NCBI GenBank assembly: GCA_963777505.1
Contig: CAVZQN010000001.1
Span: forward strand, 256,001-320,000
Direction of reading: 5' to 3'
Length of the DNA: 64,000 nt
Origin: an uncultured bacterium
GTDB lineage: Bacteria > Acidobacteriota > HRBIN11 > JAKEFK01
In this document: one piece after another, positions 1 to 64,000 of the stretch
Position numbering within the stretch: the first letter of the stretch is position 1
Layout: each line of letters begins with the position of its first letter
The notes under the pieces: generated by a model
The model's input: only the letters and a program-made list of their open reading frames with translations
Database searches by the model: none
What the model was told of the DNA's origin: nothing
Program-made: the position numbers and the translations under genes

Positions 1-533
1 ACTTCGCGCTGACTGATTGCGCCGACAGCATCGCGAAACAAAAATTCGATAGGATCCTCAATCGTTACAATATGGACAGCCCGTTTTTCGCTAATCTCTT
101 TAATCATTGCCGCAAGCGTTGAGGATTTTCCTGATCCTGTCGGACCAGTAACCAGAACTAACCCTTGAGGCAGCTTACAAAAGTCATAAATGCTTTCGGG
201 AAGTCCCCAATCATCAATACTTGGAAAATTGAATGGAATCCGGCGGAAAACTGCACTGGGCGTTCCGCGTTGATAAAAGACAGTTGCTCGAAAGCGAGAA
301 ACTCCTGGCAAACTGTATCCAAAGTCTACATATAAAGACTCTTCGAGATGTCTTTTCTGTTTTTCGGTAAGGACCTCTTTAATCAATTTATCGATGTGTT
401 CAGGGGGAAGCGGTTGTGCTTGAATCGGTGTGAGTCTGCCCTCGATTCTTAGTAATGGAGGACGCATCGGCTTCAGATGCAAATCTGAGGCCTTCTGCGA
501 AACCATGAACTTTAACAGGTCATTTAAATGCAA
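1..533 (-). CDS. pilT: Type IV pilus retraction ATPase PilT/PilU (5' part, runs off the window)
   Basis: Hand translation: (M)HLNDLLKFMVSQKASDLHLK...SRFRATVFYQRG...GLVLVTGPTGSGKSSTLAAMI...HIVTIEDPIEF...ISQRE. Contains the ASDLHL motif, Walker A and Asp box. Probable TTG start at 533. Confidence 0.9.
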   Translation of the reverse strand, partial: MHLNDLLKFMVSQKASDLHLKPMRPPLLRIEGRLTPIQAQPLPPEHIDKLIKEVLTEKQKRHLEESLYVDFGYSLPGVSRFRATVFYQRGTPSAVFRRIPFNFPSIDDWGLPESIYDFCKLPQGLVLVTGPTGSGKSSTLAAMIKEISEKRAVHIVTIEDPIEFLFRDAVGAISQRE

Positions 534-608
534 ACGAGTTCCCTTCTTGTTTTGCTATTATACAGAACAATTTAACCGGCAAACAGTCCCCGGGACTTGA
601 AGATCTCG

Positions 609-637
609 AATAGAGGATAGAAGATAGAGGATAGAGG
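609..637 (+). repeat. Heptamer tandem repeat (ATAGAGG/ATAGAAG) x4
   Basis: atagagg atagaag atagagg atagagg in the divergent pilT/peroxiredoxin intergenic region. Confidence 0.7.
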
Positions 638-646
638 AAAAATGGC

Positions 647-1156
647 GTGAATCTCAAAACCCTGGTAAGCACACTTAAACAAATGCTCCAGCAAGCAATT
701 TCGGGGCAAAAAGGGAACGTTCTCGTCGAAGGGTCCCAGGCGCCAGAATTTGAGATTAACGACGAAAGCGGCAAAAAGCATACCTTAAATCAATATAGAG
801 GTAAGAAAGTAATTCTGTGGTTTTATCCTCGTGCGATGACGCCGGGGTGAACTGAAGAAGGAAAACGATTCCGGGATCGAATCGATGAATTTACTAAACG
901 AAATAGCATTGTTTTGGGAGTCAGCACGGACACCGCGGAAGACAATCGCGCATTTAAAGCGAAAAACGCTTTCCCGTTTCCCCTTCTTTGCGATGTTGAT
1001 GGAATGCTTTCACTAAAATATGGAGCTACAAATTTCAAAAACGCTGCTTTCTCGAACCGGATCAGTTATTTGATTAATGAACATGGAGTTATTGAAAAGG
1101 CTTTTAAGAAAGTCATCCCCGCAAATCATGCCGAAGAACTACTTCAACTTTTGTAA
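647..1156 (+). CDS. bcp: Selenocysteine-containing peroxiredoxin (BCP/PrxQ family)
   Basis: ORFs 647-850 and 914-1156 are in the same frame and joined by TGA 848-850 in WFYPRAMTPG-U-TEEG, the peroxidatic Cys position of FYPxxxTPGCT. A hairpin follows at 866-884. Confidence 0.88.
866..884 (+). promoter_or_regulatory. Putative bacterial SECIS hairpin
   Basis: CGATTC-CGGGATC-GAATCG: 6-bp stem starting 15 nt after UGA, with G at loop position 2. Confidence 0.65.
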
Positions 1157-2336
1157 GGTCTTTGTTCTCTTAATACCCTTCCTCTTTCCTATCTCGGCCT
1201 TATCAGCAGCACAAGATCCACTCTTACCGCCCCAGTTAGACGAATTGAGAACTCAAGGTTTCACGCATCTTTTCAACATGCGGTATCAAGAAGCCCAATC
1301 CAGTTTTGAATCGATGACTCAAGCAGATCCCAAACATCCAGCGGGGTACATTTATACAGGGAATGCAATCTGGCTTCACCATCTTGCGGATCTTCGAAGA
1401 CTGCAATCGAATGTATACAACAAGAGCGATGCTTTCTTTGATAATGAAAAACAAGAAAAAGCGAACCCAAAAGTCGATACGGAATTCCGCAAGAACATGA
1501 ATAAAGGAGTTGAACTAGCTGAGTTAAGACTCGAGAAAAATCCAAATGATATTGAAGCTATCTATTTCCTCGGAGTTGCAAAGAATATCCTTGCCGGCTA
1601 TGAAGCGACAGTCAATCGAAGTTTTTTTTCAGCCCTTCGCAATGGATCAAAAGGTGTGGATCTTCACAGAGATCTAATCAAACGGGATCCCGCATTCATT
1701 GATCCTTACCTGTCCGTTGGAATGTATGACTACATTGTTGGAAGTTTGCCGGTTGCAGTAAAAATCCTCGTTTTCTTTGGCGGTGTTCATGGGTCAAAAA
1801 AGAATGGACTTGCTGCGGTAGAAAAAGTGTATCGGGATGGAGGATATGCCCGCGATGAAGCCGCAGTCCTTCTGGTGATGCTCTATAACCGTGAAAAACG
1901 GCTTTCGGATGCTTTAAATGTAATGAATTATGTTTCTGAAAAATATCCCGAGAATTCACTCTTTGCGCTTGAACGTGCGATGACTCTTGCGCAGCTCAAA
2001 AAGTTTGTACAAAGCCAGGAAGCCTTTGATTCGATTCTTAAAAATACGAGAGCAATGAGTTACATGCCTGATGTTATTTACTATCAATATGGTGAAGCAT
2101 TGTTTTCTGCAGGAGATTGGGATACTGCCGCCTCAAGGTATGCGGAAGCAGCGAATTCTCCAAAAGCACCCGCCGCTTTAAAAACGATGGCATTACTGAA
2201 TGAAGGCCGATGCTATGATGCGATGGGAAAACGCGAACTTGCGTTGAAACGCTATAGCGAAGTCTTAAAAAGACCCGATGTATTTGAATCACACAAAGCC
2301 GCCAAAGAGTTAACAAAAACTCCATTCAAACCTTAA
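1128..2336 (+). CDS. Exported tetratricopeptide-repeat protein
   Basis: Signal-peptide-like N-terminus and several TPR-like helices (EAIYFLG, YYQYGEALF, GRCYDAMGKRELA). ATG 1128 is the likelier start. Confidence 0.75.
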   Translation: MPKNYFNFCKVFVLLIPFLFPISALSAAQDPLLPPQLDELRTQGFTHLFNMRYQEAQSSFESMTQADPKHPAGYIYTGNAIWLHHLADLRRLQSNVYNKSDAFFDNEKQEKANPKVDTEFRKNMNKGVELAELRLEKNPNDIEAIYFLGVAKNILAGYEATVNRSFFSALRNGSKGVDLHRDLIKRDPAFIDPYLSVGMYDYIVGSLPVAVKILVFFGGVHGSKKNGLAAVEKVYRDGGYARDEAAVLLVMLYNREKRLSDALNVMNYVSEKYPENSLFALERAMTLAQLKKFVQSQEAFDSILKNTRAMSYMPDVIYYQYGEALFSAGDWDTAASRYAEAANSPKAPAALKTMALLNEGRCYDAMGKRELALKRYSEVLKRPDVFESHKAAKELTKTPFKP

Positions 2337-2445
2337 CCATTCCTGCCCGCGATTCAATATCAATTTGCAGGGTGATTTTCCTAACTTTAGTCAGGGTTGC
2401 CATGCTGAGCCCGAGTCGATAATGAGTGCAGGAGGAATCATCACC

Positions 2446-2826
2446 ATGAAGGTAACCCGGAACGTCAATTTAGATTCTGTGAGTCAGATTGAATCAAAAA
2501 GTGTTCAGAATGATGCGAAGACGTCTCAAGCTTCAGTTAATAAGGAAATTGCGGCTCCTGCCCAGCAGCTCTCTGTTCCTGAAAGAAATGCAAAGCTTGC
2601 CCATCTCGATCTTGAAGGAACTACAAAACAATTTTCGTTAAAAACTAAACTCGATTCAGATCAAAAATCAATCGAAACTGTTTTTAAGGATGTGAAACTT
2701 TATGCGGAACCGAATGCAAAACACGAAGGCGTAGGCCCCTGTGGTGCAGTGGGACCGTGCAATGTAACGGGGCCGTGCAATGTAACAGGACCGTGTGATA
2801 ACGAAGCAGTTGGGCCCTGTGACTAA
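2446..2826 (+). CDS. Putative RiPP precursor: long leader plus C-terminal ([VT]GPC)x5 core
   Basis: GGAGG SD at 2431 and ATG 2446. C-terminus is EGVGPCGAVGPCNVTGPCNVTGPCDNEAVGPCD. Ends 20 bp before the JmjC gene. Confidence 0.7.
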   Translation: MKVTRNVNLDSVSQIESKSVQNDAKTSQASVNKEIAAPAQQLSVPERNAKLAHLDLEGTTKQFSLKTKLDSDQKSIETVFKDVKLYAEPNAKHEGVGPCGAVGPCNVTGPCNVTGPCDNEAVGPCD

Positions 2827-2846
2827 AAGGATCTGAGGACCTAACC

Positions 2847-4158
2847 ATGATGCTACTAGAGGAAGAAAATATTTCGGCTCAAACTCAGCTTGCTGCAAAG
2901 TTCAGTCTTTCGCGTGACTTTTGGTATGGCTTTTTTTTGCAATCGTGGGGAAAGTATCCGCGAATTCTAAGAAAGCCATTGTCCAACTTGCTTGCCGCTC
3001 CTGAAGAAGTTTTAAAAGCGTTGATTCAAGCTTCGGATCAGTATCGTAAAGGTGAACTCAATACTCCGATCGGATTCTTTGTTGAATATGCAAAGCAATT
3101 GGTAGACGTTCCAACATACCTTCCGGAATCCTGCGATGTTTCATCTGGAAGCGTATGCAAGGCGTGTGGATGAGCTATTGAGACACAGGAAGTTTGGTTT
3201 GATAGCCGAACATTTTCAAATTCACGATTCAAGCATCTGGTTCCGCATCCGTGAATTTCTTCAAGGCCTTTACGAATTTACAGGCCTTCCAGGTGAAGAT
3301 ACGAAGGCAACGATTTTCATCGGGAATTATGATCGAACGCCTCTCGGACTTCACAAAGGCAATTCGCATAATTTTATGTTTGTGCTTTACGGCCGCAAAA
3401 GAATCCGGCTCTGGCCAAAGAAATATTTTAAGAAATCAGACCGCATTGAGCATTCGATTGCTTACGATAAATTCAATGAGGATTCAGTTTTGCTTGAAGG
3501 AAATCCTGGCGACATTCTTTACTGGCCATCCGGATACTGGCACATTGGAGAATCGGCTGAAGATCGTGAACTTTCGATGGGTCTTAGTCTCGCGCTTTTC
3601 ATGGATTCACGCCGCTCAGTCGTTGGTTGGAATACATTAGCAAGACTCCTTCACGCCCGGATTCAAGCTAAGGAAAGCGGATCGAATAAACTGTTTGGTC
3701 TGAAGAGTCATAAGCAGAATCTTGAATCGCTTCCGGATCTCGCGAAACAAACAAAGCTGGCGATTCGCGAGTTATCTGATGATCCATCATTGGAAAAAGC
3801 TGTTGAAGTAACAGTTTTGAATTACCTGACATCGATGGGATTTACACGCGTACCGGTTCTGAACTTCGAAGAAAATCTGGAAGAACATGACACGATCAGC
3901 GGCGTTCCGGGTTCGCCGATTTTGTGGATTCCGTGGAATGATGATCAGCTCTTATGTTCTGCAAATGGTCATGCCTTTACAATGCCTGACGCGGAAGATT
4001 ACTTACAGATTCTTGAGAAACTAAATCGAGGTTCTTGCAGGACCGTAAAAAAATACATTTCCAATTGCGAAATGCCCGCCATCGCACATCAACTTCTTCA
4101 AAAGTTGTACAGCCACGGTGCAATTAGTGTGTCTTCGAAACAGAGTCTCTGCGGTTAA
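2847..4158 (+). CDS. JmjC/cupin Fe(II)-2OG oxygenase (one frameshift near 3143), HxG variant
   Basis: FIGNYDRTPLGLHKGNSHNFMFVLYGRKRIRLWP...PGDILYWPSGYWHIGES. Removing one base near 3143 fuses the two ORFs (…PESCDVS/LEAYARR…). Confidence 0.82.
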
Positions 4159-4200
4159 TCCTTTTCGGGATTCTGCTTGATCATCGGATAAAATGGAAAT

Positions 4201-5937
4201 ATGCGACCGGTTTGTCTAACAATCTTCATCTTCTTTTCTGTACAACTGGGATTTAGCGCACCAGCTGCCGATCTGATTCTGATCAACGGCAAAATCATCA
4301 CAGTGGATGCAAAAGATTCCATTGCGCAAGCAATTGCGATTCGTGAAGGGAAGATTCTGGCTGTTGGAACCAACGAAGAGATTCGAAAACAAGCCGGGAA
4401 CGATACTCGTATCATCGATCTTCATGGACGCACTGCGACACCGGGTCTCATTGACACACACTGCCACTTTGATGCGACAGCTGATTTGTATGCGATTGAT
4501 CTGAGCAACGTGAAGAGTATCGGCGAATCAGTTGAGCTTGTGCGGAAAAAAGTTTCGGAAGTTCAACCAGGTACCTGGATTCGCGGCCACGGATGGGACG
4601 AAAGTAAATTGAAGGAGTTGCGTTACATCACGGCTGCGGATCTGGATAAAGTCTCACCGAATAATCCTGTTTGGCTCTGGCATACCACGTGGCACTACGG
4701 AGTCGCAAATTCGAGGGCTTTGAAGCTTGCAAAAATTACTGCAGAAACGAAAGATCCGGAAGCAGGCACCATCGATCGAGATTCAAATGGCCATCCCACT
4801 GGCGTTCTAAAGGAAGATCCCGCTATGGATCTTGTTGCTCGACTGATCCCACCTTATACACGCGAACAGCAGCGGGCTGGCATTTTGAAAATAATGTCGG
4901 ACTTCAATCGTGAAGGCATGACAGCGGCAAAAGATCCCGGCATTCCGCCGGAACATTGGAAACTGCTTCACGAACTTCTTCAGGAAAAACTGTTTACGGT
5001 CAGGATTTTTGCGCTGCTCCTCGCAGGTACAAACATGGAGTCCGCGAAAGCTGCGCTTGCCCAACTCCAACCGCTTCCAAGGCCTCCCAAATCATTTGAT
5101 GAAGGGATGCTGTTTGCAGGCGGCGTGAAAATTTTTATGGATGGCAGCGGCAGCGCGCGCACAGCCTGGGTTTATGAACCATGGCATAAGAAGTCGGTGG
5201 AAATCGATACAGGAAACACCGGATATCCTTCGCTCGATCAAACTGTGTATCAACAAATGGCCAGGCTATTTCACAATGCAGGAATTCATATCGGTACTCA
5301 TGCCGTTGGTGACCGTGCGATCGATTGGGTTGTAAACACCTATTCTCAGTTGCTTCAAGAAAAACCTGTAAAAGGGCTTCGGCACAGCATCATTCATTGC
5401 AACATTCCAACCGATCATGCAATCGAGACGATGGCAAAGCTTCAAAAAAATTACGATGCAGGTTATCCCGAAGCGCAAGCGCCGTTTATGTGGTGGATTG
5501 GTGACACCTACGCAGGAACATTCGGTCCGAAACGCAATCTTCGACTCATGCCGTTTCGGACGTATTTGAAAAAAGGGATCCTGTGGGCCGGCGGATCCGA
5601 TTTTTCGGTCACGCCATTTCCTGCACGCTATGGACTCTGGTCCACTGTCGAACGAAAAACACTCAACGGTATCTACGGCTCACAACCTTTCGGGACCGAT
5701 GAATCAGTGGATGTTCGTGTCGCATTGAAATCATTCACAATCTGGGCCGCACGACAATTGTTTCTGGAAGATAAAATTGGCTCTCTGGAAGTTGGAAAAG
5801 ATGCAGACATCGCTGTATGGGACCGCGACCTCTACACGATCCCATCGGCCGATCTAAAGAATCTGAAATGCGAACTGACACTCCTGAAAGGCCGCGAAGT
5901 TTACCGAGCAAAAGACTCACCACTGACTGGAATCTAA
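4201..5937 (+). CDS. Amidohydrolase-3 family metallohydrolase (YtcJ-like), exported
   Basis: PGLIDTHCH, GVKIFMDGS, HAVGDRA, GSDF and GSLEVGKDAD motifs; signal peptide. Confidence 0.9.
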   Translation: MRPVCLTIFIFFSVQLGFSAPAADLILINGKIITVDAKDSIAQAIAIREGKILAVGTNEEIRKQAGNDTRIIDLHGRTATPGLIDTHCHFDATADLYAIDLSNVKSIGESVELVRKKVSEVQPGTWIRGHGWDESKLKELRYITAADLDKVSPNNPVWLWHTTWHYGVANSRALKLAKITAETKDPEAGTIDRDSNGHPTGVLKEDPAMDLVARLIPPYTREQQRAGILKIMSDFNREGMTAAKDPGIPPEHWKLLHELLQEKLFTVRIFALLLAGTNMESAKAALAQLQPLPRPPKSFDEGMLFAGGVKIFMDGSGSARTAWVYEPWHKKSVEIDTGNTGYPSLDQTVYQQMARLFHNAGIHIGTHAVGDRAIDWVVNTYSQLLQEKPVKGLRHSIIHCNIPTDHAIETMAKLQKNYDAGYPEAQAPFMWWIGDTYAGTFGPKRNLRLMPFRTYLKKGILWAGGSDFSVTPFPARYGLWSTVERKTLNGIYGSQPFGTDESVDVRVALKSFTIWAARQLFLEDKIGSLEVGKDADIAVWDRDLYTIPSADLKNLKCELTLLKGREVYRAKDSPLTGI

Positions 5938-6578
5938 AAGATATTAGGAATGAACTTCTTCAAGTAGATTAACCGTAAATCAACGGAAAGAATGATCCTT
6001 TCCGTAGTCCCTTGATGTCGAACTGAATGAGGATATTGACCTCCATCTTTAAAGGCTAGCAACTCTCCTTCAACCCAAGTCTGAGTTTCATCTCCAACAG
6101 TAATTTCGCATGCCGGGTCGCACTTTAATCCGAGTTGTACTCGCAAGTAGGTGAAGCACCAACCGTGATGTGGCTTAATGTAACTTCCTGGTTTCAACCT
6201 GCTGACAAATGCATTGGCAAGATTTCCTTGTTGCTCCAACTCACCAATCATCTTTGTTGTGAACGGGCATTGAGATCGAGTCCATTCAGTGTAGGAGACA
6301 ATGTCGAATCCGAGCCGATCTTTTGATATGTCCATGAAATCTTCATTAAACACTGACAACGGAAAGGCCTTCCAATAATTTTCATAGAGACAGGTTTCTT
6401 GTTTTTGATCAACGGGATTTACATATGAAAATTGCGGATAATCTCGCAAAGGATCTTGAGTTTTTATGAAGTTCAAAATCTCATCTTTGATTTCAGCGTA
6501 ATGCGATACTAAGCTGTTACAGATAGGAATTCGTTCCAGATAGTCATTCCAAAATCTACACTCCTCTGCCCTGCTCAT
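5934..6578 (-). CDS. Aspartyl/asparaginyl beta-hydroxylase family Fe/2OG dioxygenase
   Basis: SRLKPGSYIKPHHG, LRVQLGL, WVEGELLAFKD and HSVRH...ERIILSVD match the AspH/LpxO family pattern. Confidence 0.85.
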   Translation of the reverse strand: MSRAEECRFWNDYLERIPICNSLVSHYAEIKDEILNFIKTQDPLRDYPQFSYVNPVDQKQETCLYENYWKAFPLSVFNEDFMDISKDRLGFDIVSYTEWTRSQCPFTTKMIGELEQQGNLANAFVSRLKPGSYIKPHHGWCFTYLRVQLGLKCDPACEITVGDETQTWVEGELLAFKDGGQYPHSVRHQGTTERIILSVDLRLIYLKKFIPNIF

Positions 6579-6834
6579 TTTTGATCTTGCGGAGCCGTTC
6601 CAATAGCTTCTGTCACTTTTTAATCACGTCCCGAACGGACGATGCGTGCCGGGCAACTCTATCTGGAATTACAATCTGGAATTCTTCTTCCAGTTCAAAG
6701 AGAATTTGAAGTCGATCGACTGAATCAATGTCGAGTGAATCAAAAGTAGTGTCGATATTGATGGGGATTTTTTTTCGGCTACATCCTTTAGAGATTGCAG
6801 AAATGGCGCGTTCTTCTATCGTCCTATCGTTCAT
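6575..6834 (-). CDS. Acyl carrier protein
   Basis: TFDSLDIDSVDRLQILFELEEEFQIVIPD carries the Ppant Ser motif. One extra A in the A-run near 6617 would extend it (KKVTEAIGTAPQDQK) to an ATGA overlap with the next gene. Confidence 0.88.
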
Positions 6835-6858
6835 ACATTCTATTAGGACGTCGCGATC

Positions 6859-7404
6859 TTACTGACCAAAAATGTTCGGGTTAATTGCCACTTCTGGGCG
6901 TGCGCATTCTGCACGTATAGAAATGCCATGATCCTCAATCATAGGATCTAGAAACTTCATATCCTTAGGACCTGAAAGGGATGGATCTAAATCTTTGGAT
7001 TGATAGTGAAGCGGTTTATCCAATTTAGCAGCCAAAGCGCCAGCATCCTGAAACTTGCGAACCTCACTTTCCGGCAGACGATTGAGAGTAGCATTCTGAT
7101 CCGGCGTCAGCGCAAAGTTCGTTTTGACAAAGCCTTTGAAGTCTTTGAATGCTTCCGGATATTGCTTTGGAGTCAGACCAGATTGAAGCACATGATTCAT
7201 TGAAGCATCGCTCATGATTACTTTGCCTTCTGATTTTCCAGCTAAATAAGCCGTGCGAAATGAATCCACTTTTGAAGATTCAAATGAGTCATTTGTATTA
7301 GCGATACCTGGTTGCGATTTAGCGGGACTTGCTGGTTGTTCAGTGTTGCTTTGAATCTCTGAGTTTACAGGGGCATTCCGGTTAGTTCTTGAAAGAGGAT
7401 CCAT
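6859..7404 (-). CDS. Orphan protein with disordered S/N/Q/P-rich N-terminus (GIANTNDSFE)
   Basis: 181-aa ORF with GGAGG SD, between the FAAL and ACP genes. Confidence 0.7.
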   Translation of the reverse strand: MDPLSRTNRNAPVNSEIQSNTEQPASPAKSQPGIANTNDSFESSKVDSFRTAYLAGKSEGKVIMSDASMNHVLQSGLTPKQYPEAFKDFKGFVKTNFALTPDQNATLNRLPESEVRKFQDAGALAAKLDKPLHYQSKDLDPSLSGPKDMKFLDPMIEDHGISIRAECARPEVAINPNIFGQ

Positions 7405-7478
7405 TTAACCTCCACATTCCCATCTGGAATTATTAATGCTGAGTATACTTCGTTTCGAAGGCTCTGCAAAAGTTCACG

Positions 7479-9176
7479 TCAAGCCTTTGACAGTTCATTT
7501 TCAAGATAGCGACGACGCATTTCGTTGCGGCGTATTTTACCGCTCGATGTGCGCGCAAGAGAATTTGGCAAAATAAAAAGAACTTCCGAAATTTGAATGC
7601 CCTCTTCGCGATTGATCGCTTCTGAAATCGCTGTTGCGATCGCCTTTTGAGTCTTTTCTGGAATTGACTGTTTGAGTTCCTGTAAAAGTATGAGGCTTTC
7701 ATTTCCAGAATCAGAATCAATCGCAAATGCAGCAGATGGCCGCTGCTGCAACAAAGGGTGAGCAGATTGTGCGATAAATTCTAGATCCTGAGGCGCATAA
7801 TTCTTTCCGCGAATGATAATCAGATCCTTGATTCTTCCCGTAATGAATAGCTCCCCTTCATCATCGAGAAAACCAAGATCGCCAGTTCGCAAATAATGCT
7901 CCGCGAGATGATGAACAAAGTTTTCTTGCGTCGCTTCTGGATGATTCCAATAACCGAGTGCTACACTTGGACCTGACACCCAGATTTCTCCAATATTCCC
8001 GGAAGTACAATCTTTTTGAGTTTCGTTGTCAACAATTCGGAGTTTCACACCTGAGCAGGCTTGTCCGCATCCAACAAAAACCTTACTGGCAACAGAAGAC
8101 TCAGTTTCGATTACCTTATGATCAGCAAGCGCTGCCAAATCAACGCGCTTTTGTTTCATCGGCCGGGACATATCGCGTCCACTAACAATCAATGTGGCTT
8201 CTGCAAGTCCATAACATGGAAGAAAAATATCTTTACGCAGATTAGCGGATCTAAAACGCTCATGGAAGTCCACTAGTGTTGAGGAGTGAATCGGCTCAGC
8301 ACCGTTAAATGCGACGCGAAGCGAAGAGAGATCAAGCTTCTCAATGTCCTCTATCTTTATTTTTTGGACACAAAGATCGTAGGCAAAATTAGGTGCAACT
8401 GTAACCGTACCCCGGTATTTTGAAATAGCCGCTAGCCAATGCAAAGGGCGAATCACGCTTGAAGGGGGCATCAACACAGTTTGCATGCCTGAATACACAG
8501 AGTGAAGAATTGCGCCAATCAGTCCCATATCATGGTACATGGGTAGCCAGCTAACCATGATGTCGGTTTCATTCGCACTCATCGCATCGCTGATCATGCG
8601 AAAATTATTCAGCAAGTTCGCGTGACTCAATGCGACACCTTTCGGGCTACCGGTTGACCCTGATGTGTACTGCAGCAATGCCATCGAGTCTTTTGCTGTA
8701 TGCGGATCCTCCCATTCAGTCGCCATCGAATTTTCAACAGAGTCCACTTCGATCCATTGAATACTTGAGGTTTCAGGGAAATTTTCATCAATTTCTTTTA
8801 CGAAATTGAACATCGCTGTTGTGACTAATACATTGGTGGCCCGTGAGTTCTGAATAATGGAAAACAATCTTTCGAGTTGCTTTCTGGAAAAAGGAGGATA
8901 GAGCGGAACAGGTATTGCTCCGGCGTAAATACATCCGAAAAAACTGGTTATAAGATCGAGTCCACAATCGAAGATCAAAAGAGCTGGTTTGGCGTTCCCT
9001 CCAAGTTGCTGAATGCGACTTGCAATAGCTCGTGCACGATTATCAAGTTCGTTGTATGTGATCGTCTCAACGCCTGAGCCTGTAAGTCCCGCAAGATATG
9101 TAAAAACAACGCGATCAGGATGAGCCTCGGCGCGGGAGCTTAGCATTTCTATTAGAGTGTCAAACTTTGTTTTCAT
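7479..9176 (-). CDS. Fatty acyl-AMP ligase (FAAL)
   Basis: LQYTSGSTGSPKGV, SWLPMYHDMGLIG, CYGLAEATLIVSG followed by the FAAL insertion, RTGDLGF, RTSSGKIRR. Confidence 0.93.
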   Translation of the reverse strand: MKTKFDTLIEMLSSRAEAHPDRVVFTYLAGLTGSGVETITYNELDNRARAIASRIQQLGGNAKPALLIFDCGLDLITSFFGCIYAGAIPVPLYPPFSRKQLERLFSIIQNSRATNVLVTTAMFNFVKEIDENFPETSSIQWIEVDSVENSMATEWEDPHTAKDSMALLQYTSGSTGSPKGVALSHANLLNNFRMISDAMSANETDIMVSWLPMYHDMGLIGAILHSVYSGMQTVLMPPSSVIRPLHWLAAISKYRGTVTVAPNFAYDLCVQKIKIEDIEKLDLSSLRVAFNGAEPIHSSTLVDFHERFRSANLRKDIFLPCYGLAEATLIVSGRDMSRPMKQKRVDLAALADHKVIETESSVASKVFVGCGQACSGVKLRIVDNETQKDCTSGNIGEIWVSGPSVALGYWNHPEATQENFVHHLAEHYLRTGDLGFLDDEGELFITGRIKDLIIIRGKNYAPQDLEFIAQSAHPLLQQRPSAAFAIDSDSGNESLILLQELKQSIPEKTQKAIATAISEAINREEGIQISEVLFILPNSLARTSSGKIRRNEMRRRYLENELSKA

Positions 9177-9241
9177 CCGTTTGACCTTGCTTGAATCGCC
9201 CTGAATATGTAAAATTCTGTGTGCTTGGCAGGCACCCCTCT

Positions 9242-9260
9242 GATCCTTATTATAAGGATC
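9242..9260. promoter_or_regulatory. Perfect palindrome, possible operator
   Basis: GATCCTTAT-T-ATAAGGATC between the divergent FAAL and tRNA genes. Confidence 0.45.
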
Positions 9261-9279
9261 TTCGTTTAATCACCTGTAT

Positions 9280-9361
9280 GCCGAAGTGGTGGAATTGGTA
9301 GACACACCATCTTGAGGGGGTGGCGGCGCGAGCCATGGGAGTTCGAGTCTCCCCTTCGGCA
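9280..9361 (+). tRNA. tRNA-Leu(GAG)
   Basis: Acceptor stem GCCGAAG/CTTCGGC, D-loop GGAATTGGTAGAC, anticodon arm CCATC-TTGAGGG-GGTGG, long variable arm, GTTCGAGT T-loop, discriminator A. CCA is not encoded. Confidence 0.95.
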
Positions 9362-9587
9362 CTCTCACCTTCGAACCTCCAGCTATAAGTTGTAGCTTCA
9401 AGTGATCAAGACGATCTAGTTACACTCAGCAACCACCGCCGTTCGCGAAATTCTTCAAAATCTACTCCAACGTTGTAGTTGGCCCAGAGGAGGAAGCCGG
9501 ATCGTTTCTGAAGCAACACCTGTCAATGTGCCTGACTAGGGGATTTAGGACTGAACTGTGCGTTGTTATGTAGGAGAAATAATAATC

Positions 9588-10817
9588 ATGATCGGAAAAC
9601 TTCAAAACGATGTCATCAAGTCAGTCGGAATCTCCGAAGTGGAACAAGCACAACCGGAACAAACCGCGGAAGTCAGAGAACGTCCACAAACGCAAAGCAG
9701 TACGTCCGTAGTTCAGCAATCGAAACTAGCTTACGGAAAAATGAATGAGTCAGCATTTTCAAGTTCTTTGCAAAGAGCAAAGCTGGATGCAGCTTTAGTT
9801 GTCGCGCCTGAAACAGCTGCTCAAACTCCCGCTCCAGTAGGAGCCACACCGCCGGATGCTGAAGGAATAGTACTCCCAGGGCAGGCGTTAAAGCTGAATG
9901 ACAAAGGTGAAGAGGTTCATCAGTTGCAACTAGGATTGAATCGCTGGCGTACAATGAACAATCTTCCTCCAATTGAGGCATCGGGAACATTTACTAAAGA
10001 GACTGAAGACGCGGTAAAGGAATTTCAACGAGCAATGAATCTGAAGGACAGTGGAGTCGCTGATGAGAATACAACCATCCGAATGAATCTTGAGTTACGA
10101 CCTGAATTTCAGGAACTCAATGGTGACGTAAAGGAAAAAATCAGTGGCGCTTACAGTGCACTTCAAAACGATCCCAAAGGACGTGATAACTTATTAGATC
10201 TTATCGATGAAAAACAGTTCCTTTATACAATTTCTCCAGAAGCTCAGGAAGCGGCAATAAATGGACTGATGAAAGACCCTGGCAATAAACACGTGGCTAA
10301 TTCTATTAAGCATTATCTCACTGATGCCGCAATACTTGAGAACGATCCTGATTACGACAAGCTTCCCAATGAAATCAAAGAAAAAGCGATGAATACAATG
10401 TTTTACAGAATTGCACTTTATGGTGGCGTAAGTTCCAGCGGCCGGCATAACAGCATCTCGGGGCTCGTTGCTGATCCAAATTTTGGGAAAAGATCATTAG
10501 CTGAACAGAACCAGCTGCTTGATATTGTAACTGCTAATAATGATGCCCCGATTGGTATGAATATTACAGGACATCATCTCACCACTCGATGCTTAATGAT
10601 CCGTCAGTTTCAAAAATTGAGTGCAGAAACGCAGACGCAGGTAATCGACATTATGCATAACAATGTGGAGCTGGCGGCTCACTCCGGAAATTGGCCCACA
10701 AAAGATAATGTTGAAAATATGAGAGAGTTACTTCAAAGTCCTGCATTCAGGGCAGCTTCGGAGGAAGAAAAACGGCAAATGCTTGAAGCACAACGTAAGA
10801 AGATGAACCACGCTTAA
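9588..10817 (+). CDS. Peptidoglycan-binding (PG_binding_1) domain protein with disordered leader and helical repeats
   Basis: LKLNDKGEEVHQLQLGL...GTFTKETEDAVKEFQRAMNLKDSGVADENT; AGGAG SD before ATG 9588. Confidence 0.75.
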   Translation: MIGKLQNDVIKSVGISEVEQAQPEQTAEVRERPQTQSSTSVVQQSKLAYGKMNESAFSSSLQRAKLDAALVVAPETAAQTPAPVGATPPDAEGIVLPGQALKLNDKGEEVHQLQLGLNRWRTMNNLPPIEASGTFTKETEDAVKEFQRAMNLKDSGVADENTTIRMNLELRPEFQELNGDVKEKISGAYSALQNDPKGRDNLLDLIDEKQFLYTISPEAQEAAINGLMKDPGNKHVANSIKHYLTDAAILENDPDYDKLPNEIKEKAMNTMFYRIALYGGVSSSGRHNSISGLVADPNFGKRSLAEQNQLLDIVTANNDAPIGMNITGHHLTTRCLMIRQFQKLSAETQTQVIDIMHNNVELAAHSGNWPTKDNVENMRELLQSPAFRAASEEEKRQMLEAQRKKMNHA

Positions 10818-10901
10818 ACCGGCAACAATTACAACCTCCAAATCGTCGAGTGGCGTTTTCAAACGTCTCCTTTTAAGAAGCAGTGATTTGGAGGACAAGC
10901 T

Positions 10902-12575
10902 ATGGGTGATGCTGGAAGAGTAGCAGGTGGTGGACTCAGAAATGCGCCAGGTTTCGATAACCTTGATGAGGGGACTTCAACAGTTCGCGAGACCGAAAAA
11001 GTTCAACAGGACGGTTCAGAAGTAAAAGCACCTGAAACATCAGAGCCGCCACCCACTAATCCATTTCCAATAAAGAACCAGCCAACAGGTGGTGATACTC
11101 GCAAAGGTGAAATGTTCCTTCTTGGTCAGTTGATGCAGGCCCAATTAAAAGCTGGCCCTTATTCGCCGCCAGATCCAACACCTGATAGCGTGATCAAAGA
11201 CAGTACCGTAGGCGGAAAGCTGGATACAGACAAGCTTGCGAAAGAAATGTTAAAAGCTGCCGAAACTGGCGTGTCACCTAAAAAGTTTATAAACGAAACT
11301 TTCGATAAGCTGCCTAAAGCGGACCGCGACAAAGTTGCAAGGGCGATGGAAAAAAACCTTACTGATACTCAATTGAAAAAATTGAGATCTAGCTTCGATG
11401 GCCAGGAAGTACTGGGTCGAATCATAAATGAATATTCAAGTAAGGATAAAACTGACCTGCAAAAAATGGCTCGTTTGCACAATGCAAAAATGCAAGGGAG
11501 TTTTGAGTCGACCATGTCCTATCGAAATCTTTCACCAACCGGAAGAAAGGCCGTGTTAGATGAGTTACAAAAGGATCCAACACATTTCTCAAAAAATGAA
11601 TCGTTGGTTGAGCTTGCCAAATCACTCGGTTTTGCGCGTATATCTGACGCAACTCGCAAAGAGTTATTCAAATATGTGGAAGACAATTTGGGCAGACCGG
11701 AATTTTTAAAGGGGTTAAATCAAATCGTAGACAACGAGGCTTTCCAAAAACTCGGAGACACGGAACGTTCGAAAGTACTAAAAGATCTTTGGAATTTTAC
11801 GCAAACGCCAAACTACCAGCGAGTCTTGATGGAGACCGACAAGACTTCTGCCATTAAAGTTCTGGCGAACAACTTTCCCAGTCTCAACGAAGCGCAACGT
11901 AAGACCGTTGTCACAGATCTGAACAAATTCATGAAGACGAAAACTTACATCAACATGTCGAACCCCGACAAGGATTATGCACTGCGCCTCATTGGTGATC
12001 TCTCTACTCATTCCGCAAAAAATCCCACTTTTACTACAGCTAAAAATACCTTGAATCAATTCTTAAATGAGAAAATTTCCATGAAGTTCGTAAATTTTGG
12101 GAAGTCAAATATTGCTGCTCAGGCAGACGATGGATTGATGCTATTTAATATTGCAGGAAGCGGGCGTAATCTGATGGATCCTGATAAGGTAGTCGAAATA
12201 ACTGCACATGAAGTGAATCACATCCTGAATGGGAAGACTGCGATCGGAACATCTGAAAGATTCTTAGATGAATATCGTGCATATTACATGTCACGATCAG
12301 CTCTAGGCGAAAATCCTCCGAAAGCAGATCACATGAAGCGTGCGTTGAAATCTCTTGTTAGTGAAGGAACACCGGACGATGGTTATGAACATTTGCGGCA
12401 ATTGTATAAGAAAAATCCCGAATACAAGAAGGTGGTTGATAAAGTGATATCTGACCTCAACCGCACTCCGCCAAAATTCACGGATCCCGAAGATCTTCGT
12501 TTGTTACTTCGAGCATTGCCAGGTAATGACAAATCACCTTATCTAAATAAGCCCGCTAATATGGATAATCGTTGA
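10902..12575 (+). CDS. Effector/toxin-like protein with C-terminal HExxH zinc-metallopeptidase domain
   Basis: AHEVNH...DEYRAY; disordered N-terminus; no Sec signal. Confidence 0.65.
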   Translation: MGDAGRVAGGGLRNAPGFDNLDEGTSTVRETEKVQQDGSEVKAPETSEPPPTNPFPIKNQPTGGDTRKGEMFLLGQLMQAQLKAGPYSPPDPTPDSVIKDSTVGGKLDTDKLAKEMLKAAETGVSPKKFINETFDKLPKADRDKVARAMEKNLTDTQLKKLRSSFDGQEVLGRIINEYSSKDKTDLQKMARLHNAKMQGSFESTMSYRNLSPTGRKAVLDELQKDPTHFSKNESLVELAKSLGFARISDATRKELFKYVEDNLGRPEFLKGLNQIVDNEAFQKLGDTERSKVLKDLWNFTQTPNYQRVLMETDKTSAIKVLANNFPSLNEAQRKTVVTDLNKFMKTKTYINMSNPDKDYALRLIGDLSTHSAKNPTFTTAKNTLNQFLNEKISMKFVNFGKSNIAAQADDGLMLFNIAGSGRNLMDPDKVVEITAHEVNHILNGKTAIGTSERFLDEYRAYYMSRSALGENPPKADHMKRALKSLVSEGTPDDGYEHLRQLYKKNPEYKKVVDKVISDLNRTPPKFTDPEDLRLLLRALPGNDKSPYLNKPANMDNR

Positions 12576-12591
12576 AATTTACGGAGGATTT

Positions 12592-13125
12592 ATGACTTTG
12601 AATATTGAGCAGGCAATTATCAATCATGCAAAGGGACAACTCTCTATTCCACAAAATAAAATTTTCATTTCCAGAACTCCTATTTCGGAACTGCCACAGA
12701 ATCTCGATGTTTATTATTTGGAAGTCGATGGCAGCTACGGAAATGTTTATCATCACTATATTGTTTCAAATGACGAGCTATTTTGTTCCGCAGAACAAGA
12801 TAGCCTTGAAAGGCTATTAAAAAGCGAACGCTATTTGGAAAGGAAAAATCTGAGCGCCGATCAACTTATGATTCTATTCCGCATGCTTAAAGTGCCAATG
12901 CGCGACACACTGACGATTCACTCAAATGACCTGATTACGAATGTTGAACTAAAGCCATTCGCTGATGAAATTTCTGAGCCTTTTTTACAAGAATCTAAAA
13001 GCGGAATTGAAATTGTTTTCTGGACAACATCTCTGCGCAATAGCTCACCCGAGAAATGGACTGTTTCGATCTCGCCCGATTACAGCGTAAATTACCAAGC
13101 TGAACAAGTTACCGCACAAACATAA
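12592..13125 (+). CDS. Hypothetical protein, possible immunity or chaperone partner
   Basis: 177-aa ORF with GGAGG SD, 16 bp after the HExxH protein gene. Confidence 0.6.
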   Translation: MTLNIEQAIINHAKGQLSIPQNKIFISRTPISELPQNLDVYYLEVDGSYGNVYHHYIVSNDELFCSAEQDSLERLLKSERYLERKNLSADQLMILFRMLKVPMRDTLTIHSNDLITNVELKPFADEISEPFLQESKSGIEIVFWTTSLRNSSPEKWTVSISPDYSVNYQAEQVTAQT

Positions 13126-13133
13126 GCAGCATC

Positions 13134-13188
13134 TTAACGCCGAGTACGCAGAGTAAGATAATTTTTAACTCGGCGAACTCTGCGTTAA
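13134..13188. repeat. REP-like inverted repeat (AACGCAGAG type)
   Basis: ttaacgccgagtacgcagagt ... actcggcgaactctgcgttaa, 21-bp arms with 3 mismatches. A related unit ctctgcgtctctgcggtt lies near 43569. Confidence 0.6.
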
Positions 13189-13235
13189 ATCCTTTTAGTA
13201 ACTCCGTAGAACCCAGGTAGGATAGAATGTGAAGT

Positions 13236-13793
13236 ATGTCTAGAAACGCAATCCTCTTTTCCACTTTGCTTCTTGTACTTTCTGCCAACTTTGGATTCTC
13301 CCAGAACGAATTGAAGGATTTGAAAAGCATTGATGAACTGCAAAAACAATTTACATCCGATGCAGGCAAAGTGCGGATCATAACTCTGCTTTCTCCAACT
13401 TGAGGCTTATGCCGTCGGGGGTACTCCGATATGCAAACGATTCTAAAGAGTACAGAAAGCAAGGATGTTGTCGCGTACTTTGTTTGGCTTCCCATTCAAG
13501 GTAATGATTCGAAGTTGGACGCTCTCGAACGAGCGATGGAATTTGATGATCCACGTGTGAGGAATTACTGGGACGAAAAAGGAGTCACCGCTTTAGCCTG
13601 GCAAAAACGTTTAGAACTTGATTCCGTTGCATGGGACGTCTATTTCCTATTCGATCGTTCAGTAACGTGGGTGACAGAAGTTCCGCAGCCCACTTTCTGG
13701 ATGCATCAACTAAGAGGAATTGAAAAAGCCCCTTATCTTGATCAAGAAGAATTTCAATTCCGTTTAAAGAGTCTATTGGAAGTAAAGAAATAG
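13236..13793 (+). CDS. Exported thioredoxin-fold selenoprotein with UxxC motif
   Basis: ATG 13236, signal peptide, ...KVRIITLLSPT-U(TGA 13401)-GLCRRG..., in frame with ORF 13431-13793 (VWLP, DPRVRNYWD, WDVYFLF). Confidence 0.85.
13414..13430 (+). promoter_or_regulatory. Putative bacterial SECIS hairpin
   Basis: GUCGGGG-GUA-CUCCGAU stem-loop starting 10 nt after UGA, with GU in the apical loop. Confidence 0.7.
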
Positions 13794-13822
13794 CTGCGAC
13801 TCCTAATTAAGATCGGACTTTT

Positions 13823-14866
13823 TCAAATTCCTTTCGTTTGAGGCTCTTGTTTTGGTAGAGAGGAAATCAAATTCATTGCTGCTTCAGCAAGAGTTTTCTT
13901 TCCATTTACATAAGGAAGCCAATGGGTCTCGAGTGCTTCACGATATTCCACCCAGCCGTCTCTTTTGAAGATCTCGTAAAGCATAGGAGAGTAGTCCGGC
14001 TCGCCGCGTTCGTTCAGGATACTTCGTACGGCTTCACCAGTTGTATAGAACAAAACTACGTGCCATAAATCGTTCGGGAGAGACAAATCGATTTTTTTCG
14101 CAGCAGTTTCAAGTGCCTGCCTCACTGGATCGCTCCGATCCATGAGTGTATGAGAGGCCTCATGGAACACTGTTTCAAACGCGGCCGCGCCTTCGACCGC
14201 GCTTGAGATTAAAACGTCACCTTGACCTTCATCAGACCAGGATGTGTTTGCGCCGCTCCAATCCACTGTTTGCACAACATCCACCAAAATCGGCAAACGC
14301 TTCCATTGTTTTTGATACAGTTGCTCAATCCGTGCAGCGGTTTTCTGTTCGTCTGCAGCCAATCTTGTTTTGAGCTTCTCAATCCACCGCCGGTTTTTTT
14401 CGTCCTGCGCAATCCAACGACACGCTTTGTACGCAGGAGTTGCTGCAGCCCGAAAGCCTCGTGCAATTTCAATGAATTCGGTACTACTATCATCCTTCCC
14501 TTCGCCCTCGAAGCCAACGAGGTCCATTCGCAGTAGAAACTGTTGGCGGTCACTCCACCCATGTGGTGAGATGACCTTCATGTAGTAATCGACTGCACTA
14601 TCCCATGCGAACCGCCTGGATGGAGGAAGTTTTTCGAAGCATGTGGTTTCATCGCCGGAGTGAAACAGCTCAGGTTTGCTGTCTTTTCTCGCAAGACCCG
14701 CAGTGACCAATGCGTCGTTCAGGTTGGTCTCAAAGTCACTGTAGAAGTTGAAATGAGGTGTTGTAATTACCGGTTTGCGCTCAGCCGTCTCTCCCACGCA
14801 TACGTTTGCCAATGAAAAGACGATACACAATCCGAATATGAAGACAGCACTCAAAGGTCTTCTCAT
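13823..14866 (-). CDS. Exported hypothetical protein, possible zinc peptidase
   Basis: Signal peptide and VFHEASH (HExxH). Confidence 0.65.
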   Translation of the reverse strand: MRRPLSAVFIFGLCIVFSLANVCVGETAERKPVITTPHFNFYSDFETNLNDALVTAGLARKDSKPELFHSGDETTCFEKLPPSRRFAWDSAVDYYMKVISPHGWSDRQQFLLRMDLVGFEGEGKDDSSTEFIEIARGFRAAATPAYKACRWIAQDEKNRRWIEKLKTRLAADEQKTAARIEQLYQKQWKRLPILVDVVQTVDWSGANTSWSDEGQGDVLISSAVEGAAAFETVFHEASHTLMDRSDPVRQALETAAKKIDLSLPNDLWHVVLFYTTGEAVRSILNERGEPDYSPMLYEIFKRDGWVEYREALETHWLPYVNGKKTLAEAAMNLISSLPKQEPQTKGI

Positions 14867-14884
14867 TCTCAGCCTTTGTATGTT

Positions 14885-15385
14885 TTAGAACATTTTTTCA
14901 TCTGCAGATGGACCATAAATCGAAGGTACCGAAATATTATTCAACCGCATGTAGATTGTTAGTTGTCCGCGATGATGCACAAGATGGTTAATCGCTTGAC
15001 GAACATTTTCTTTTTTTGGAGAAGTAAATAGAACCTTGCCCTCACTCTTCAGAGAGAACGGCTCGGAGAGTGCTTCATCAGAAACAGTCTTCAATGCCAG
15101 TCTGGCTCCTTCCAAATTTTCATCAAAATGCTTTACAAGATCCGCTGTTGATTTTGGCTGACCATGATCAAAGGTTGCAAGATCAATGACACCTTTCTCA
15201 ATCATGAACGTAATCCATCGCGGAATTTCAGCAACTAACAAAGCCAAATATCCCGTCGTCATTGATCGTTCGTGAGGCTTCCATGTGAATAAATTTTCTG
15301 GGATTCTTTCAAGACAGTTTCGAGTGGATTGAGCTTCCGATTCTAACTCTTCTAAATATTCTGTTCCAAAGGTATTGTTATTCAT
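14885..15385 (-). CDS. DinB/YfiT superfamily protein
   Basis: WKPHERSM and NHLVHHRGQLTIYMR...VPSIYGPSADE. Confidence 0.9.
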   Translation of the reverse strand: MNNNTFGTEYLEELESEAQSTRNCLERIPENLFTWKPHERSMTTGYLALLVAEIPRWITFMIEKGVIDLATFDHGQPKSTADLVKHFDENLEGARLALKTVSDEALSEPFSLKSEGKVLFTSPKKENVRQAINHLVHHRGQLTIYMRLNNISVPSIYGPSADEKMF

Positions 15386-15405
15386 TTCTTTCTTACCTCA
15401 TTTGA

Positions 15406-16500
15406 TTAAGTGAGATTAGGAAACGGGAGTTGAATAGCGTTCAAAGACTTCTCGGTTTGACTGAATGTGGATAGGGAGATGCCTGCCAGGCGGATCTTGA
15501 CTCTACCTGCGTCAGTGCGAGACAAGAGTTCGCGAGCTATCGCAAATATTTCATCGGCTGTGCCAATGTAGTCGTTCAGTGTCCGGCGGCGAGTGATGGA
15601 ACGAAAGTTGTGGTACTTGATTTTGAGGGTCACTGTGCGTGCGCGTTTTCCTTCTTTCGTTAACTGATCGAAAACACTTCGAGCGCAGTCTTTAAGATAG
15701 TATTCAATTTCGCGAACGTCCAAGAGATCCTGCGCGAACGTTTCTTCTGCGCCTAACGATTTGCGCTCCCACGATGTGGTGACCTCGCGTTCATCAATGC
15801 CTCGTGCGATTTCCCAGAGATATTGTCCGAAGGATCCGAAGTGCACGTCAAGCCATTCGCGTGTTTGTGTTGCAAGGTCCGCTACTGTGCGGACGCCCAA
15901 CTTCGCCATATGCGCATCCGACACGGGGCCAATGCCTGGAATACGACGAACAGGTAGTGGGCGAATGAATTCCAGGATTTTTTCTGGCGGTACAACCGTT
16001 AGCCCATCAGGCTTTTTGTAGTCGGAAGCGATCTTGGCAACAAACATGTTGGGTGCCACTCCAGCGGAAGCAGTCAGGCCCGTTCGTTCAAAAATTTTCT
16101 TCTTGATTTCCCGGGCGACTCGTGTTGCGCTTGCCTCTCCCATCTTGTTTAGCGTGACATCCAGATATGCTTCATCCAACGAAAGCGGTTCAACGAGATC
16201 AGTGAATTCGAAAAAGATGGAACGGATAATCTGCGAGTACTGATGGTACTTTGGATGGTCCGGTTTGATAAAGATGCATTCAGGACAACGGCGATACGCC
16301 TCAGCACAAGACATCGCAGAGTGGATGCCATACTTTCGCGCCACGTAGTTAGCTGTCGTCACAACTGAACGCGATTTCGGTGAACCACCTACTACCACAG
16401 GCTGGTCACGCAGTTCCGGGCGTTCCAACAATTCCACTGCCGCATAGAACATGTCCATATCTATATGGATAATCTTTCGAACCTGTCCCTGATCCGCCAT
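15406..16500 (-). CDS. dinB: DNA polymerase IV
   Basis: IIHIDMDMFYAAVE, ANYVARKYGIHSAM, SLDEAYLD, AKIASDYKKPDG. Confidence 0.96.
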   Translation of the reverse strand: MADQGQVRKIIHIDMDMFYAAVELLERPELRDQPVVVGGSPKSRSVVTTANYVARKYGIHSAMSCAEAYRRCPECIFIKPDHPKYHQYSQIIRSIFFEFTDLVEPLSLDEAYLDVTLNKMGEASATRVAREIKKKIFERTGLTASAGVAPNMFVAKIASDYKKPDGLTVVPPEKILEFIRPLPVRRIPGIGPVSDAHMAKLGVRTVADLATQTREWLDVHFGSFGQYLWEIARGIDEREVTTSWERKSLGAEETFAQDLLDVREIEYYLKDCARSVFDQLTKEGKRARTVTLKIKYHNFRSITRRRTLNDYIGTADEIFAIARELLSRTDAGRVKIRLAGISLSTFSQTEKSLNAIQLPFPNLT

Positions 16501-16559
16501 ATGTCTTTATTGTATGTCCTCAGATGCAAACATAACCAAATCGCCAACAGTGAAGTCTG

Positions 16560-19500
16560 TCATCTAGAGGAGTAGTCGCCAATCAGAACGAATGGAGCCC
16601 AATAATATGGATGGCTAAATTTATGGGATCGGATCATTTCAAGCCGAGCTTGCTTTAACGCTGCCGGGTGTTCAAGGTTTTTATTTTCCAGGTTATTGTA
16701 AAAACGGACCATAAAATCCGATGTTGAAGCATCGTATACATTCCATAAACTTACCAGTACTTCCGAGGTACCGGCTGAAAGAAATGCACGGGACAACCCA
16801 TTGACTCCTTCCCCGCGGATCTGCTTTCCTAATCCCGTTTTGCAGGCAGAAAGGACAACGAGATTCGCATTAAGACGCAGATCAAAAACTTCGCGCAATG
16901 TCAGATATCCATCTTCTCCACTACCAGGTTCCGAGGCGAGAATAAGCGCGGAATATTGAGGATTTTCTTCATCAATTAATCCGTGACTTGCAAAATGGAT
17001 GTACCGAAATTTCTCAAGATTCGAATGCTTTACCTTATCTTCAGTAGCATCTTGCCCAAAATACAACAAAGACTGCTCATCAGGGTAGAGCTTGGAAATT
17101 GTTTTCACTTCATTGCGTGCAAAGGGCAACGGCGCGAGAGTTCCGGCCCATTCGCGAACTGTAGCATTCATTGGAGTACCGGTCGTTTCTGGCAATGCTG
17201 GATCGGCAAATGCGATTAGCTGCGCCGTAGCAGTATCACTGCGCCGCGTGACGCTTCTCAGTGAGCCAAGTACAGAAACAGACGGCACATAAGCGATCTC
17301 ATATCTGCTTCCAAAGTAAGCCAGCCTTGAAAAATCAATTGCTTTTGGTGAATTAGATTCTACAAGAAGACTTTCGAAAGGAAGATAATGCAACGGACCA
17401 TCAGGTGCGATAATAATTTTCTGTTTTTCATTCACCATGAGTTGCCCCGGAGCAATCAGGGATTGATACAACCAGGCAGCCTTCTGAACATAATCCGAGT
17501 GTGCATGCTCCGTAGTTTCAAACATTGCATCAGGCTTTTGAAGAAGCTGCCGTAGCGAGTGTACCGCCTGCGTTAATTCTTGATCGCCAGGAAGTGTGTG
17601 CGCTACGAGATTATCTGATGTAAGGACAAACAGAACCGAATTCTTTTTGCCGATAAAGTATTCAAGAAGTATCGAAGTTGGATCCAGAAGTTTTTTAGCA
17701 TTCTCAAAACTTAGGATCTTCGGCCTCTGCAAGTCTGCAAACCGCGGATCAAGATTGCGAATCTCTATCATTACACTCGCATACTGTTCATCAAGTGCTT
17801 TTACTTCATTCTGAAGTTTCCTGATTTTTGTAGCATCCGGATTTTCACTTTCAAGCTCATCCTTAAGTCGGCTGTTTGCGGTTGTAGATCCGCGGATTAT
17901 TTTTTTCTTTTTTAAGTCCAATACAGGATCATGAACCGGATCCTGAATTCTTGCTTCAGCTAAAAGATCCAGAAATGCCCTTGCTTTGGATCGCTGTACG
18001 TATTCAAATGCTTCAGCAGTCTTTCCTGATTGAACCAATTGTAAAATCAGATCCTCAAAAATTTGAAATTTGTTTTCAAGAAATCCTGATTTTTGCTCAG
18101 CCAAAAGCACGTGAGAACGCATTTTTTCGGTTAGTTCAATCGCTTCTTTCATGAATGCGATCGATTCTTCAATTTGGCCTATTTTGCTGTACAGCATTGC
18201 TTTTTCATAAAGCGCATCACTCAGATTCTCCGTTAGATCCGCCTTGCGAAACGTTTCAATCGCTGTGGACAATTCCTGCATCGCTTGGGTATTTCTTCCC
18301 ATTTTCGCCAGAATGCTTCCGACGTACATCCGGCTTAAACCTTCATCTAGTCCGTGACCAATCGATTCCATCATGGAAAGCGCTTTCAGTTGGGAGGCAA
18401 GTGCTGCGTCATACTTTCCGAGCCGGCTTTGAACATTCGAAATATTGCCGATGGCTTGAGCAATCCCTCTCTTCTCACCCATTTCTTCGTATAGCTTCAA
18501 GACTTTTTCGTATTGAGACAATGCCTCTTTATAATTTCCTTTTTGTTCATTGATGCCGCCAATATCAGTAAGCGCATAAGCGGCTGCTCTTTTTTCGCCA
18601 ATTTGTTCCGAGATCTTGTAGGCTTTTTGAAAATATTGCAACGCACGATCTTCCTGATTGAGCGCCCAATAAATCCTTCCTAATTCACTGACCGTTACTG
18701 CCTCTAATCCGCGATCCTTTAATTCGATCGATAATTCATAGGCACGCTGAAGGCTCTCCATCGATTTTCCATAGTCTCCCAGGTTCATATATACAATTCC
18801 CATATTCAGCAGATTTGTACCCATGCCGGGCTTATCGGAGGCCCTCACAAAAAACAGTTGCGCTTCATTGAAATCTCTTAATGCAGCATCCAGATCACCT
18901 TGATTCCAGTAGACCAATCCGCGATTTCCCAAAATCATATTTTTTTGAAACTCTAAATTGTGTTCTCCTGCAATCTGAAGGCCTTTCCCATAAGTATCCA
19001 GTGCTAACGAATACTCACCCTGGATCCACTGCACTGCACCCACATTTCTAAGAGCCGATACTATTACTGCAGGAAAAGGAATTTTTTCTGCAAGGTGAAG
19101 GGCTCGTTCAAAGTATTCGAGTGCTTCAGGAAATTTTCCCAGTCGGTTTAAGAGCGCTCCACGATAATCAATTGCTTTTGCGAGTTCTTTTTGGTTACCA
19201 CTTTTTTCGATGATTGCGATTGCCTGCTCGGATACTTTGATTCCTTCTTCGTAAGCGCCGGAGCTTAGTTTAAAACGCGTCAGTAAATTTAAGGAGCCTC
19301 CAAGACACTCATCGTCTTTTATTTCGCGACAGATTTTCTCTGCCCGTGCTTGTGCCTTTTCTGCCTCTGACTTTCTCCCAATAATTTCGAGTGGAAAACC
19401 GATCATGATCAGAGATTTTGCAATATTCCTTTGATTTTTCGATTCTTCAGCGAGTTGAATCGCTCTTGAACATAGATCCACAGCTTTCTGAAAGTTACCC

Positions 19501-19631
19501 TGGTCGGTTTCTTTTTCCGACATCGCCAATAGATCGGAGTCTTTCGATTCCTGATCGCCGGGATAAGCAATTGCAGGAAAAAGAATCAGAATTATGAAAC
19601 AAATTTGCCATAAGAATGCGAGTCGAAGCAT
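16560..19631 (-). CDS. Exported TPR-CHAT (caspase-like) protease
   Basis: Signal peptide, many TPRs, HFASHG and LSACKTG catalytic dyad, HPYYWAPF. Confidence 0.92.
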   Translation of the reverse strand: MLRLAFLWQICFIILILFPAIAYPGDQESKDSDLLAMSEKETDQGNFQKAVDLCSRAIQLAEESKNQRNIAKSLIMIGFPLEIIGRKSEAEKAQARAEKICREIKDDECLGGSLNLLTRFKLSSGAYEEGIKVSEQAIAIIEKSGNQKELAKAIDYRGALLNRLGKFPEALEYFERALHLAEKIPFPAVIVSALRNVGAVQWIQGEYSLALDTYGKGLQIAGEHNLEFQKNMILGNRGLVYWNQGDLDAALRDFNEAQLFFVRASDKPGMGTNLLNMGIVYMNLGDYGKSMESLQRAYELSIELKDRGLEAVTVSELGRIYWALNQEDRALQYFQKAYKISEQIGEKRAAAYALTDIGGINEQKGNYKEALSQYEKVLKLYEEMGEKRGIAQAIGNISNVQSRLGKYDAALASQLKALSMMESIGHGLDEGLSRMYVGSILAKMGRNTQAMQELSTAIETFRKADLTENLSDALYEKAMLYSKIGQIEESIAFMKEAIELTEKMRSHVLLAEQKSGFLENKFQIFEDLILQLVQSGKTAEAFEYVQRSKARAFLDLLAEARIQDPVHDPVLDLKKKKIIRGSTTANSRLKDELESENPDATKIRKLQNEVKALDEQYASVMIEIRNLDPRFADLQRPKILSFENAKKLLDPTSILLEYFIGKKNSVLFVLTSDNLVAHTLPGDQELTQAVHSLRQLLQKPDAMFETTEHAHSDYVQKAAWLYQSLIAPGQLMVNEKQKIIIAPDGPLHYLPFESLLVESNSPKAIDFSRLAYFGSRYEIAYVPSVSVLGSLRSVTRRSDTATAQLIAFADPALPETTGTPMNATVREWAGTLAPLPFARNEVKTISKLYPDEQSLLYFGQDATEDKVKHSNLEKFRYIHFASHGLIDEENPQYSALILASEPGSGEDGYLTLREVFDLRLNANLVVLSACKTGLGKQIRGEGVNGLSRAFLSAGTSEVLVSLWNVYDASTSDFMVRFYNNLENKNLEHPAALKQARLEMIRSHKFSHPYYWAPFVLIGDYSSR

Positions 19632-19726
19632 ACGGATACCTCAAGGACTAGTGCACACACCATATCATATAAGGCGGTTTTGAAGACTTACGGTTATGTC
19701 GCTGTGGCAACAGCTAAGTCAAATGT

Positions 19727-20725
19727 TCAAGCTGGTTGGAGTTTGAGGCGATATTGATGTGGTGTAATTCCAAAAGAACGTTGAAATGCTCGCCGCATAA
19801 TATCGGCGCTTGTGAATCCGCAGGAAGATGCAACTTGTTTGAGCCCGCGATCCGTTCGCTCAAGTTGAAGCGCTGCCGCTTCAACACGAACTTGTAACAA
19901 ATATTCGGATGGAGTTTTTCCGAGCTCACGTGCAAATACACGTTCCAGGTTTCGAACGCTCATAGCGACACGATCTGCAAGGATCTGGATCGAAAGTTTT
20001 TTGTGAAAATTCTCAGCAATCCAAAGTTGAAGTTCCTGGATCGCTTTCATTTCCGAAGCTTGAGCTGACAATAAAACACTCACCTGAGTTTGAGTGCCGG
20101 ATCTTCGCAAAAACAATACGAGTTCGCGTGCGATTTCCTGAGCGACTGCTGCTCCGCAATCTTCTTCGACCCATGTCAATGCTAGATCCATTCCTGCGGA
20201 AATACCGGCAGAAGTGTAAATGTTTCCATCCTTCACCCAGATCGGTTCCGTTTCCACCTTTACCTGCGGATACCGTTTTGTCAATTCACGTCCGAATCTC
20301 CAATGAGTCGTCGCCCTCTTTCCGTTTAACAAACCAGCTTCTGCCAAAAGAAAAGATCCGACGCATACAGATCCTAATCGTCGAACTACTGAAGCCCTTT
20401 CTCTCATCCATGAAAAAAGATTTGGATCGCGTTCTGTGCGGGTTCCAACTCCGCAAACAAGGAGAAGCGAATCAAACTTTCCTTTCACATCTTGAAAATG
20501 TCCGCTCGCAGCGAAAGTGAGCAACCCTTCCTCACCACGAACGATCATTTCTTTTTTGTTCGTTACGACTTCAACTTCATAGACTGGTTTTTTTGACAGC
20601 CGGTTCGCGGCGCCGAAAACTTTCATCGGTCCGACTAAATCAAGTTCATCCACAGGTGGCACAACAATTACGATGATCCGTTTTCGCTTGCTGCGTGATG
20701 CTATATCGCGGTCAGTCCTTGGCAT
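19727..20725 (-). CDS. GlxA/FtrA family AraC regulator
   Basis: DJ-1/PfpI-like domain (SVCVGSF, ATTHW, TSAGISAG) plus AraC HTH. Confidence 0.93.
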   Translation of the reverse strand: MPRTDRDIASRSKRKRIIVIVVPPVDELDLVGPMKVFGAANRLSKKPVYEVEVVTNKKEMIVRGEEGLLTFAASGHFQDVKGKFDSLLLVCGVGTRTERDPNLFSWMRERASVVRRLGSVCVGSFLLAEAGLLNGKRATTHWRFGRELTKRYPQVKVETEPIWVKDGNIYTSAGISAGMDLALTWVEEDCGAAVAQEIARELVLFLRRSGTQTQVSVLLSAQASEMKAIQELQLWIAENFHKKLSIQILADRVAMSVRNLERVFARELGKTPSEYLLQVRVEAAALQLERTDRGLKQVASSCGFTSADIMRRAFQRSFGITPHQYRLKLQPA

Positions 20726-20864
20726 TGTTATCCAAGTATACTCATCAAAAATATTTTCCTCAATCGTTTTCCTTCTTTTTTGGCGTAAAACAGCACCATC
20801 CTGTCGTTAAACGCCGCTGATCCATCTATACAATTTTCAGTTGTAACTTCTCGAAGGAGGAAAC

Positions 20865-21359
20865 ATGAGTGAGACATCGCAGCAATACACACAGCGGATC
20901 CTGAATCATCTAGGAACGTTGGATCCACTTAACGTACTCGAATCAACTATCACCAGATTAGAGACTCTCACTCGTACGCTGGAAAAGAAAGGACTTCAGA
21001 AGGAGTCATTACCAGCTAAATGGACAGCTGCGCAGATTCTTGCGCATCTTGCGGAAGCTGAAATTGTATGTGCTTACCGATATCGCAAAGTAGTGAGCAC
21101 CAGCGGCGAATCAATTGAAGCCTACGATCAGAATGAGTGGGTCAAAAATTCCGGATCACTCCAATCTGATCCGTATTTGGCGCTATCTCTTTTCCAGATC
21201 TTACGAAAGGCAAATATTGCATGGTTGAAATCGCTGACATCGGATCAATGGGAGCATTACGGAATTCATTCGCAGCGTGGAAAGGAATCCATTTCGCAAA
21301 TGGTCCGAATGATGGCAGGACATGACATCAATCATCTGCGTCAGATGGAACAATTATGA
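20865..21359 (+). CDS. DinB_2/YfiT-like protein
   Basis: KWTAAQILAHLAEAE, YDQNEW, GHDINHLRQ. Confidence 0.88.
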   Translation: MSETSQQYTQRILNHLGTLDPLNVLESTITRLETLTRTLEKKGLQKESLPAKWTAAQILAHLAEAEIVCAYRYRKVVSTSGESIEAYDQNEWVKNSGSLQSDPYLALSLFQILRKANIAWLKSLTSDQWEHYGIHSQRGKESISQMVRMMAGHDINHLRQMEQL

Positions 21360-22069
21360 AACATCATTGGCTTTGGATCATTGCGGTGTTTCTTGTTAGC
21401 AATGCACCTTTTGCGGATCTTGTTGCTCAAACCGAACGGGGCCCATATGCGCGCATTGCAATCCTGCGTCCACATGATGGAAAAACTGTCGACTTTGAAG
21501 CAGGATATATCCGGCATCTTGAGTTTCATCGGCAAGCCAAAGATACATGGGTCTGGTTTGGTTGGACCATTTGGGCTGGTGAACGACAACGATGGTTTGT
21601 TTATGCAACATTTGGACACACGGGCGCAAGTTTAGACAATCCAATCTTACCGGCTGAAGACGAACGCGATAATATTCTCAACGTCACGCCGCACGCGCAG
21701 TTTGTGGGAAACGCACTTTACGAGTACCAGCCGGAAATGTCACGTGGAAATGGTGAACCGCAACCAGCAGCACGGCTCGAGTTCACAACCGTTGAGCTCG
21801 CGCCTGGTACAGCAAAAGCTTTCGAAGCAGCTCTCACTGAAGATAAATCCAAACTGCAAGAGGAAACACTCTGGTATCGAATGATCGCGGGTGGAACTAC
21901 TCCGCGCTATGTCAGACTTCGTCCACGTACAAGCTTGTCAGCAATTCTTGATGGAAAGAGTGAACAAGTGCTCCCAGACAAAGTCAACGAATTGATTGAG
22001 AAAACGACAATTGAGATTTTGAGCCTACGACCAACGATGAGTTATGGAGTAACACCAACTCGCCAATAA
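21356..22069 (+). CDS. Exported hypothetical protein (dimeric alpha-beta barrel-like)
   Basis: Signal peptide, two 'PG...FE' units, ATGA overlap with the upstream gene. Confidence 0.65.
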   Translation: MKHHWLWIIAVFLVSNAPFADLVAQTERGPYARIAILRPHDGKTVDFEAGYIRHLEFHRQAKDTWVWFGWTIWAGERQRWFVYATFGHTGASLDNPILPAEDERDNILNVTPHAQFVGNALYEYQPEMSRGNGEPQPAARLEFTTVELAPGTAKAFEAALTEDKSKLQEETLWYRMIAGGTTPRYVRLRPRTSLSAILDGKSEQVLPDKVNELIEKTTIEILSLRPTMSYGVTPTRQ

Positions 22070-22081
22070 TATTTCAACATC

Positions 22082-24524
22082 ATGGAACCATTAATTCAGG
22101 ATATTCGATATGCTGTCCGACTGTTGCTCAAGAGTCGCGGATTTACTGCTGTAGCAATACTCACTTTAGCTGTCGGCATCTGCGCAAACACGGCAATCTT
22201 CAGTTTGGTTAACACTATACTGCTGCGTCCGCTTTCATATAAAAAGCCGGACCAATTGATTTGGATTTGGTCGAGCCGGACTGATAGAGACAAAAGCACT
22301 TTTTCACTTCCGGATTTTATCGATTACAGGGATCAGAATCGAACGCTGGAACAAATCTCCGCTTTTTCGACATGGAGCGCTAATTTGCTAAATGCCGGAG
22401 AACCCGAACGTGTGTTTGGAGTTCGCTGCTCTGCAAATATTTTCAAAACACTCGGAGTCGAAGCCGAAATCGGACGCACATTATTAAATGAAGATGACAA
22501 CACTGGCAATCCGCGAGTTGTTGTACTCAGTCACGGTTTTTGGAGCCGCCGTTTCGGAATGAATCGCGAAATTGTTGGCAAACCGCTCACCTTAAATGAT
22601 GAGAACTATATAGTAGCCGGAGTACTCCCATCCAACTTTTCTTTTCCAGGAATGGAATCTGACATTGTGGTTCCACTTGTCCCGGATGCTGACCCACTGC
22701 GCAACGAAAGAGCATCTATTAGTTTTCTACGCGTTATCGGAAGATTAAAACCAGGAGTTACATTCAAGCAAGCAGAATCGGATTTGAACGGCATTGCAAG
22801 TCATTTGCAACAATTGTATCCGGTTACGAATGCGAGCAAGAAAGGCACGAAAGTAATTCCTTTGCACGAAGAACTTGTTGGAAATTTTCGGCTGGCATTT
22901 CTAGTTCTATCGGCTGCAGTTGGTTTGGTGTTGCTAATCGCCTGCGCTAATTTAGCGAACCTCGTGCTTGCGAGAGCTTCCACGCGGTTTAGAGAAATGG
23001 CGATTCGACTCGCCCTCGGCGCTTCCCGCGGACGCCTTATCAAGCAGCTCTTAACTGAAAATATTTTGCTTGCTCTACTAGGCGGTGCGCTGGGTCTTGC
23101 ATTAACAAAACCTGCCATGAAATTGATGATCGCGTTCAGCCCTGCTTCGCTTCCTCGCACGAATGAAATTGAGATCGATGCAATGGTCTTGTTATTTTCT
23201 CTTTTGATTTCTCTGGTGTCCGGTGTGTTTTTTGGGTTCATCCCAACGACTTCATATTGCAAGAGCAAGTCTTACTGAAGAATTAAAAGGAAGCGGGAAA
23301 GGCACATCTGAAGGGAGCCGCAAAAACAATATGCGCAACCTGCTGATACTCAGCGAAGTGGGAATTTCAATTTTATTGTTGATTGCCGCTGGTCTATTGG
23401 CAAAAAGCTTTCTTCGATTACAGTCAATATCGCCAGGGTTTGATGTTAAGAATTTGCTGGTGATGCGTCTTTCTTTGCCCAGGGCACAATATTCTACTTC
23501 TGAAGTAACCGTCTTTTATGAACAACTTTCCAACGCAATCGGAAATTTGCCTGAAGTTCAATCTACAAGCGCGACATCAGCGCTTCCATTAAGTGGATCT
23601 AACGTGCGGGTCAACTTCACGATAACAGGACGGCCTCCATTGATTCCAGGAGAGCAACCCATAACCCAGTATCGAATGACCGGTCCCGATTATTTCCGGA
23701 CTATGAATATTCCCATTCACTCCGGCCGTGATTTTACAAATAGAGATACACTTCGCTCTCAGCCTGTCGCAATCATCAGTGACTCTTTTGCACGCCGCTA
23801 TTGGAAGAATGAAAGCCCAATAGGCGCGCATATCAAGATTGATGATAACAATGCAGGTCCCAGAGAAGTTGAAATCATCGGCGTAGCAGGAGACGTAAGA
23901 CATGGAGGATTACAAGAAGAGCCGTCTCCGGAAACGTATGTTCCTATATCACAAATTCCCGAAGAAAATGTTTCACTGCTAACGAACAATATGAGTTGGG
24001 TCGTAAAAACTTCCCGAGATCCACTAAGAGGGGTGAATGCAATTCGACACGAAATTCAGTCCGTGAATGGGAACATCGCAACGAGCAATACAAAAAGCAT
24101 GGAACAGTTTCTTTCTTCGTCGCTTGCACCAATCCGTTTCAATCTTTTTCTCTTAGGAATATCTGCTATCGGTGCTTTGGTATTAGCAAGCATGGGAATC
24201 TACGCTGTGATCTCTTATTCTGTGGCTCAGCGAACCCGGGAACTTGGAATCCGAATGGCATTAGGCGCTAAACAGCGAGATGTACTTACACTGGTGATCG
24301 GAAACGGATTGAAGATCGTTTTGATTGGCGTGTCATTGGGATTGGTCGCCGCATTTATTTTGACGCGGGTGTTGTCGAAATTACTTTATGGGATCAGCGT
24401 TACAGATCCATCCACTTTCGTTTTGATGCCGCTGCTATTCATACTTATTGCTATCTTCGCAAGTTATGTACCTGCACGCCGGGCAACTAAAGTAGACCCG
24501 ATCATTGCTCTCCGTTCGGAATAG
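22082..24524 (+). CDS. ADOP-family duplicated ABC permease (MacB/FtsX-like), frameshift near 23248
   Basis: [66 protein letters not shown]. Confidence 0.92.
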
Positions 24525-24711
24525 TCTGAAGATATTGGACTAAAGGTCAATATATCCTTATTATTTAGAATGTTATCCTTATTCTGTTAATGGTGATTCC
24601 TCCACTCGCACTCGCATGGTAAATACCATGACGCCTTAAAGGAACATCTCACGGCTTTTTCAGGTCTTTGACTTGTTTTTTCATAGCCCTAACATCAGGA
24701 GGGCTTCAAAA

Positions 24712-24801
24712 ATGGGTATCTTGTCTTGGATTTTGTTCAGCTTAATTCACTGCTCTGTCTTTTCGTATATCGAAAAGCTAAAACTCGCTAAAGGAAAATA
24801 A
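24712..24801 (+). pseudogene. Truncated GlsB/YeaQ/YmgE-like membrane protein remnant
   Basis: GGAGG SD, then MGILSWILFSLI followed by unrelated sequence and a stop. Confidence 0.5.
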
Positions 24802-24802
24802 C

Positions 24803-25177
24803 ATGTTAAAAGAAAAATACAATTCTGTTTTGGAACTCGGAAAAAATTTAGATGTAAAGGGAGGAGACGTTAAGGAAGAAGGCGGAAAACTTAAGATCGA
24901 TGGTACAGCTGCCTACCAATTGGATAAAGATCTACTATGGGATGCGATCAAGAGTATTCAAGGTTGGGAGAATGAAGTTGTTGCAGATATTAAGGTCGCC
25001 AATAAAGACATCTTCGGAATTTATACCGTAAAATCCGGAGATACACTATCAAAGATCGCAAAAAAATATCTCGATAATGCGAATCGGTACAACGACATTT
25101 TCAAAATAAATACGGACATCTTAGACAACCCTGATCTCATCAAGGTTGGTCAAAGATTAAAAATCCCAAACGCGTAA
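24803..25177 (+). CDS. LysM domain protein (Kbp/YgaU-like)
   Basis: YTVKSGDTLSKIAK...NPDLIKVGQRLKIP. Confidence 0.9.
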   Translation: MLKEKYNSVLELGKNLDVKGGDVKEEGGKLKIDGTAAYQLDKDLLWDAIKSIQGWENEVVADIKVANKDIFGIYTVKSGDTLSKIAKKYLDNANRYNDIFKINTDILDNPDLIKVGQRLKIPNA

Positions 25178-25233
25178 AATTGTTTTCATTAATTTAACAA
25201 TAGCGGACATTGCTCCGCTTTGTTGGAGGTGCT

Positions 25234-25818
25234 ATGGATTTGATGCAACTCTTAATGCAACAGTTATCAGGCGATGGTGTGAAACAAATCAGCCGGCAGA
25301 TTGGTGCAGATGAAGGAACAACGAATCAGGCAATTACTGCGGCGTTACCGGTGCTGATTTCAGCTCTAGCAGCAAATTCGTCACAACCGAGTGGTGCCGA
25401 ATCACTTCAGCGTGCACTTCAAAAGGATCATGATGGAAGTATCCTGGATAATTTATCGGGGTTTTTAGGCGGCGGCAATACAACATCAGCAGGTTCATCG
25501 ATTCTCGGCCACGTTTTGGGAAATCGCCAGGGAAACATTGCGGGCGCACTATCAAATCAAACTGGATTGAACACCGGTACGATCATTCAACTATTGGCAC
25601 TGCTGGCACCCATGCTGATGGGAGCATTAGGAAAGACACAAGCTCAAAACCGTTTCGATCCAGGTTCATTGTCTGGCTATCTAAATGGACAACAACAACG
25701 ATCGCCGGCTGAACCGAATATGATGGACATGCTGACAGGCTTGTTGGATTCAAACAAAGATGGAAGCGCACTGGATGATCTTACCAACATGGCCAGCAAA
25801 TTTCTTAAGAAAGAATAG
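25234..25818 (+). CDS. DUF937-family protein
   Basis: ISRQIGADE...ALPVLISALA...HDGSILDNL...LLDSNKDGS. Confidence 0.8.
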   Translation: MDLMQLLMQQLSGDGVKQISRQIGADEGTTNQAITAALPVLISALAANSSQPSGAESLQRALQKDHDGSILDNLSGFLGGGNTTSAGSSILGHVLGNRQGNIAGALSNQTGLNTGTIIQLLALLAPMLMGALGKTQAQNRFDPGSLSGYLNGQQQRSPAEPNMMDMLTGLLDSNKDGSALDDLTNMASKFLKKE

Positions 25819-25972
25819 TCCCACAGAATCTTCCTTTCACTCTACTAGTTTAATGAGGGCCGTTAGAGGTTAAGGGTAGCTTGTGCTTTGATGCACAGGC
25901 TCAGAATCATTAAAAGCTAACTGCCGTCACTTTCCACAAAGTGCCGGCCTACACGTCAATGGAGGAACCAAA

Positions 25973-26959
25973 ATGTCAGGAATACTAGATTCGTTTACTT
26001 CCATGTTTACTCCTGATGTAAACGAAAAACTTTCTAAAACGCTAGGCGTTGAGACATCTCAAATCAATAAGGGTCTTACAGCGGTTGGACCGCTGGTACT
26101 CGGAAGCCTGGCAAAACAAGCAAGCACACCCGCAGGTGCGTCTTCACTTCTGAATGCGCTTCCACAAGAAACTGGAAGCGGTTTGATCGGCAATTTGATC
26201 GGTTCGATTAAAGGCGCAGGCACACAAGCCAGTATGATGAGCTCATTACTCGGTGCGGGAGTCAATTCAATCGGCGGCACCATTAGCCAAAAACTTGGGT
26301 TTAATGTGCGTCCCCTGCTTGCATTAGCAACACCGACAATTGCAGGTTTCATCGGAAATATTGCAAAAAAGGATAACCTTGATGGACCTCGACTCGCCAC
26401 TTTATTGAAAAATGAAAACGATTCATTTGTGAACAATCCGGCAAACCGGGAAACTGCTGAGCTTGTAAAGTCGGCGCTTGATGCCGGTGATAAAGCAACA
26501 GCTTTACGGAATACCTTTGATGATGCTCAGTGGATCAAAATGAGAACCGCTCCAATGGCGGCTATGTATCTGGTTGCACTGGCATCGCCATCAGGTCCGA
26601 TCGGACTGTTCAAAGAGATTGATTCAGCATCGGACGCTGTTAAGGATTCCATCAAAGATGCTTCACCCACTTCACTCGTTGGAAGTGCATTTGGTGGTGG
26701 CTTTTTGAAAGATGAAGTGGAACAGATCAAGAAAAGTACACCTTCCAAAGAAGGTGCCTTGAATAGTATTAAGGAAGGCCTGGAAGTCGTTTCGCAAAAA
26801 AGTCCAGGCGACGTTCAGGCTTATCGTGAGTTGGTCTTAAATGTAGCTCAAAAGGCAGCCGAAGCCTCAAAAGAAGGAGGTTTTCTCGGAATTGGCGGTA
26901 CGCTTGTAAGCAAAGAAGAAGAACAAGCTATTGCGTCAATCAAAGCTGTTTTGGGATAA
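25973..26959 (+). CDS. DUF937-like N-terminal domain fused to a C-terminal helical domain
   Basis: N-terminal LSKTLG...PLVLGSL; C-terminal AEASKEGGFLGIGGTLVSKEE. Confidence 0.7.
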   Translation: MSGILDSFTSMFTPDVNEKLSKTLGVETSQINKGLTAVGPLVLGSLAKQASTPAGASSLLNALPQETGSGLIGNLIGSIKGAGTQASMMSSLLGAGVNSIGGTISQKLGFNVRPLLALATPTIAGFIGNIAKKDNLDGPRLATLLKNENDSFVNNPANRETAELVKSALDAGDKATALRNTFDDAQWIKMRTAPMAAMYLVALASPSGPIGLFKEIDSASDAVKDSIKDASPTSLVGSAFGGGFLKDEVEQIKKSTPSKEGALNSIKEGLEVVSQKSPGDVQAYRELVLNVAQKAAEASKEGGFLGIGGTLVSKEEEQAIASIKAVLG

Positions 26960-26985
26960 TCAGAAGTGAATTCGAGTTTAGATAC

Positions 26986-27012
26986 CAAAGGCCCGCTGAA
27001 CGCGGGCCTTTG
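26986..27012. terminator. Intrinsic terminator hairpin
   Basis: CAAAGGCCCGC-TGAAC-GCGGGCCTTTG. Confidence 0.75.
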
Positions 27013-27038
27013 ATTAATACAAAGAGATAAGGAAGATA

Positions 27039-27488
27039 ATGCGTACTATACTTGTAGTATTATCAATTATTGTACTTTTCCATGTGAGTTGTTCCGATGA
27101 CCAAACTCCGAATATGACTCCAAGTACAACATCTGGCATTGCTGGCACATCATGGCAGTTTGTCCAATTTCAGGGAGGCGATGATCAGGTGCTCATCCCT
27201 GATGATCGATCGAAGTACACAATCACGTTTGCAAGCGATGGCGTAGTCAATGTTCGATTTGATTGCAATCGTGGCCGCGGAACATGGGAATCTGCCGTAG
27301 CGAATCAACTTGAGTTTGGCGCGATGGCGTTAACGAAAGTCAAGTGTCCGCCTGAATCGCTTCACGATCACTTCGTCAGTCAATGGCAGAACATTCGATC
27401 CTACACTATAAATGATGGCCACCTATTCCTTTCATTAATGGCTGATGGCGGCATTTTCGAATTCGAACCGATGAACGAAACAAAATAA
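27039..27488 (+). CDS. META domain (HslJ-like) lipoprotein
   Basis: Lipobox-like VSC; IAGTSWQFV, DCNRGRG, ALTKVKCP. Confidence 0.85.
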   Translation: MRTILVVLSIIVLFHVSCSDDQTPNMTPSTTSGIAGTSWQFVQFQGGDDQVLIPDDRSKYTITFASDGVVNVRFDCNRGRGTWESAVANQLEFGAMALTKVKCPPESLHDHFVSQWQNIRSYTINDGHLFLSLMADGGIFEFEPMNETK

Positions 27489-27562
27489 CCTTAACGCACG
27501 CCGCCAGCAGCAAAGATCTTCGTCAAGTCTTCAGTTCAATTGATTACATTGGATGGCAATTC

Positions 27563-27666
27563 GGAGCGCGGACATCTTGTCCGCATTAAGGGCCGCTGGC
27601 ATCTTGCCAGCGGAAATTGCGGACTGGAAGTCCGCGTCCCGAAATGCAGGCTGGAAGCCTGCGCTC
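27563..27666. repeat. REP/REPIN-like cluster of four palindromes
   Basis: GCGGACATCTTGTCCGC, CCGCTGGCATCTTGCCAGCGG, GCGGACTGGAAGTCCGC and GCAGGCTGGAAGCCTGC between convergent genes. Confidence 0.75.
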
Positions 27667-27725
27667 GGATTTTTATTCGGCTGGCGTCTTTTCTGACTTT
27701 CCCTGAAGCATAATGGCCGTGTGCA

Positions 27726-30700
27726 TCAACCATTTTGCTTTCGTTTCTCCATCCAATAGTAAACTGCCGGAAGTACAAGCATGGTTAATGCTGTAGACGT
27801 AATCAATCCTCCAATCACTACTGTGGCAAGTGGGCGCTGCACTTCTGCGCCTGTTCCAGTAGAAACCGCCATTGGAACAAATCCAAGACTTGCAACAAGG
27901 GCTGTCATCAACACAGGTCTCAAACGGAGTAGCGTACCTTGATGGATTGTTTCTCTTAAGTGCATCCCGGCGTTTTCAAGACGCAACTGATTCAAAAATG
28001 TAATCAACACGACTCCATTTAATACGGCAACTCCGGATACAGCAATAAAACCGATTCCAGCGCTCATAGAAAAATGCATGTTTCGAAGCAGCAACATTAA
28101 AATCCCTCCAGTGACAGCAAAAGGAATTCCTGTGAAAACCAGAAGTGCTTGTTTAAAGGAATGAAATGTTGTGAAGAGCAAAAAGAGGATTAGAAGAAAT
28201 GTGACAGGAAGAACGACTAAAAGACGATTGCGTCCGCTTTCCAAATGTTCAAAGGTCCCACCCCACTCAATCGTATATCCTGTGGGCAACTTCACTTCAT
28301 TTTGTACTTTAAGTCGCGCATCGTTTACAAAAGACCCAATGTCCGTACCCCGAATATTCGCTTCAACGCTGATCAATCGCTGCCCATTTTCCCGGCTAAT
28401 TTCTGCCGGACCTTCTTTGCTCTCAATTTTTGCAAGATGACGTAAAGGAATCAGTTCATTTTTAGATCCGCCCACCAACAAAGCGCCAATGGTTTCCTCA
28501 TCCTTTGAGGCCGCTACAGGGAACCGCACCATCAAATCAAAGTTCATAAATCCTTCATAGATTTTCCCCACCTGCGTTCCGGCAACTGCGGATTGAATTA
28601 CGGAATGCACATCCTCAACGTTGATTCCATAATTCGCGATCGCATCACGATCGATTTGAATTTCAAGCACAGGAAGTCCATGCACTTGTTGAACTTTAAT
28701 GTCTTCGCCGCCTTTAACTTCTCCTAAAGCTGCTGCTACTTGATTTGCGCTTCGTGACAACTGATCCATATCGTCACCAAAAATTTTAACAACAACATCA
28801 GAACGTGCTCCTGTTCCTTCAATTAACTCCATCATTCTGAATTTGATCGGCTGTGAAAATGAAGCCGCTACACCTGGCACTGTCTCCATCACTTCTGACA
28901 TTTCATCTACAATTTTTTCCTTCGTTTTTCCTCTTCGCCATTCCGATTTTTTCTTTAGATATACATATGTATCAGCCATATCGGGCCCCATCGGATCGGT
29001 AGCAATTTCAGGTCGTCCAATTCGGCTAACCACGGTTTGCACTTCAGGAATTTCCTTTAAAGCCTTCTCAATCAGGGTTGTCTGACGTATGGATTCTGTT
29101 AAAGACACACTTTTTATCCGGACATGATTAATAGCAACAGCGCCTTCATCGAGTTCTGGAAGAAATTCAGAACCAAGAAGTGGAAATAGCGCAACACAGC
29201 CAATCACAAAAATCAAAGCTACAGTTACCGTAAGGCCCTGATGCTGTAGTGTTTTCTCAAGAAATGGCTCATACACTTTTTCCAGAAAATTCATGAGTTT
29301 GTTTTTGCCTTCTTTACGCTCTTTTAAGAAAATCGCACAGAGCGCAGGAATGAGTGTGAAGCTAAGAATCAAAGCACCTGAAAGCGCAAGGATTACCGTG
29401 AATGCCATCGGGCGAAACATCTTCCCTTCAATTCCCGTTAGAGACACGATAGGTATATAAGCTGCGATGATAATGAGTTCCCCAAACTGACTTGCAGAAC
29501 GAACTTCAACCGTGCTTCGAAAAATCGTTTCGATTCGTTCCTCTTTTGACAAAGCTCTTCCAATTGATTTTGTCTTTTCCGAAAGATGTCTTACACAGTT
29601 TTCTACGATGATTACGGCGCCATCCACAATCAAACCAAAATCGATTGCTCCGAGGCTCATTAAGTTGGCAGAAACGCCAAAATAATTCATCCCGATAATT
29701 GCAAAAAGCATGGACAATGGTATTGCGGAAGAAACAATCAGCCCGGCTCGTAGCTGCATCAGAAACAAGAAAAGAACTGCAATGACAAGCACTCCGCCTT
29801 CGATCAAATTCTTGCCGGCGGTGTTAATCGTTTGGCTGACAAGTTCGCTTCGATCGGCGAATGGATAGATTTTGACGCCTGGAGGCAGAGAGGGTTCAAT
29901 TTCCTTGAGTCTCTGTTTGACTCGATCCGTTACTGTTCTGCTGTTTTCGCCTTTCAAAAGCATTGTCATTCCAACAACAGTCTCACCTTGCCCATCACGA
30001 GTCGCAGCACCTTGTCTGATTTCTGATCCGATTGATACAGCCGCCAAATCAGCTATATGAATCGCAACTCCGTCTCTAGTTTCGACAACAACTTTTTCAA
30101 TATCCGAAACAGACTGAATTAAACCGACGCCGCGCAAAAGTTGCTGCTCTCCAGCTTTTTCAATGTAAGCACCTCCGGCATTTGAATTATTTTTTTTCAA
30201 TGCCTCAAAAACTTGTTGAAGCGAAATCTTGTGACTTACAAGCTTGTCTGGATTTACACGCACTTCGTATTGTTTTGCTTTTCCACCATAACTGTTTACT
30301 TCAACAACTCCAGGAATTGTTCTGAGCTCTGGTTTAATAAACCAGTCAAGCAATGTCCTTAGATCTTGAAGAGAGTACTTACCTGCAACACTCTGATCGG
30401 CTTCAATCGTAAATTGATAAATTTCTCCCAATCCTGTGCTGATTGGCGCAAGCTCTGGGGTAATTCCTTCAGGTAATTCTTCTTTCGCTTCCAAAAGCCG
30501 TTCCAATACCATTTGCCGTGCCCAATAAATATCAGTTTTCTCTTGAAACGTAATCGTTACTTGAGAAAGCCCAAATTGAGAAATTGAACGGATTTCTTCC
30601 TTTTCTGGCAGATTGCTCATTGCAACTTCGATAGGAAATGTGACATATTTTTCCATTTCCAATGGAGCAAACGCGGGAGCTAGAGTATTGATTTGTACCT

Positions 30701-30839
30701 GGTTTGTTGTTACGTCCGGGACTGCATCAATGGGAAGTTTCGCAGCAGAATACAAACCCGCGAGAACCAGAAGGACTCCCAAAAGACAAATCAAAATTCG
30801 ATAGTGAAGACTGAAACGAATTATGCGATCGATTATCAT
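27726..30839 (-). CDS. czcA: CusA/CzcA heavy-metal RND permease
   Basis: IDAVPDVT, NLMSLGAIDFGLIVDGAVIIVEN, RLRPVLMTALVASLGFVPMA, AEVQRPLATVVIGG. Confidence 0.95.
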   Translation of the reverse strand: MIIDRIIRFSLHYRILICLLGVLLVLAGLYSAAKLPIDAVPDVTTNQVQINTLAPAFAPLEMEKYVTFPIEVAMSNLPEKEEIRSISQFGLSQVTITFQEKTDIYWARQMVLERLLEAKEELPEGITPELAPISTGLGEIYQFTIEADQSVAGKYSLQDLRTLLDWFIKPELRTIPGVVEVNSYGGKAKQYEVRVNPDKLVSHKISLQQVFEALKKNNSNAGGAYIEKAGEQQLLRGVGLIQSVSDIEKVVVETRDGVAIHIADLAAVSIGSEIRQGAATRDGQGETVVGMTMLLKGENSRTVTDRVKQRLKEIEPSLPPGVKIYPFADRSELVSQTINTAGKNLIEGGVLVIAVLFLFLMQLRAGLIVSSAIPLSMLFAIIGMNYFGVSANLMSLGAIDFGLIVDGAVIIVENCVRHLSEKTKSIGRALSKEERIETIFRSTVEVRSASQFGELIIIAAYIPIVSLTGIEGKMFRPMAFTVILALSGALILSFTLIPALCAIFLKERKEGKNKLMNFLEKVYEPFLEKTLQHQGLTVTVALIFVIGCVALFPLLGSEFLPELDEGAVAINHVRIKSVSLTESIRQTTLIEKALKEIPEVQTVVSRIGRPEIATDPMGPDMADTYVYLKKKSEWRRGKTKEKIVDEMSEVMETVPGVAASFSQPIKFRMMELIEGTGARSDVVVKIFGDDMDQLSRSANQVAAALGEVKGGEDIKVQQVHGLPVLEIQIDRDAIANYGINVEDVHSVIQSAVAGTQVGKIYEGFMNFDLMVRFPVAASKDEETIGALLVGGSKNELIPLRHLAKIESKEGPAEISRENGQRLISVEANIRGTDIGSFVNDARLKVQNEVKLPTGYTIEWGGTFEHLESGRNRLLVVLPVTFLLILFLLFTTFHSFKQALLVFTGIPFAVTGGILMLLLRNMHFSMSAGIGFIAVSGVAVLNGVVLITFLNQLRLENAGMHLRETIHQGTLLRLRPVLMTALVASLGFVPMAVSTGTGAEVQRPLATVVIGGLITSTALTMLVLPAVYYWMEKRKQNG

Positions 30840-30850
30840 TGGTCCTCCCT

Positions 30851-32041
30851 CTAATGGCCGTGCTCATCTGAACCAATTTCTGCTTTCAAGAATTCGGACT
30901 TCAATGAAAAACTTCCATCGGTTACTAATGTTTCGCCTACTTTCAAGCCGGAAAGGACTTCAATCTCAGACTCCTTCTTTTCACCCGTTTCAATATTTCT
31001 TATAACAAAGTGATGTTCATCACTCCTGACAAACACTACAGGCTTGTGGTCAATTTCCTGGACCGCAATAGCTGGAATCAACAAAGCCTGGCGTGTTTGT
31101 GAAGTTGGTATCATTACATGAACAAACATTTCCAGTTTTAATCGTGTATTTGGATTTGCAACTTCACATCGAACCTTGACTGTTCTTGTAGAAACATCAA
31201 GCATGTCACCGATCTTTGTAATGGTCCCTGAGAAAATTTCATTCGGATACGCATCGGACCGAATCTCGGTTTTTTGATTGGGCCTCACCAGAGTCAGGTC
31301 CGTTTCATGCACATTTGCTTCGACCCAAATACGTGACAGATCAGCGATTGTCAATAATTCCCTCTCCGGATCGACAACTTCACCAGTTGCCGCATCGAAA
31401 TGGATGAGAACTCCATTTGCAGGAGAGCGTAGAATGCTAACAGGTAACTTTGAGGATTCTGTACTCGCAGATTCCCTCAACTGGGAAGGCACGATATTGT
31501 AACGTTGAAGCTTGAATTCTATATTCTGAATTTGAGCGAGTGAATTTTGGTGATCTGCTTTCCGTTTTTCATATTCAGAACGTGGTAACGCCCCAATTGA
31601 AGAAAGATGCTCGGCTCTTTTGAGTGCTTGTTCCGAAACTGAAGCGCTTGCATGAGCCTTTACATAATCGTTCTGTAATTCTCCCAGCTCAACATAATCG
31701 AATGCGATCAAAGACTGACCTTTCGTCACAGCACTTCCCGGAGTTACAAAAATCCTATCGATTCTTCCATTTGCCAGCGGACGGAGGTGAAAAACTCGTG
31801 ATTCGTCAGAAACAACTTTTCCACTTGCACGAAGTAAATTCGTAATCTGACCTTCACGAACTTTCTCAAACTTTAGACCCGCCTTTTGCTGGGCCTCTGT
31901 TGTAATTTCTAGAATCCCAGCTTCATCGTGATGTTCTTCTTCTTCATGCTTCGTACTTTTTTCCTGACTGCTACATGCATAAACCGTTAAACAAAGAATC
32001 GCGAGAAAGCACAAAAATACTTGTCTGAGGCTGTAACTCAT
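30851..32041 (-). CDS. czcB: CzcB/CusB membrane fusion protein
   Basis: His/Glu-rich N-terminus, ADLSRIWVEA, TRTVKVR; position in the operon. Confidence 0.9.
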   Translation of the reverse strand: MSYSLRQVFLCFLAILCLTVYACSSQEKSTKHEEEEHHDEAGILEITTEAQQKAGLKFEKVREGQITNLLRASGKVVSDESRVFHLRPLANGRIDRIFVTPGSAVTKGQSLIAFDYVELGELQNDYVKAHASASVSEQALKRAEHLSSIGALPRSEYEKRKADHQNSLAQIQNIEFKLQRYNIVPSQLRESASTESSKLPVSILRSPANGVLIHFDAATGEVVDPERELLTIADLSRIWVEANVHETDLTLVRPNQKTEIRSDAYPNEIFSGTITKIGDMLDVSTRTVKVRCEVANPNTRLKLEMFVHVMIPTSQTRQALLIPAIAVQEIDHKPVVFVRSDEHHFVIRNIETGEKKESEIEVLSGLKVGETLVTDGSFSLKSEFLKAEIGSDEHGH

Positions 32042-33342
32042 AAGTCCTCCGTCTGCTTTAATCCCGATCCAGTTAGAAATTCGAGCTCTGCGGCAGCTAG
32101 AAAGTAATCCTTTGCGGCAGCAATATATGCCTTTTGAATTTCGAGAGTACGTTTTTGCTCATTGATCCAATCCAAAAAACGAAGTTCACCGGCCTCAAAC
32201 GAAATACGCATGATTTCCATCTGTTTTTCTGATTGTTTGATGATCGAGTCCTTATAGAGTCCGTAGGTCTGTCTGGCTATTTCATACTTTCGAAATGCCA
32301 GCTCAACTTCATGTTCAATAGTTTTTTCCAGCAGTTTTGTTCTGAGCCTTGATTGATCCAAACGTGCTACGGCAGCAGATGTATTTCCTTGATTTTTAGA
32401 AAAAGGGAGTTCGAAGGTTATCCCGGTTGAAATAATTTGATCCGAATCCTTTATAGGAACAAGAGCGTTATTCGCGCTGATACCAAATGCATCAAACTGA
32501 CTTTTTTCATTCGAGTATGCGAGGAAGACATCGAGGTCCGGTACACCTTCAGCTTTCGCTAATGAAACGGCAGCTTCTGCTTGTTGATATTCAAACTTGG
32601 AAATCAGCAGTTGTGGATTTTTTTCCTTAACGTTGCTTAGGATGGCGGTCAAATCAATATTTTGTACAGGAATATCTTCAAGGAATGATCCTCCTACGGA
32701 TTGTTCTTCATGAAGCCCTGCTATTATTTTTAGCTTGGAGATTGTCGCGGACAATTGTGCCGTTAGAGTTGCTTGTTCCAGCTCAAGCCGGCTCAGTTCG
32801 ATTTCGCTCAAATCCTTTTCGACAGCGGCAGCTTCACCTAAATTTACTTTTTCAACTGTAAACTCATGAAGCTTTCGGTGTGCATCAACTGACCGGCTTG
32901 TTGCTTTCAACAGTTCCTGATTTGAAAGAACATCAGCGTAAGTCTTTTTAACTTCCAATATGAGGTTTCTTTTGCGGTCTTGTAGTTGCTGCTTCGCAAT
33001 AAGCAAACCAATCTCGGCAACTGTTAAGCGTCTTCCGCGTTTTTTCCCAAGTTCGATTGTGTGAACGTACGCAACAGACCATTCTTGATCGCCGGATTCA
33101 CCCAGGATCGATGAAGTTCCAAATGATGTTTGAATCTCGGGATTAGGACGCAATCCAGCCTGACGCAATAAACCATCAGCTTCTTGTATGCCGCTTTCAC
33201 TGGCTTGAATTTCCGGATGAGTAATTAACGAGCTCTCAACGATGCTGGCCAAACTCAGTGTTGATGAATCATCAGCATTAGTCTGGGCCAGAACAAAAGA
33301 GCTCGATAGTACAAAACAAAACAATAGAAATAGAAAACGCAT
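32038..33342 (-). CDS. czcC: TolC/CzcC outer membrane efflux protein
   Basis: QAGLRPNPE, IELGKKRGRR, OEP helices; position in the operon. Confidence 0.88.
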   Translation of the reverse strand: MRFLFLLFCFVLSSSFVLAQTNADDSSTLSLASIVESSLITHPEIQASESGIQEADGLLRQAGLRPNPEIQTSFGTSSILGESGDQEWSVAYVHTIELGKKRGRRLTVAEIGLLIAKQQLQDRKRNLILEVKKTYADVLSNQELLKATSRSVDAHRKLHEFTVEKVNLGEAAAVEKDLSEIELSRLELEQATLTAQLSATISKLKIIAGLHEEQSVGGSFLEDIPVQNIDLTAILSNVKEKNPQLLISKFEYQQAEAAVSLAKAEGVPDLDVFLAYSNEKSQFDAFGISANNALVPIKDSDQIISTGITFELPFSKNQGNTSAAVARLDQSRLRTKLLEKTIEHEVELAFRKYEIARQTYGLYKDSIIKQSEKQMEIMRISFEAGELRFLDWINEQKRTLEIQKAYIAAAKDYFLAAAELEFLTGSGLKQTEDL

Positions 33343-33409
33343 AGATAGTCCTTAGTTGAAAACTCATGCAAAGAGTTATTTAAGAATCTGGCAGAAAAAA
33401 CGAATCGAG

Positions 33410-33685
33410 CTAGAGACTAGTTTTTGGTGGGTGGTATATTGTGGACTGATACGAAAGCGTAATAGTTTTTACATTCTTATTCGGCATTTGCTGACAGCTA
33501 TCTTCAACCGCAAAATTGAAATACTGTTCCACTCTGATATGGCTGCAACAGCAAAAGCAACTCGCGTCATCTTCACTACTCGCACTTACTTCGTCGCCGC
33601 AGCACACACCTGCAAAACTGATATCAGCAAACGCGAAAAGAGTAAAAAATAGGGCCAAAAACAGACGAACCCATCGTTTTCGCAT
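33410..33685 (-). CDS. Small exported Cys-rich metal-binding protein (CzcI/DUF2946-like)
   Basis: Signal peptide, CC...CFCCCSH, C-terminal IYHPPK; first gene of the czc operon. Confidence 0.7.
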   Translation of the reverse strand: MRKRWVRLFLALFFTLFAFADISFAGVCCGDEVSASSEDDASCFCCCSHIRVEQYFNFAVEDSCQQMPNKNVKTITLSYQSTIYHPPKTSL

Positions 33686-33750
33686 CGCTAAGACTATAAT
33701 CCCTCATCAAATGAAGATCAAATAAGTAACTCGGCGTGAAAAAGCTGAAC

Positions 33751-35740
33751 TTAATTGGTTGGCGCTCTGTCAGACTTTCCCTGAAGATAGTGGCCATACC
33801 AGGCGAGATATCTTTCGTAAAGATCCTTTACGTAATATGGTGAATCAATTCCGTGATTCTCACCCGGATAAACAATCAGCATTGTATCGACATTCAATCG
33901 CCGAAGAGCTTGATACATTTGTTCCGAATGGATCAAAGGAACATTCCAATCTTCCTGGCCGCACAAAAATAATGTAGGTGTCTTTACATTTTCAACTTGA
34001 AAAAACGGTGAAAGTTTTCGCCAGTGATCAAAATTGCGCCAGGGCAACTCAAGCTCTTTCTCCCAGGCGTGTTGCCATTCATCTGTTCCGTAACCAGCAA
34101 AATGATTCGCAATACCCGCACCTGAAGTAGCTGCTTTAAAACGATCAGTTTTTGTAATCACTGTATCGGTTTGCATCCCGCCATAACTCCATCCACCTAC
34201 TCCCATTTTTTCAGGATCGATGAAGCCTTTTGACACAATGTAATCGACACCGGACATCAAGTCTTCATAGTCCTTAATTCCCCAGGCAGACCAGATCACT
34301 CTTGCGAATTCCTCACCATAACCAGTAGATCCGCGTGGATTCAAACCAGCGACGACATATCCGTTCGCAGCAAACAATTGCCAATCATAATAAAAGCCTT
34401 CATTGTATTGATCGTTTGGTCCGCCATGAATTCTCAGTATGAATGGATATTTTTTTGAAGGATCAAAATCGGGCGGAAAAGTCAGAAAGCCTTCGATAGG
34501 AATGCCTTCATTATTCTTGAATTGAATCCGCTCTGTTTTTCCAAATTCTACAGATTGCAGCAGCTTCGCATTCGTCTGCGTCATCTGTTTGGATCCTTCA
34601 TTTTGATTCCAGATAAAAAGTTCCGATGGAAAGTCTGAACGCTCGGAAAGAAATGCGATAGAACCGCCTGGCCCGGCATCAAATTCTGTAACGACATTAA
34701 CTGAGAGTACATCTCGATTCACTAACCCGCCTTCAACAGGCACGCTGGCTAGACGATGAGTTCCGTGATCTTCCAACAGGAAATAAATAAGACGGCTGTC
34801 GCTGGCTGAACGCAATGTTGAATACATTTCGATCTAATTCACGGGTGAGAATTTTTGGCGTACCGCCTTCGGAGGAAATCACAGCAACTTCCAGAGTGTC
34901 GTACCAGATGATGTCCGGCTGGACCGATGTTGAATAGACAATCCATTTTCCATCCGGACTCCATGAAGGCGTTTCATCCGGCCCTTCATTTGTTGTTAAC
35001 TTTTTCAATTCTCCGCCATCGCTTGAAACGATAAATAAATCCGTATTCGTATTCGTGTCAGGATCTTTGGTCCGATTACTGACAAAGAGAATTGTTTTTC
35101 CATCAGGACTCCACCTTGGTGAAGAATCATCGAATGCTCCTGAGGTAATTTGCTTCAACTTACCTGTACTCAGATCAAGTGTGTACAGATGTGAACGCAG
35201 ATCATTTAAATATCCTGTGCCATCCCGTTTCGTCTGTCTGCGTGTAACGACAATCGGTTTTTCGAATCCTAATACTTCTGATTGATCTGCATCCGTCAAG
35301 ATCAATGCGAGCTTATTTCCATCCGGTGACCATTCGAATTCATCAATGCCCTGCTTGATGTCTGTGAGCTTGCGGGCCTCGCCACCACCAAGGCTTAATT
35401 CGAAAACCTGCGATTCTTCGTTCTCACGCGAGGACAAGAAGGTAATACTGTTTCTATTTGGATGCCATCTTGGTGTTGAGTCTCTTTTTGGATAACTTGT
35501 AAGTTGGATTGGCGCTCCTCCACCCGATGGAACCATCCATAGATCCTGATTCTTTCGATTTTTTTTGACATCGAATTGTGTTGCTTCGTATGCAACCCAT
35601 TTTCCATCAGGGGATACTTGTGGAGAAGACAACTGTTGAATCGAAAAATAGTCATCAACAGTCAGGCGGCGCCGTGATTCAGAATAAGCGGACTGTAAAC
35701 TCACGCAAACCAAAAGAGCTGAAAGCAAGATCTTGTTCAT
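33751..35740 (-). CDS. S9 family acylaminoacyl peptidase (frameshift near 34805)
   Basis: PD40/WSPDG propeller plus IHGGP, GWSYGG, DWNVP and GENHG catalytic motifs. Confidence 0.92.
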
Positions 35741-35815
35741 ATGTGCCAATAGCATGCCATGACACAAATCGGAATGGAAGATTCCAAAATAAATACAGGT
35801 TATGATCGTATCGTT

Positions 35816-37168
35816 ATGAAAATCCAACCAACTCTAATGATTTTGGTTTTAATTCTATTTTCTGTCACTGCTCAAAGCTTCGGTGAAAGTGCAATTGCGA
35901 TTACACATGTAACTCTTATTGATGGGACCGGCTCACAACCTAAAAAGGATGTCACTGTAGTCATATCAAATAAGCGCATCATTGCAATCGAACGTTCAGG
36001 CAGTTCACAAATACCGCAAAATGCAGAAATCATCGATGGCACAGGGAAGTTTATAATTCCGGGATTGTGGGATATGCATGCACATCTTACCAACTACACG
36101 GAACTGGCATGTCCTGCGCTTGTGGCTAATGGTGTAACAGGGATTCGCGATGCAGGCGGCGATCTTGAGTTGATCGATTTAATCAAAGAACGGATTGCAT
36201 CTGGAAAAATTGTTGGACCTCAAATTTATCGCGCAGGTCCATTTGTGGATGGTTCAAAGCCTGGTGTCCCTGATCGTCTTGTTGTTTGGAACTCTGATGA
36301 TGCCCGTGATGCTGTTCATTTTTTGAAAAAGCGGGGTGTGGATTTCATTAAGACTCACACTGGAACGCCATCGGAAGCTTATTTCGCGCTTATTGAAGAA
36401 TCACAAAAGCAAAATCTTAAAGTGATCGGCCACATTCCATCGGAAGTAGATCCGGCTAAAGCAGTGGAGGCAGGACAACATAGCATTGAACATGTTGTTA
36501 CACTTTTTGAAGGTCCATTTCAAAAGGTGGTAAAAAGCGGCAAGTCACAGGAGCAAGCAATGGCGGAATTTAGCGATGAATACTTTCGATCGCTTGCACG
36601 CCTTATGGTTTCTAAACGCACATGGTTCGACCCCACGTTGATTGCTTATTGGAATCGTTCTTTTCAATGGGACGTCAGAGCGCGAAAAGATCCACGCGAT
36701 CAATATATTACTGCTTCGGCAAAAGAATTCTGGAAAGTTTTTCCCGATCTTCCAGAGGAAAGAAAAGAACTCTTAGCAAAGGCATACAAACGTTTCAACG
36801 AAATAACGATGATCATGCATAGCGAAGGAGTTCGTTTCCTTGTGGGAACTGACCTTGGAGCTAAATATTCACTACCTGGCTTTAACGTGCATGATGAATT
36901 GGATCTGTTGGTAAAGGCTGGCCTCACGCCAGGTGAAACGCTGGTGGCAGCAACGCGTAATTGTGCCGAATCGCTGGGTATCCTGGATCGTACAGGAACA
37001 ATTGAAACCGGAAAATCGGCCGATCTCGTTTTACTCGATGCCGATCCGCTGGCCGATATCACTAATACCAAAAAAATTTCCGCTGTAATTCGAGATGGCA
37101 AAGTATTCAAGCGCGCGGATCTGGACGAATTGCTGAAACAAGTTGCCGCAAATGCACCAACACATTAA
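35816..37168 (+). CDS. Amidohydrolase family protein
   Basis: PGLWDMHAH, GVDFIK, SIEH, GTD, GTIETGKSADLVLLD. Confidence 0.9.
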   Translation: MKIQPTLMILVLILFSVTAQSFGESAIAITHVTLIDGTGSQPKKDVTVVISNKRIIAIERSGSSQIPQNAEIIDGTGKFIIPGLWDMHAHLTNYTELACPALVANGVTGIRDAGGDLELIDLIKERIASGKIVGPQIYRAGPFVDGSKPGVPDRLVVWNSDDARDAVHFLKKRGVDFIKTHTGTPSEAYFALIEESQKQNLKVIGHIPSEVDPAKAVEAGQHSIEHVVTLFEGPFQKVVKSGKSQEQAMAEFSDEYFRSLARLMVSKRTWFDPTLIAYWNRSFQWDVRARKDPRDQYITASAKEFWKVFPDLPEERKELLAKAYKRFNEITMIMHSEGVRFLVGTDLGAKYSLPGFNVHDELDLLVKAGLTPGETLVAATRNCAESLGILDRTGTIETGKSADLVLLDADPLADITNTKKISAVIRDGKVFKRADLDELLKQVAANAPTH

Positions 37169-37213
37169 GTTAAATATGATTAATTTTTGAATTTTTTATC
37201 GCCTGACAGGACA

Positions 37214-37552
37214 ATGCATTTCAAGACTAAGTTACCAGAATTTCACGATGAAGTTGCATCATTACTCGAACGGATCCAGAGAAATGATCTGCGAAGTCAG
37301 CTTCCATATTTAGAAATTGATCAACGCTGTCCATGTACCGACTTTGGATGTGCAAGCTTTACAGTTTCCGGAAGTTCAATATCTGATCGATTCGAATCAC
37401 CGGGAGAACGACGACGAATGACCTTCACGAAGAAGCTGGATATAAAATCTGACCGGGGAAAAATCGTTTTGAATTTGGATCAATTAGGAAGAATCACAGG
37501 CTTTGAAGTTTTGAACCGCAATGACGTCCGCCGGCAGTTATTCAAGCGCTAA
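37214..37552 (+). CDS. Hypothetical protein with CxCxxxxC motif
   Basis: RCPCTDFGCASF...GRITGFEVL. Confidence 0.6.
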   Translation: MHFKTKLPEFHDEVASLLERIQRNDLRSQLPYLEIDQRCPCTDFGCASFTVSGSSISDRFESPGERRRMTFTKKLDIKSDRGKIVLNLDQLGRITGFEVLNRNDVRRQLFKR

Positions 37553-37562
37553 TCCATCCGCT

Positions 37563-37620
37563 GAAAAAAAAGCAACAGAGAGCCTCCGATCGCAAAGTGC
37601 GACCGGAAGACTCCCTGTGC
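37563..37620 (-). terminator. Probable terminator after the M36 gene
   Basis: Imperfect long hairpin followed by a T-run on the minus strand (A-run at 37564-37571). Confidence 0.5.
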
Positions 37621-37646
37621 TGAGTATGCAGCGAGATTGTTCCTAT

Positions 37647-40600
37647 TTACGGCAAAACTGTTGTAACCGCTGCTGCTGGCGTAGCTACAGTCAAATCCGC
37701 TGAATAGTCCGCTTGATTTGTAATGATCGTTGTCGGAAGAACAGTCGGTTTGATCTGTGCCTGGACCTTTAATGTTCCAGTAAAGCCAACATTCACCGTT
37801 CCGAGATTCCAGGTTACGGTGCGAGTTACCGCATTATAAGTTCCGCCATTGGTTGCTGAAATAAAATTCAATTCTGCAGGCAATACATCTGTAACTTTTG
37901 CATTGGATGATGCAAAAGGTCCTGCATTCGAATACGTAAGCGTGTACTCAATGGTCGTTCCGCGTGATGCAGTTGCTGGCGCAGTCATAGTGAACGTAAC
38001 AATCGGGTCCATCGGCGGCGCGCTTGCTGCTGCACCGAAAACCTGAAATTCTGCAGCCCGTACATCGTTATCGGCCGGTGGAAGCATTACGCCACCGTCA
38101 CCAACTCTGCAATCCGTTGAAAAAAATGGATCGTTGTCTTGTTCGCCCTGGAATGCTGTTTGTCCTGTGCACTGATTGTTTGCAACCCGGAATTGTACGT
38201 GAGTTGCTTGCGTATCTGGAACATCGAATTCGCGCAAAATCAAATCAGGTGCTGCTGGTCTCGGCACAGAGGCTGGAAATGCATTCGCAGGACTTGTATA
38301 GATGAGAGTAAATCCCGCTGGAATTGTGCCCACACATGTTGGATTGGAAATGTTTCCAACTTTGCATGTCAGTACTTGAAACTGGCGCAATGCTGTGAAT
38401 CTTCCGCCTTCATCCGGATCAAGCATGGCGCTGACTTGAACTCTTTTTATGGTTTGCAATCCACCTGCAAGTGCAATCGTAACTTGATCGCCAACCGCAT
38501 CATCAGGAACATCACCTGTGGTCGATGACCATACTGTGTCTTCAGTATCGTCAATCAGATTATTTAGCGATGTCACTCCGTCACCAGCGGCTACAGCTCC
38601 GTTATTCACGGAAGCCAAATTTTTCGCCATCTTTACTGTGAGTGTGTACGTATTTCCCGCGCCTCCGGACCATGCATTTCTTGGGAAACGAAGATGACCA
38701 TAACCAGGCGCTTGAATCAGGAAATCGTAAAAATAATTCGTGACCAACCAAACTGTTCCGGTCATTCCGGTAGCATCTGAAGTTGCAACAGGAGTTGTGC
38801 GTGCTTCATAATGTCCGACAAATACTTTTGCGTTGGGAATCGCAGTGACTCCATTGGAATCAACAATCTTAAATTTGAATCCGATTTCTGCTTCATTCGG
38901 AGATTCGAAAGATGCTTTTGGATCCACATCATCGGGGCTCGCTGTAGAAGCATTGATCCCCATACCGCGCCGGGCAAATACACGCCACAATTCGGTTTGG
39001 TTTGCACTTCCAAAGCGCATCAAATCCGCAGCAAGATAGGCATCGCGTGCTGAAAGAAAATCCACATCAGATGACATCAGCAAGAATGCATCAAACATGA
39101 TTTGAATCCATCTGCGATTTCCGGGACACTGATTTGCAGGCAATTTTCCGTTTGCACAATCACGCTGCAAGGCTTTGTTTGATTCGGGATAGGAGCCGTT
39201 GTATTTGGTGACTAGAGCCTTGCGAATGTCATAGTTGGTTGCACTCCAAATTTCACCGTCGGCATGCCGCTGCGCATACAGAGTGCATGCTCCAAGATCG
39301 TCCTGTTCGCAAACGAAATCGTAGCCAACGTTGCTGTAGTTCAATGGATTGTTTGTTGTCAGCGGGCTTGTGGGAGCTAATACTTGCGGAGGCCCACTGT
39401 GGAACCCGGCAACCGCTACGTTACGACTCATGTTGTAATTGCGAATTCCGCGTTCCTTATTTCCTGTCGCATACGGTCCAACTGCAAACGGATTTTCGTT
39501 GCTCGTTGGAAATTCGTTTGGACCTCCAGGAATGTAATCTGAATATTCATTCACTATTTCCACTCCGGCCAGATCGCCCCACGATTCACCCATGGAAGCG
39601 CCTTGTTGGCTGAGAATGCCAGAGTCTGGTCCTCCGATCATGCGGTTTGAAATTGCGTGAGTGTATTCATGACCAATAACGGACATATCGAAATCGCCAT
39701 CAACGCATGGTGCGTAGAATGCGCCGGCGATCGGCTGCCACAAATACATGTTTGTGATTCCAGGAATTCCATCTTGCAATGTAATTTGATTTGCATTGTC
39801 TCTTCCCAGAAATGATGGATAACCGCCAACGAGCGCGCCTGCTTGAACATTCCCTGTCTCAGGATCTTGCTCGCCACCAAGTGGAAATGGACCTGGAGCA
39901 GTTAATCCGAAATTGTTCGTTTGCATGTTGAAATTCCGTTCGGTAAATCCTAAGAAGTACGACCAATCGTGCATTCTGTTATGTTCCGAAAACAGATTTG
40001 CGGTTGCAGCATCGACATCGTTTCCATTGGGTGGAACCAACGCTGCAGGATTGCATTTCTGGGTATTCCATTTGTTTTCCCATGGAAATAAATAATCGCG
40101 AGTCGGTGAAACCGGCCGGTAATTTTCTGCAGGAGTTAAAGGACTGGCCCACGCTTGCGAAGAACTTGCATTGTTTCCGATGGTTGTGTTTGTCGCTGCA
40201 TTTGCAGTGACACTGTGATCCCAGGGCACACGGGATGCTAAATTTTCAAGTGCAACATCGCAGTCGGAAGTATCTTTGTTTAAGTCGACACCCGATGTAA
40301 CCCAACATCCACGTGCACGGTTGTCAGTGGCAGACAAATCGAGTGGCGGATTTGCAGGAACGAAATCCCATTTTGGTGGAAAGAAGAATCCTTGTGCTCG
40401 CAACAGGACTTGAGGTGAATACGCCGCCATAGTTGTAAGGAGCAGTTTGAGGAACCGTACCAATGAACGGACAAACCTCAACGCTGAAATTTTCGGCAAC
40501 GGCAGTTGGAGGCGAAAGGGTTTGATTCACGACCGCTTCAGGACTGGTTGCTGTATCAATTGCTTGAAGAAGTATTCCTGTAGTGCAATCACCACGATAT

Positions 40601-41586
40601 AGTTTCAAAACAATGTCATTTGTTACGATTGCTGCGGATGCAACTACGTTAATACTCGCGGTCCCAATCGGTACTGCAAAAGTGTGGCATACGCCGCACG
40701 TATTTGGATTAACGTTGTAACTTCCATTAAATACATTGACGGAAGGTGTTCCGCCTCCAGACTGTTGTTGTTGTCGATTGGTTCGCAGAAGGATTTGGCC
40801 GGATTGGGCATCAACAAAAAATGTATAAGCCATCGAGATTCCGCCTTGAGAGTTCAATACGTTTGTTTCATAGGCGGGGCGTACTCCATTGCTAACTGTT
40901 GGAAAAGCAACAAGACGCGATCTCTGTGGGTGTGAAAAACCGAGAACATCAAAAACTGTCCAGCTATTTTCCTGGCGTGTCGCAGATATATTTGCAAGCG
41001 ATACAACCTGGCCGATGCTAGTTGCAGCATTCAACCATGCAGTAACAGGATCCAGAACCGCTCCTCCAGGAGCTGCTTGATCACCGGTGGCGGAAGAAGA
41101 AACATAAGCAATTTTTCCACCGGTTATGCCAACTGTAATGAGTCCATCCATTCCGGCTGGCAAAGTTCCATACTTCTGCCGGAAAATGACGGCATGGCCA
41201 TCATATCCAGCCATGAGTGAGTCATTCAAAAGTTCAAGCGAATTCGAGCTTGTATCTGACAAGCGAAACAGAGCCTTGTTAACGTTGATCCAGTTGCGAG
41301 CAGCAGTTACAGGACTGCCACTTAAACCGGTCGCAAGATAGCCACCATGTTTAATGAGTGACTTTGGAGTTCCAAATTTGTTCCATTGCGCTTTTGCACC
41401 AAGACTACTGACAATTCCAATTTGCTGCGATGTCGGCGCAATTGATTCCGATCGTGAATCGAAATCAGGCAAAGCGTTGTGAACATCGATGACCTTAGCA
41501 GCGCTCCATACATTTGCGCAAAACATTAAGACAAAAAGCAGTGTGATGATCGAACGGTAGGTTCTAGTGCCTCTGTTACCTGACAT
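37647..41586 (-). CDS. M36 (fungalysin) metallopeptidase with C-terminal DUF11-like domain (frameshift near 40395)
   Basis: FTP/PepSY-like propeptide, GFTERNFNMQ, NANQITLQDG, HEYTHAISNR, ESWGD, HADGEIW. Confidence 0.9.
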
Positions 41587-41813
41587 TGAATTTCCTCCAA
41601 TTTTCTCAGGAGGCTTCCGAAATGCCGTTTTGAACAACCTCGCGAGCATTTTCTTTGAAGCTCAGCCTTTCAATTCCAATGTACTTTGCGCAGGGATCTG
41701 AACCAATGAGGGAAACACCCTAAAGATGGAGGAAAAGGACCTCAATTTGATTTGAGATAGCAGATTTCAGATAGGAGATTGAAATTGGAGGATTGAAGAT
41801 TGAAAAATTTGGA

Positions 41814-43538
41814 CTAAGACACGCGACGTTTGGAACGGATCGTAGAAATGGCGGCGAATCCCAATCCAAAAAAAAGACCAACCCCCAGACCGGCCCAAAA
41901 CTTGGGGCTTTCAAGAACACTGGCAATAACACTACCGACCGTAGGTGCAGGAGGTTTTTGAAGCAAATATGACGCTATGACCTCTGCTTGTTCGCGCGTT
42001 AGATTGAGGGGTGGCATCTGAGCATTCGGTTCATCAAAACTAGGATATAGAAGTCGATTAATTACCCATAATTTCACGCGGTCTTTATGTTTTGCTGAAA
42101 TCACTTCTTTGCGTGCAACCTTACTTGCTTGTATCTTTTTATCCGGATTTGCATCCAGACGCGCAATGAGAGCCGCATAGGAAGGATCAAGTACTCTTGA
42201 TTCCACACGTGTTTCCAAAGAGTTTTTATCAAGTGACGGCCCTTGAGTATTTCCTACGCCATTGAGTGAATGACACTTCAAACAACTCAGTGAGTTGATA
42301 AGTTCAGCGGGCCCTGTGCCAGGTCCAATGATGCTGGAATGAGCGCGACCTGGTTCGTATCGCATCACCATAACTACTCCACTGTTACCAACAGGAAGGA
42401 TCGGACAGAAATAAAGACCCTCAGTTGAAAGCGCGAGGCCAACAACTCCCTGGCCATGCTTTTTAGCTACAAAATGTACTAGGTATTTCGGGCTTCCTAT
42501 GACCATTTTCTGGTTCAAATCAAATTCAACTGAGACGACTCCAGGGTTAAGTCTTTTAGTCTCGGAAGAAGCAATCAGAAATCGAGGATTCTGTTTCTGT
42601 TCCAATACATTTTGTTCCACTGGAGCAAACGCTACCTGGACTGGACAAATGGTTGGAGAAAAAACCGCTGCAGCGTTCGTTGCAATCGAATTATCCGTAC
42701 CGTCCCATGCATAGTCCCGGCCCGATTGGATCTCTAAAAATCGATCCAAACTGACACCATTTTCAGCAACAAACACGCGATCATCTACAACGGTCAAACC
42801 AAATGGATTGCGGAGACCAAATGCATAAACTGACGCAGGCTTTACTCCCGAAGAAGCAAAAAGATTTGATGGATGCGGTTTGCCATCCAGGGTGAGACGG
42901 AGTAGTTTTCCAAGCATCTTATCCAATGAGCCCGAACTGGAAGGATCACCTCCATCTCCCACACCGATGTAGATGCTGTCACCATCTACAACGCAACCGC
43001 CGATCTGATGAGAAAATGCAGATACATCGTCTTTGAATAATTCCAGATAGTCCTGCCGTTCTGATGCATTTCCTTCGAAAGTATGCGGTGTTGCGGTAAA
43101 ACGAGTGACTCCGTTTCGCAACACACCCAAATTGTCGCGATATGCATATGTAGTGAATACGTAGCCATGTTCGTCATCAAGACAAAGGCCGGCCATCCCT
43201 GCTTCTCCCGCCTCATCCGGCCATTCGGCTTTGGGTGAAAATGTTGGAATTCTCGCGAAAGTTGTAACAGTCGAATCGTTCGAAACCAACTTAATGACTC
43301 CGCGCAGTTCTGTAACGAACATTTTTGGAGATTTCGGATCTGATTTTGGATTCTTAATGATGGCGATCGCTGTCGGAAGTTGAAAGCCACTGGCGGCAAT
43401 TTTCAGTGAGTACCCTGCTTCTACTGCCCACTGCGATAATGGATCAAGTTTAGTATCAGTCATCGCCGCAACCGGCTTGAAAAATAGAATCAAGCCAGCA
43501 AGGAATACAGTAAGCAGGAGTTTTCGCAGCAAAGACAT
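41814..43538 (-). CDS. GSDH/PQQ sugar-dehydrogenase-like propeller fused to cytochrome c
   Basis: GFQLPTAI, GVGDGG, GKLLRLTLDG, FGLRNPFG; CLKCH heme motif; C-terminal TM anchor. Confidence 0.85.
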   Translation of the reverse strand: MSLLRKLLLTVFLAGLILFFKPVAAMTDTKLDPLSQWAVEAGYSLKIAASGFQLPTAIAIIKNPKSDPKSPKMFVTELRGVIKLVSNDSTVTTFARIPTFSPKAEWPDEAGEAGMAGLCLDDEHGYVFTTYAYRDNLGVLRNGVTRFTATPHTFEGNASERQDYLELFKDDVSAFSHQIGGCVVDGDSIYIGVGDGGDPSSSGSLDKMLGKLLRLTLDGKPHPSNLFASSGVKPASVYAFGLRNPFGLTVVDDRVFVAENGVSLDRFLEIQSGRDYAWDGTDNSIATNAAAVFSPTICPVQVAFAPVEQNVLEQKQNPRFLIASSETKRLNPGVVSVEFDLNQKMVIGSPKYLVHFVAKKHGQGVVGLALSTEGLYFCPILPVGNSGVVMVMRYEPGRAHSSIIGPGTGPAELINSLSCLKCHSLNGVGNTQGPSLDKNSLETRVESRVLDPSYAALIARLDANPDKKIQASKVARKEVISAKHKDRVKLWVINRLLYPSFDEPNAQMPPLNLTREQAEVIASYLLQKPPAPTVGSVIASVLESPKFWAGLGVGLFFGLGFAAISTIRSKRRVS

Positions 43539-43615
43539 GATCAAGAGAAGTGATTTTAACACGGGAATCTCTGCGTCTCTGCGGTTTAGGGTTCGCGCTT
43601 CTCGTGTGATACAGT

Positions 43616-43893
43616 ATGGCCACAATGCCTCTAGCTGCAGGCCAAAAGCTTGGTCCGTACGAAATCAGCGCTCCTCTCGGAGCAGGTGGAATGGGTGAGG
43701 TGTATCGAGCGAAAGATACACGTCTGGGTCGTGAGGTCGCGATTAAAATTTTGTCGGATGAATTTACTTCCAATCAAAATCGAATGGAACGATTGCCGGC
43801 ATTGTTCATCCCGATTTGAAACCTGAAAACATCATGATTTCCAAAGATGGTTTTGCCAAGATTCTTGATTTTGGGTTGGCGAAATCAATGACA
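43616..43893 (+). pseudogene. Ser/Thr kinase remnant with an internal deletion
   Basis: Near-identical to 51719-51895, then jumps to the DLKPEN/DFGLAK region (51719 gene near 52115-52200). Confidence 0.85.
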
Positions 43894-43894
43894 C

Positions 43895-43990
43895 AGGATC
43901 ATCCGCAGGCATCGCGGCAGCATTCTTGTTGAATCAAAACCAGGTAATAGTCGTTTCAAAGTTCGACTGCCTTTAAAGCAGCCCAACTAG
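43895..43990 (+). pseudogene. C-terminal remnant of a histidine kinase HATPase domain
   Basis: Translates as [31 protein letters not shown]. Confidence 0.6.
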
Positions 43991-44027
43991 GTTTCGTTTT
44001 CTTACATCTAGTGTAGCTTACTTCAAT

Positions 44028-45900
44028 TCAAGGTGTCTTCTTTCCACCACCAGAGTTTTTCCAAGCATGTCGTGTAGTACCTTGGACATTCGTACGCACC
44101 ACTTCCACTGTGTTCTCCGAGCCCCTGGTGGTTCTAATTACCTCCATAGCTTCTTCCGCAGACATTCCCGCGTCCTGAAATTCTTTAATAGCTTTCTGTT
44201 CTGCTACCGTGAGCTCGCCGGCGGTTGCATTAGGCTTCACATGTACAGATGTTCCACTGCCTTGTCTCCAGGAGGTATTGTGGGTTTTTACACCAGTCTT
44301 GTCTGTTCCTGATGCAATCCGTTTTTCACCCGAGCGGACAACAGTTCCAGTTTCAGCTTTCATTACTTCTTTTTCAGCCGTGCGAGTTGCGGCTCCCGTT
44401 TCAGTTTTCGTTACTTGTCGTTCAGCGGATCTAACAATCGCGCCGGTTTCGGCTTTAGTTATTGATGCTGTCTCCTTTGCCAAGAATTCTTCGCCGAATT
44501 GCAAGGCCTTTTTTCCCAGGAATTTTGATCCCGCGTATGCAAGAGACGCATAGTCAACGGGACCGTCAGTTGGGATCGCCTGTCCCGCACCGCGCGACCA
44601 TCGCTCCTTAAGCACGTTTCCATTCCTATCGTAATATGTTGTTTCAATGCCCCTTTGCACTTTATAGGCTTGAACTTCATTAGGGCCTTTCTTGCCGGAA
44701 GAGTCTACTTCCAAAATGGGACTCAAGTTCGTGATTGGATCCTTATCACCCTTCTGTTTGATATCCCATTCCGAAACCATTCCGTTTTCAAACGGAGTAA
44801 GCTCTTTGCCAAGATTGAGTTCCTTTAGCCGATCCTGCAGTCCAGACTGAGTCGCTGTGCGGGATTGAGTTGGGTGGAAATTCCGCGATTGGATATCTTT
44901 TAGGCCCAGATTATCGGCGTGTTCACGGGTCTTCGTTTGGTTGGTTTTTCCGGGATTAATAGTTTCGACTACGAACAATTCCCCACGTACCATATCCTGT
45001 GAGTACTGTCTTCGATCGAGCTTTTCTATCTTTTGTTGTCGGCTTTCAGGTTCGATAGTGTTTCCATTACGGTCGTAATATTTTGTCTCAAGACCCCTTT
45101 GCACTTTGTATGCTTCAGTGGGTCCTTTTGTTCCTGTCGAATCCAATCCAATAATGGGACTTACAGCCGTAATGCCTCCTTCTTTCATTTGTGGGTCCCA
45201 TTTTGAAACCAATCCTTTTTCAAAAGCAGTGAGATCTTTCCGTTGATTGAGTTCTTGGAGACGATCCTTCAAACCTGATTGAGTTGATGTGCGGTGTTGT
45301 TCCTGGTGATATTTCCTCGAAGCCACATCGCCCCTACTCCGATCTTCAACACGTTCAATGGTTTTGGTTTTGTCCGTGTTTCCTGGAGTAATCTTTTCAG
45401 CTACGAACAATTCACCCCGAACCATATCCTGTGGATATTGATTTTTGTGTAGTTTCTCCACTTGTTTCTGGCGAACGCCATCCGCACCGTTTTCGGCGAT
45501 TGCTTCTGCCGTAGCTTTGGCAGCAGCGGGCAACTTTACTGCAACAACTTCCGCAGCATTTTTCATGCTTTCATAAACGGATCCTGAGTCGCGATTCGCG
45601 ACTTGTTTTTGCAGATTTTCCTTAACAATCTGAGCTTGTATGTTATTTTGGCTCATGTGTTCAGTCGCGTTTTGTTTTGAACCTTGAGCCGCTCTTGCAG
45701 TTGCCTTAAAGTCTTCTGGCTCTTTTTTTTGTTGTGCTGGCGTGCCTGATTTAGCTTCCTTTGCTTGTGTTTTTACGCCACTTGCATCTGACGATGATGT
45801 CGACTTCGCTACGTCTTTCGATTCATCTTTCTGAATTTCTGGTGGCGGCGCCTGCGGAACTGTGGGATCCGGGTTCAGCCTTTGTGATTTGTGGTGGCAT
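44028..45900 (-). CDS. Orphan effector-like protein with an internal ~140-aa duplication and 16-aa repeats
   Basis: QYPQDMVRGELFV / QYSQDMVRGELFV duplication; TKAETG.. repeat x3. The real ATG is probably 45900 (GGAGG SD), needing an indel near 45880. Confidence 0.7.
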
Positions 45901-45952
45901 ACTTCCTCCAAAATATTTGCATTGCTACTTTCAAAAACCGCTTACAAGTCGG

Positions 45953-45979
45953 CAAGACATTTTTGAAAGAAATATTTCA
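45953..45979 (-). promoter_or_regulatory. Putative ECF promoter TGAAA-N15-TGTCTTG
   Basis: Core and spacing identical to 46627-46653 and 50983-51009. Confidence 0.7.
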
Positions 45980-45992
45980 TTCATTGTTGCGT

Positions 45993-46568
45993 TCATTGCT
46001 TTTGTCTTTCAATTTCTTCCATTTTCCGCTCAATTTTGAGCTGTTTATTTCTTATCGTTTCGTCGTCAAGAGTCTTTTGTGCCTTTTGCTGGTCCATGAC
46101 TTTCTCGAGTTCTTGCTGCTTTGAAGTGCCTTGCATATTCAATTCAAGATTCTTTTGAGCCTTTTGTTTTGCATCATCAATCGTGTATTTCCTGATGTGA
46201 TCGTCTTTGTGGTCAGGGTTAAGTGTTTTTAGCAATTGTTCTCTGCTTCCTGTGGAAAGGCGGTAATGAAATGCTTCTGCAGTTTTGGTACTGTCGGTTT
46301 GCAACATCTCATACATGTATTTTTTATTCTCAGGAGAGAGACCCTGAAACTGTTTTTGCAGTGAATCGACTCGAGCCCGTGCTGCTTTCCAATCTCCCTT
46401 TTGAACGGGTTGATTCAAAGTTTTGTGCAGATTGTTCACTTCCATATTTTGCTCATTCGTAATCTTCACTTCTCCTGGCGTAAGCTCTTTGCCATCATCC
46501 ATTCTTTGCTGATTCCAATAAGGGTCGGTTGTCGGTAAATTTGGGGAAGGATGTACTTTCGGTGCCAT
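45993..46568 (-). CDS. Orphan helical protein (effector-like)
   Basis: GGAGG SD, MAPKVHPSPNLP...; C-terminal coiled coil. Confidence 0.7.
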   Translation of the reverse strand: MAPKVHPSPNLPTTDPYWNQQRMDDGKELTPGEVKITNEQNMEVNNLHKTLNQPVQKGDWKAARARVDSLQKQFQGLSPENKKYMYEMLQTDSTKTAEAFHYRLSTGSREQLLKTLNPDHKDDHIRKYTIDDAKQKAQKNLELNMQGTSKQQELEKVMDQQKAQKTLDDETIRNKQLKIERKMEEIERQKQ

Positions 46569-46626
46569 ACTTCTAAACCTCCAAAAAATTTTCTTTTTGA
46601 GCGCTGTATCGCCCCATACAAGTCGA

Positions 46627-46653
46627 CAAGACATTTTTGGCAGAAGTATTTCA
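46627..46653 (-). promoter_or_regulatory. Putative ECF promoter TGAAA-N15-TGTCTTG
   Basis: Part of a 37-bp repeat with 33/37 identity to 45943-45979. Confidence 0.7.
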
Positions 46654-46678
46654 GGTAGGAGTTACTTTTTTTGAAGAT

Positions 46679-49600
46679 TTAGAGAGGCAACCACTGGCCG
46701 GATTCAATGAAACTGGCCCAAAAGAAGGGATGAGCGGTGCGGGAGTTTTTCATCATTTTCAACTTCACAGTGCGTAAAGCTTCAGCGCGTCCCAAACCTT
46801 GTTTAAGGTTCTTGTAGTAATTGGTCATAATTTCGCGAGTTGTGTAATCACTGACAGACCACAAGCTCATCACAAGCGATTCAGTCCCAGAAAGAAAAAA
46901 CGCACGCCGTAATCCGTATACACCTTCACCATTTTGAACTTGACCAAGACCTGTATCACAGGCGGATAATGTGACGAGTTTTGTTCCCCAAAGATTTAAT
47001 CCTGAAGCTTCCAATGCTGTAAGAATTCCGTCATCACTTCCACTTTGACGCGTGTTTGCTCCCGCAAAAGCAAGACCTGAGCGCAATAATGGATTTTGAA
47101 TCACAGCATTTGAACTGTTAAGCGCTGGTACATCCGTTAAGAAGAATCCATGAGTTGCAATATGCAAGATTTGCGGAGCAACAACCTGCTTTAATTTGGT
47201 TTCGGTTGCGTTCTTTCCCGTAAAAACATTCAGCTTCAGTGAAAAATGTTTTGATCGCTTGCGCTTCTTCACCCGTACCAGCTAATGGAGCAAAGTATAC
47301 ATTCGAAAGATCAGAAGCTGTGGTTACGCTCCTGCGATTTTTGTTCATTGCGATCTGTGCTGAATCCGAAATTTTTGGGTTCATGAGAGCGCGTGGGCCA
47401 AACATGGGATTTGCTAGCACAACAGGCTTACTTTTTGTTTGTCGTTCAAACTGAAGCCGCAAAAGATCTCGGCCGCTTGTCAAATACGAACATAAAAAGC
47501 TTTCGATTAGATAATGATCCTTTTCATCAACAAGTACTTCAAATGGAAAAAGATTCAGCTTGCCATCAGGTGATATCAGGAGGTGCTCATGCTTTTCAAG
47601 ATAGGGAAGAATTGGCTGAATTATTTTTTCATGAACGATCCTCCCGAATTGTTTCACGTCTTTGCGTGAAGGATCACCCAAACTTTGTCGCAATTTATCA
47701 ATCGATAAATCCACTTCATTGGCTTTACCTAAATCCTTTGAATGTATCTGTCCCTGATTAGGAATGACATAAGCAACATAACGCAAATCGTCTCCATCTT
47801 TGGAGTGATAAAGCGCAAACTCGATTAACACGGATCCGTTTGGAATTGCTTTGCGAATAGAGTCGAGTGTTATCGGCTGTTTCTGTGAAGAAAATTCTGC
47901 GTTGCGTCTGCTGATCTGATCTTGAAGCTTTTCAATTTTTTCTTCCAACTCGCGGCTTTCAGCTGTTGTTGAAAGTTCCGACGCATACAGTATCCGTTGA
48001 GCTAACTCAGAAGCCGATGCATTTATCTCATCCAACAGATTTTGATCATTCGGATCAGAATGGCTCCGCAATGATGAAAATGTATCAGCCATAGAATCAA
48101 GAACTCGGCCTTTGAACCGCATTATTACTGTTGCAGCAAGATCAGCGGCCTTCGAATCTTCGGGTGCGCTGTTCATATGGAGTGTAATATTTCTGCTCAT
48201 GTTTGTAGCAGTGGCGATAAGAGAACTTAGCTTTTGGCGTTCGGAACCGGCCGCGATAGCAAGTGCCAGATGATGTTCGACTACTTCATTCGCGCGGGAT
48301 TGATACTCAATTGCTTGCGCAATGTCATTCCTTCTGATGTAAACATCAGCGAGACCATTGAGCGGCTCAAGTAAAGTTGGCGATTCAGCACCCTCAGATT
48401 TTTCGGTGACCATAATCGAGCGACGGAACAATGGTTCTGCGGCATCGAATTCACTTTTTAAAACAGCAATTTGTCCGAGTACATTCAGCGCTTCAGAAAC
48501 GTGCGAATGATATGGGCCATGCATCTTTTCGTAAATCGAAAGAGCACGCCGGCTTACTTGCTCCGCAGAAGAATAATCCTTGAGCCCAATATAGGATGTA
48601 GCAAGTCTGGTAAGTACATCACCAAGTTGGGATGTATCATTTTTCCAGATTGTCTCCACAATTGATAGCGATCGCTTTAAGTATAATTCAGCGGCTGCAA
48701 AATCTCCCTTGGAATTGTTAATTTCACCGAGACTTACCAGAGCGTGCGCAATTCGCATCGGATTCGGTTTCGATGCCTTTTCACGTTTTTCCAGGATCTC
48801 TTTGTACATTTCTTCGCTATGCTGATAATCTCCCCTGGAAAGATATATGTTTGCAAGATTCGATTGTGCAACAAGAATTCCATTTTCATCATTCAATTTT
48901 TTAGCGATCTCCAAAGCGCGTTGATAATATGTTTCCGCTTCTTCGTATTCTCCCCGCCAGTAATGCATTCTTGCAATGTAATAAAGAACTTTCGAAGCCG
49001 GAATGCTATCTTTTCCTTTGGCATTTTCCACAGACACCAATTCGCGATGATAAAACTGCAGCGCAGTATTGAAGTCGCCAATGCTATCATGCAAATAACC
49101 GATACTGTGAAGCGCTTTTGCAAATTGCGGATCATCATTGGCAATTGAATTTTCCAGGATAGAAAGAGCGCGATTCAGCATTTCCTTGGACTCTGCGAAT
49201 TTTTGAGAATCAAGAAGATAGTTGCCGTAATCCATAAATGCATAGCCGGTAAGAAAGTGATTGCGATCAAGAGTCTTTTCTCGAATCATTACGGCCCGAG
49301 ATGCAAATGATTCTGTTTTAGACTGATTTTCAGTTTGACTATAGAAGCGCGCAAGATCACTGCACGATTCAGCAACGGCGGGGGATTCAGCACCAAATAA
49401 TTTTTCTCTGATTTCCAGTGCTTCAAGATAGAGCGGTTCGGCTTGTTCGTATTCTTCTTTACTGGTGTGAATATTTGCAAGTGTGTTCAGGGCCCGTGCA
49501 TAATCTGAATTTTCCTTGCCCCAAGTTTCTTCGAAAACACGCCTGCTTTCCTCAGCAATCGGAAGGGCATCATCATAATTTTCTTCCTCAGCCATCCGTG

Positions 49601-50024
49601 AAGATTGATAGAGATTCTGACGTGCTTTGAATATTAAACGATCATCGGAAGCAGCCGTACGGATTTTTTGTAGATAAATTGCATATTGCCCCTGCGCATT
49701 TTTTAAAGTAGGTTGTATCTCAATCCGATATTGGCCGGATTGATCAGCAAAAAAAGCCAACTGCTCTCGACCTTGATTTCTATTCTCTTGATCAAAAACC
49801 AAAATTTGTTTTCCATCGACGCCGTTTAATTTGATTACCACATCAACATTCATTTGTTCCACAACAACACATGCAAAATCACCTTCAGCAAGATTGATTT
49901 CAAACGATTGAGTTGTATTGCCGGAAATTTTGTTAGAAACGGTCTTTTCTGGTTCAAGTGGCGAGCTTTGAGCATTGAGCGATGATGAGAACAACACCAG
50001 AATCAATAAGAGGTATGCAAACAT
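46679..50024 (-). CDS. Exported TPR-CHAT protease (frameshift near 47229)
   Basis: Signal peptide, PPC-like domain, kinesin-light-chain-type TPRs, HIATHG, LSACDTG, HPFFWASF. Confidence 0.9.
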
Positions 50025-50037
50025 CGACGGTCCAGAA

Positions 50038-50967
50038 TTATTGAATTAAGACATGAAAAGGATAACCGCTGATGATTTCCTTATTCCCTCGTTCAGTGAT
50101 GCCAAGAACTTCCAAGACATAATCCTCCGACTTCAAAATCTTTGCAGGGAATTTCACTTCAACGGTGTGATTAATGCTTTGCTCTGCTTTGCTCTGCAAT
50201 AAAATTTCAGCCGTAGCCGAATTTTTCAAAACAGTTTTGTACATTGGAAAATCATCGCTTTCGAGTTTCAATGTGACTACAAGGAACTCAGTCGCTGCCG
50301 GAATTTTAATCTCCGGGACCGTGGAGATCTCTCTTTGCTGAGGCGAAAGCGTAAATGCAAATAGCTTCACTGGCGCGGAACCCTGATCTGCCATTTGCTT
50401 CTCCAGTGCTTCAAGTTTTTGTTTGGTGATAGCAAGTTCTGTTTCTTTTTGTCGATCCAGAGAATTACGTTGAGTAAGATCTCGCTGCAATTGTTCTTCG
50501 CGCTTTTTCAAGGCAGCGTGCTCTTCTTTCATCTGCGCAATTTGATCTTGCAATTGAAGGTTGCTTAGCAGCAGAAATCCAGCAAGGACGAGCATTCCAA
50601 TAGCCGCTGCGATCGCGATCCACTGGTATCTCCGTGAAGGTGCATATCGCTCCGAGCGGACCCACTCTCTCAGCTGAGCAGAACTGTCGGCATTGTCAGC
50701 ACGTCTGAGGATTGTCCGCGCAACCGCAACCTTTTCAAGTCGTGTGGCAGAAGTGAGATAGTGGGATTCAAACTGAGCCCGCCTATTTTCCGGAAGCTCA
50801 CCTCTGATGTAATCATCTATAAGTTCGCTTTCAACTGCTTCCAGAAATTCGGCAAACTCATCATCGGTCACACTTAATTGATCAAGCCGACTGGCTTCAG
50901 TTTCCGGCAAATCGCCGAGAAGATAATCTACGATCAATTGTTCGTTCAATGAAGAGTCAGGCAACAC
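50038..50967 (-). CDS. Putative anti-sigma factor (membrane-anchored)
   Basis: YLLGDLPE...ELIDDYIRGEL..FESHYL, TM helix, coiled coil; directly after the ECF sigma gene. Confidence 0.78.
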   Translation of the reverse strand: MLPDSSLNEQLIVDYLLGDLPETEASRLDQLSVTDDEFAEFLEAVESELIDDYIRGELPENRRAQFESHYLTSATRLEKVAVARTILRRADNADSSAQLREWVRSERYAPSRRYQWIAIAAAIGMLVLAGFLLLSNLQLQDQIAQMKEEHAALKKREEQLQRDLTQRNSLDRQKETELAITKQKLEALEKQMADQGSAPVKLFAFTLSPQQREISTVPEIKIPAATEFLVVTLKLESDDFPMYKTVLKNSATAEILLQSKAEQSINHTVEVKFPAKILKSEDYVLEVLGITERGNKEIISGYPFHVLIQ

Positions 50968-50982
50968 TCTACCTCAATAATA

Positions 50983-51009
50983 CAAGACAAAATTTTGAGA
51001 TTTGTTTCA
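50983..51009 (-). promoter_or_regulatory. Putative ECF promoter overlapping the sigma-factor stop codon
   Basis: TGAAA-CAAATCTCAAAATTT-TGTCTTG; the TGA is the sigma gene's stop codon. Confidence 0.65.
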
Positions 51010-51606
51010 CTTATCATTGTTTAAACATTTCCGGATGCATGATTCGAGCTTAATTCGAATGCGACAAGCTCGAATGGTGAGGGCGTTCATCGAAACACCT
51101 AATTTAGCCGCAATTAATTTGCGATTTTCGATCCGCACACGGCGTTCGCCTTGATAGTACCCAAGGATTACAATCCGCTCTTCCGGATCCAGGGTTTGCA
51201 AACATTTATCCAGGCAATTTGAGCGCTGCTGCTCCCATTCTCCTTCTTCCTGAAATTGCGGAGAACTAGCTAGATCTTGATGAAGAGGTTCGTTATGCTC
51301 GCGTTGTCGCAGAGATTCTAAAAAAACATAACGGGCAGTATTGAAACAGAATTGGGAAGGGGTGCTTCCGGTAATTTCTCCTTCTTCTTCCAATCTTCGC
51401 GCTACGCGATTCAAAGTCTCATCGGCTAATTCTTGAGGAAAAGAACAATTCTTTCGATCGAAATATTGAACCAGACGACGACGTATAACAACATAACGCT
51501 GACCACCAGATTCAAGGCTCTCATCAAGCCAACCTATTAAGCGCTGGAATGCACTTTGGGTCAGCACAAATCTTGTTTTTCTGTCCGGCTTTGGGAGATT
51601 CGCCAT
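51007..51606 (-). CDS. ECF-type sigma-70 factor
   Basis: Region 2 (ELADETLNRV, ARYVFLESLR) and region 4 (CLQTLDPEER...IAAKLGVSMNALTIRACRIRIKLESC). Confidence 0.88.
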   Translation of the reverse strand: MANLPKPDRKTRFVLTQSAFQRLIGWLDESLESGGQRYVVIRRRLVQYFDRKNCSFPQELADETLNRVARRLEEEGEITGSTPSQFCFNTARYVFLESLRQREHNEPLHQDLASSPQFQEEGEWEQQRSNCLDKCLQTLDPEERIVILGYYQGERRVRIENRKLIAAKLGVSMNALTIRACRIRIKLESCIRKCLNNDK

Positions 51607-51718
51607 GTTTGTTATCAAGACGATCGTGTTACCGATTTTCTAATATTTTGATTGTATTGCCAATGCTTGGCGGATGAAACCAGCGGGTTTATTTAGGTCT
51701 CAACACGTGTGATAGAGT

Positions 51719-54450
51719 ATGGACACAATGCCGTTAGCTGCAGGCCAAAAGCTTGGTCCGTACGAAATCAGTGCTCCTCTCGGAGCCGGTGGAATGGGTG
51801 AGGTGTATCGAGCGAAAGATACACGTCTGGGTCGTGAAGTCGCGATCAAAATTCTAACCGACGAATTCTCTTTGAAGCAAAACCGGATGGAGCGATTTGA
51901 ACAGGAAGCCCGGGCAGCTTCAGCCTTGAACCATCCGAACATCATCACAGTCCATGATATCGGTGTTCATAATGGCGGATCCTATATTGCAATGGAACTG
52001 ATTGATGGCAAAAGCTTGCGCGAAATGCTGCAAGCCGGCGCATTGCCGATCAAACGAGCTGTAAGCATCGCAGCTCAGATTGCCGATGGACTTGCCAAAG
52101 CGCATGAAGCAGGAATTGTTCATCGCGATTTGAAACCTGAAAATATCATGATTTCCAAAGATGGTTTTGCCAAAATTCTCGATTTTGGTTTGGCGAAATC
52201 CATTGCTCCGGCTGTAGCGGACGGCTCTCTGCTTTCAACTATGGCTAAAACCGGAGAAGGTACGATTCTGGGCACAGTCGGTTATATGTCCCCCGAACAG
52301 GCGTGCGGCAAAATTGTTGATTTCCGATCTGACCAATTTTCATTTGGATCCATTTTGTATGAAATGCTTTCAGGAAAACGTGCATTTGCCCGCGATACAA
52401 ACGTCCAAAGTATGTCGGCAATTATTCAGGATGAACCCGAGCCTCTTCAAACCCTGAATCCGCAAACTCCGGCGCCGCTCCGGTGGATCATCGATCGGTG
52501 TTTATCGAAGGATCCTGCAGAACGTTACGCTTCGACGCGCGATCTAGCGCGAGAACTTCAAAACATCAGGGATCATTTTTCGGATTTAACAAGCTCAACC
52601 GATGTGGTTTCACAACAGACACTTGCTCTACATCGTTCTCACGTTGCGCGATCCTGGCTGAAGTTTCTGCCATGGGCATTGTTGATTGCTGTCATTCTTT
52701 TGTTTGCCGGGTGGATTGCACGCCAGAGAAACAGTTCCGGTTCCAGCAGCAACTCGAAGGCTTGAAATATCAATACCAGGCGGTTACCAGCTCGCTCCGA
52801 ATGCGCCGCTCGCTATGGCTCCAAACGGAAGTGCAATTGTATTTGGATTGCTGGATCGTCAAATGCAAACAAAATTATGGCTGCGATATCTGGATAAATT
52901 TGATCTTCAAGCTCTTGCAGGAACTGATGGAGCAAGCTTTCCTTTTTGGTCACCTGATTCCAAATCGATTGCGTATTTTGTAGAAGGCAATTCCACATTA
53001 CGGCGGCTCGATCTTACAACCGGGCTTGCTCAAATCGTTTGTAAAACCCAAGGCTCGGCGCGCGGTGGTACCTGGGGACCTGATGGAACGATCCTTTTTA
53101 CTCCCGGAACGAACAATCCTTTACAAAGAGTTCCGGCAAAAGGTGGCATCCCTGAAGACTTTACGAAATTGGATCCGAAGATTGTCGATGGTTCGCACCG
53201 CTTTCCTGTTTTTCTTCCTGATGGACAACACTTTCTGTTTACGCTCTGGAGCAACCATCTTGAAACTGCATCAAAGATAGGAGGAATCTATATTGGTTCC
53301 CTGAAAAATAGTGAAATTCGCAAACTGAGTTCAGACTCTTCGCAAGCCATTTTAGCTGGAAACAACCGTCTTTTGATTTACCGAAACGAGGCTTTACAAG
53401 CAATTTCGATCGATCCTGAAAAATTGGAAGTCACAGGCGTTCTGGAAGAAATCACTCAACATCCGTTATTTCTTCCTGCTTCAGGCGCTCTGGGAGCTTC
53501 CGCATCAATCTGCTGGTGACATCGCGTATGCGCTTTCATCCGGTGAAGGAACTGCCCAACTTGCATGGGTTGAAGCAAACAGTGGTAATCAAAAAATCAT
53601 TCGTGATGATCGTCTTGGTATCCAGAATCTTGTCATTGCTCCTGATGGAAATCGATTCGCAGGGCAGTTTGTTGGCGCCGCTGGTGCTGAGATTTGGGTC
53701 GCAGATTCACAAAGACCAGTGATGACACGACTTACGCGAGGTGGATTAGACGCAACCGGACCTGTGTGGTCTCCTGACAGTCGTATGGTTGCATTTTCCA
53801 GCCAGGCTTCAGGTGCAGTAAGTGTATATCTTCAACCTGCTGATGGAAGCAACCAACCCGAACTATTTTATTCACAACCAGATCGTGACCTTCGTGTTTG
53901 TTCCTGGTCCGCCGATGGCCGTTCGTTGTTCCTGGAATCAAATGCCAAAGGAAAATCGGACAGCGCGGAAATTTGGATGATCGATGTAGCAACAAAAAAG
54001 GCGTCTTCAGTTTTATCCGATCCGACGGCAACTCTTCGCAGTCCGGTTCTTTCACCAGATGGTCACTGGCTCGCTTATTCTTCGAATGAATCAGGCCGTT
54101 ACCAACTTTATGTGCGTCCTTATCCAGCACTCGATCGCAAGTGGCAGATTTCGCAGAATGGCCTATTAACGCAATCAAACTTTTTTGCTCTGGTTGCAAC
54201 TACGTATCATCCCCACTGGCGTAACGATGGTCGCGAACTCCTTTATATTTCTCTGAATGGAACGGTCGATGCTGTTAGCATTGAAACTGAAGGCGGAAAT
54301 TTATCAGCTACAGAACTGAAAACACTCTTCAAACCCTCTTTTCCGTTGATCGCTATTGCTGCTTCGCCGGATCACACAAAATTTCTCGCAGCAATTGTGC
54401 CGGGCGATGTCACTTCCGAACCGATTCATGTTGTGCTTGGACCAAGATAA
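51719..54450 (+). CDS. Ser/Thr protein kinase with TM helix and TolB-like propeller (frameshifts near 52725 and 53510)
   Basis: [33 protein letters not shown]; PFWSPD, WSADG and SPDGHWLAY repeats. Confidence 0.92.
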
Positions 54451-54575
54451 AATATTCACATGTACGACATCGGCGAAGTCGATGTCGAATCGATAGGCGA
54501 GAATGTACCCGCAAACGTCTTCTGTTGCTGCCACGGAAGGTGGATGAAGCTCGTCGTTCGTGCTGAAACTGGGCT

Positions 54576-54629
54576 CTTCTCGTGTGATAACAGTATTGGC
54601 CACAATGCCTCTAGCTGCAGGCCAAAAGC
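54576..54629 (+). repeat. Third, degenerate copy of the kinase 5' end
   Basis: cttctcgtgtgata..cagtat.ggccacaatgcctctagctgcaggccaaaagc matches 43598-43649. Confidence 0.8.
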
Positions 54630-54660
54630 AAATTATGCATCAAGTGTTTAGGGAGAAACC

Positions 54661-55449
54661 TTGAACAAGATAACAATTTTCATTCTGTTTTTCCTGGCAG
54701 TCTGCACTGCATCCGCACAGATTGCGGATCGGCTGACAGACAAGGACATCAGAGCGCTCATTGAAACGATTGAACAAGATCGTGATCGCTTCGAGGAGTT
54801 ACTGGAAGATAAGATGAAGAATGCCTGGTATCGCAGCCCAAAAGGTGAAATGAAAATAGCTCTTGTTCTGGATGACTTGAGAAAAAATGTGAAGGCCATG
54901 AAGGAAAGTTTTACGAAAGATTACTCAGCGAGTAACGAAGCGGCGAACACATTCCGGCACGCTACAATCATCGATAGTTTCATCAAAGAACATCCGGACA
55001 CTAAAGCGGCAACTGAGTGGGAACATTTTTCCGTTAATCTTCGAACATTAGCCTATGCTTACGGAACGGATTTTCCGTTGCCTGCCGATGCTACGGTCCG
55101 AAGAATTAATGATCTTGAAACAGCGATGGCAGCAGACGCACTGATAAGGACGGCGAAGCAGTTTAAGAAAGAAGTTGAACGCAACAACACCGTTCCAGAA
55201 GAAATGAAGGAAGCATACAAACGCGATACTGAAGAATTAATCAAGCAAGCCATAACTGTGAGAGCGCGTACATGGGATTCCAAGCCTGCAAACATGGAAG
55301 CAAAAGCAATCATGGATCTTGCAATGCAAATTGGGCAATCACTTCAACGCGATCAGATTTCTTCATCAATTACTTCCGCATGGAATTCGATGCAGGCATC
55401 CTTGCAGAAACTTTCATCTGCTTACGGAATGACTGTTCGTGGGTCGTAG
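54661..55449 (+). CDS. Exported helical hypothetical protein
   Basis: Signal peptide; two similar helical halves ending LAYAYG and LSSAYG. Confidence 0.7.
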   Translation: MNKITIFILFFLAVCTASAQIADRLTDKDIRALIETIEQDRDRFEELLEDKMKNAWYRSPKGEMKIALVLDDLRKNVKAMKESFTKDYSASNEAANTFRHATIIDSFIKEHPDTKAATEWEHFSVNLRTLAYAYGTDFPLPADATVRRINDLETAMAADALIRTAKQFKKEVERNNTVPEEMKEAYKRDTEELIKQAITVRARTWDSKPANMEAKAIMDLAMQIGQSLQRDQISSSITSAWNSMQASLQKLSSAYGMTVRGS

Positions 55450-55483
55450 CCCTTAATTGATTCTTATTAATAGCACATCGGTA

Positions 55484-56128
55484 TTATCCAAGCAGGCCTT
55501 TCTTTGCGGCCCAACGCATTAATTCCGATGAGCTGTGGACATTTAGCTTTCGCATCAAATGTGTGCGGTGATTATCAACGGTTTTCGGTGAGATGAATAA
55601 CATTTCGGCAATTGTTTTGTTCGTATGACCTTCCAAAATGAGCTGCAAAATTTCTCTCTCACGATTGTTCAATCTTTCGTAAGGATCTTCTTCTTGCGAA
55701 GTCACATCTCTGTATGATTCCGCCAAAATTTTTGAAATCTGCGGACTGAAAAAAGCTTTTCCTGCAACTGCATTGCGAATCGCTTCAATCACATCTCGTG
55801 CAGCTGAATCCTTGAGCAAATAACCAGAGACCCCGCTGCGAATCATCTTCAAAGTGTATTCCTCTTCCTCATGCATCGTGAGAATGATGATTTTCGTTGC
55901 AGGATGTTCTTTCTTCAAACGTCTTGCGACTTCCAATCCGCTGAGTTTCGGCATACTTAGATCAAGGAGCACTACAAGAGGATGAAGTTGCTCCACTTTT
56001 TTCATCGCTTCCAAACCATCTGAAGCTTCTCCAACAACCTGAATGTCATTGCACGTTTCCAGGATCTTCATCAGGCCGTCCCGAAAAAGACGATGATCAT
56101 CGGCAATCAAAACAGTAATTTTATCCAC
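55484..56128 (-). CDS. NarL/LuxR family response regulator
   Basis: IADDH, LDLSMP, GYLLK, LuxR HTH (REREIL...ISPKTVDNHR). Confidence 0.95.
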   Translation of the reverse strand: MDKITVLIADDHRLFRDGLMKILETCNDIQVVGEASDGLEAMKKVEQLHPLVVLLDLSMPKLSGLEVARRLKKEHPATKIIILTMHEEEEYTLKMIRSGVSGYLLKDSAARDVIEAIRNAVAGKAFFSPQISKILAESYRDVTSQEEDPYERLNNREREILQLILEGHTNKTIAEMLFISPKTVDNHRTHLMRKLNVHSSSELMRWAAKKGLLG

Positions 56129-57173
56129 GATGAACTTTCCTTTTCGTTTCGCTTTTGCTTACTGGAAGCCGAAGCTGTAGCACGGTTCCCTGGTTCAAAG
56201 TTGAACTAATCGTAAATTTGCCACCAAGAAGCGTAACTCGATCTCGCATTCCTTGGATTCCTGATCCTTTCAATTCAGATGAAGAGTCCAGAGTGAAGCC
56301 TTTTCCATCATCACAAATCTCCAGAACAATTCCGGATGACGAATCCAACAGTTTCACGCTTACATTTTGTGCACCGGAATGTTTCAGAATATTATTCAAC
56401 CCTTCTTGTGTAACTCGAAACAGCATGGTTTCAATTTCACGATCCAGTTGTTGCTCGAGTTCTGCAGTGAGTGAGATTTGAATTCCAGTTCTTTCTGAAA
56501 ATGACTTTACATACGAGCGAAGCGTCGGTAGCAAGCCCAGGTCATCCAGTATTGTTGGCCGCAACAAACGGGATAAATGCCGTACTTCTTCAAGTGTTTG
56601 TTGAGTGAGCGTTCTTGCCTCATTGATGACTGCGTCCGTTGCAGATGGATCCTTTGCAATCAAATCCAAATGAATTTTAATGGCTAAAAGCGCTTGACCA
56701 ACCCCATCGTGAAGTTCTCGCGAAATTTTGGCGCGCTCTTCTTCTTGCATTCTTAAAATGCCTCTTGAAATGCTGCTCATCCTATTTTCATTCGCAAGCA
56801 ATTGTTCAAAGAGTTGTGAGTTTCGTTTCGCAAGCTTTTCTCCCTCTTCTGAAAAACCTCGTAGTGTCGCCTCGAGACGAATTTTTTCGTCAATAAAATC
56901 CAATAGTTCGAGAAGTGGTTTCAGTTGTTCCTTGGCGGCCTCATACTCTTTTTCGCTGACATACATCAACTTCAAAACAGATCCATTAGGATTTGAGAAT
57001 TTCAAAATGAATTCTGAACTCGTTGAAGAATTCATTTCGGCTAAAGTTGTCTGATCAGGATCGATCCATTGGCCGGCTTTTGCTGCAGTTTCTTCACAAA
57101 TCGCAGAAAGGATCTTTTGGTGAGTCAGCGGTCTTGTTTTCAAGCATTTCAGAAGTGCGTGAAGAAGATCCAT
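56121..57173 (-). CDS. Cytoplasmic HisKA_3 sensor histidine kinase
   Basis: EERAKISRELHDGVGQ, QEGLNNILKHS, DDGKGF, GSGIQGMRDR. Confidence 0.93.
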   Translation of the reverse strand: MDLLHALLKCLKTRPLTHQKILSAICEETAAKAGQWIDPDQTTLAEMNSSTSSEFILKFSNPNGSVLKLMYVSEKEYEAAKEQLKPLLELLDFIDEKIRLEATLRGFSEEGEKLAKRNSQLFEQLLANENRMSSISRGILRMQEEERAKISRELHDGVGQALLAIKIHLDLIAKDPSATDAVINEARTLTQQTLEEVRHLSRLLRPTILDDLGLLPTLRSYVKSFSERTGIQISLTAELEQQLDREIETMLFRVTQEGLNNILKHSGAQNVSVKLLDSSSGIVLEICDDGKGFTLDSSSELKGSGIQGMRDRVTLLGGKFTISSTLNQGTVLQLRLPVSKSETKRKVHRG

Positions 57174-60100
57174 CTACAGCACCTTCTGAATGGACTTTGA
57201 AATAGTTTTTGCACTTTGACTATGCGCCTCTGCTTTTGTGGCGTCGCCTCTGGCTTTGAAGGCAGCGCTTAAAATTGAATGAAAACGATATTGGTAAGGA
57301 AGAGAGCCGCAAGAATCTGCAGAAGCTAACCCTGATTGCGCTGTTTTGATTGCCTTAATCGGATCACGATTTTCAAGTTGTGAACGGGCCAGCGAATTCT
57401 GAGATTCCAAAATGATCCAAAGATTTCTAAGATCTACAGCCTGAGTGGACGTCCGGCTTAAAATTCGAACTGATTCCTGTGGATTTGATTTTTCAAGCAT
57501 CAAGCCTTTTGTAATTTCAGCCTTTACTCTTCCATATTGATAGTCGTGTTCATTCGCAATCGCCAGTGCGCGATTGATATGACCTTCGGCCTTCGCGGAA
57601 GAATTCTTAGACAAGTAAAGCCGGGCCAACAAGACTTCGTTTTCACATTCCATTTCGAAGCTCTGTATCTCTTTTGCGAGTTGTAATGCCTTATTCAACT
57701 CAGCCTCTGCCGAAGTCAGGTCTCCCATTTCAAGAAAAGTGTTTCCCAATAATCTTGTATACTCTGCAATTCCTTTCTTATCATCTAATTTCTTCAAGAT
57801 TTCGATCGCATCGCGGTACGTATCGATGGCTCCTTTATATCTCCCCTGATATTGATAAATGGTTCCAAGGTTTCCTAGCGAAACTGCAATCGCATTTTCA
57901 TATTTGATTTTCCGGCTCTGCTGTAAAGCATCGAGAAATGATTTCATCGATTGATCGAGTTTGCCTTGATCGAGTTGCAAGAATCCCATGTTTTGCAAAG
58001 ACAGGATGATTCCACTCTCTTCACCAATTTGTTTCCGCAGAGATAAGGCCTGGTTCCAATATACTTCTGCGTCATCATATTGACCGGTGAGAAAATAGAT
58101 TTGGCCTACATTGTCATAGCTTTGCGCTGTGAGCCTGTCATTGCCTATCTGCTTTCGAATTTGCAAGGACTTCTTGTAATATTGCAGCGCTGGTTCAAAT
58201 CTTCCTTGATCTTCGTTCATAACTCCAAACATATTCAGCACATCCGCTTCTCCCGGGGCGTCTTGAAGCTCTGAATATATTTTTTCTGTTCGATTAAGAA
58301 TTTTTGTCGCTTCAGAATATTTCCCCTGATAGGAGTAAATCTTTGCTACATTCGAAAGACTTTTTGCTTCGCCTTTTTTGTTACCAATGCGCTCTTTAAT
58401 TGCAATTGAATCGTTGTAATATCGGATTGCATCATCGTACCTCCCGAGTCTTTCGTATCCAACGCCAATCGCATTCAGCACATCGGCTTTTCCGTATTCA
58501 TTATTGAGCTGTGTTTGAACGGCAAGAGCCTTCAACAGATATTCATGAATACCTTTTTCGGCTTCACCCATCAAAACAGTATCTTTTCCCAGGTGGAATG
58601 CAGCTTGTGGATGATTTGGATCGATTGAAATCAGCTTTGTAAGTGTTGTCGCGGCATTTTTCAAATCACCTTTTTCTTCATAGGTTGTGGCTAGCTGAAA
58701 CAGTGCCTCTGAATTATTCGGATCCTTCTGACACAGAGCGTTGTACTTTTCGACGGCTTTATCGAGGTCTCCATTCAAGAGTGAATGGCGGGCTTGTATC
58801 ATCAGCCTGGCTTTTTCATCCTGGGTCCCGATTTGTTGAAGAGCTTTTTCCAGCACACTCAGTGATTGTTCTGGCTCTCCCATTTTTTCCAAAGCAAGAC
58901 TGAGCTGAAGGTGAGCCTTTGCAAAGTTGGGAGCACCTTTTAATGCTTGCTCATAAAATTTCGTAGCTTCCAAAAACTTTCCCATTCGATATTGATCATT
59001 CCCCTGGTGGAAAAATTTCAGGGATTGCACGGACAGCTGTGGAGTTTTTGTTGCGGATTCGGTTGAACTTTTTCCTTGTTGAAATTTTTCCCGGATTTGT
59101 TGCGCCAGACTCTCGGTCATTTTGAAAACATCATCTGGTTTTGCGGCAACGCTCTTAAAATACGTATCATTCCCGGGCTGAGTCATATCGATAACCTTTA
59201 GATCCGCACGAAGCAAACTTCCAGCCTGGACGATTGTTCCCTGAACTACTATTTCTGCATCAAGAATTTCTGCGAGTCGCATCACTGAATTGTCATCAAT
59301 GTTTTGGGAAGAAAATTTCAGATCTTGAAACGTCTGATGAATACGCTCGGAGCTAACCAGTCTAAAACTTTTGTTTTCGAGATCTGTTGCAATGAGATCA
59401 GCCATAGCCGACTCGATCCACTTCATCTCGTCATTTCCCGTACGATTTGCGAATGGAAAGACTGCAACCGATCTTGCCGAAGCCACTTGATCCGTCTTCT
59501 TCGGAGGCTGAGACGGAGAAGCGTAGAACTGACGATACGCAACAATTCCTGCAGCAATGAGAATCAGCACCCCAATGACAATGAAGGCGAATTTCTGATT
59601 GATTTGTACCGGCGTTCTTCTGGCTGTTTGGGTCTTGAGATCGTCAAGTAACGCTCTGCCATTCGTGTAGCGCAAAGCCGGATCCGGATTCAGGCATCGC
59701 TTTATTATTTCTCCATAGTAGGATGGAACATCAGCCTGGACTTTTTTAAGTTTGGACGTTACATCTCCTGGCCCTGTGTTTCGAAAGCGATTCACATTTT
59801 GATTATCAAAAGGAAGTTCACCGGCGACCATTTCATACAGGATTAGACCAAGAGAGTACACATCGCTTCTCGTATCGATATGTTCCCCGCGCGATTGCTC
59901 CGGTGATAAATAGGCGGGAGTTCCAATGATGTGACCAGTTTCGGTTCCGCCGGAAAATTCCAACGAACGAGCAATTCCAAAATCGGTAACAAACACCCTG
60001 CCGTTTTCGTCCAGTAGAATGTTCGCTGGTTTTAGATCACGATGAACCACACCTTCTTCGTGCGCTACAGCAACGGCTTCACACAACTGCAAAGCAGTTG

Positions 60101-60500
60101 ATTCCGCCCTCTGCATTGGAAATGCGCCATCTTCTTTCAAGACCTCCTTGAGTGATTTGCCTGGAATAAAAGACATGGTGAGATATTTTTCACCATCCGC
60201 CTCACCAATATCATGAATCCGTACAACATTTCTGTGGGAGACTTTCCTGGCATTTAATAATTCGTTTTTGAATCGATCAATCGTGTTTTGGCTTTCCAAA
60301 AGATCTTTGCGGATTACTTTCAAAGCTACTTCGATATTCAGTTCATTATCATGCGCCAAATACACACGACCCATTCCTCCCGAGCCAATCAACCGGATTA
60401 TTTTGTAACGTGAGCCGAGGGTTGAGCCAGGTTTTAGCTTTTGAATGGAATCGTAGTAAGTGGATGTTTGATCAGGGCGTGGAGGTTGATCTTGCGGCAT
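57174..60500 (-). CDS. Ser/Thr kinase with TM helix, TolB_N-like domain and TPR array
   Basis: GSGGMGRVY, HRDLKPAN, DFGIAR, YLSPEQ; SVAVFPFAN; TPRs. Confidence 0.93.
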   Translation of the reverse strand: MPQDQPPRPDQTSTYYDSIQKLKPGSTLGSRYKIIRLIGSGGMGRVYLAHDNELNIEVALKVIRKDLLESQNTIDRFKNELLNARKVSHRNVVRIHDIGEADGEKYLTMSFIPGKSLKEVLKEDGAFPMQRAESTALQLCEAVAVAHEEGVVHRDLKPANILLDENGRVFVTDFGIARSLEFSGGTETGHIIGTPAYLSPEQSRGEHIDTRSDVYSLGLILYEMVAGELPFDNQNVNRFRNTGPGDVTSKLKKVQADVPSYYGEIIKRCLNPDPALRYTNGRALLDDLKTQTARRTPVQINQKFAFIVIGVLILIAAGIVAYRQFYASPSQPPKKTDQVASARSVAVFPFANRTGNDEMKWIESAMADLIATDLENKSFRLVSSERIHQTFQDLKFSSQNIDDNSVMRLAEILDAEIVVQGTIVQAGSLLRADLKVIDMTQPGNDTYFKSVAAKPDDVFKMTESLAQQIREKFQQGKSSTESATKTPQLSVQSLKFFHQGNDQYRMGKFLEATKFYEQALKGAPNFAKAHLQLSLALEKMGEPEQSLSVLEKALQQIGTQDEKARLMIQARHSLLNGDLDKAVEKYNALCQKDPNNSEALFQLATTYEEKGDLKNAATTLTKLISIDPNHPQAAFHLGKDTVLMGEAEKGIHEYLLKALAVQTQLNNEYGKADVLNAIGVGYERLGRYDDAIRYYNDSIAIKERIGNKKGEAKSLSNVAKIYSYQGKYSEATKILNRTEKIYSELQDAPGEADVLNMFGVMNEDQGRFEPALQYYKKSLQIRKQIGNDRLTAQSYDNVGQIYFLTGQYDDAEVYWNQALSLRKQIGEESGIILSLQNMGFLQLDQGKLDQSMKSFLDALQQSRKIKYENAIAVSLGNLGTIYQYQGRYKGAIDTYRDAIEILKKLDDKKGIAEYTRLLGNTFLEMGDLTSAEAELNKALQLAKEIQSFEMECENEVLLARLYLSKNSSAKAEGHINRALAIANEHDYQYGRVKAEITKGLMLEKSNPQESVRILSRTSTQAVDLRNLWIILESQNSLARSQLENRDPIKAIKTAQSGLASADSCGSLPYQYRFHSILSAAFKARGDATKAEAHSQSAKTISKSIQKVL

Positions 60501-60540
60501 TTAGAATTAACCACCGGGACGCTACGAACCCAATTGTATC

Positions 60541-61491
60541 TTATCTTTCTTCCGCCAGAGATAACGATGCGAGAACATTCCTTACTGATGTTTGCAATCC
60601 TTCATCGAGCGAACCTTTTTTGTCTACTTCCTTCAAAACAGCAGAAGTCTTTTGAATTAACATCTGAATTTCGCTGCTAACTCGCGCGTTTTCGATAGCG
60701 ATTCCAGCATTGGAAGCAAGTGACTCTAAAACCTGTACGTCCAGCTCGGTCATTTCCAGTTCGCTTTGAATGCTATCGGCATAAAGAAGACCAATGACTT
60801 CGTTTGACATTGCAGGAATTGGAATACAGGTTAATGCTTTGATACCCAGGTCGCGAATGCTTGTATGAAAGCCGAAGGAAGTGTCGCGCTGAGCATTTGA
60901 AATGACAACTGGCGATTTGGATTCCAATGCTTTCTGAATTGCAGTCCGGCTAATGATAAAGGAGTCGGTCTCTATTTCTTGTGATTCAATATTGACGGAC
61001 CTCTTCAATTCCAATCGACCGCTACTCTCCTTTAGTAGAAGAAATCCCCGGTCAGCCTGCGTTAAACTCATTAAAGCCTTCATTATTTCGCTCAGAATTG
61101 AATCAAGCAATTTGCCGGAGTTGATTGAACGATTGAATTCAAGTACAGATTTGAATTTGGTCAGGCTTTGTTCCATGTCCTTCTTCACCTGATCCATTTG
61201 AACATGTTGAAAGATGAGATCGCATCCGGCAATTGTAATCTGATCGTGATCTTTTAAAGGCACTTCGGTGATTGGAAGTCCGTTTACGAGTGTGCCATTT
61301 TTGCTTTTCAGATCTTGAAGGAAATAGTGGTCTCCGTCGTAATGAATTTCTACATGCTGTTTTGAAATACTGGAATGATTCAAAATTAGCTGGCAGTCAT
61401 CGGTTCTTCCAATAATAAATGGATTAGAATCGATTAATACATGCTTGGAAGGCTTGAACGGTTCAGAAATGACCAGTTTGGCCAGAGACAT
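60541..61491 (-). CDS. FHA-GAF domain protein
   Basis: IGRTDDC..ISKQH..DLKSKNGTLVNG (FHA); ADRGFLLL, GLLYADS, AGIAIENAR (GAF). Confidence 0.9.
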   Translation of the reverse strand: MSLAKLVISEPFKPSKHVLIDSNPFIIGRTDDCQLILNHSSISKQHVEIHYDGDHYFLQDLKSKNGTLVNGLPITEVPLKDHDQITIAGCDLIFQHVQMDQVKKDMEQSLTKFKSVLEFNRSINSGKLLDSILSEIMKALMSLTQADRGFLLLKESSGRLELKRSVNIESQEIETDSFIISRTAIQKALESKSPVVISNAQRDTSFGFHTSIRDLGIKALTCIPIPAMSNEVIGLLYADSIQSELEMTELDVQVLESLASNAGIAIENARVSSEIQMLIQKTSAVLKEVDKKGSLDEGLQTSVRNVLASLSLAEER

Positions 61492-61506
61492 CAAAACCTC
61501 AGTGGA

Positions 61507-62319
61507 TCATAGCCTTAAGCTGAATATTAGAGTGGCAGCCCTTCTTCGAAGGTCGCCTGCAACATTAATTATAGTGGGATCGTTAGCACGAAATGTATTC
61601 GGAATAGATTGTCCTTCATCAGCCTTAATCAGGTTAATGAAGTCGTTCAGATATGCGACTGCATCGTCAACTGATCCAGAATGGTAGCTTGATTTGGAAG
61701 CAGCCAGCTTATCTTGCAGACTAGCAAGCATATCAGCAGCTATCCTGGATGAATGCGTAGCTAATGCATTTTCCAATTTTGTGTATTTATCAATTACGAC
61801 AGTATTTTTAGTTCTTAGATCGGTGAGGATCAGGAAATCGGAAAAGTCACCACCCGTTCCACGAACGCGGTAACTTCCAATGCCGGAAAATGTTGTAATG
61901 TCGATAAAATTGCCGCCATTAGGAGCAGTAAAGAGACGATACTTAGGATCGAATGAAAGATTGGATGTAGAGAGTTCAATTTCATAGACGCCGGTAAAAC
62001 TCAAAGTACTTGCCGCTGTGGGTGTTATATTAATCAAAATTGGCAATTGAGCAGGAATACTGAACAAGTTTTGAGATCCGATCCGGCCTAATAATGTGAG
62101 ATCCAACGGATTGACCTGAGTAACATTGAACAAAAAAGAATTGGAGTTGAGTCCAATTGCATTTTCAAACGTGATCGTAAGGTTAATACTAAATGTTTCG
62201 GCGACTTCAATGGATGCGCTTAGTTCATTATCCTGAACTTCTACTTCAACTACAGGGTTTGAGAAAGAATAAGGAACGAACAAAACCGAAACTAGGAACA
62301 GCAATGCCAGCTTTTTCAT
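61507..62319 (-). CDS. Exported protein (DUF6689-like with FIMAH-like C-terminal helices)
   Basis: Signal peptide; FIDITT...GSYRVRGTGGDFSDFLILTDLR; IPNTFRA...NVAGDL. Confidence 0.65.
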   Translation of the reverse strand: MKKLALLFLVSVLFVPYSFSNPVVEVEVQDNELSASIEVAETFSINLTITFENAIGLNSNSFLFNVTQVNPLDLTLLGRIGSQNLFSIPAQLPILINITPTAASTLSFTGVYEIELSTSNLSFDPKYRLFTAPNGGNFIDITTFSGIGSYRVRGTGGDFSDFLILTDLRTKNTVVIDKYTKLENALATHSSRIAADMLASLQDKLAASKSSYHSGSVDDAVAYLNDFINLIKADEGQSIPNTFRANDPTIINVAGDLRRRAATLIFSLRL

Positions 62320-62537
62320 GATCTACCCCTAAATCAGAATGAAAGTGATTACTGCCACAGAAAATGGAATGATGTCTAATAATATAGGCAGCATCATAAC
62401 ACCTTTCTAGGGTGCATTTCTACCGACGAGGAATAATGCCAGGACAGGCATACTTCCCTCAATTTTCCCTCTTCCTCTACGTATGATATTATCCTCATCG
62501 GGATCTAAATATCGCCACCAAATATAGGGAGTCATTC

Positions 62538-63425
62538 ATGCCAAAAAAAGGGAAAAAGGATAAAGGAAAAAATAGTCAAGATGCAAACGAGGTCTCGTTG
62601 CCTGAGGATTCAAAGAAAAGACGAGAGCTCAGCAAAAAGGAATGTGATAAAGAACTTGCAAAATTGCACGTTGAACTTGTGAAGCTTCAGGAATGGGTAA
62701 AGTACAAAGGTCTAAAGGTAGTTGTCATTTTCGAGGGACGCGACGCCGCAGGAAAAGGAGGAGCGATCAAGCGGATCACGGAAACAATGAATCCACGCAT
62801 CTGCAAAGTGGTTGCGCTCCCTGCACCCACCGAACGGGAAAAGACTCAATGGTATTTTCAACGATACGCCGCACATCTCCCAGCTGCCGGTGAAATGGTT
62901 CTCCTCGATAGGAGCTGGTATAACCGCGCCGGAGTCGAGCGGGTAATGGGCTTCTGTACAGATGCGGAGCATACGGAATTCTTACATTCATGCCCGCAGT
63001 TTGAACGGATGCTGATTCGATCAGGAATTATTCTGATTAAGTACTGGTTTTCAGTCAACGATAAAGAGCAGGAAAAAAGATTTGCCCAACGATTGAATGA
63101 TCCTACAAAACATTGGAAGTTAAGCCCCATGGATTTAGAGTCGTTGACACGCTGGGTGGAGTACTCGAAAGCAAAAGACGAGATGTTTTCTTATACGGAT
63201 ATTAAAGAAGCCCCTTGGTATGTGGTCAATGCTGACAACAAACGGATTGCTCGTTTGAATTTGATCCGTCACTTGTTAAACACGATTCCTTATAAGGATA
63301 TGAAACGCGACAAGATTGAACTGCCACCTCGCAGTAAACGGGGGATGGGTGGATATGTGCGCCCCCCGATGACTCAGCAGACTTTTGTTCCAGAATATTA
63401 TAGTCCTGCTAAAGCCGACGAGTAG
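62538..63425 (+). CDS. ppk2: Polyphosphate kinase 2
   Basis: FEGRDAAGKGG, DRSWYNRAGVERVMGFC, WKLSPMD. Confidence 0.96.
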   Translation: MPKKGKKDKGKNSQDANEVSLPEDSKKRRELSKKECDKELAKLHVELVKLQEWVKYKGLKVVVIFEGRDAAGKGGAIKRITETMNPRICKVVALPAPTEREKTQWYFQRYAAHLPAAGEMVLLDRSWYNRAGVERVMGFCTDAEHTEFLHSCPQFERMLIRSGIILIKYWFSVNDKEQEKRFAQRLNDPTKHWKLSPMDLESLTRWVEYSKAKDEMFSYTDIKEAPWYVVNADNKRIARLNLIRHLLNTIPYKDMKRDKIELPPRSKRGMGGYVRPPMTQQTFVPEYYSPAKADE

Positions 63426-63448
63426 TACTATCGATTATAGTACTACTC
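63420..63448. terminator. 12-bp hairpin between convergent genes
   Basis: GAGTAGTACTAT-CGATT-ATAGTACTACTC. Confidence 0.55.
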
Positions 63449-63492
63449 CGTAGCATAGAACTCCCTTACGGCTGGTAATGCGGAACGGGACA

Positions 63493-63696
63493 TTAGTCCT
63501 TCAGGATAAAGGATACGCGCAAGAAAACACGGTATTCTGTGATCTTTCCTTTTTGGACTACAACCTTTTGATCTTTAATCCAGGCTCCCGTTACATTCGC
63601 AAGAGTCTTATCTGCTCGTTTAACTCCTTGATTTACCGCATCTTCAAAACTCTTTGCAGATGAAGAGATAATCTCAGTCACTTTAGCTATAGCCAT
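63493..63696 (-). CDS. Dodecin family protein
   Basis: KVTEIISSSAKSFEDAV...RADKTL...EYRVFLRVSF. Confidence 0.92.
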   Translation of the reverse strand: MAIAKVTEIISSSAKSFEDAVNQGVKRADKTLANVTGAWIKDQKVVVQKGKITEYRVFLRVSFILKD

Positions 63697-63800
63697 TCTA
63701 ATTTTCCTCCAAGTTCAATTCATTTGAATGTAGTTCGTGCAACGCATTTATGCCAGCCCCCGCCGCTCAAAACAAATCCATTCAGCATAAGAGCCAGCAG

Positions 63801-64000
63801 TCACTTTTGTATCGTAGGCGGAGCATCCAATGCTGGATTGCGATCGAAAAAATTAAACGGGCGAAGTGTAATCGAATGCCATCCCAGATTATAAACAGGC
63901 CAGTCTTCAGCTGAGGGTACATGATGGAAGCCCATTGTGTACCAAAGAACAATGTCCGTATTTTCAATGTTCCGATTGCTTGAAGTCCATTTTGGAAGAC
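63801..64000 (-). CDS. Copper amine oxidase, C-terminal end (partial)
   Basis: Hand translation LPKWTSSNRNIENTDIVLWYTMGFHHVPSAEDWPVY...LRPFNFFDRNPALD. Confidence 0.9.
   Translation of the reverse strand, partial: LPKWTSSNRNIENTDIVLWYTMGFHHVPSAEDWPVYNLGWHSITLRPFNFFDRNPALDAPPTIQK

What the first reader, a model, noticed from the sequence alone, without database searches (positions are those of the whole stretch)
2446..4158. Candidate new RiPP: ([VT]GPC)x5 precursor plus JmjC oxygenase
Seen: a 126-aa protein with a ~90-aa Cys-free leader ends in VGPC-GA-VGPC-NV-TGPC-NV-TGPC-DNEA-VGPC-D. The repeats use different synonymous codons (ggc ccc tgt, gga ccg tgc, ggg ccg tgc, gga ccg tgt, ggg ccc tgt), which suggests selection at the protein level. 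A JmjC gene follows after 20 bp. Known: repeat-core precursors next to Fe/2OG enzymes are a RiPP hallmark. Inference: each GPC unit is modified (Pro/Val hydroxylation or halogenation, or Cys chemistry). No protease or transporter gene is adjacent, so the product may be a modified protein rather than a released peptide.
Basis: partly seen in the sequence, partly recalled or inferred. Interest (0 to 1): 0.85.

Follow-up and report, generated by a model that had tools for sequence, protein, structure and literature searches.

The report
Repeat peptide with two-histidine JmjC enzyme
A small gene ending in five (Val/Thr)-Gly-Pro-Cys units sits next to an iron enzyme that lacks one of its usual metal-binding residues; the same pairing recurs in many soil metagenome contigs, so it looks like an uncharacterised family of enzyme-modified peptides whose chemistry is still unknown.

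Summary
Window 2446-2826 encodes a 126-aa protein with a 95-aa Cys-free leader and five [V/T]GPC units. A JmjC gene follows after 20 nt. A 98-99% identical protein (P0001) is intact, and other genes in the window are split too, so an assembly error is the likelier cause.

The pairing is not chance. In the enzyme's own clade, 18 of 19 metagenome loci carry one to seven short same-strand leader-type ORFs (K-x-K-D-L ... K-G-G leader), upstream in 16 and downstream in two, and 10 of 19 have x[V/T/I][G/E]PC cores. None of 76 HxD/E loci has such a core. Two loci add bacteriocin-type ABC exporter genes, one with a C39 peptidase domain.

The enzyme has the ribosomal-oxygenase fold: JmjC, helical arm and a winged-helix domain ordered like a RiPP recognition element. 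Its iron-binding Asp is Gly (H168-K-G170 ... H231). The 2OG-binding Lys is kept.

Chemistry was not tested. I favour a Cys-involving cross-link within each unit (about 0.35-0.4), then AspH-like hydroxylation (about 0.27), then halogenation (about 0.18). I rate it a new variant of a known kind, JmjC-tailored RiPPs.

The parts
2431..2437 (+). Ribosome-binding site (AGGAGGA), 8 nt before the precursor ATG
   Evidence: read from the sequence
2446..2826 (+). Precursor gene, 126 aa plus stop
   Evidence: The only relative found is P0038 (89-91% identity), in 5.8 billion and 1.84 billion protein libraries.
2446..2730 (+). Cys-free leader, 95 aa. No family match and no Gly-Gly junction (it ends ...K-H-E-G).
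   Evidence: hhalign of the short-peptide profile A4 against the precursor aligns only a core unit, not the leader.
2731..2823 (+). Core of five [V/T]GPC units (2731-2742, 2749-2760, 2767-2778, 2785-2796, 2809-2820) with 2-4-residue linkers and a final Asp
   Evidence: The unit matches the consensus [A/G/V/I]-[V/T/I]-G-P-C of the short precursors.
2751..2795 (+). 18-nt tandem DNA repeat (2.5 copies) that generated units 2-4
   Evidence: Tandem Repeats Finder
2847..3173 (+). JmjC gene, N-terminal fragment (frame 3). Residues 1-98, counted from the ATG at 2850, are identical to P0001.
3141..3147 (+). Frameshift site: one extra base between codon 98 and codon 99 relative to the intact homologue
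   Evidence: Reads did not cover it.
3136..4158 (+). JmjC gene, C-terminal fragment (frame 1, open from 3106): double-stranded beta-helix core, helical arm and winged-helix domain
   Evidence: Pfam PF08007/PF13621; AF2 model of P0001, pLDDT 89.3; Foldseek hits NO66, YcfD and MINA53
3352..3360 (+). H168-K-G170: first iron ligand, with Gly where the family's Asp/Glu ligand sits
   Evidence: alignments. G170 aligns with the Asp of the H-L-D motif of E. coli YcfD. Coordinates.
3397..3399 (+). K183, aligned with the YcfD Arg 15 residues after the first His. I recall this as the 2OG C5-carboxylate binder.
   Evidence: The role of the YcfD residue is recalled, not taken from a call.
3541..3543 (+). 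H231, second iron ligand (invariant)
3892..4131 (+). C-terminal winged-helix / RRE-like domain (P0001 residues 348-427; four strands then three helices)
   Evidence: DSSP on the AF2 model; the whole-chain fold matches ribosomal oxygenases

Best explanation
Window 2446-4158 is a two-gene cassette of the RiPP type. It holds a ribosomal precursor and, directly after it, the single enzyme that tailors it.

The enzyme belongs to the ribosomal-oxygenase branch of JmjC Fe(II)/2-oxoglutarate enzymes. Its C-terminal winged-helix (RRE-like) domain would hold the leader (inferred). Its beta-helix core would work on each [V/T]GPC unit in turn (inferred).

The enzyme keeps both iron-binding His residues and the 2OG-binding Lys, but it has Gly where the Asp ligand should be. 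One iron coordination site is therefore left for a ligand that the enzyme does not supply.

My leading guess, about 0.35-0.4, is that this ligand is the unit's own Cys thiolate. The ferryl would abstract hydrogen from the beta-branched residue three positions upstream (or from Pro), and the radical would recombine with sulfur. This would give one small thioether ring per unit, five per precursor. The logic is that of isopenicillin N synthase and of the alpha-KG Cys-Tyr macrocyclase reported in 2025.

Shown: the gene pair, the recurrence of the pairing, the fold, and the missing carboxylate. Inferred: binding, the target residue, and the chemistry. I put the precursor/enzyme pairing itself at about 0.85. 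In this assembly the enzyme gene carries a 1-nt frameshift that is probably an assembly error.
For: Pairing:
- In the enzyme's clade, 18 of 19 metagenome loci have 1-7 same-strand leader-type small ORFs next to the JmjC gene, upstream in 16 loci and downstream in L103 and L113.
- 17 of those 18 loci have Cys in the core, and 10 of 19 have [VTI][GE]PC.
- 0 of 76 HxD/E loci and 0 of 7 rSAM-context HxG loci have such cores.
- A profile of 20 short precursors finds 169 clusters in 5.8 billion proteins.
- 117 of the 120 listed have an xxPC unit. Over the 119 units in those 117 peptides, position -3 is V 82 / T 24 / I 10 and position -2 is G in 112.
- hhalign matches a window unit to that core (P 1.3e-4, 8 columns).
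- JmjC is the only conserved enzyme in these loci.
- Of the 10 neighbour proteins scanned, L082 has a cNMP-C39-ABC exporter, and L072 has an ABC transporter, an HlyD protein and an S51 peptidase.

Enzyme:
- PF08007 scores above its cut-off.
- Foldseek top hits are NO66, YcfD and MINA53, probability 1.00.
- G170 aligns to the Asp of YcfD's H-L-D motif, H231 to its second His, and K183 to its Arg.

Gly and Cys go together:
- A clade of 16 rows (SH-aLRT 98) holds 14 HxG rows and two reversions.
- The revertant L074 (HRD) has [I/L]EP-type cores without GPC.
- Clade-specific changes beside G170 are S172 (15 of 16 against 0 of 11 in sisters), K152 (16 of 16 against mostly Glu/Asp) and F250/M251. This makes the site more positive, which fits an anionic ligand (inference).

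Precedent:
- An alpha-KG enzyme forming a Cys-Tyr cross-link in a RiPP (Xia et al., JACS 2025). I saw it only as a citation and as one sentence in PMC12636437.
- It is cited beside JmjC-RRE homologues in PMC12710340.
Against: - No product was seen, so all chemistry is inference.
- L071 (HPG) has three leader-type peptides with V-I-G-P-N and I-E-P-R in place of the Cys unit. Cys is therefore not always needed while Gly stays.
- P0002, the sister of the window's enzyme, has HKE. I could not see its peptide.
- Natural two-His 2OG hydroxylases exist. AspH shows no halogenation with chloride, and FIH D201G is still active (PMC6817910, passage). Gly alone therefore proves no special chemistry.
- The loci are not independent. 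L082/L093, L073/L085/L087, L070/L080, L076/L090 and L103/L113 share identical or near-identical peptides, which leaves about ten lineages.
- The leader profile used included the core, so it favours GPC peptides.
- The window's leader shows no detectable homology to the short leaders.
- The short-peptide profile does not find the window's precursor in the genome scan at E<=1.
- The enzyme gene is broken in this assembly.
- The genome, 95.9% complete, has no C39 peptidase.
- I had no model coordinates, so 'near the iron' is inferred from strand positions only.
Confidence: 0.4

Rival explanations
1. The enzyme is a plain hydroxylase with a natural two-His iron site, as in human AspH. It hydroxylates Val/Thr/Ile at -3 or Pro at -1 of each unit. 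Cys serves recognition, a later disulfide, or metal binding.
For: - All JmjC enzymes characterised so far in RiPP pathways, in the papers I read, are hydroxylases: BipG on ornithine (PMC12707348, passages) and CzlI on Phe (PMC11575548, passages).
- A 2025 preprint states that alpha-KG activities in RiPPs are 'largely confined to hydroxylation' (PMC12636437).
- AspH has two His ligands and hydroxylates without halogenating, and FIH D201G, a JmjC enzyme, remains viable (PMC6817910).
- L071 keeps HxG with Cys-free V-I-G-P-N / I-E-P-R cores.
- The nearest folds are protein hydroxylases.
Against: - The Asp-to-Gly change is ancestral and is kept in 14 of 16 clade rows.
- It comes with further clade-specific changes: S172, K152 and F250/M251.
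- It travels with a near-invariant Cys in the cores.
- The revertant L074 (HRD) has cores without GPC.
- A lone free thiol in a peptide that these loci appear set up to export, with no other tailoring enzyme in the loci, is unusual.
Confidence: 0.27
2. The enzyme is a radical halogenase. Chloride or bromide takes the site vacated by Asp, and Val/Thr/Ile or Pro is halogenated. The halide either stays, or acts cryptically as a leaving group that the neighbouring Cys displaces to give the same thioether.
For: - HxG/A with retained 2OG binding is the signature of Fe/2OG halogenases. The motif is stated for SyrB2, CytC3, WelO5 and AmbO5 in PMC6817910 and for SyrB2, CmaB and HctB in PMC2938197.
- G170 is present and K183 is kept.
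- Ser two residues after Gly and a Glu-to-Lys change on strand I could hold an anion (inference).
- L071 keeps HxG without Cys, which fits a target other than Cys.
- The beta-branched aliphatic residue at -3 is conserved: V, T or I in 116 of 119 units.
Against: - No JmjC-fold halogenase, and no Fe/2OG halogenase acting on a RiPP, appeared in my searches.
- The 2025 review, in the passages seen, names flavin-dependent enzymes as the prominent peptide halogenases and nonheme-iron halogenases only on carrier-bound amino acids (PMC12615548).
- The 2026 halogenase catalogue lists only free-substrate and ACP-tethered variants (PMC13519999, passages).
- AspH shows that two-His does not imply halogenation.
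- Two reversions to Glu/Asp occur inside the clade.
Confidence: 0.18
3. This rival concerns the state of this copy and does not exclude the readings above. The cassette is decaying in this organism. The frameshift in the JmjC gene would be real, and the locus would be a relic of a horizontally acquired RiPP pair.
For: - The gene is split at about 3144.
- The only relative of the precursor, P0038, is itself out of frame from inside the tandem repeat onward.
- The enzyme was not found at E<=1e-10 in any of 100 related genomes, including one of the same genus and five others of the same family.
- The cassette lies at a synteny break. PilT, the Prx-like gene and the TPR gene are conserved in G001, but the next gene there differs, and the amidohydrolase orthologue lies about 280 kb away.
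- No C39 peptidase is found in the genome.
Against: - At least two other genes in the same 64 kb are split in the same way. One is an S9 peptidase (33751-35827). The other is a TPR-CHAT protein whose CHAT profile positions 3-137 and 122-288 fall in two overlapping ORFs (46679-50024). This points to indel errors in the assembly.
- The 98-99% identical P0001 is intact.
- Apart from the single base, the two fragments are undamaged: 98 of 98 and 332 of 337 residues are identical.
Confidence: 0.28
4. The adjacency is a coincidence. The small ORF is not the enzyme's substrate, and the enzyme modifies a ribosomal or other cellular protein like its structural relatives.
For: - The nearest solved folds are ribosomal-protein hydroxylases.
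- JGI annotators named several homologues 'L16 Arg81 hydroxylase'.
Against: - Peptide genes recur beside the enzyme in 18 of 19 clade loci, across about ten lineages, with the same core motif.
- The spacer is 20 nt and each gene has its own ribosome-binding site.
- The enzyme was not found in 100 relatives, which is unlike a housekeeping ribosome modifier.
- Exporter genes lie in L072 and L082.
Confidence: 0.05

Closest known systems
Ribosomal oxygenases (E. coli YcfD/RoxA, human NO66 and MINA53)
   Same: Both have the three-part architecture of JmjC beta-helix, helical arm and C-terminal winged helix. Foldseek probability is 1.00 and TM about 0.46-0.55. A profile match covers the H-x-D...H region. 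Both have protein or peptide substrates.
   Different: Gly replaces the iron-binding Asp. The gene sits after peptide genes rather than standing alone. It is sporadic among relatives. Sequence identity is only 13-17%.
JmjC hydroxylases of RiPP pathways: BipG (biphenomycin, ornithine hydroxylase) and CzlI (curacozole, Phe hydroxylase)
   Same: These are JmjC-type Fe/2OG enzymes that tailor a ribosomal precursor (PMC12707348; PMC11575548).
   Different: CzlI is described with a His-Asp-His triad, whereas this enzyme has His-Gly-His. Those pathways contain many other enzymes, whereas here JmjC is the only conserved one. I could not compare sequences, because none was available through the tools.
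alpha-KG-dependent dioxygenase that macrocyclises a RiPP through a Cys-Tyr cross-link (Xia et al., J Am Chem Soc 2025, 147:26693)
   Same: An alpha-KG enzyme forms a bond involving Cys in a ribosomal peptide (one sentence in PMC12636437). It is cited in PMC12710340 where JmjC-RRE homologues in RiPP-like contexts are mentioned.
   Different: The paper is not held. I do not know its fold, its iron ligands or its precursor. The window's core has no aromatic residue at all, so any cross-link here would be Cys to an aliphatic residue.
Fe/2OG radical halogenases (SyrB2, CmaB, WelO5 and relatives)
   Same: Both have a two-His iron site with Ala/Gly in place of the carboxylate and retained 2OG use (PMC6817910; PMC2938197).
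   Different: The known halogenases act on carrier-tethered or free small molecules (PMC13519999; PMC12615548). None in the papers I read is JmjC/ROX-fold or RiPP-acting.
Human aspartyl/asparaginyl beta-hydroxylase AspH
   Same: AspH has a natural two-His iron site and acts on Cys-rich peptide domains (PMC6817910).
   Different: It belongs to a different family. PF05118 does not hit this enzyme; it hits another gene of the window, 5934-6578. AspH is a hydroxylase of Asp/Asn.
Double-glycine leader peptides exported by C39-peptidase ABC transporters
   Same: The short relatives have an invariant G-G before the core. L082 encodes a cNMP-C39-ABC exporter, and L072 an ABC transporter plus HlyD. Sister-clade leaders score just below threshold against TIGR04149 and lant_leader_L1a.
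   Different: The window's precursor has no G-G junction and a 95-aa unrelated leader. Its genome shows no C39 domain.

Membership tests
JmjC / cupin_4 (Pfam PF08007) | Profile match above the curated cut-off | tested here: met
   30.8 bits for the window fragment and 30.1 for P0001, against a cut-off of 22
Ribosomal oxygenase (ROX) subfamily | JmjC core + helical arm + C-terminal winged helix | tested here: met
   AF2 secondary-structure order; best Foldseek matches NO66, YcfD and MINA53
Ribosomal oxygenase (ROX) subfamily | Substrate is a ribosomal protein | not testable with these tools
   The context argues against it: peptide genes lie beside 18 of 19 clade loci, and the enzyme was not found in 100 relatives.
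Canonical Fe(II)/2OG oxygenase | His-x-Asp/Glu...His facial triad | tested here: not met
   H168-K-G170...H231. Gly aligns with the Asp of YcfD's H-L-D. No conserved acid lies at 171-175.
Canonical Fe(II)/2OG oxygenase | Basic residue that binds the 2OG C5 carboxylate | tested here: met
   K183 is at least 90% conserved and aligns with the YcfD Arg 15 residues after the first His. That residue's role is recalled, not from a call.
Fe/2OG radical halogenase | His-x-Gly/Ala...His | tested here: met
   The feature is necessary but not sufficient (AspH).
Fe/2OG radical halogenase | Halide-dependent carbon-halogen bond formation | not testable with these tools
   needs an enzyme assay
RiPP biosynthetic locus | Small precursor gene, co-oriented and adjacent to the tailoring enzyme, with a leader/core layout conserved among relatives | tested here: met
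   For the window's long leader itself, only the core unit is shared.
RiPP biosynthetic locus | RRE-type peptide-binding domain | tested here: inconclusive
   The C-terminal domain has the strand x3-4 then helix x3 order. RRE fusions to PF08007 are reported (PMC12710340).
RiPP biosynthetic locus | Leader protease / exporter | tested here: not met
   None adjacent and no PF03412 match in the 95.9%-complete genome. The feature is present in relatives L082 and L072.
RiPP biosynthetic locus | Post-translational modification demonstrated | not testable with these tools
   needs mass spectrometry
Double-glycine (PCAT) leader peptides | Gly-Gly/Gly-Ala immediately before the core | tested here: not met
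   The window's junction is ...K-H-E-G|V-G-P-C. The feature is met in all 20 short relatives aligned.
AspH family (PF05118) | Profile match | tested here: not met
   There is no PF05118 hit on the enzyme. The hit in the window is to 5934-6578.

The most novel reading that the evidence does not exclude
The Gly-for-Asp enzymes would be the first JmjC-fold radical halogenases, and the first Fe/2OG halogenases that work on ribosomal peptides. They would chlorinate the Val/Thr/Ile (or Pro) of each x[V/T/I]GPC unit. In most members the neighbouring Cys would then displace the halide, a cryptic halogenation that writes a thioether ring. The window's protein would carry five such rings.
Probability: 0.18. 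Interest if true: 0.9.

Novelty: new variant of a known kind. Interest (0 to 1): 0.7.

Why it matters
JmjC enzymes are known as hydroxylases and demethylases. A natural, conserved loss of the iron-binding carboxylate in a peptide-modifying JmjC clade is the kind of change that elsewhere created halogenases. It could also make room for a substrate thiolate.

The family is minimal: peptide genes, one enzyme, and sometimes an exporter. It is widespread in metagenomes, with 169 peptide clusters, and it is entirely unannotated. One co-expression experiment could therefore reveal new C-H functionalisation chemistry on genetically encoded peptides.

That result would give a leader-guided catalyst for thioether, chloro or hydroxy groups on aliphatic residues. 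It would also test directly how the two-His site steers the outcome in the JmjC fold. The window's five-unit precursor would report five turnovers on one substrate.

Tried and rejected
Searches and tests that gave nothing usable:
- Sequencing runs: three soil-metagenome runs held about 5% of the sampled words, and no RNA holder was listed. Laid on 2300-4300, their contigs covered only parts of 3171-4242. Depth was zero over the precursor and the frameshift, so nothing can be said about the extra base or about expression.
- Complex prediction for enzyme plus precursor: not available.
I therefore could not see the contigs of P0002 and P0003, the 70-72% identical relatives. Neither appeared among the metagenome loci.
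- Promoter and terminator scan of 2200-4400: 0 promoter-like sites and 2 terminator-like sites, both on the minus strand, against a shuffle mean of 2.2. Uninformative.
- NCBIfam: no family for the precursor, the five short HxG-clade peptides scanned or the enzyme. There were only sub-threshold leader hits for L080, L112 and L084.

Ideas considered and dropped:
- I thought the window's leader segment F-K-D-V-K-L...K-H-E-G resembled the short leaders' K-x-K-D-L...K-G-G. hhalign aligned only the 8-residue core, and the short-peptide HMM did not find the ORF at E<=1. I therefore drop leader homology.
- A GPC-repeat search in the 66 genome-contig loci found no repeat precursor. Those loci are mostly HxD and at most 36% identical.
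- Programmed frameshifting is rejected, because P0001 is in one frame and other genes in the window are split as well.
- A clean insertion site is not shown. The flanking genes are not adjacent in the same-genus genome.
- The sulfatase C-x-P-x-R (formylglycine) motif was considered for the P-C-x-R unit. The order of residues differs, and I did not pursue it.

Limits of the evidence:
- The tree is the quick IQ-TREE search, because the careful one did not finish. It used 73 rows. These came from 76 after removing 3 identical rows, and only loci with His at position 168, a match starting within query residue 40 and an ORF of at least 330 aa were included, plus P0001-P0003.
- Supplementary files of papers were closed. 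Those of PMC12710340 may list the JmjC-RRE fusions.
- The paper by Xia et al. 2025 is not held, so I cannot say whether its enzyme belongs to this family or has the Gly.
- Claims that no JmjC-fold halogenase and no RiPP-acting Fe/2OG halogenase are in print rest on searches, and on passages read. These cover only the held library.


Full report
WHAT IS THERE

Window 2446-2826 (+) is an ORF of 126 codons behind an AGGAGGA ribosome-binding site. Its first 95 residues contain no Cys.

The motif [VT]GPC occurs 41 times in the 7.9 million six-frame residues of the whole 5.2-Mb genome, and five of those are here. No other of the 157,572 six-frame segments has two [VTI]GPC or three GPC. Units 2-4 sit in an 18-nt tandem DNA repeat (2751-2795, 2.5 copies). 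Part of the repetition is therefore a recent duplication, and units 1 and 5 are the diverged ones.

After a 20-nt spacer a JmjC gene starts (ATG at 2847/2850). It is not one frame: 2847-3173 and 3136-4158 (open from 3106) are in different frames. An intact 435-aa protein, P0001, is identical over residues 1-98 and differs at 5 of 337 later positions. One extra base lies between codons 98 and 99, at about 3144.

IS THE FRAMESHIFT REAL?

At least two other genes in this window are split in the same way. One is an S9 peptidase: its propeller part is at 34733-35827 and its catalytic part at 33751-34827. The other is a TPR-CHAT protein whose CHAT profile positions 3-137 and 122-288 fall in two overlapping ORFs. 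That rate suggests indel errors in the assembly.

The only relative of the precursor, P0038, goes out of frame from inside the tandem repeat onward. Public runs gave no cover at the site. I put a real pseudogene at roughly 0.28.

THE ENZYME

Pfam places the enzyme in JmjC_2/Cupin_8. An AlphaFold2 model of P0001, built with 31 homologues, is confident (pLDDT 89.3, pTM 0.88). It shows a beta-helix core, a long helical arm (255-327) and a C-terminal domain of four strands followed by three helices (348-427).

Foldseek ranks the ribosomal oxygenases NO66, YcfD and MINA53 first, at probability 1.00 and 13-17% identity. A profile of the family aligns to E. coli YcfD as follows:
- H168 falls on the first His of YcfD's H-L-D motif.
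- G170 falls on the Asp of that motif.
- K183 falls on the Arg 15 residues later. I recall this residue as the 2OG carboxylate binder.
- H231 falls on the second His.

The enzyme therefore keeps two His and the 2OG anchor but has no carboxylate ligand. No conserved acid lies in the next five positions.

THE FAMILY

37 homologues were found in 5.8 billion proteins. Scans gave 66 loci in species genomes and 52 in metagenomes. At the ligand position these 118 loci read Asp 67, Gly 26, Glu 9, Ala 1 and other 2, with 13 not covered.

A quick maximum-likelihood tree of 73 rows puts the window's enzyme in a clade of 16 rows (SH-aLRT 98). Fourteen have Gly. The two exceptions are P0002 (HKE, the window's sister) and L074 (HRD). 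Gly is thus ancestral there and reverted twice.

Beside G170, the clade differs from its Asp-bearing sisters at four places:
- S172: 15 of 16 rows, against 0 of 11 in the sisters.
- K152: 16 of 16 rows, where the sisters mostly have Glu or Asp.
- R186.
- F250/M251.

These residues lie on beta-helix strands I, II-III, IV and VIII according to the model's DSSP. That they line the iron site is my inference, because I had no coordinates.

A second, distant Gly group (L020, L025, L038, L048, L061, L101, L109) sits between two radical-SAM genes, one of them with a B12-binding domain, and in some loci methyltransferases, with no such peptides nearby.

THE PEPTIDES

I took 19 metagenome loci with HxG and at least 33% identity. 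Eighteen have one to seven small same-strand ORFs beside the enzyme gene that match a leader-plus-core profile, upstream in 16 loci and downstream in L103 and L113. The exception is L077.

Twenty of these peptides align with invariant M1, K, D-L, G-G, P-C and a consensus M-A-K...K-V-K-D-L-A-P-K...K-x-V-K-G-G-x-V-G-P-C-x-R-x-x-K. Ten of the 19 loci have [VTI][GE]PC cores. L070 and L080 have two or three units in one peptide, and on the tree (which holds L070 but not L080) that lineage is close to the window's enzyme.

Variants keep a beta-branched residue, usually Pro, and Cys:
- I-L-P-C-I, F-I-P-C-V and I-V-P-C-I in L083.
- G-I-P-P-C-I in L079.
- F-I-L-C-R in L086.
- S-C-I-P-M in L076 and L090.
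- D-C-E-P-M-T in L103 and L113.

Seventeen of the 18 loci have Cys in the core. L071 has V-I-G-P-N and I-E-P-R instead. None of 76 Asp/Glu loci has a [VTI][GE]PC core.

The same profile finds 169 peptide clusters in 5.8 billion proteins. All are unnamed or called 'hypothetical protein'. Of the 120 listed, 117 carry an xxPC unit. Over the 119 units in those 117 peptides, -3 is V 82, T 24 or I 10; -2 is G in 112; and +2 is R in 99.

Caveats:
- The profile contains the core, so it favours such peptides.
- Many loci are near-duplicates, which leaves about ten lineages.

JmjC is the only enzyme shared by these loci. L082 also encodes a cNMP-C39-ABC exporter. L072 encodes an ABC transporter, HlyD, a sigma-54 activator and an S51 peptidase.

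HOW THE WINDOW'S COPY DIFFERS

- Its precursor is an orphan apart from P0038.
- Its 95-aa leader has no family and no detectable similarity to the short leaders. Only one core unit aligns.
- There is no Gly-Gly junction.
- The genome has no other such peptide and no C39 domain.
- The enzyme was not found in 100 related genomes.
- The cassette lies where synteny with the same-genus genome ends.

It looks like a horizontally acquired, concatenated five-unit derivative of the short-peptide system.

MECHANISM

Shown: the gene pair, its recurrence, the fold and the missing carboxylate. Inferred: everything about chemistry.

Three readings fit a two-His site.

(a) The Cys thiolate of the unit binds iron at the open position. 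The ferryl abstracts hydrogen from the residue at -3 or from Pro, and the radical recombines with sulfur, giving one thioether ring per unit. In favour:
- Gly and Cys travel together.
- The HRD revertant L074 has cores with [I/L]-E-P and no GPC.
- No other tailoring enzyme exists to deal with a lone thiol.
- An alpha-KG enzyme forming a Cys-Tyr cross-link in a RiPP was reported in 2025. I saw only one sentence about it in PMC12636437 and its citation beside JmjC-RRE homologues in PMC12710340. The paper itself is not held.
Against: L071 keeps Gly without Cys.

(b) Hydroxylation by a natural two-His site, as in AspH. AspH does not halogenate, and the JmjC enzyme FIH stays active as D201G (PMC6817910). 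The characterised RiPP JmjC enzymes I read about are hydroxylases.

(c) Halogenation, stable or cryptic. The motif fits. However, neither a JmjC-fold halogenase nor a RiPP-acting Fe/2OG halogenase turned up in the held library.

My odds are (a) 0.35-0.4, (b) 0.27, (c) 0.18, and other or inactive for the rest.

COMPARISON AND NOVELTY

JmjC tailoring of RiPPs is known, and RRE fusions to PF08007 have been noted. The following are new relative to what I could read:
- This peptide family.
- The conserved Gly-for-Asp clade that goes with it.
- The five-unit long-leader form in the window.

I file it as a new variant of a known kind. The chemistry could turn out to be categorically new.

Noticed in passing
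window 647-1156 (+), TGA at 848-850: This is a Bcp/peroxiredoxin-like frame with a single in-frame TGA at what I recall as the catalytic Cys position of the peroxiredoxin P-G-C-T motif (...F-Y-P-R-A-M-T-P-G-[TGA]-T-E-E...). The same-genus genome G001 also stops right after ...P-R-A-S-T-P-G. The genome encodes a tRNA-SeC (anticodon tca). It is a likely selenocysteine peroxiredoxin. A simple fold of 845-905 was no better than shuffles, so no SECIS element is shown.
   Followed up: partly
window 33751-35827 (-) and 46679-50024 (-): Two more genes are split into overlapping ORFs. One is an S9 peptidase, with its propeller and catalytic halves separated. The other is a TPR-CHAT protein, with CHAT profile positions 3-137 and 122-288 in separate ORFs. 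The kinase/PD40 pair at 51719-53519 may be a third case. This suggests indel errors in the assembly.
   Followed up: partly
window 5934-9176 (-): Four co-oriented genes lie here: an Asp/Asn beta-hydroxylase-like protein (PF05118), a 73-aa carrier protein (PP-binding), an unknown 181-aa protein, and a 565-aa AMP-binding (fatty-acyl-AMP-ligase-like) enzyme. It is a small acyl-carrier cassette with its own Fe/2OG enzyme, on the opposite strand from the finding.
   Followed up: no
L020, L025, L038, L048, L061, L101, L109: This is a second, distant group of JmjC homologues that also have Gly at the acid-ligand position (HRG). They sit between two large radical-SAM genes, one of which has a B12-binding domain. 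TPR and methyltransferase genes are nearby, and no KGG-leader peptides were detected. It appears to be a separate gene cluster of unknown product.
   Followed up: partly
L007, L008, L009, L029, L084, L112 (mostly Pyrinomonadaceae): The Asp-bearing sister clade also follows Gly-Gly-leader peptides (...K-E-S-V-K-D-L-T...Q-I-K-G-G), but with different cores such as K-A-K-A-I-I-S-L-V-C-E-T-G-V-R. Their leaders score just below threshold against TIGR04149 and lant_leader_L1a.
   Followed up: partly
L074 / L075 (metagenome, HRD revertant inside the Gly clade): The enzyme has Asp restored. Its leader-type peptides have cores with I-E-P-P, L-E-P-V or E-P-I-N and no GPC unit. This is a natural contrast case for testing the Gly-Cys link.
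   Followed up: partly
P0038 (only relative of the precursor): This 93-aa protein is 89-91% identical to the precursor. It starts at the position of the window's residue 25. It leaves the frame after the first VGPC unit, inside the 18-nt tandem repeat, and then reads a shifted frame of the same DNA. It is either a real break or an assembly slip in repeated DNA.
   Followed up: partly
window 16560-19631 (-) and 46679-50024 (-): There are two large TPR-CHAT (caspase-like) proteins within 30 kb.
   Followed up: no
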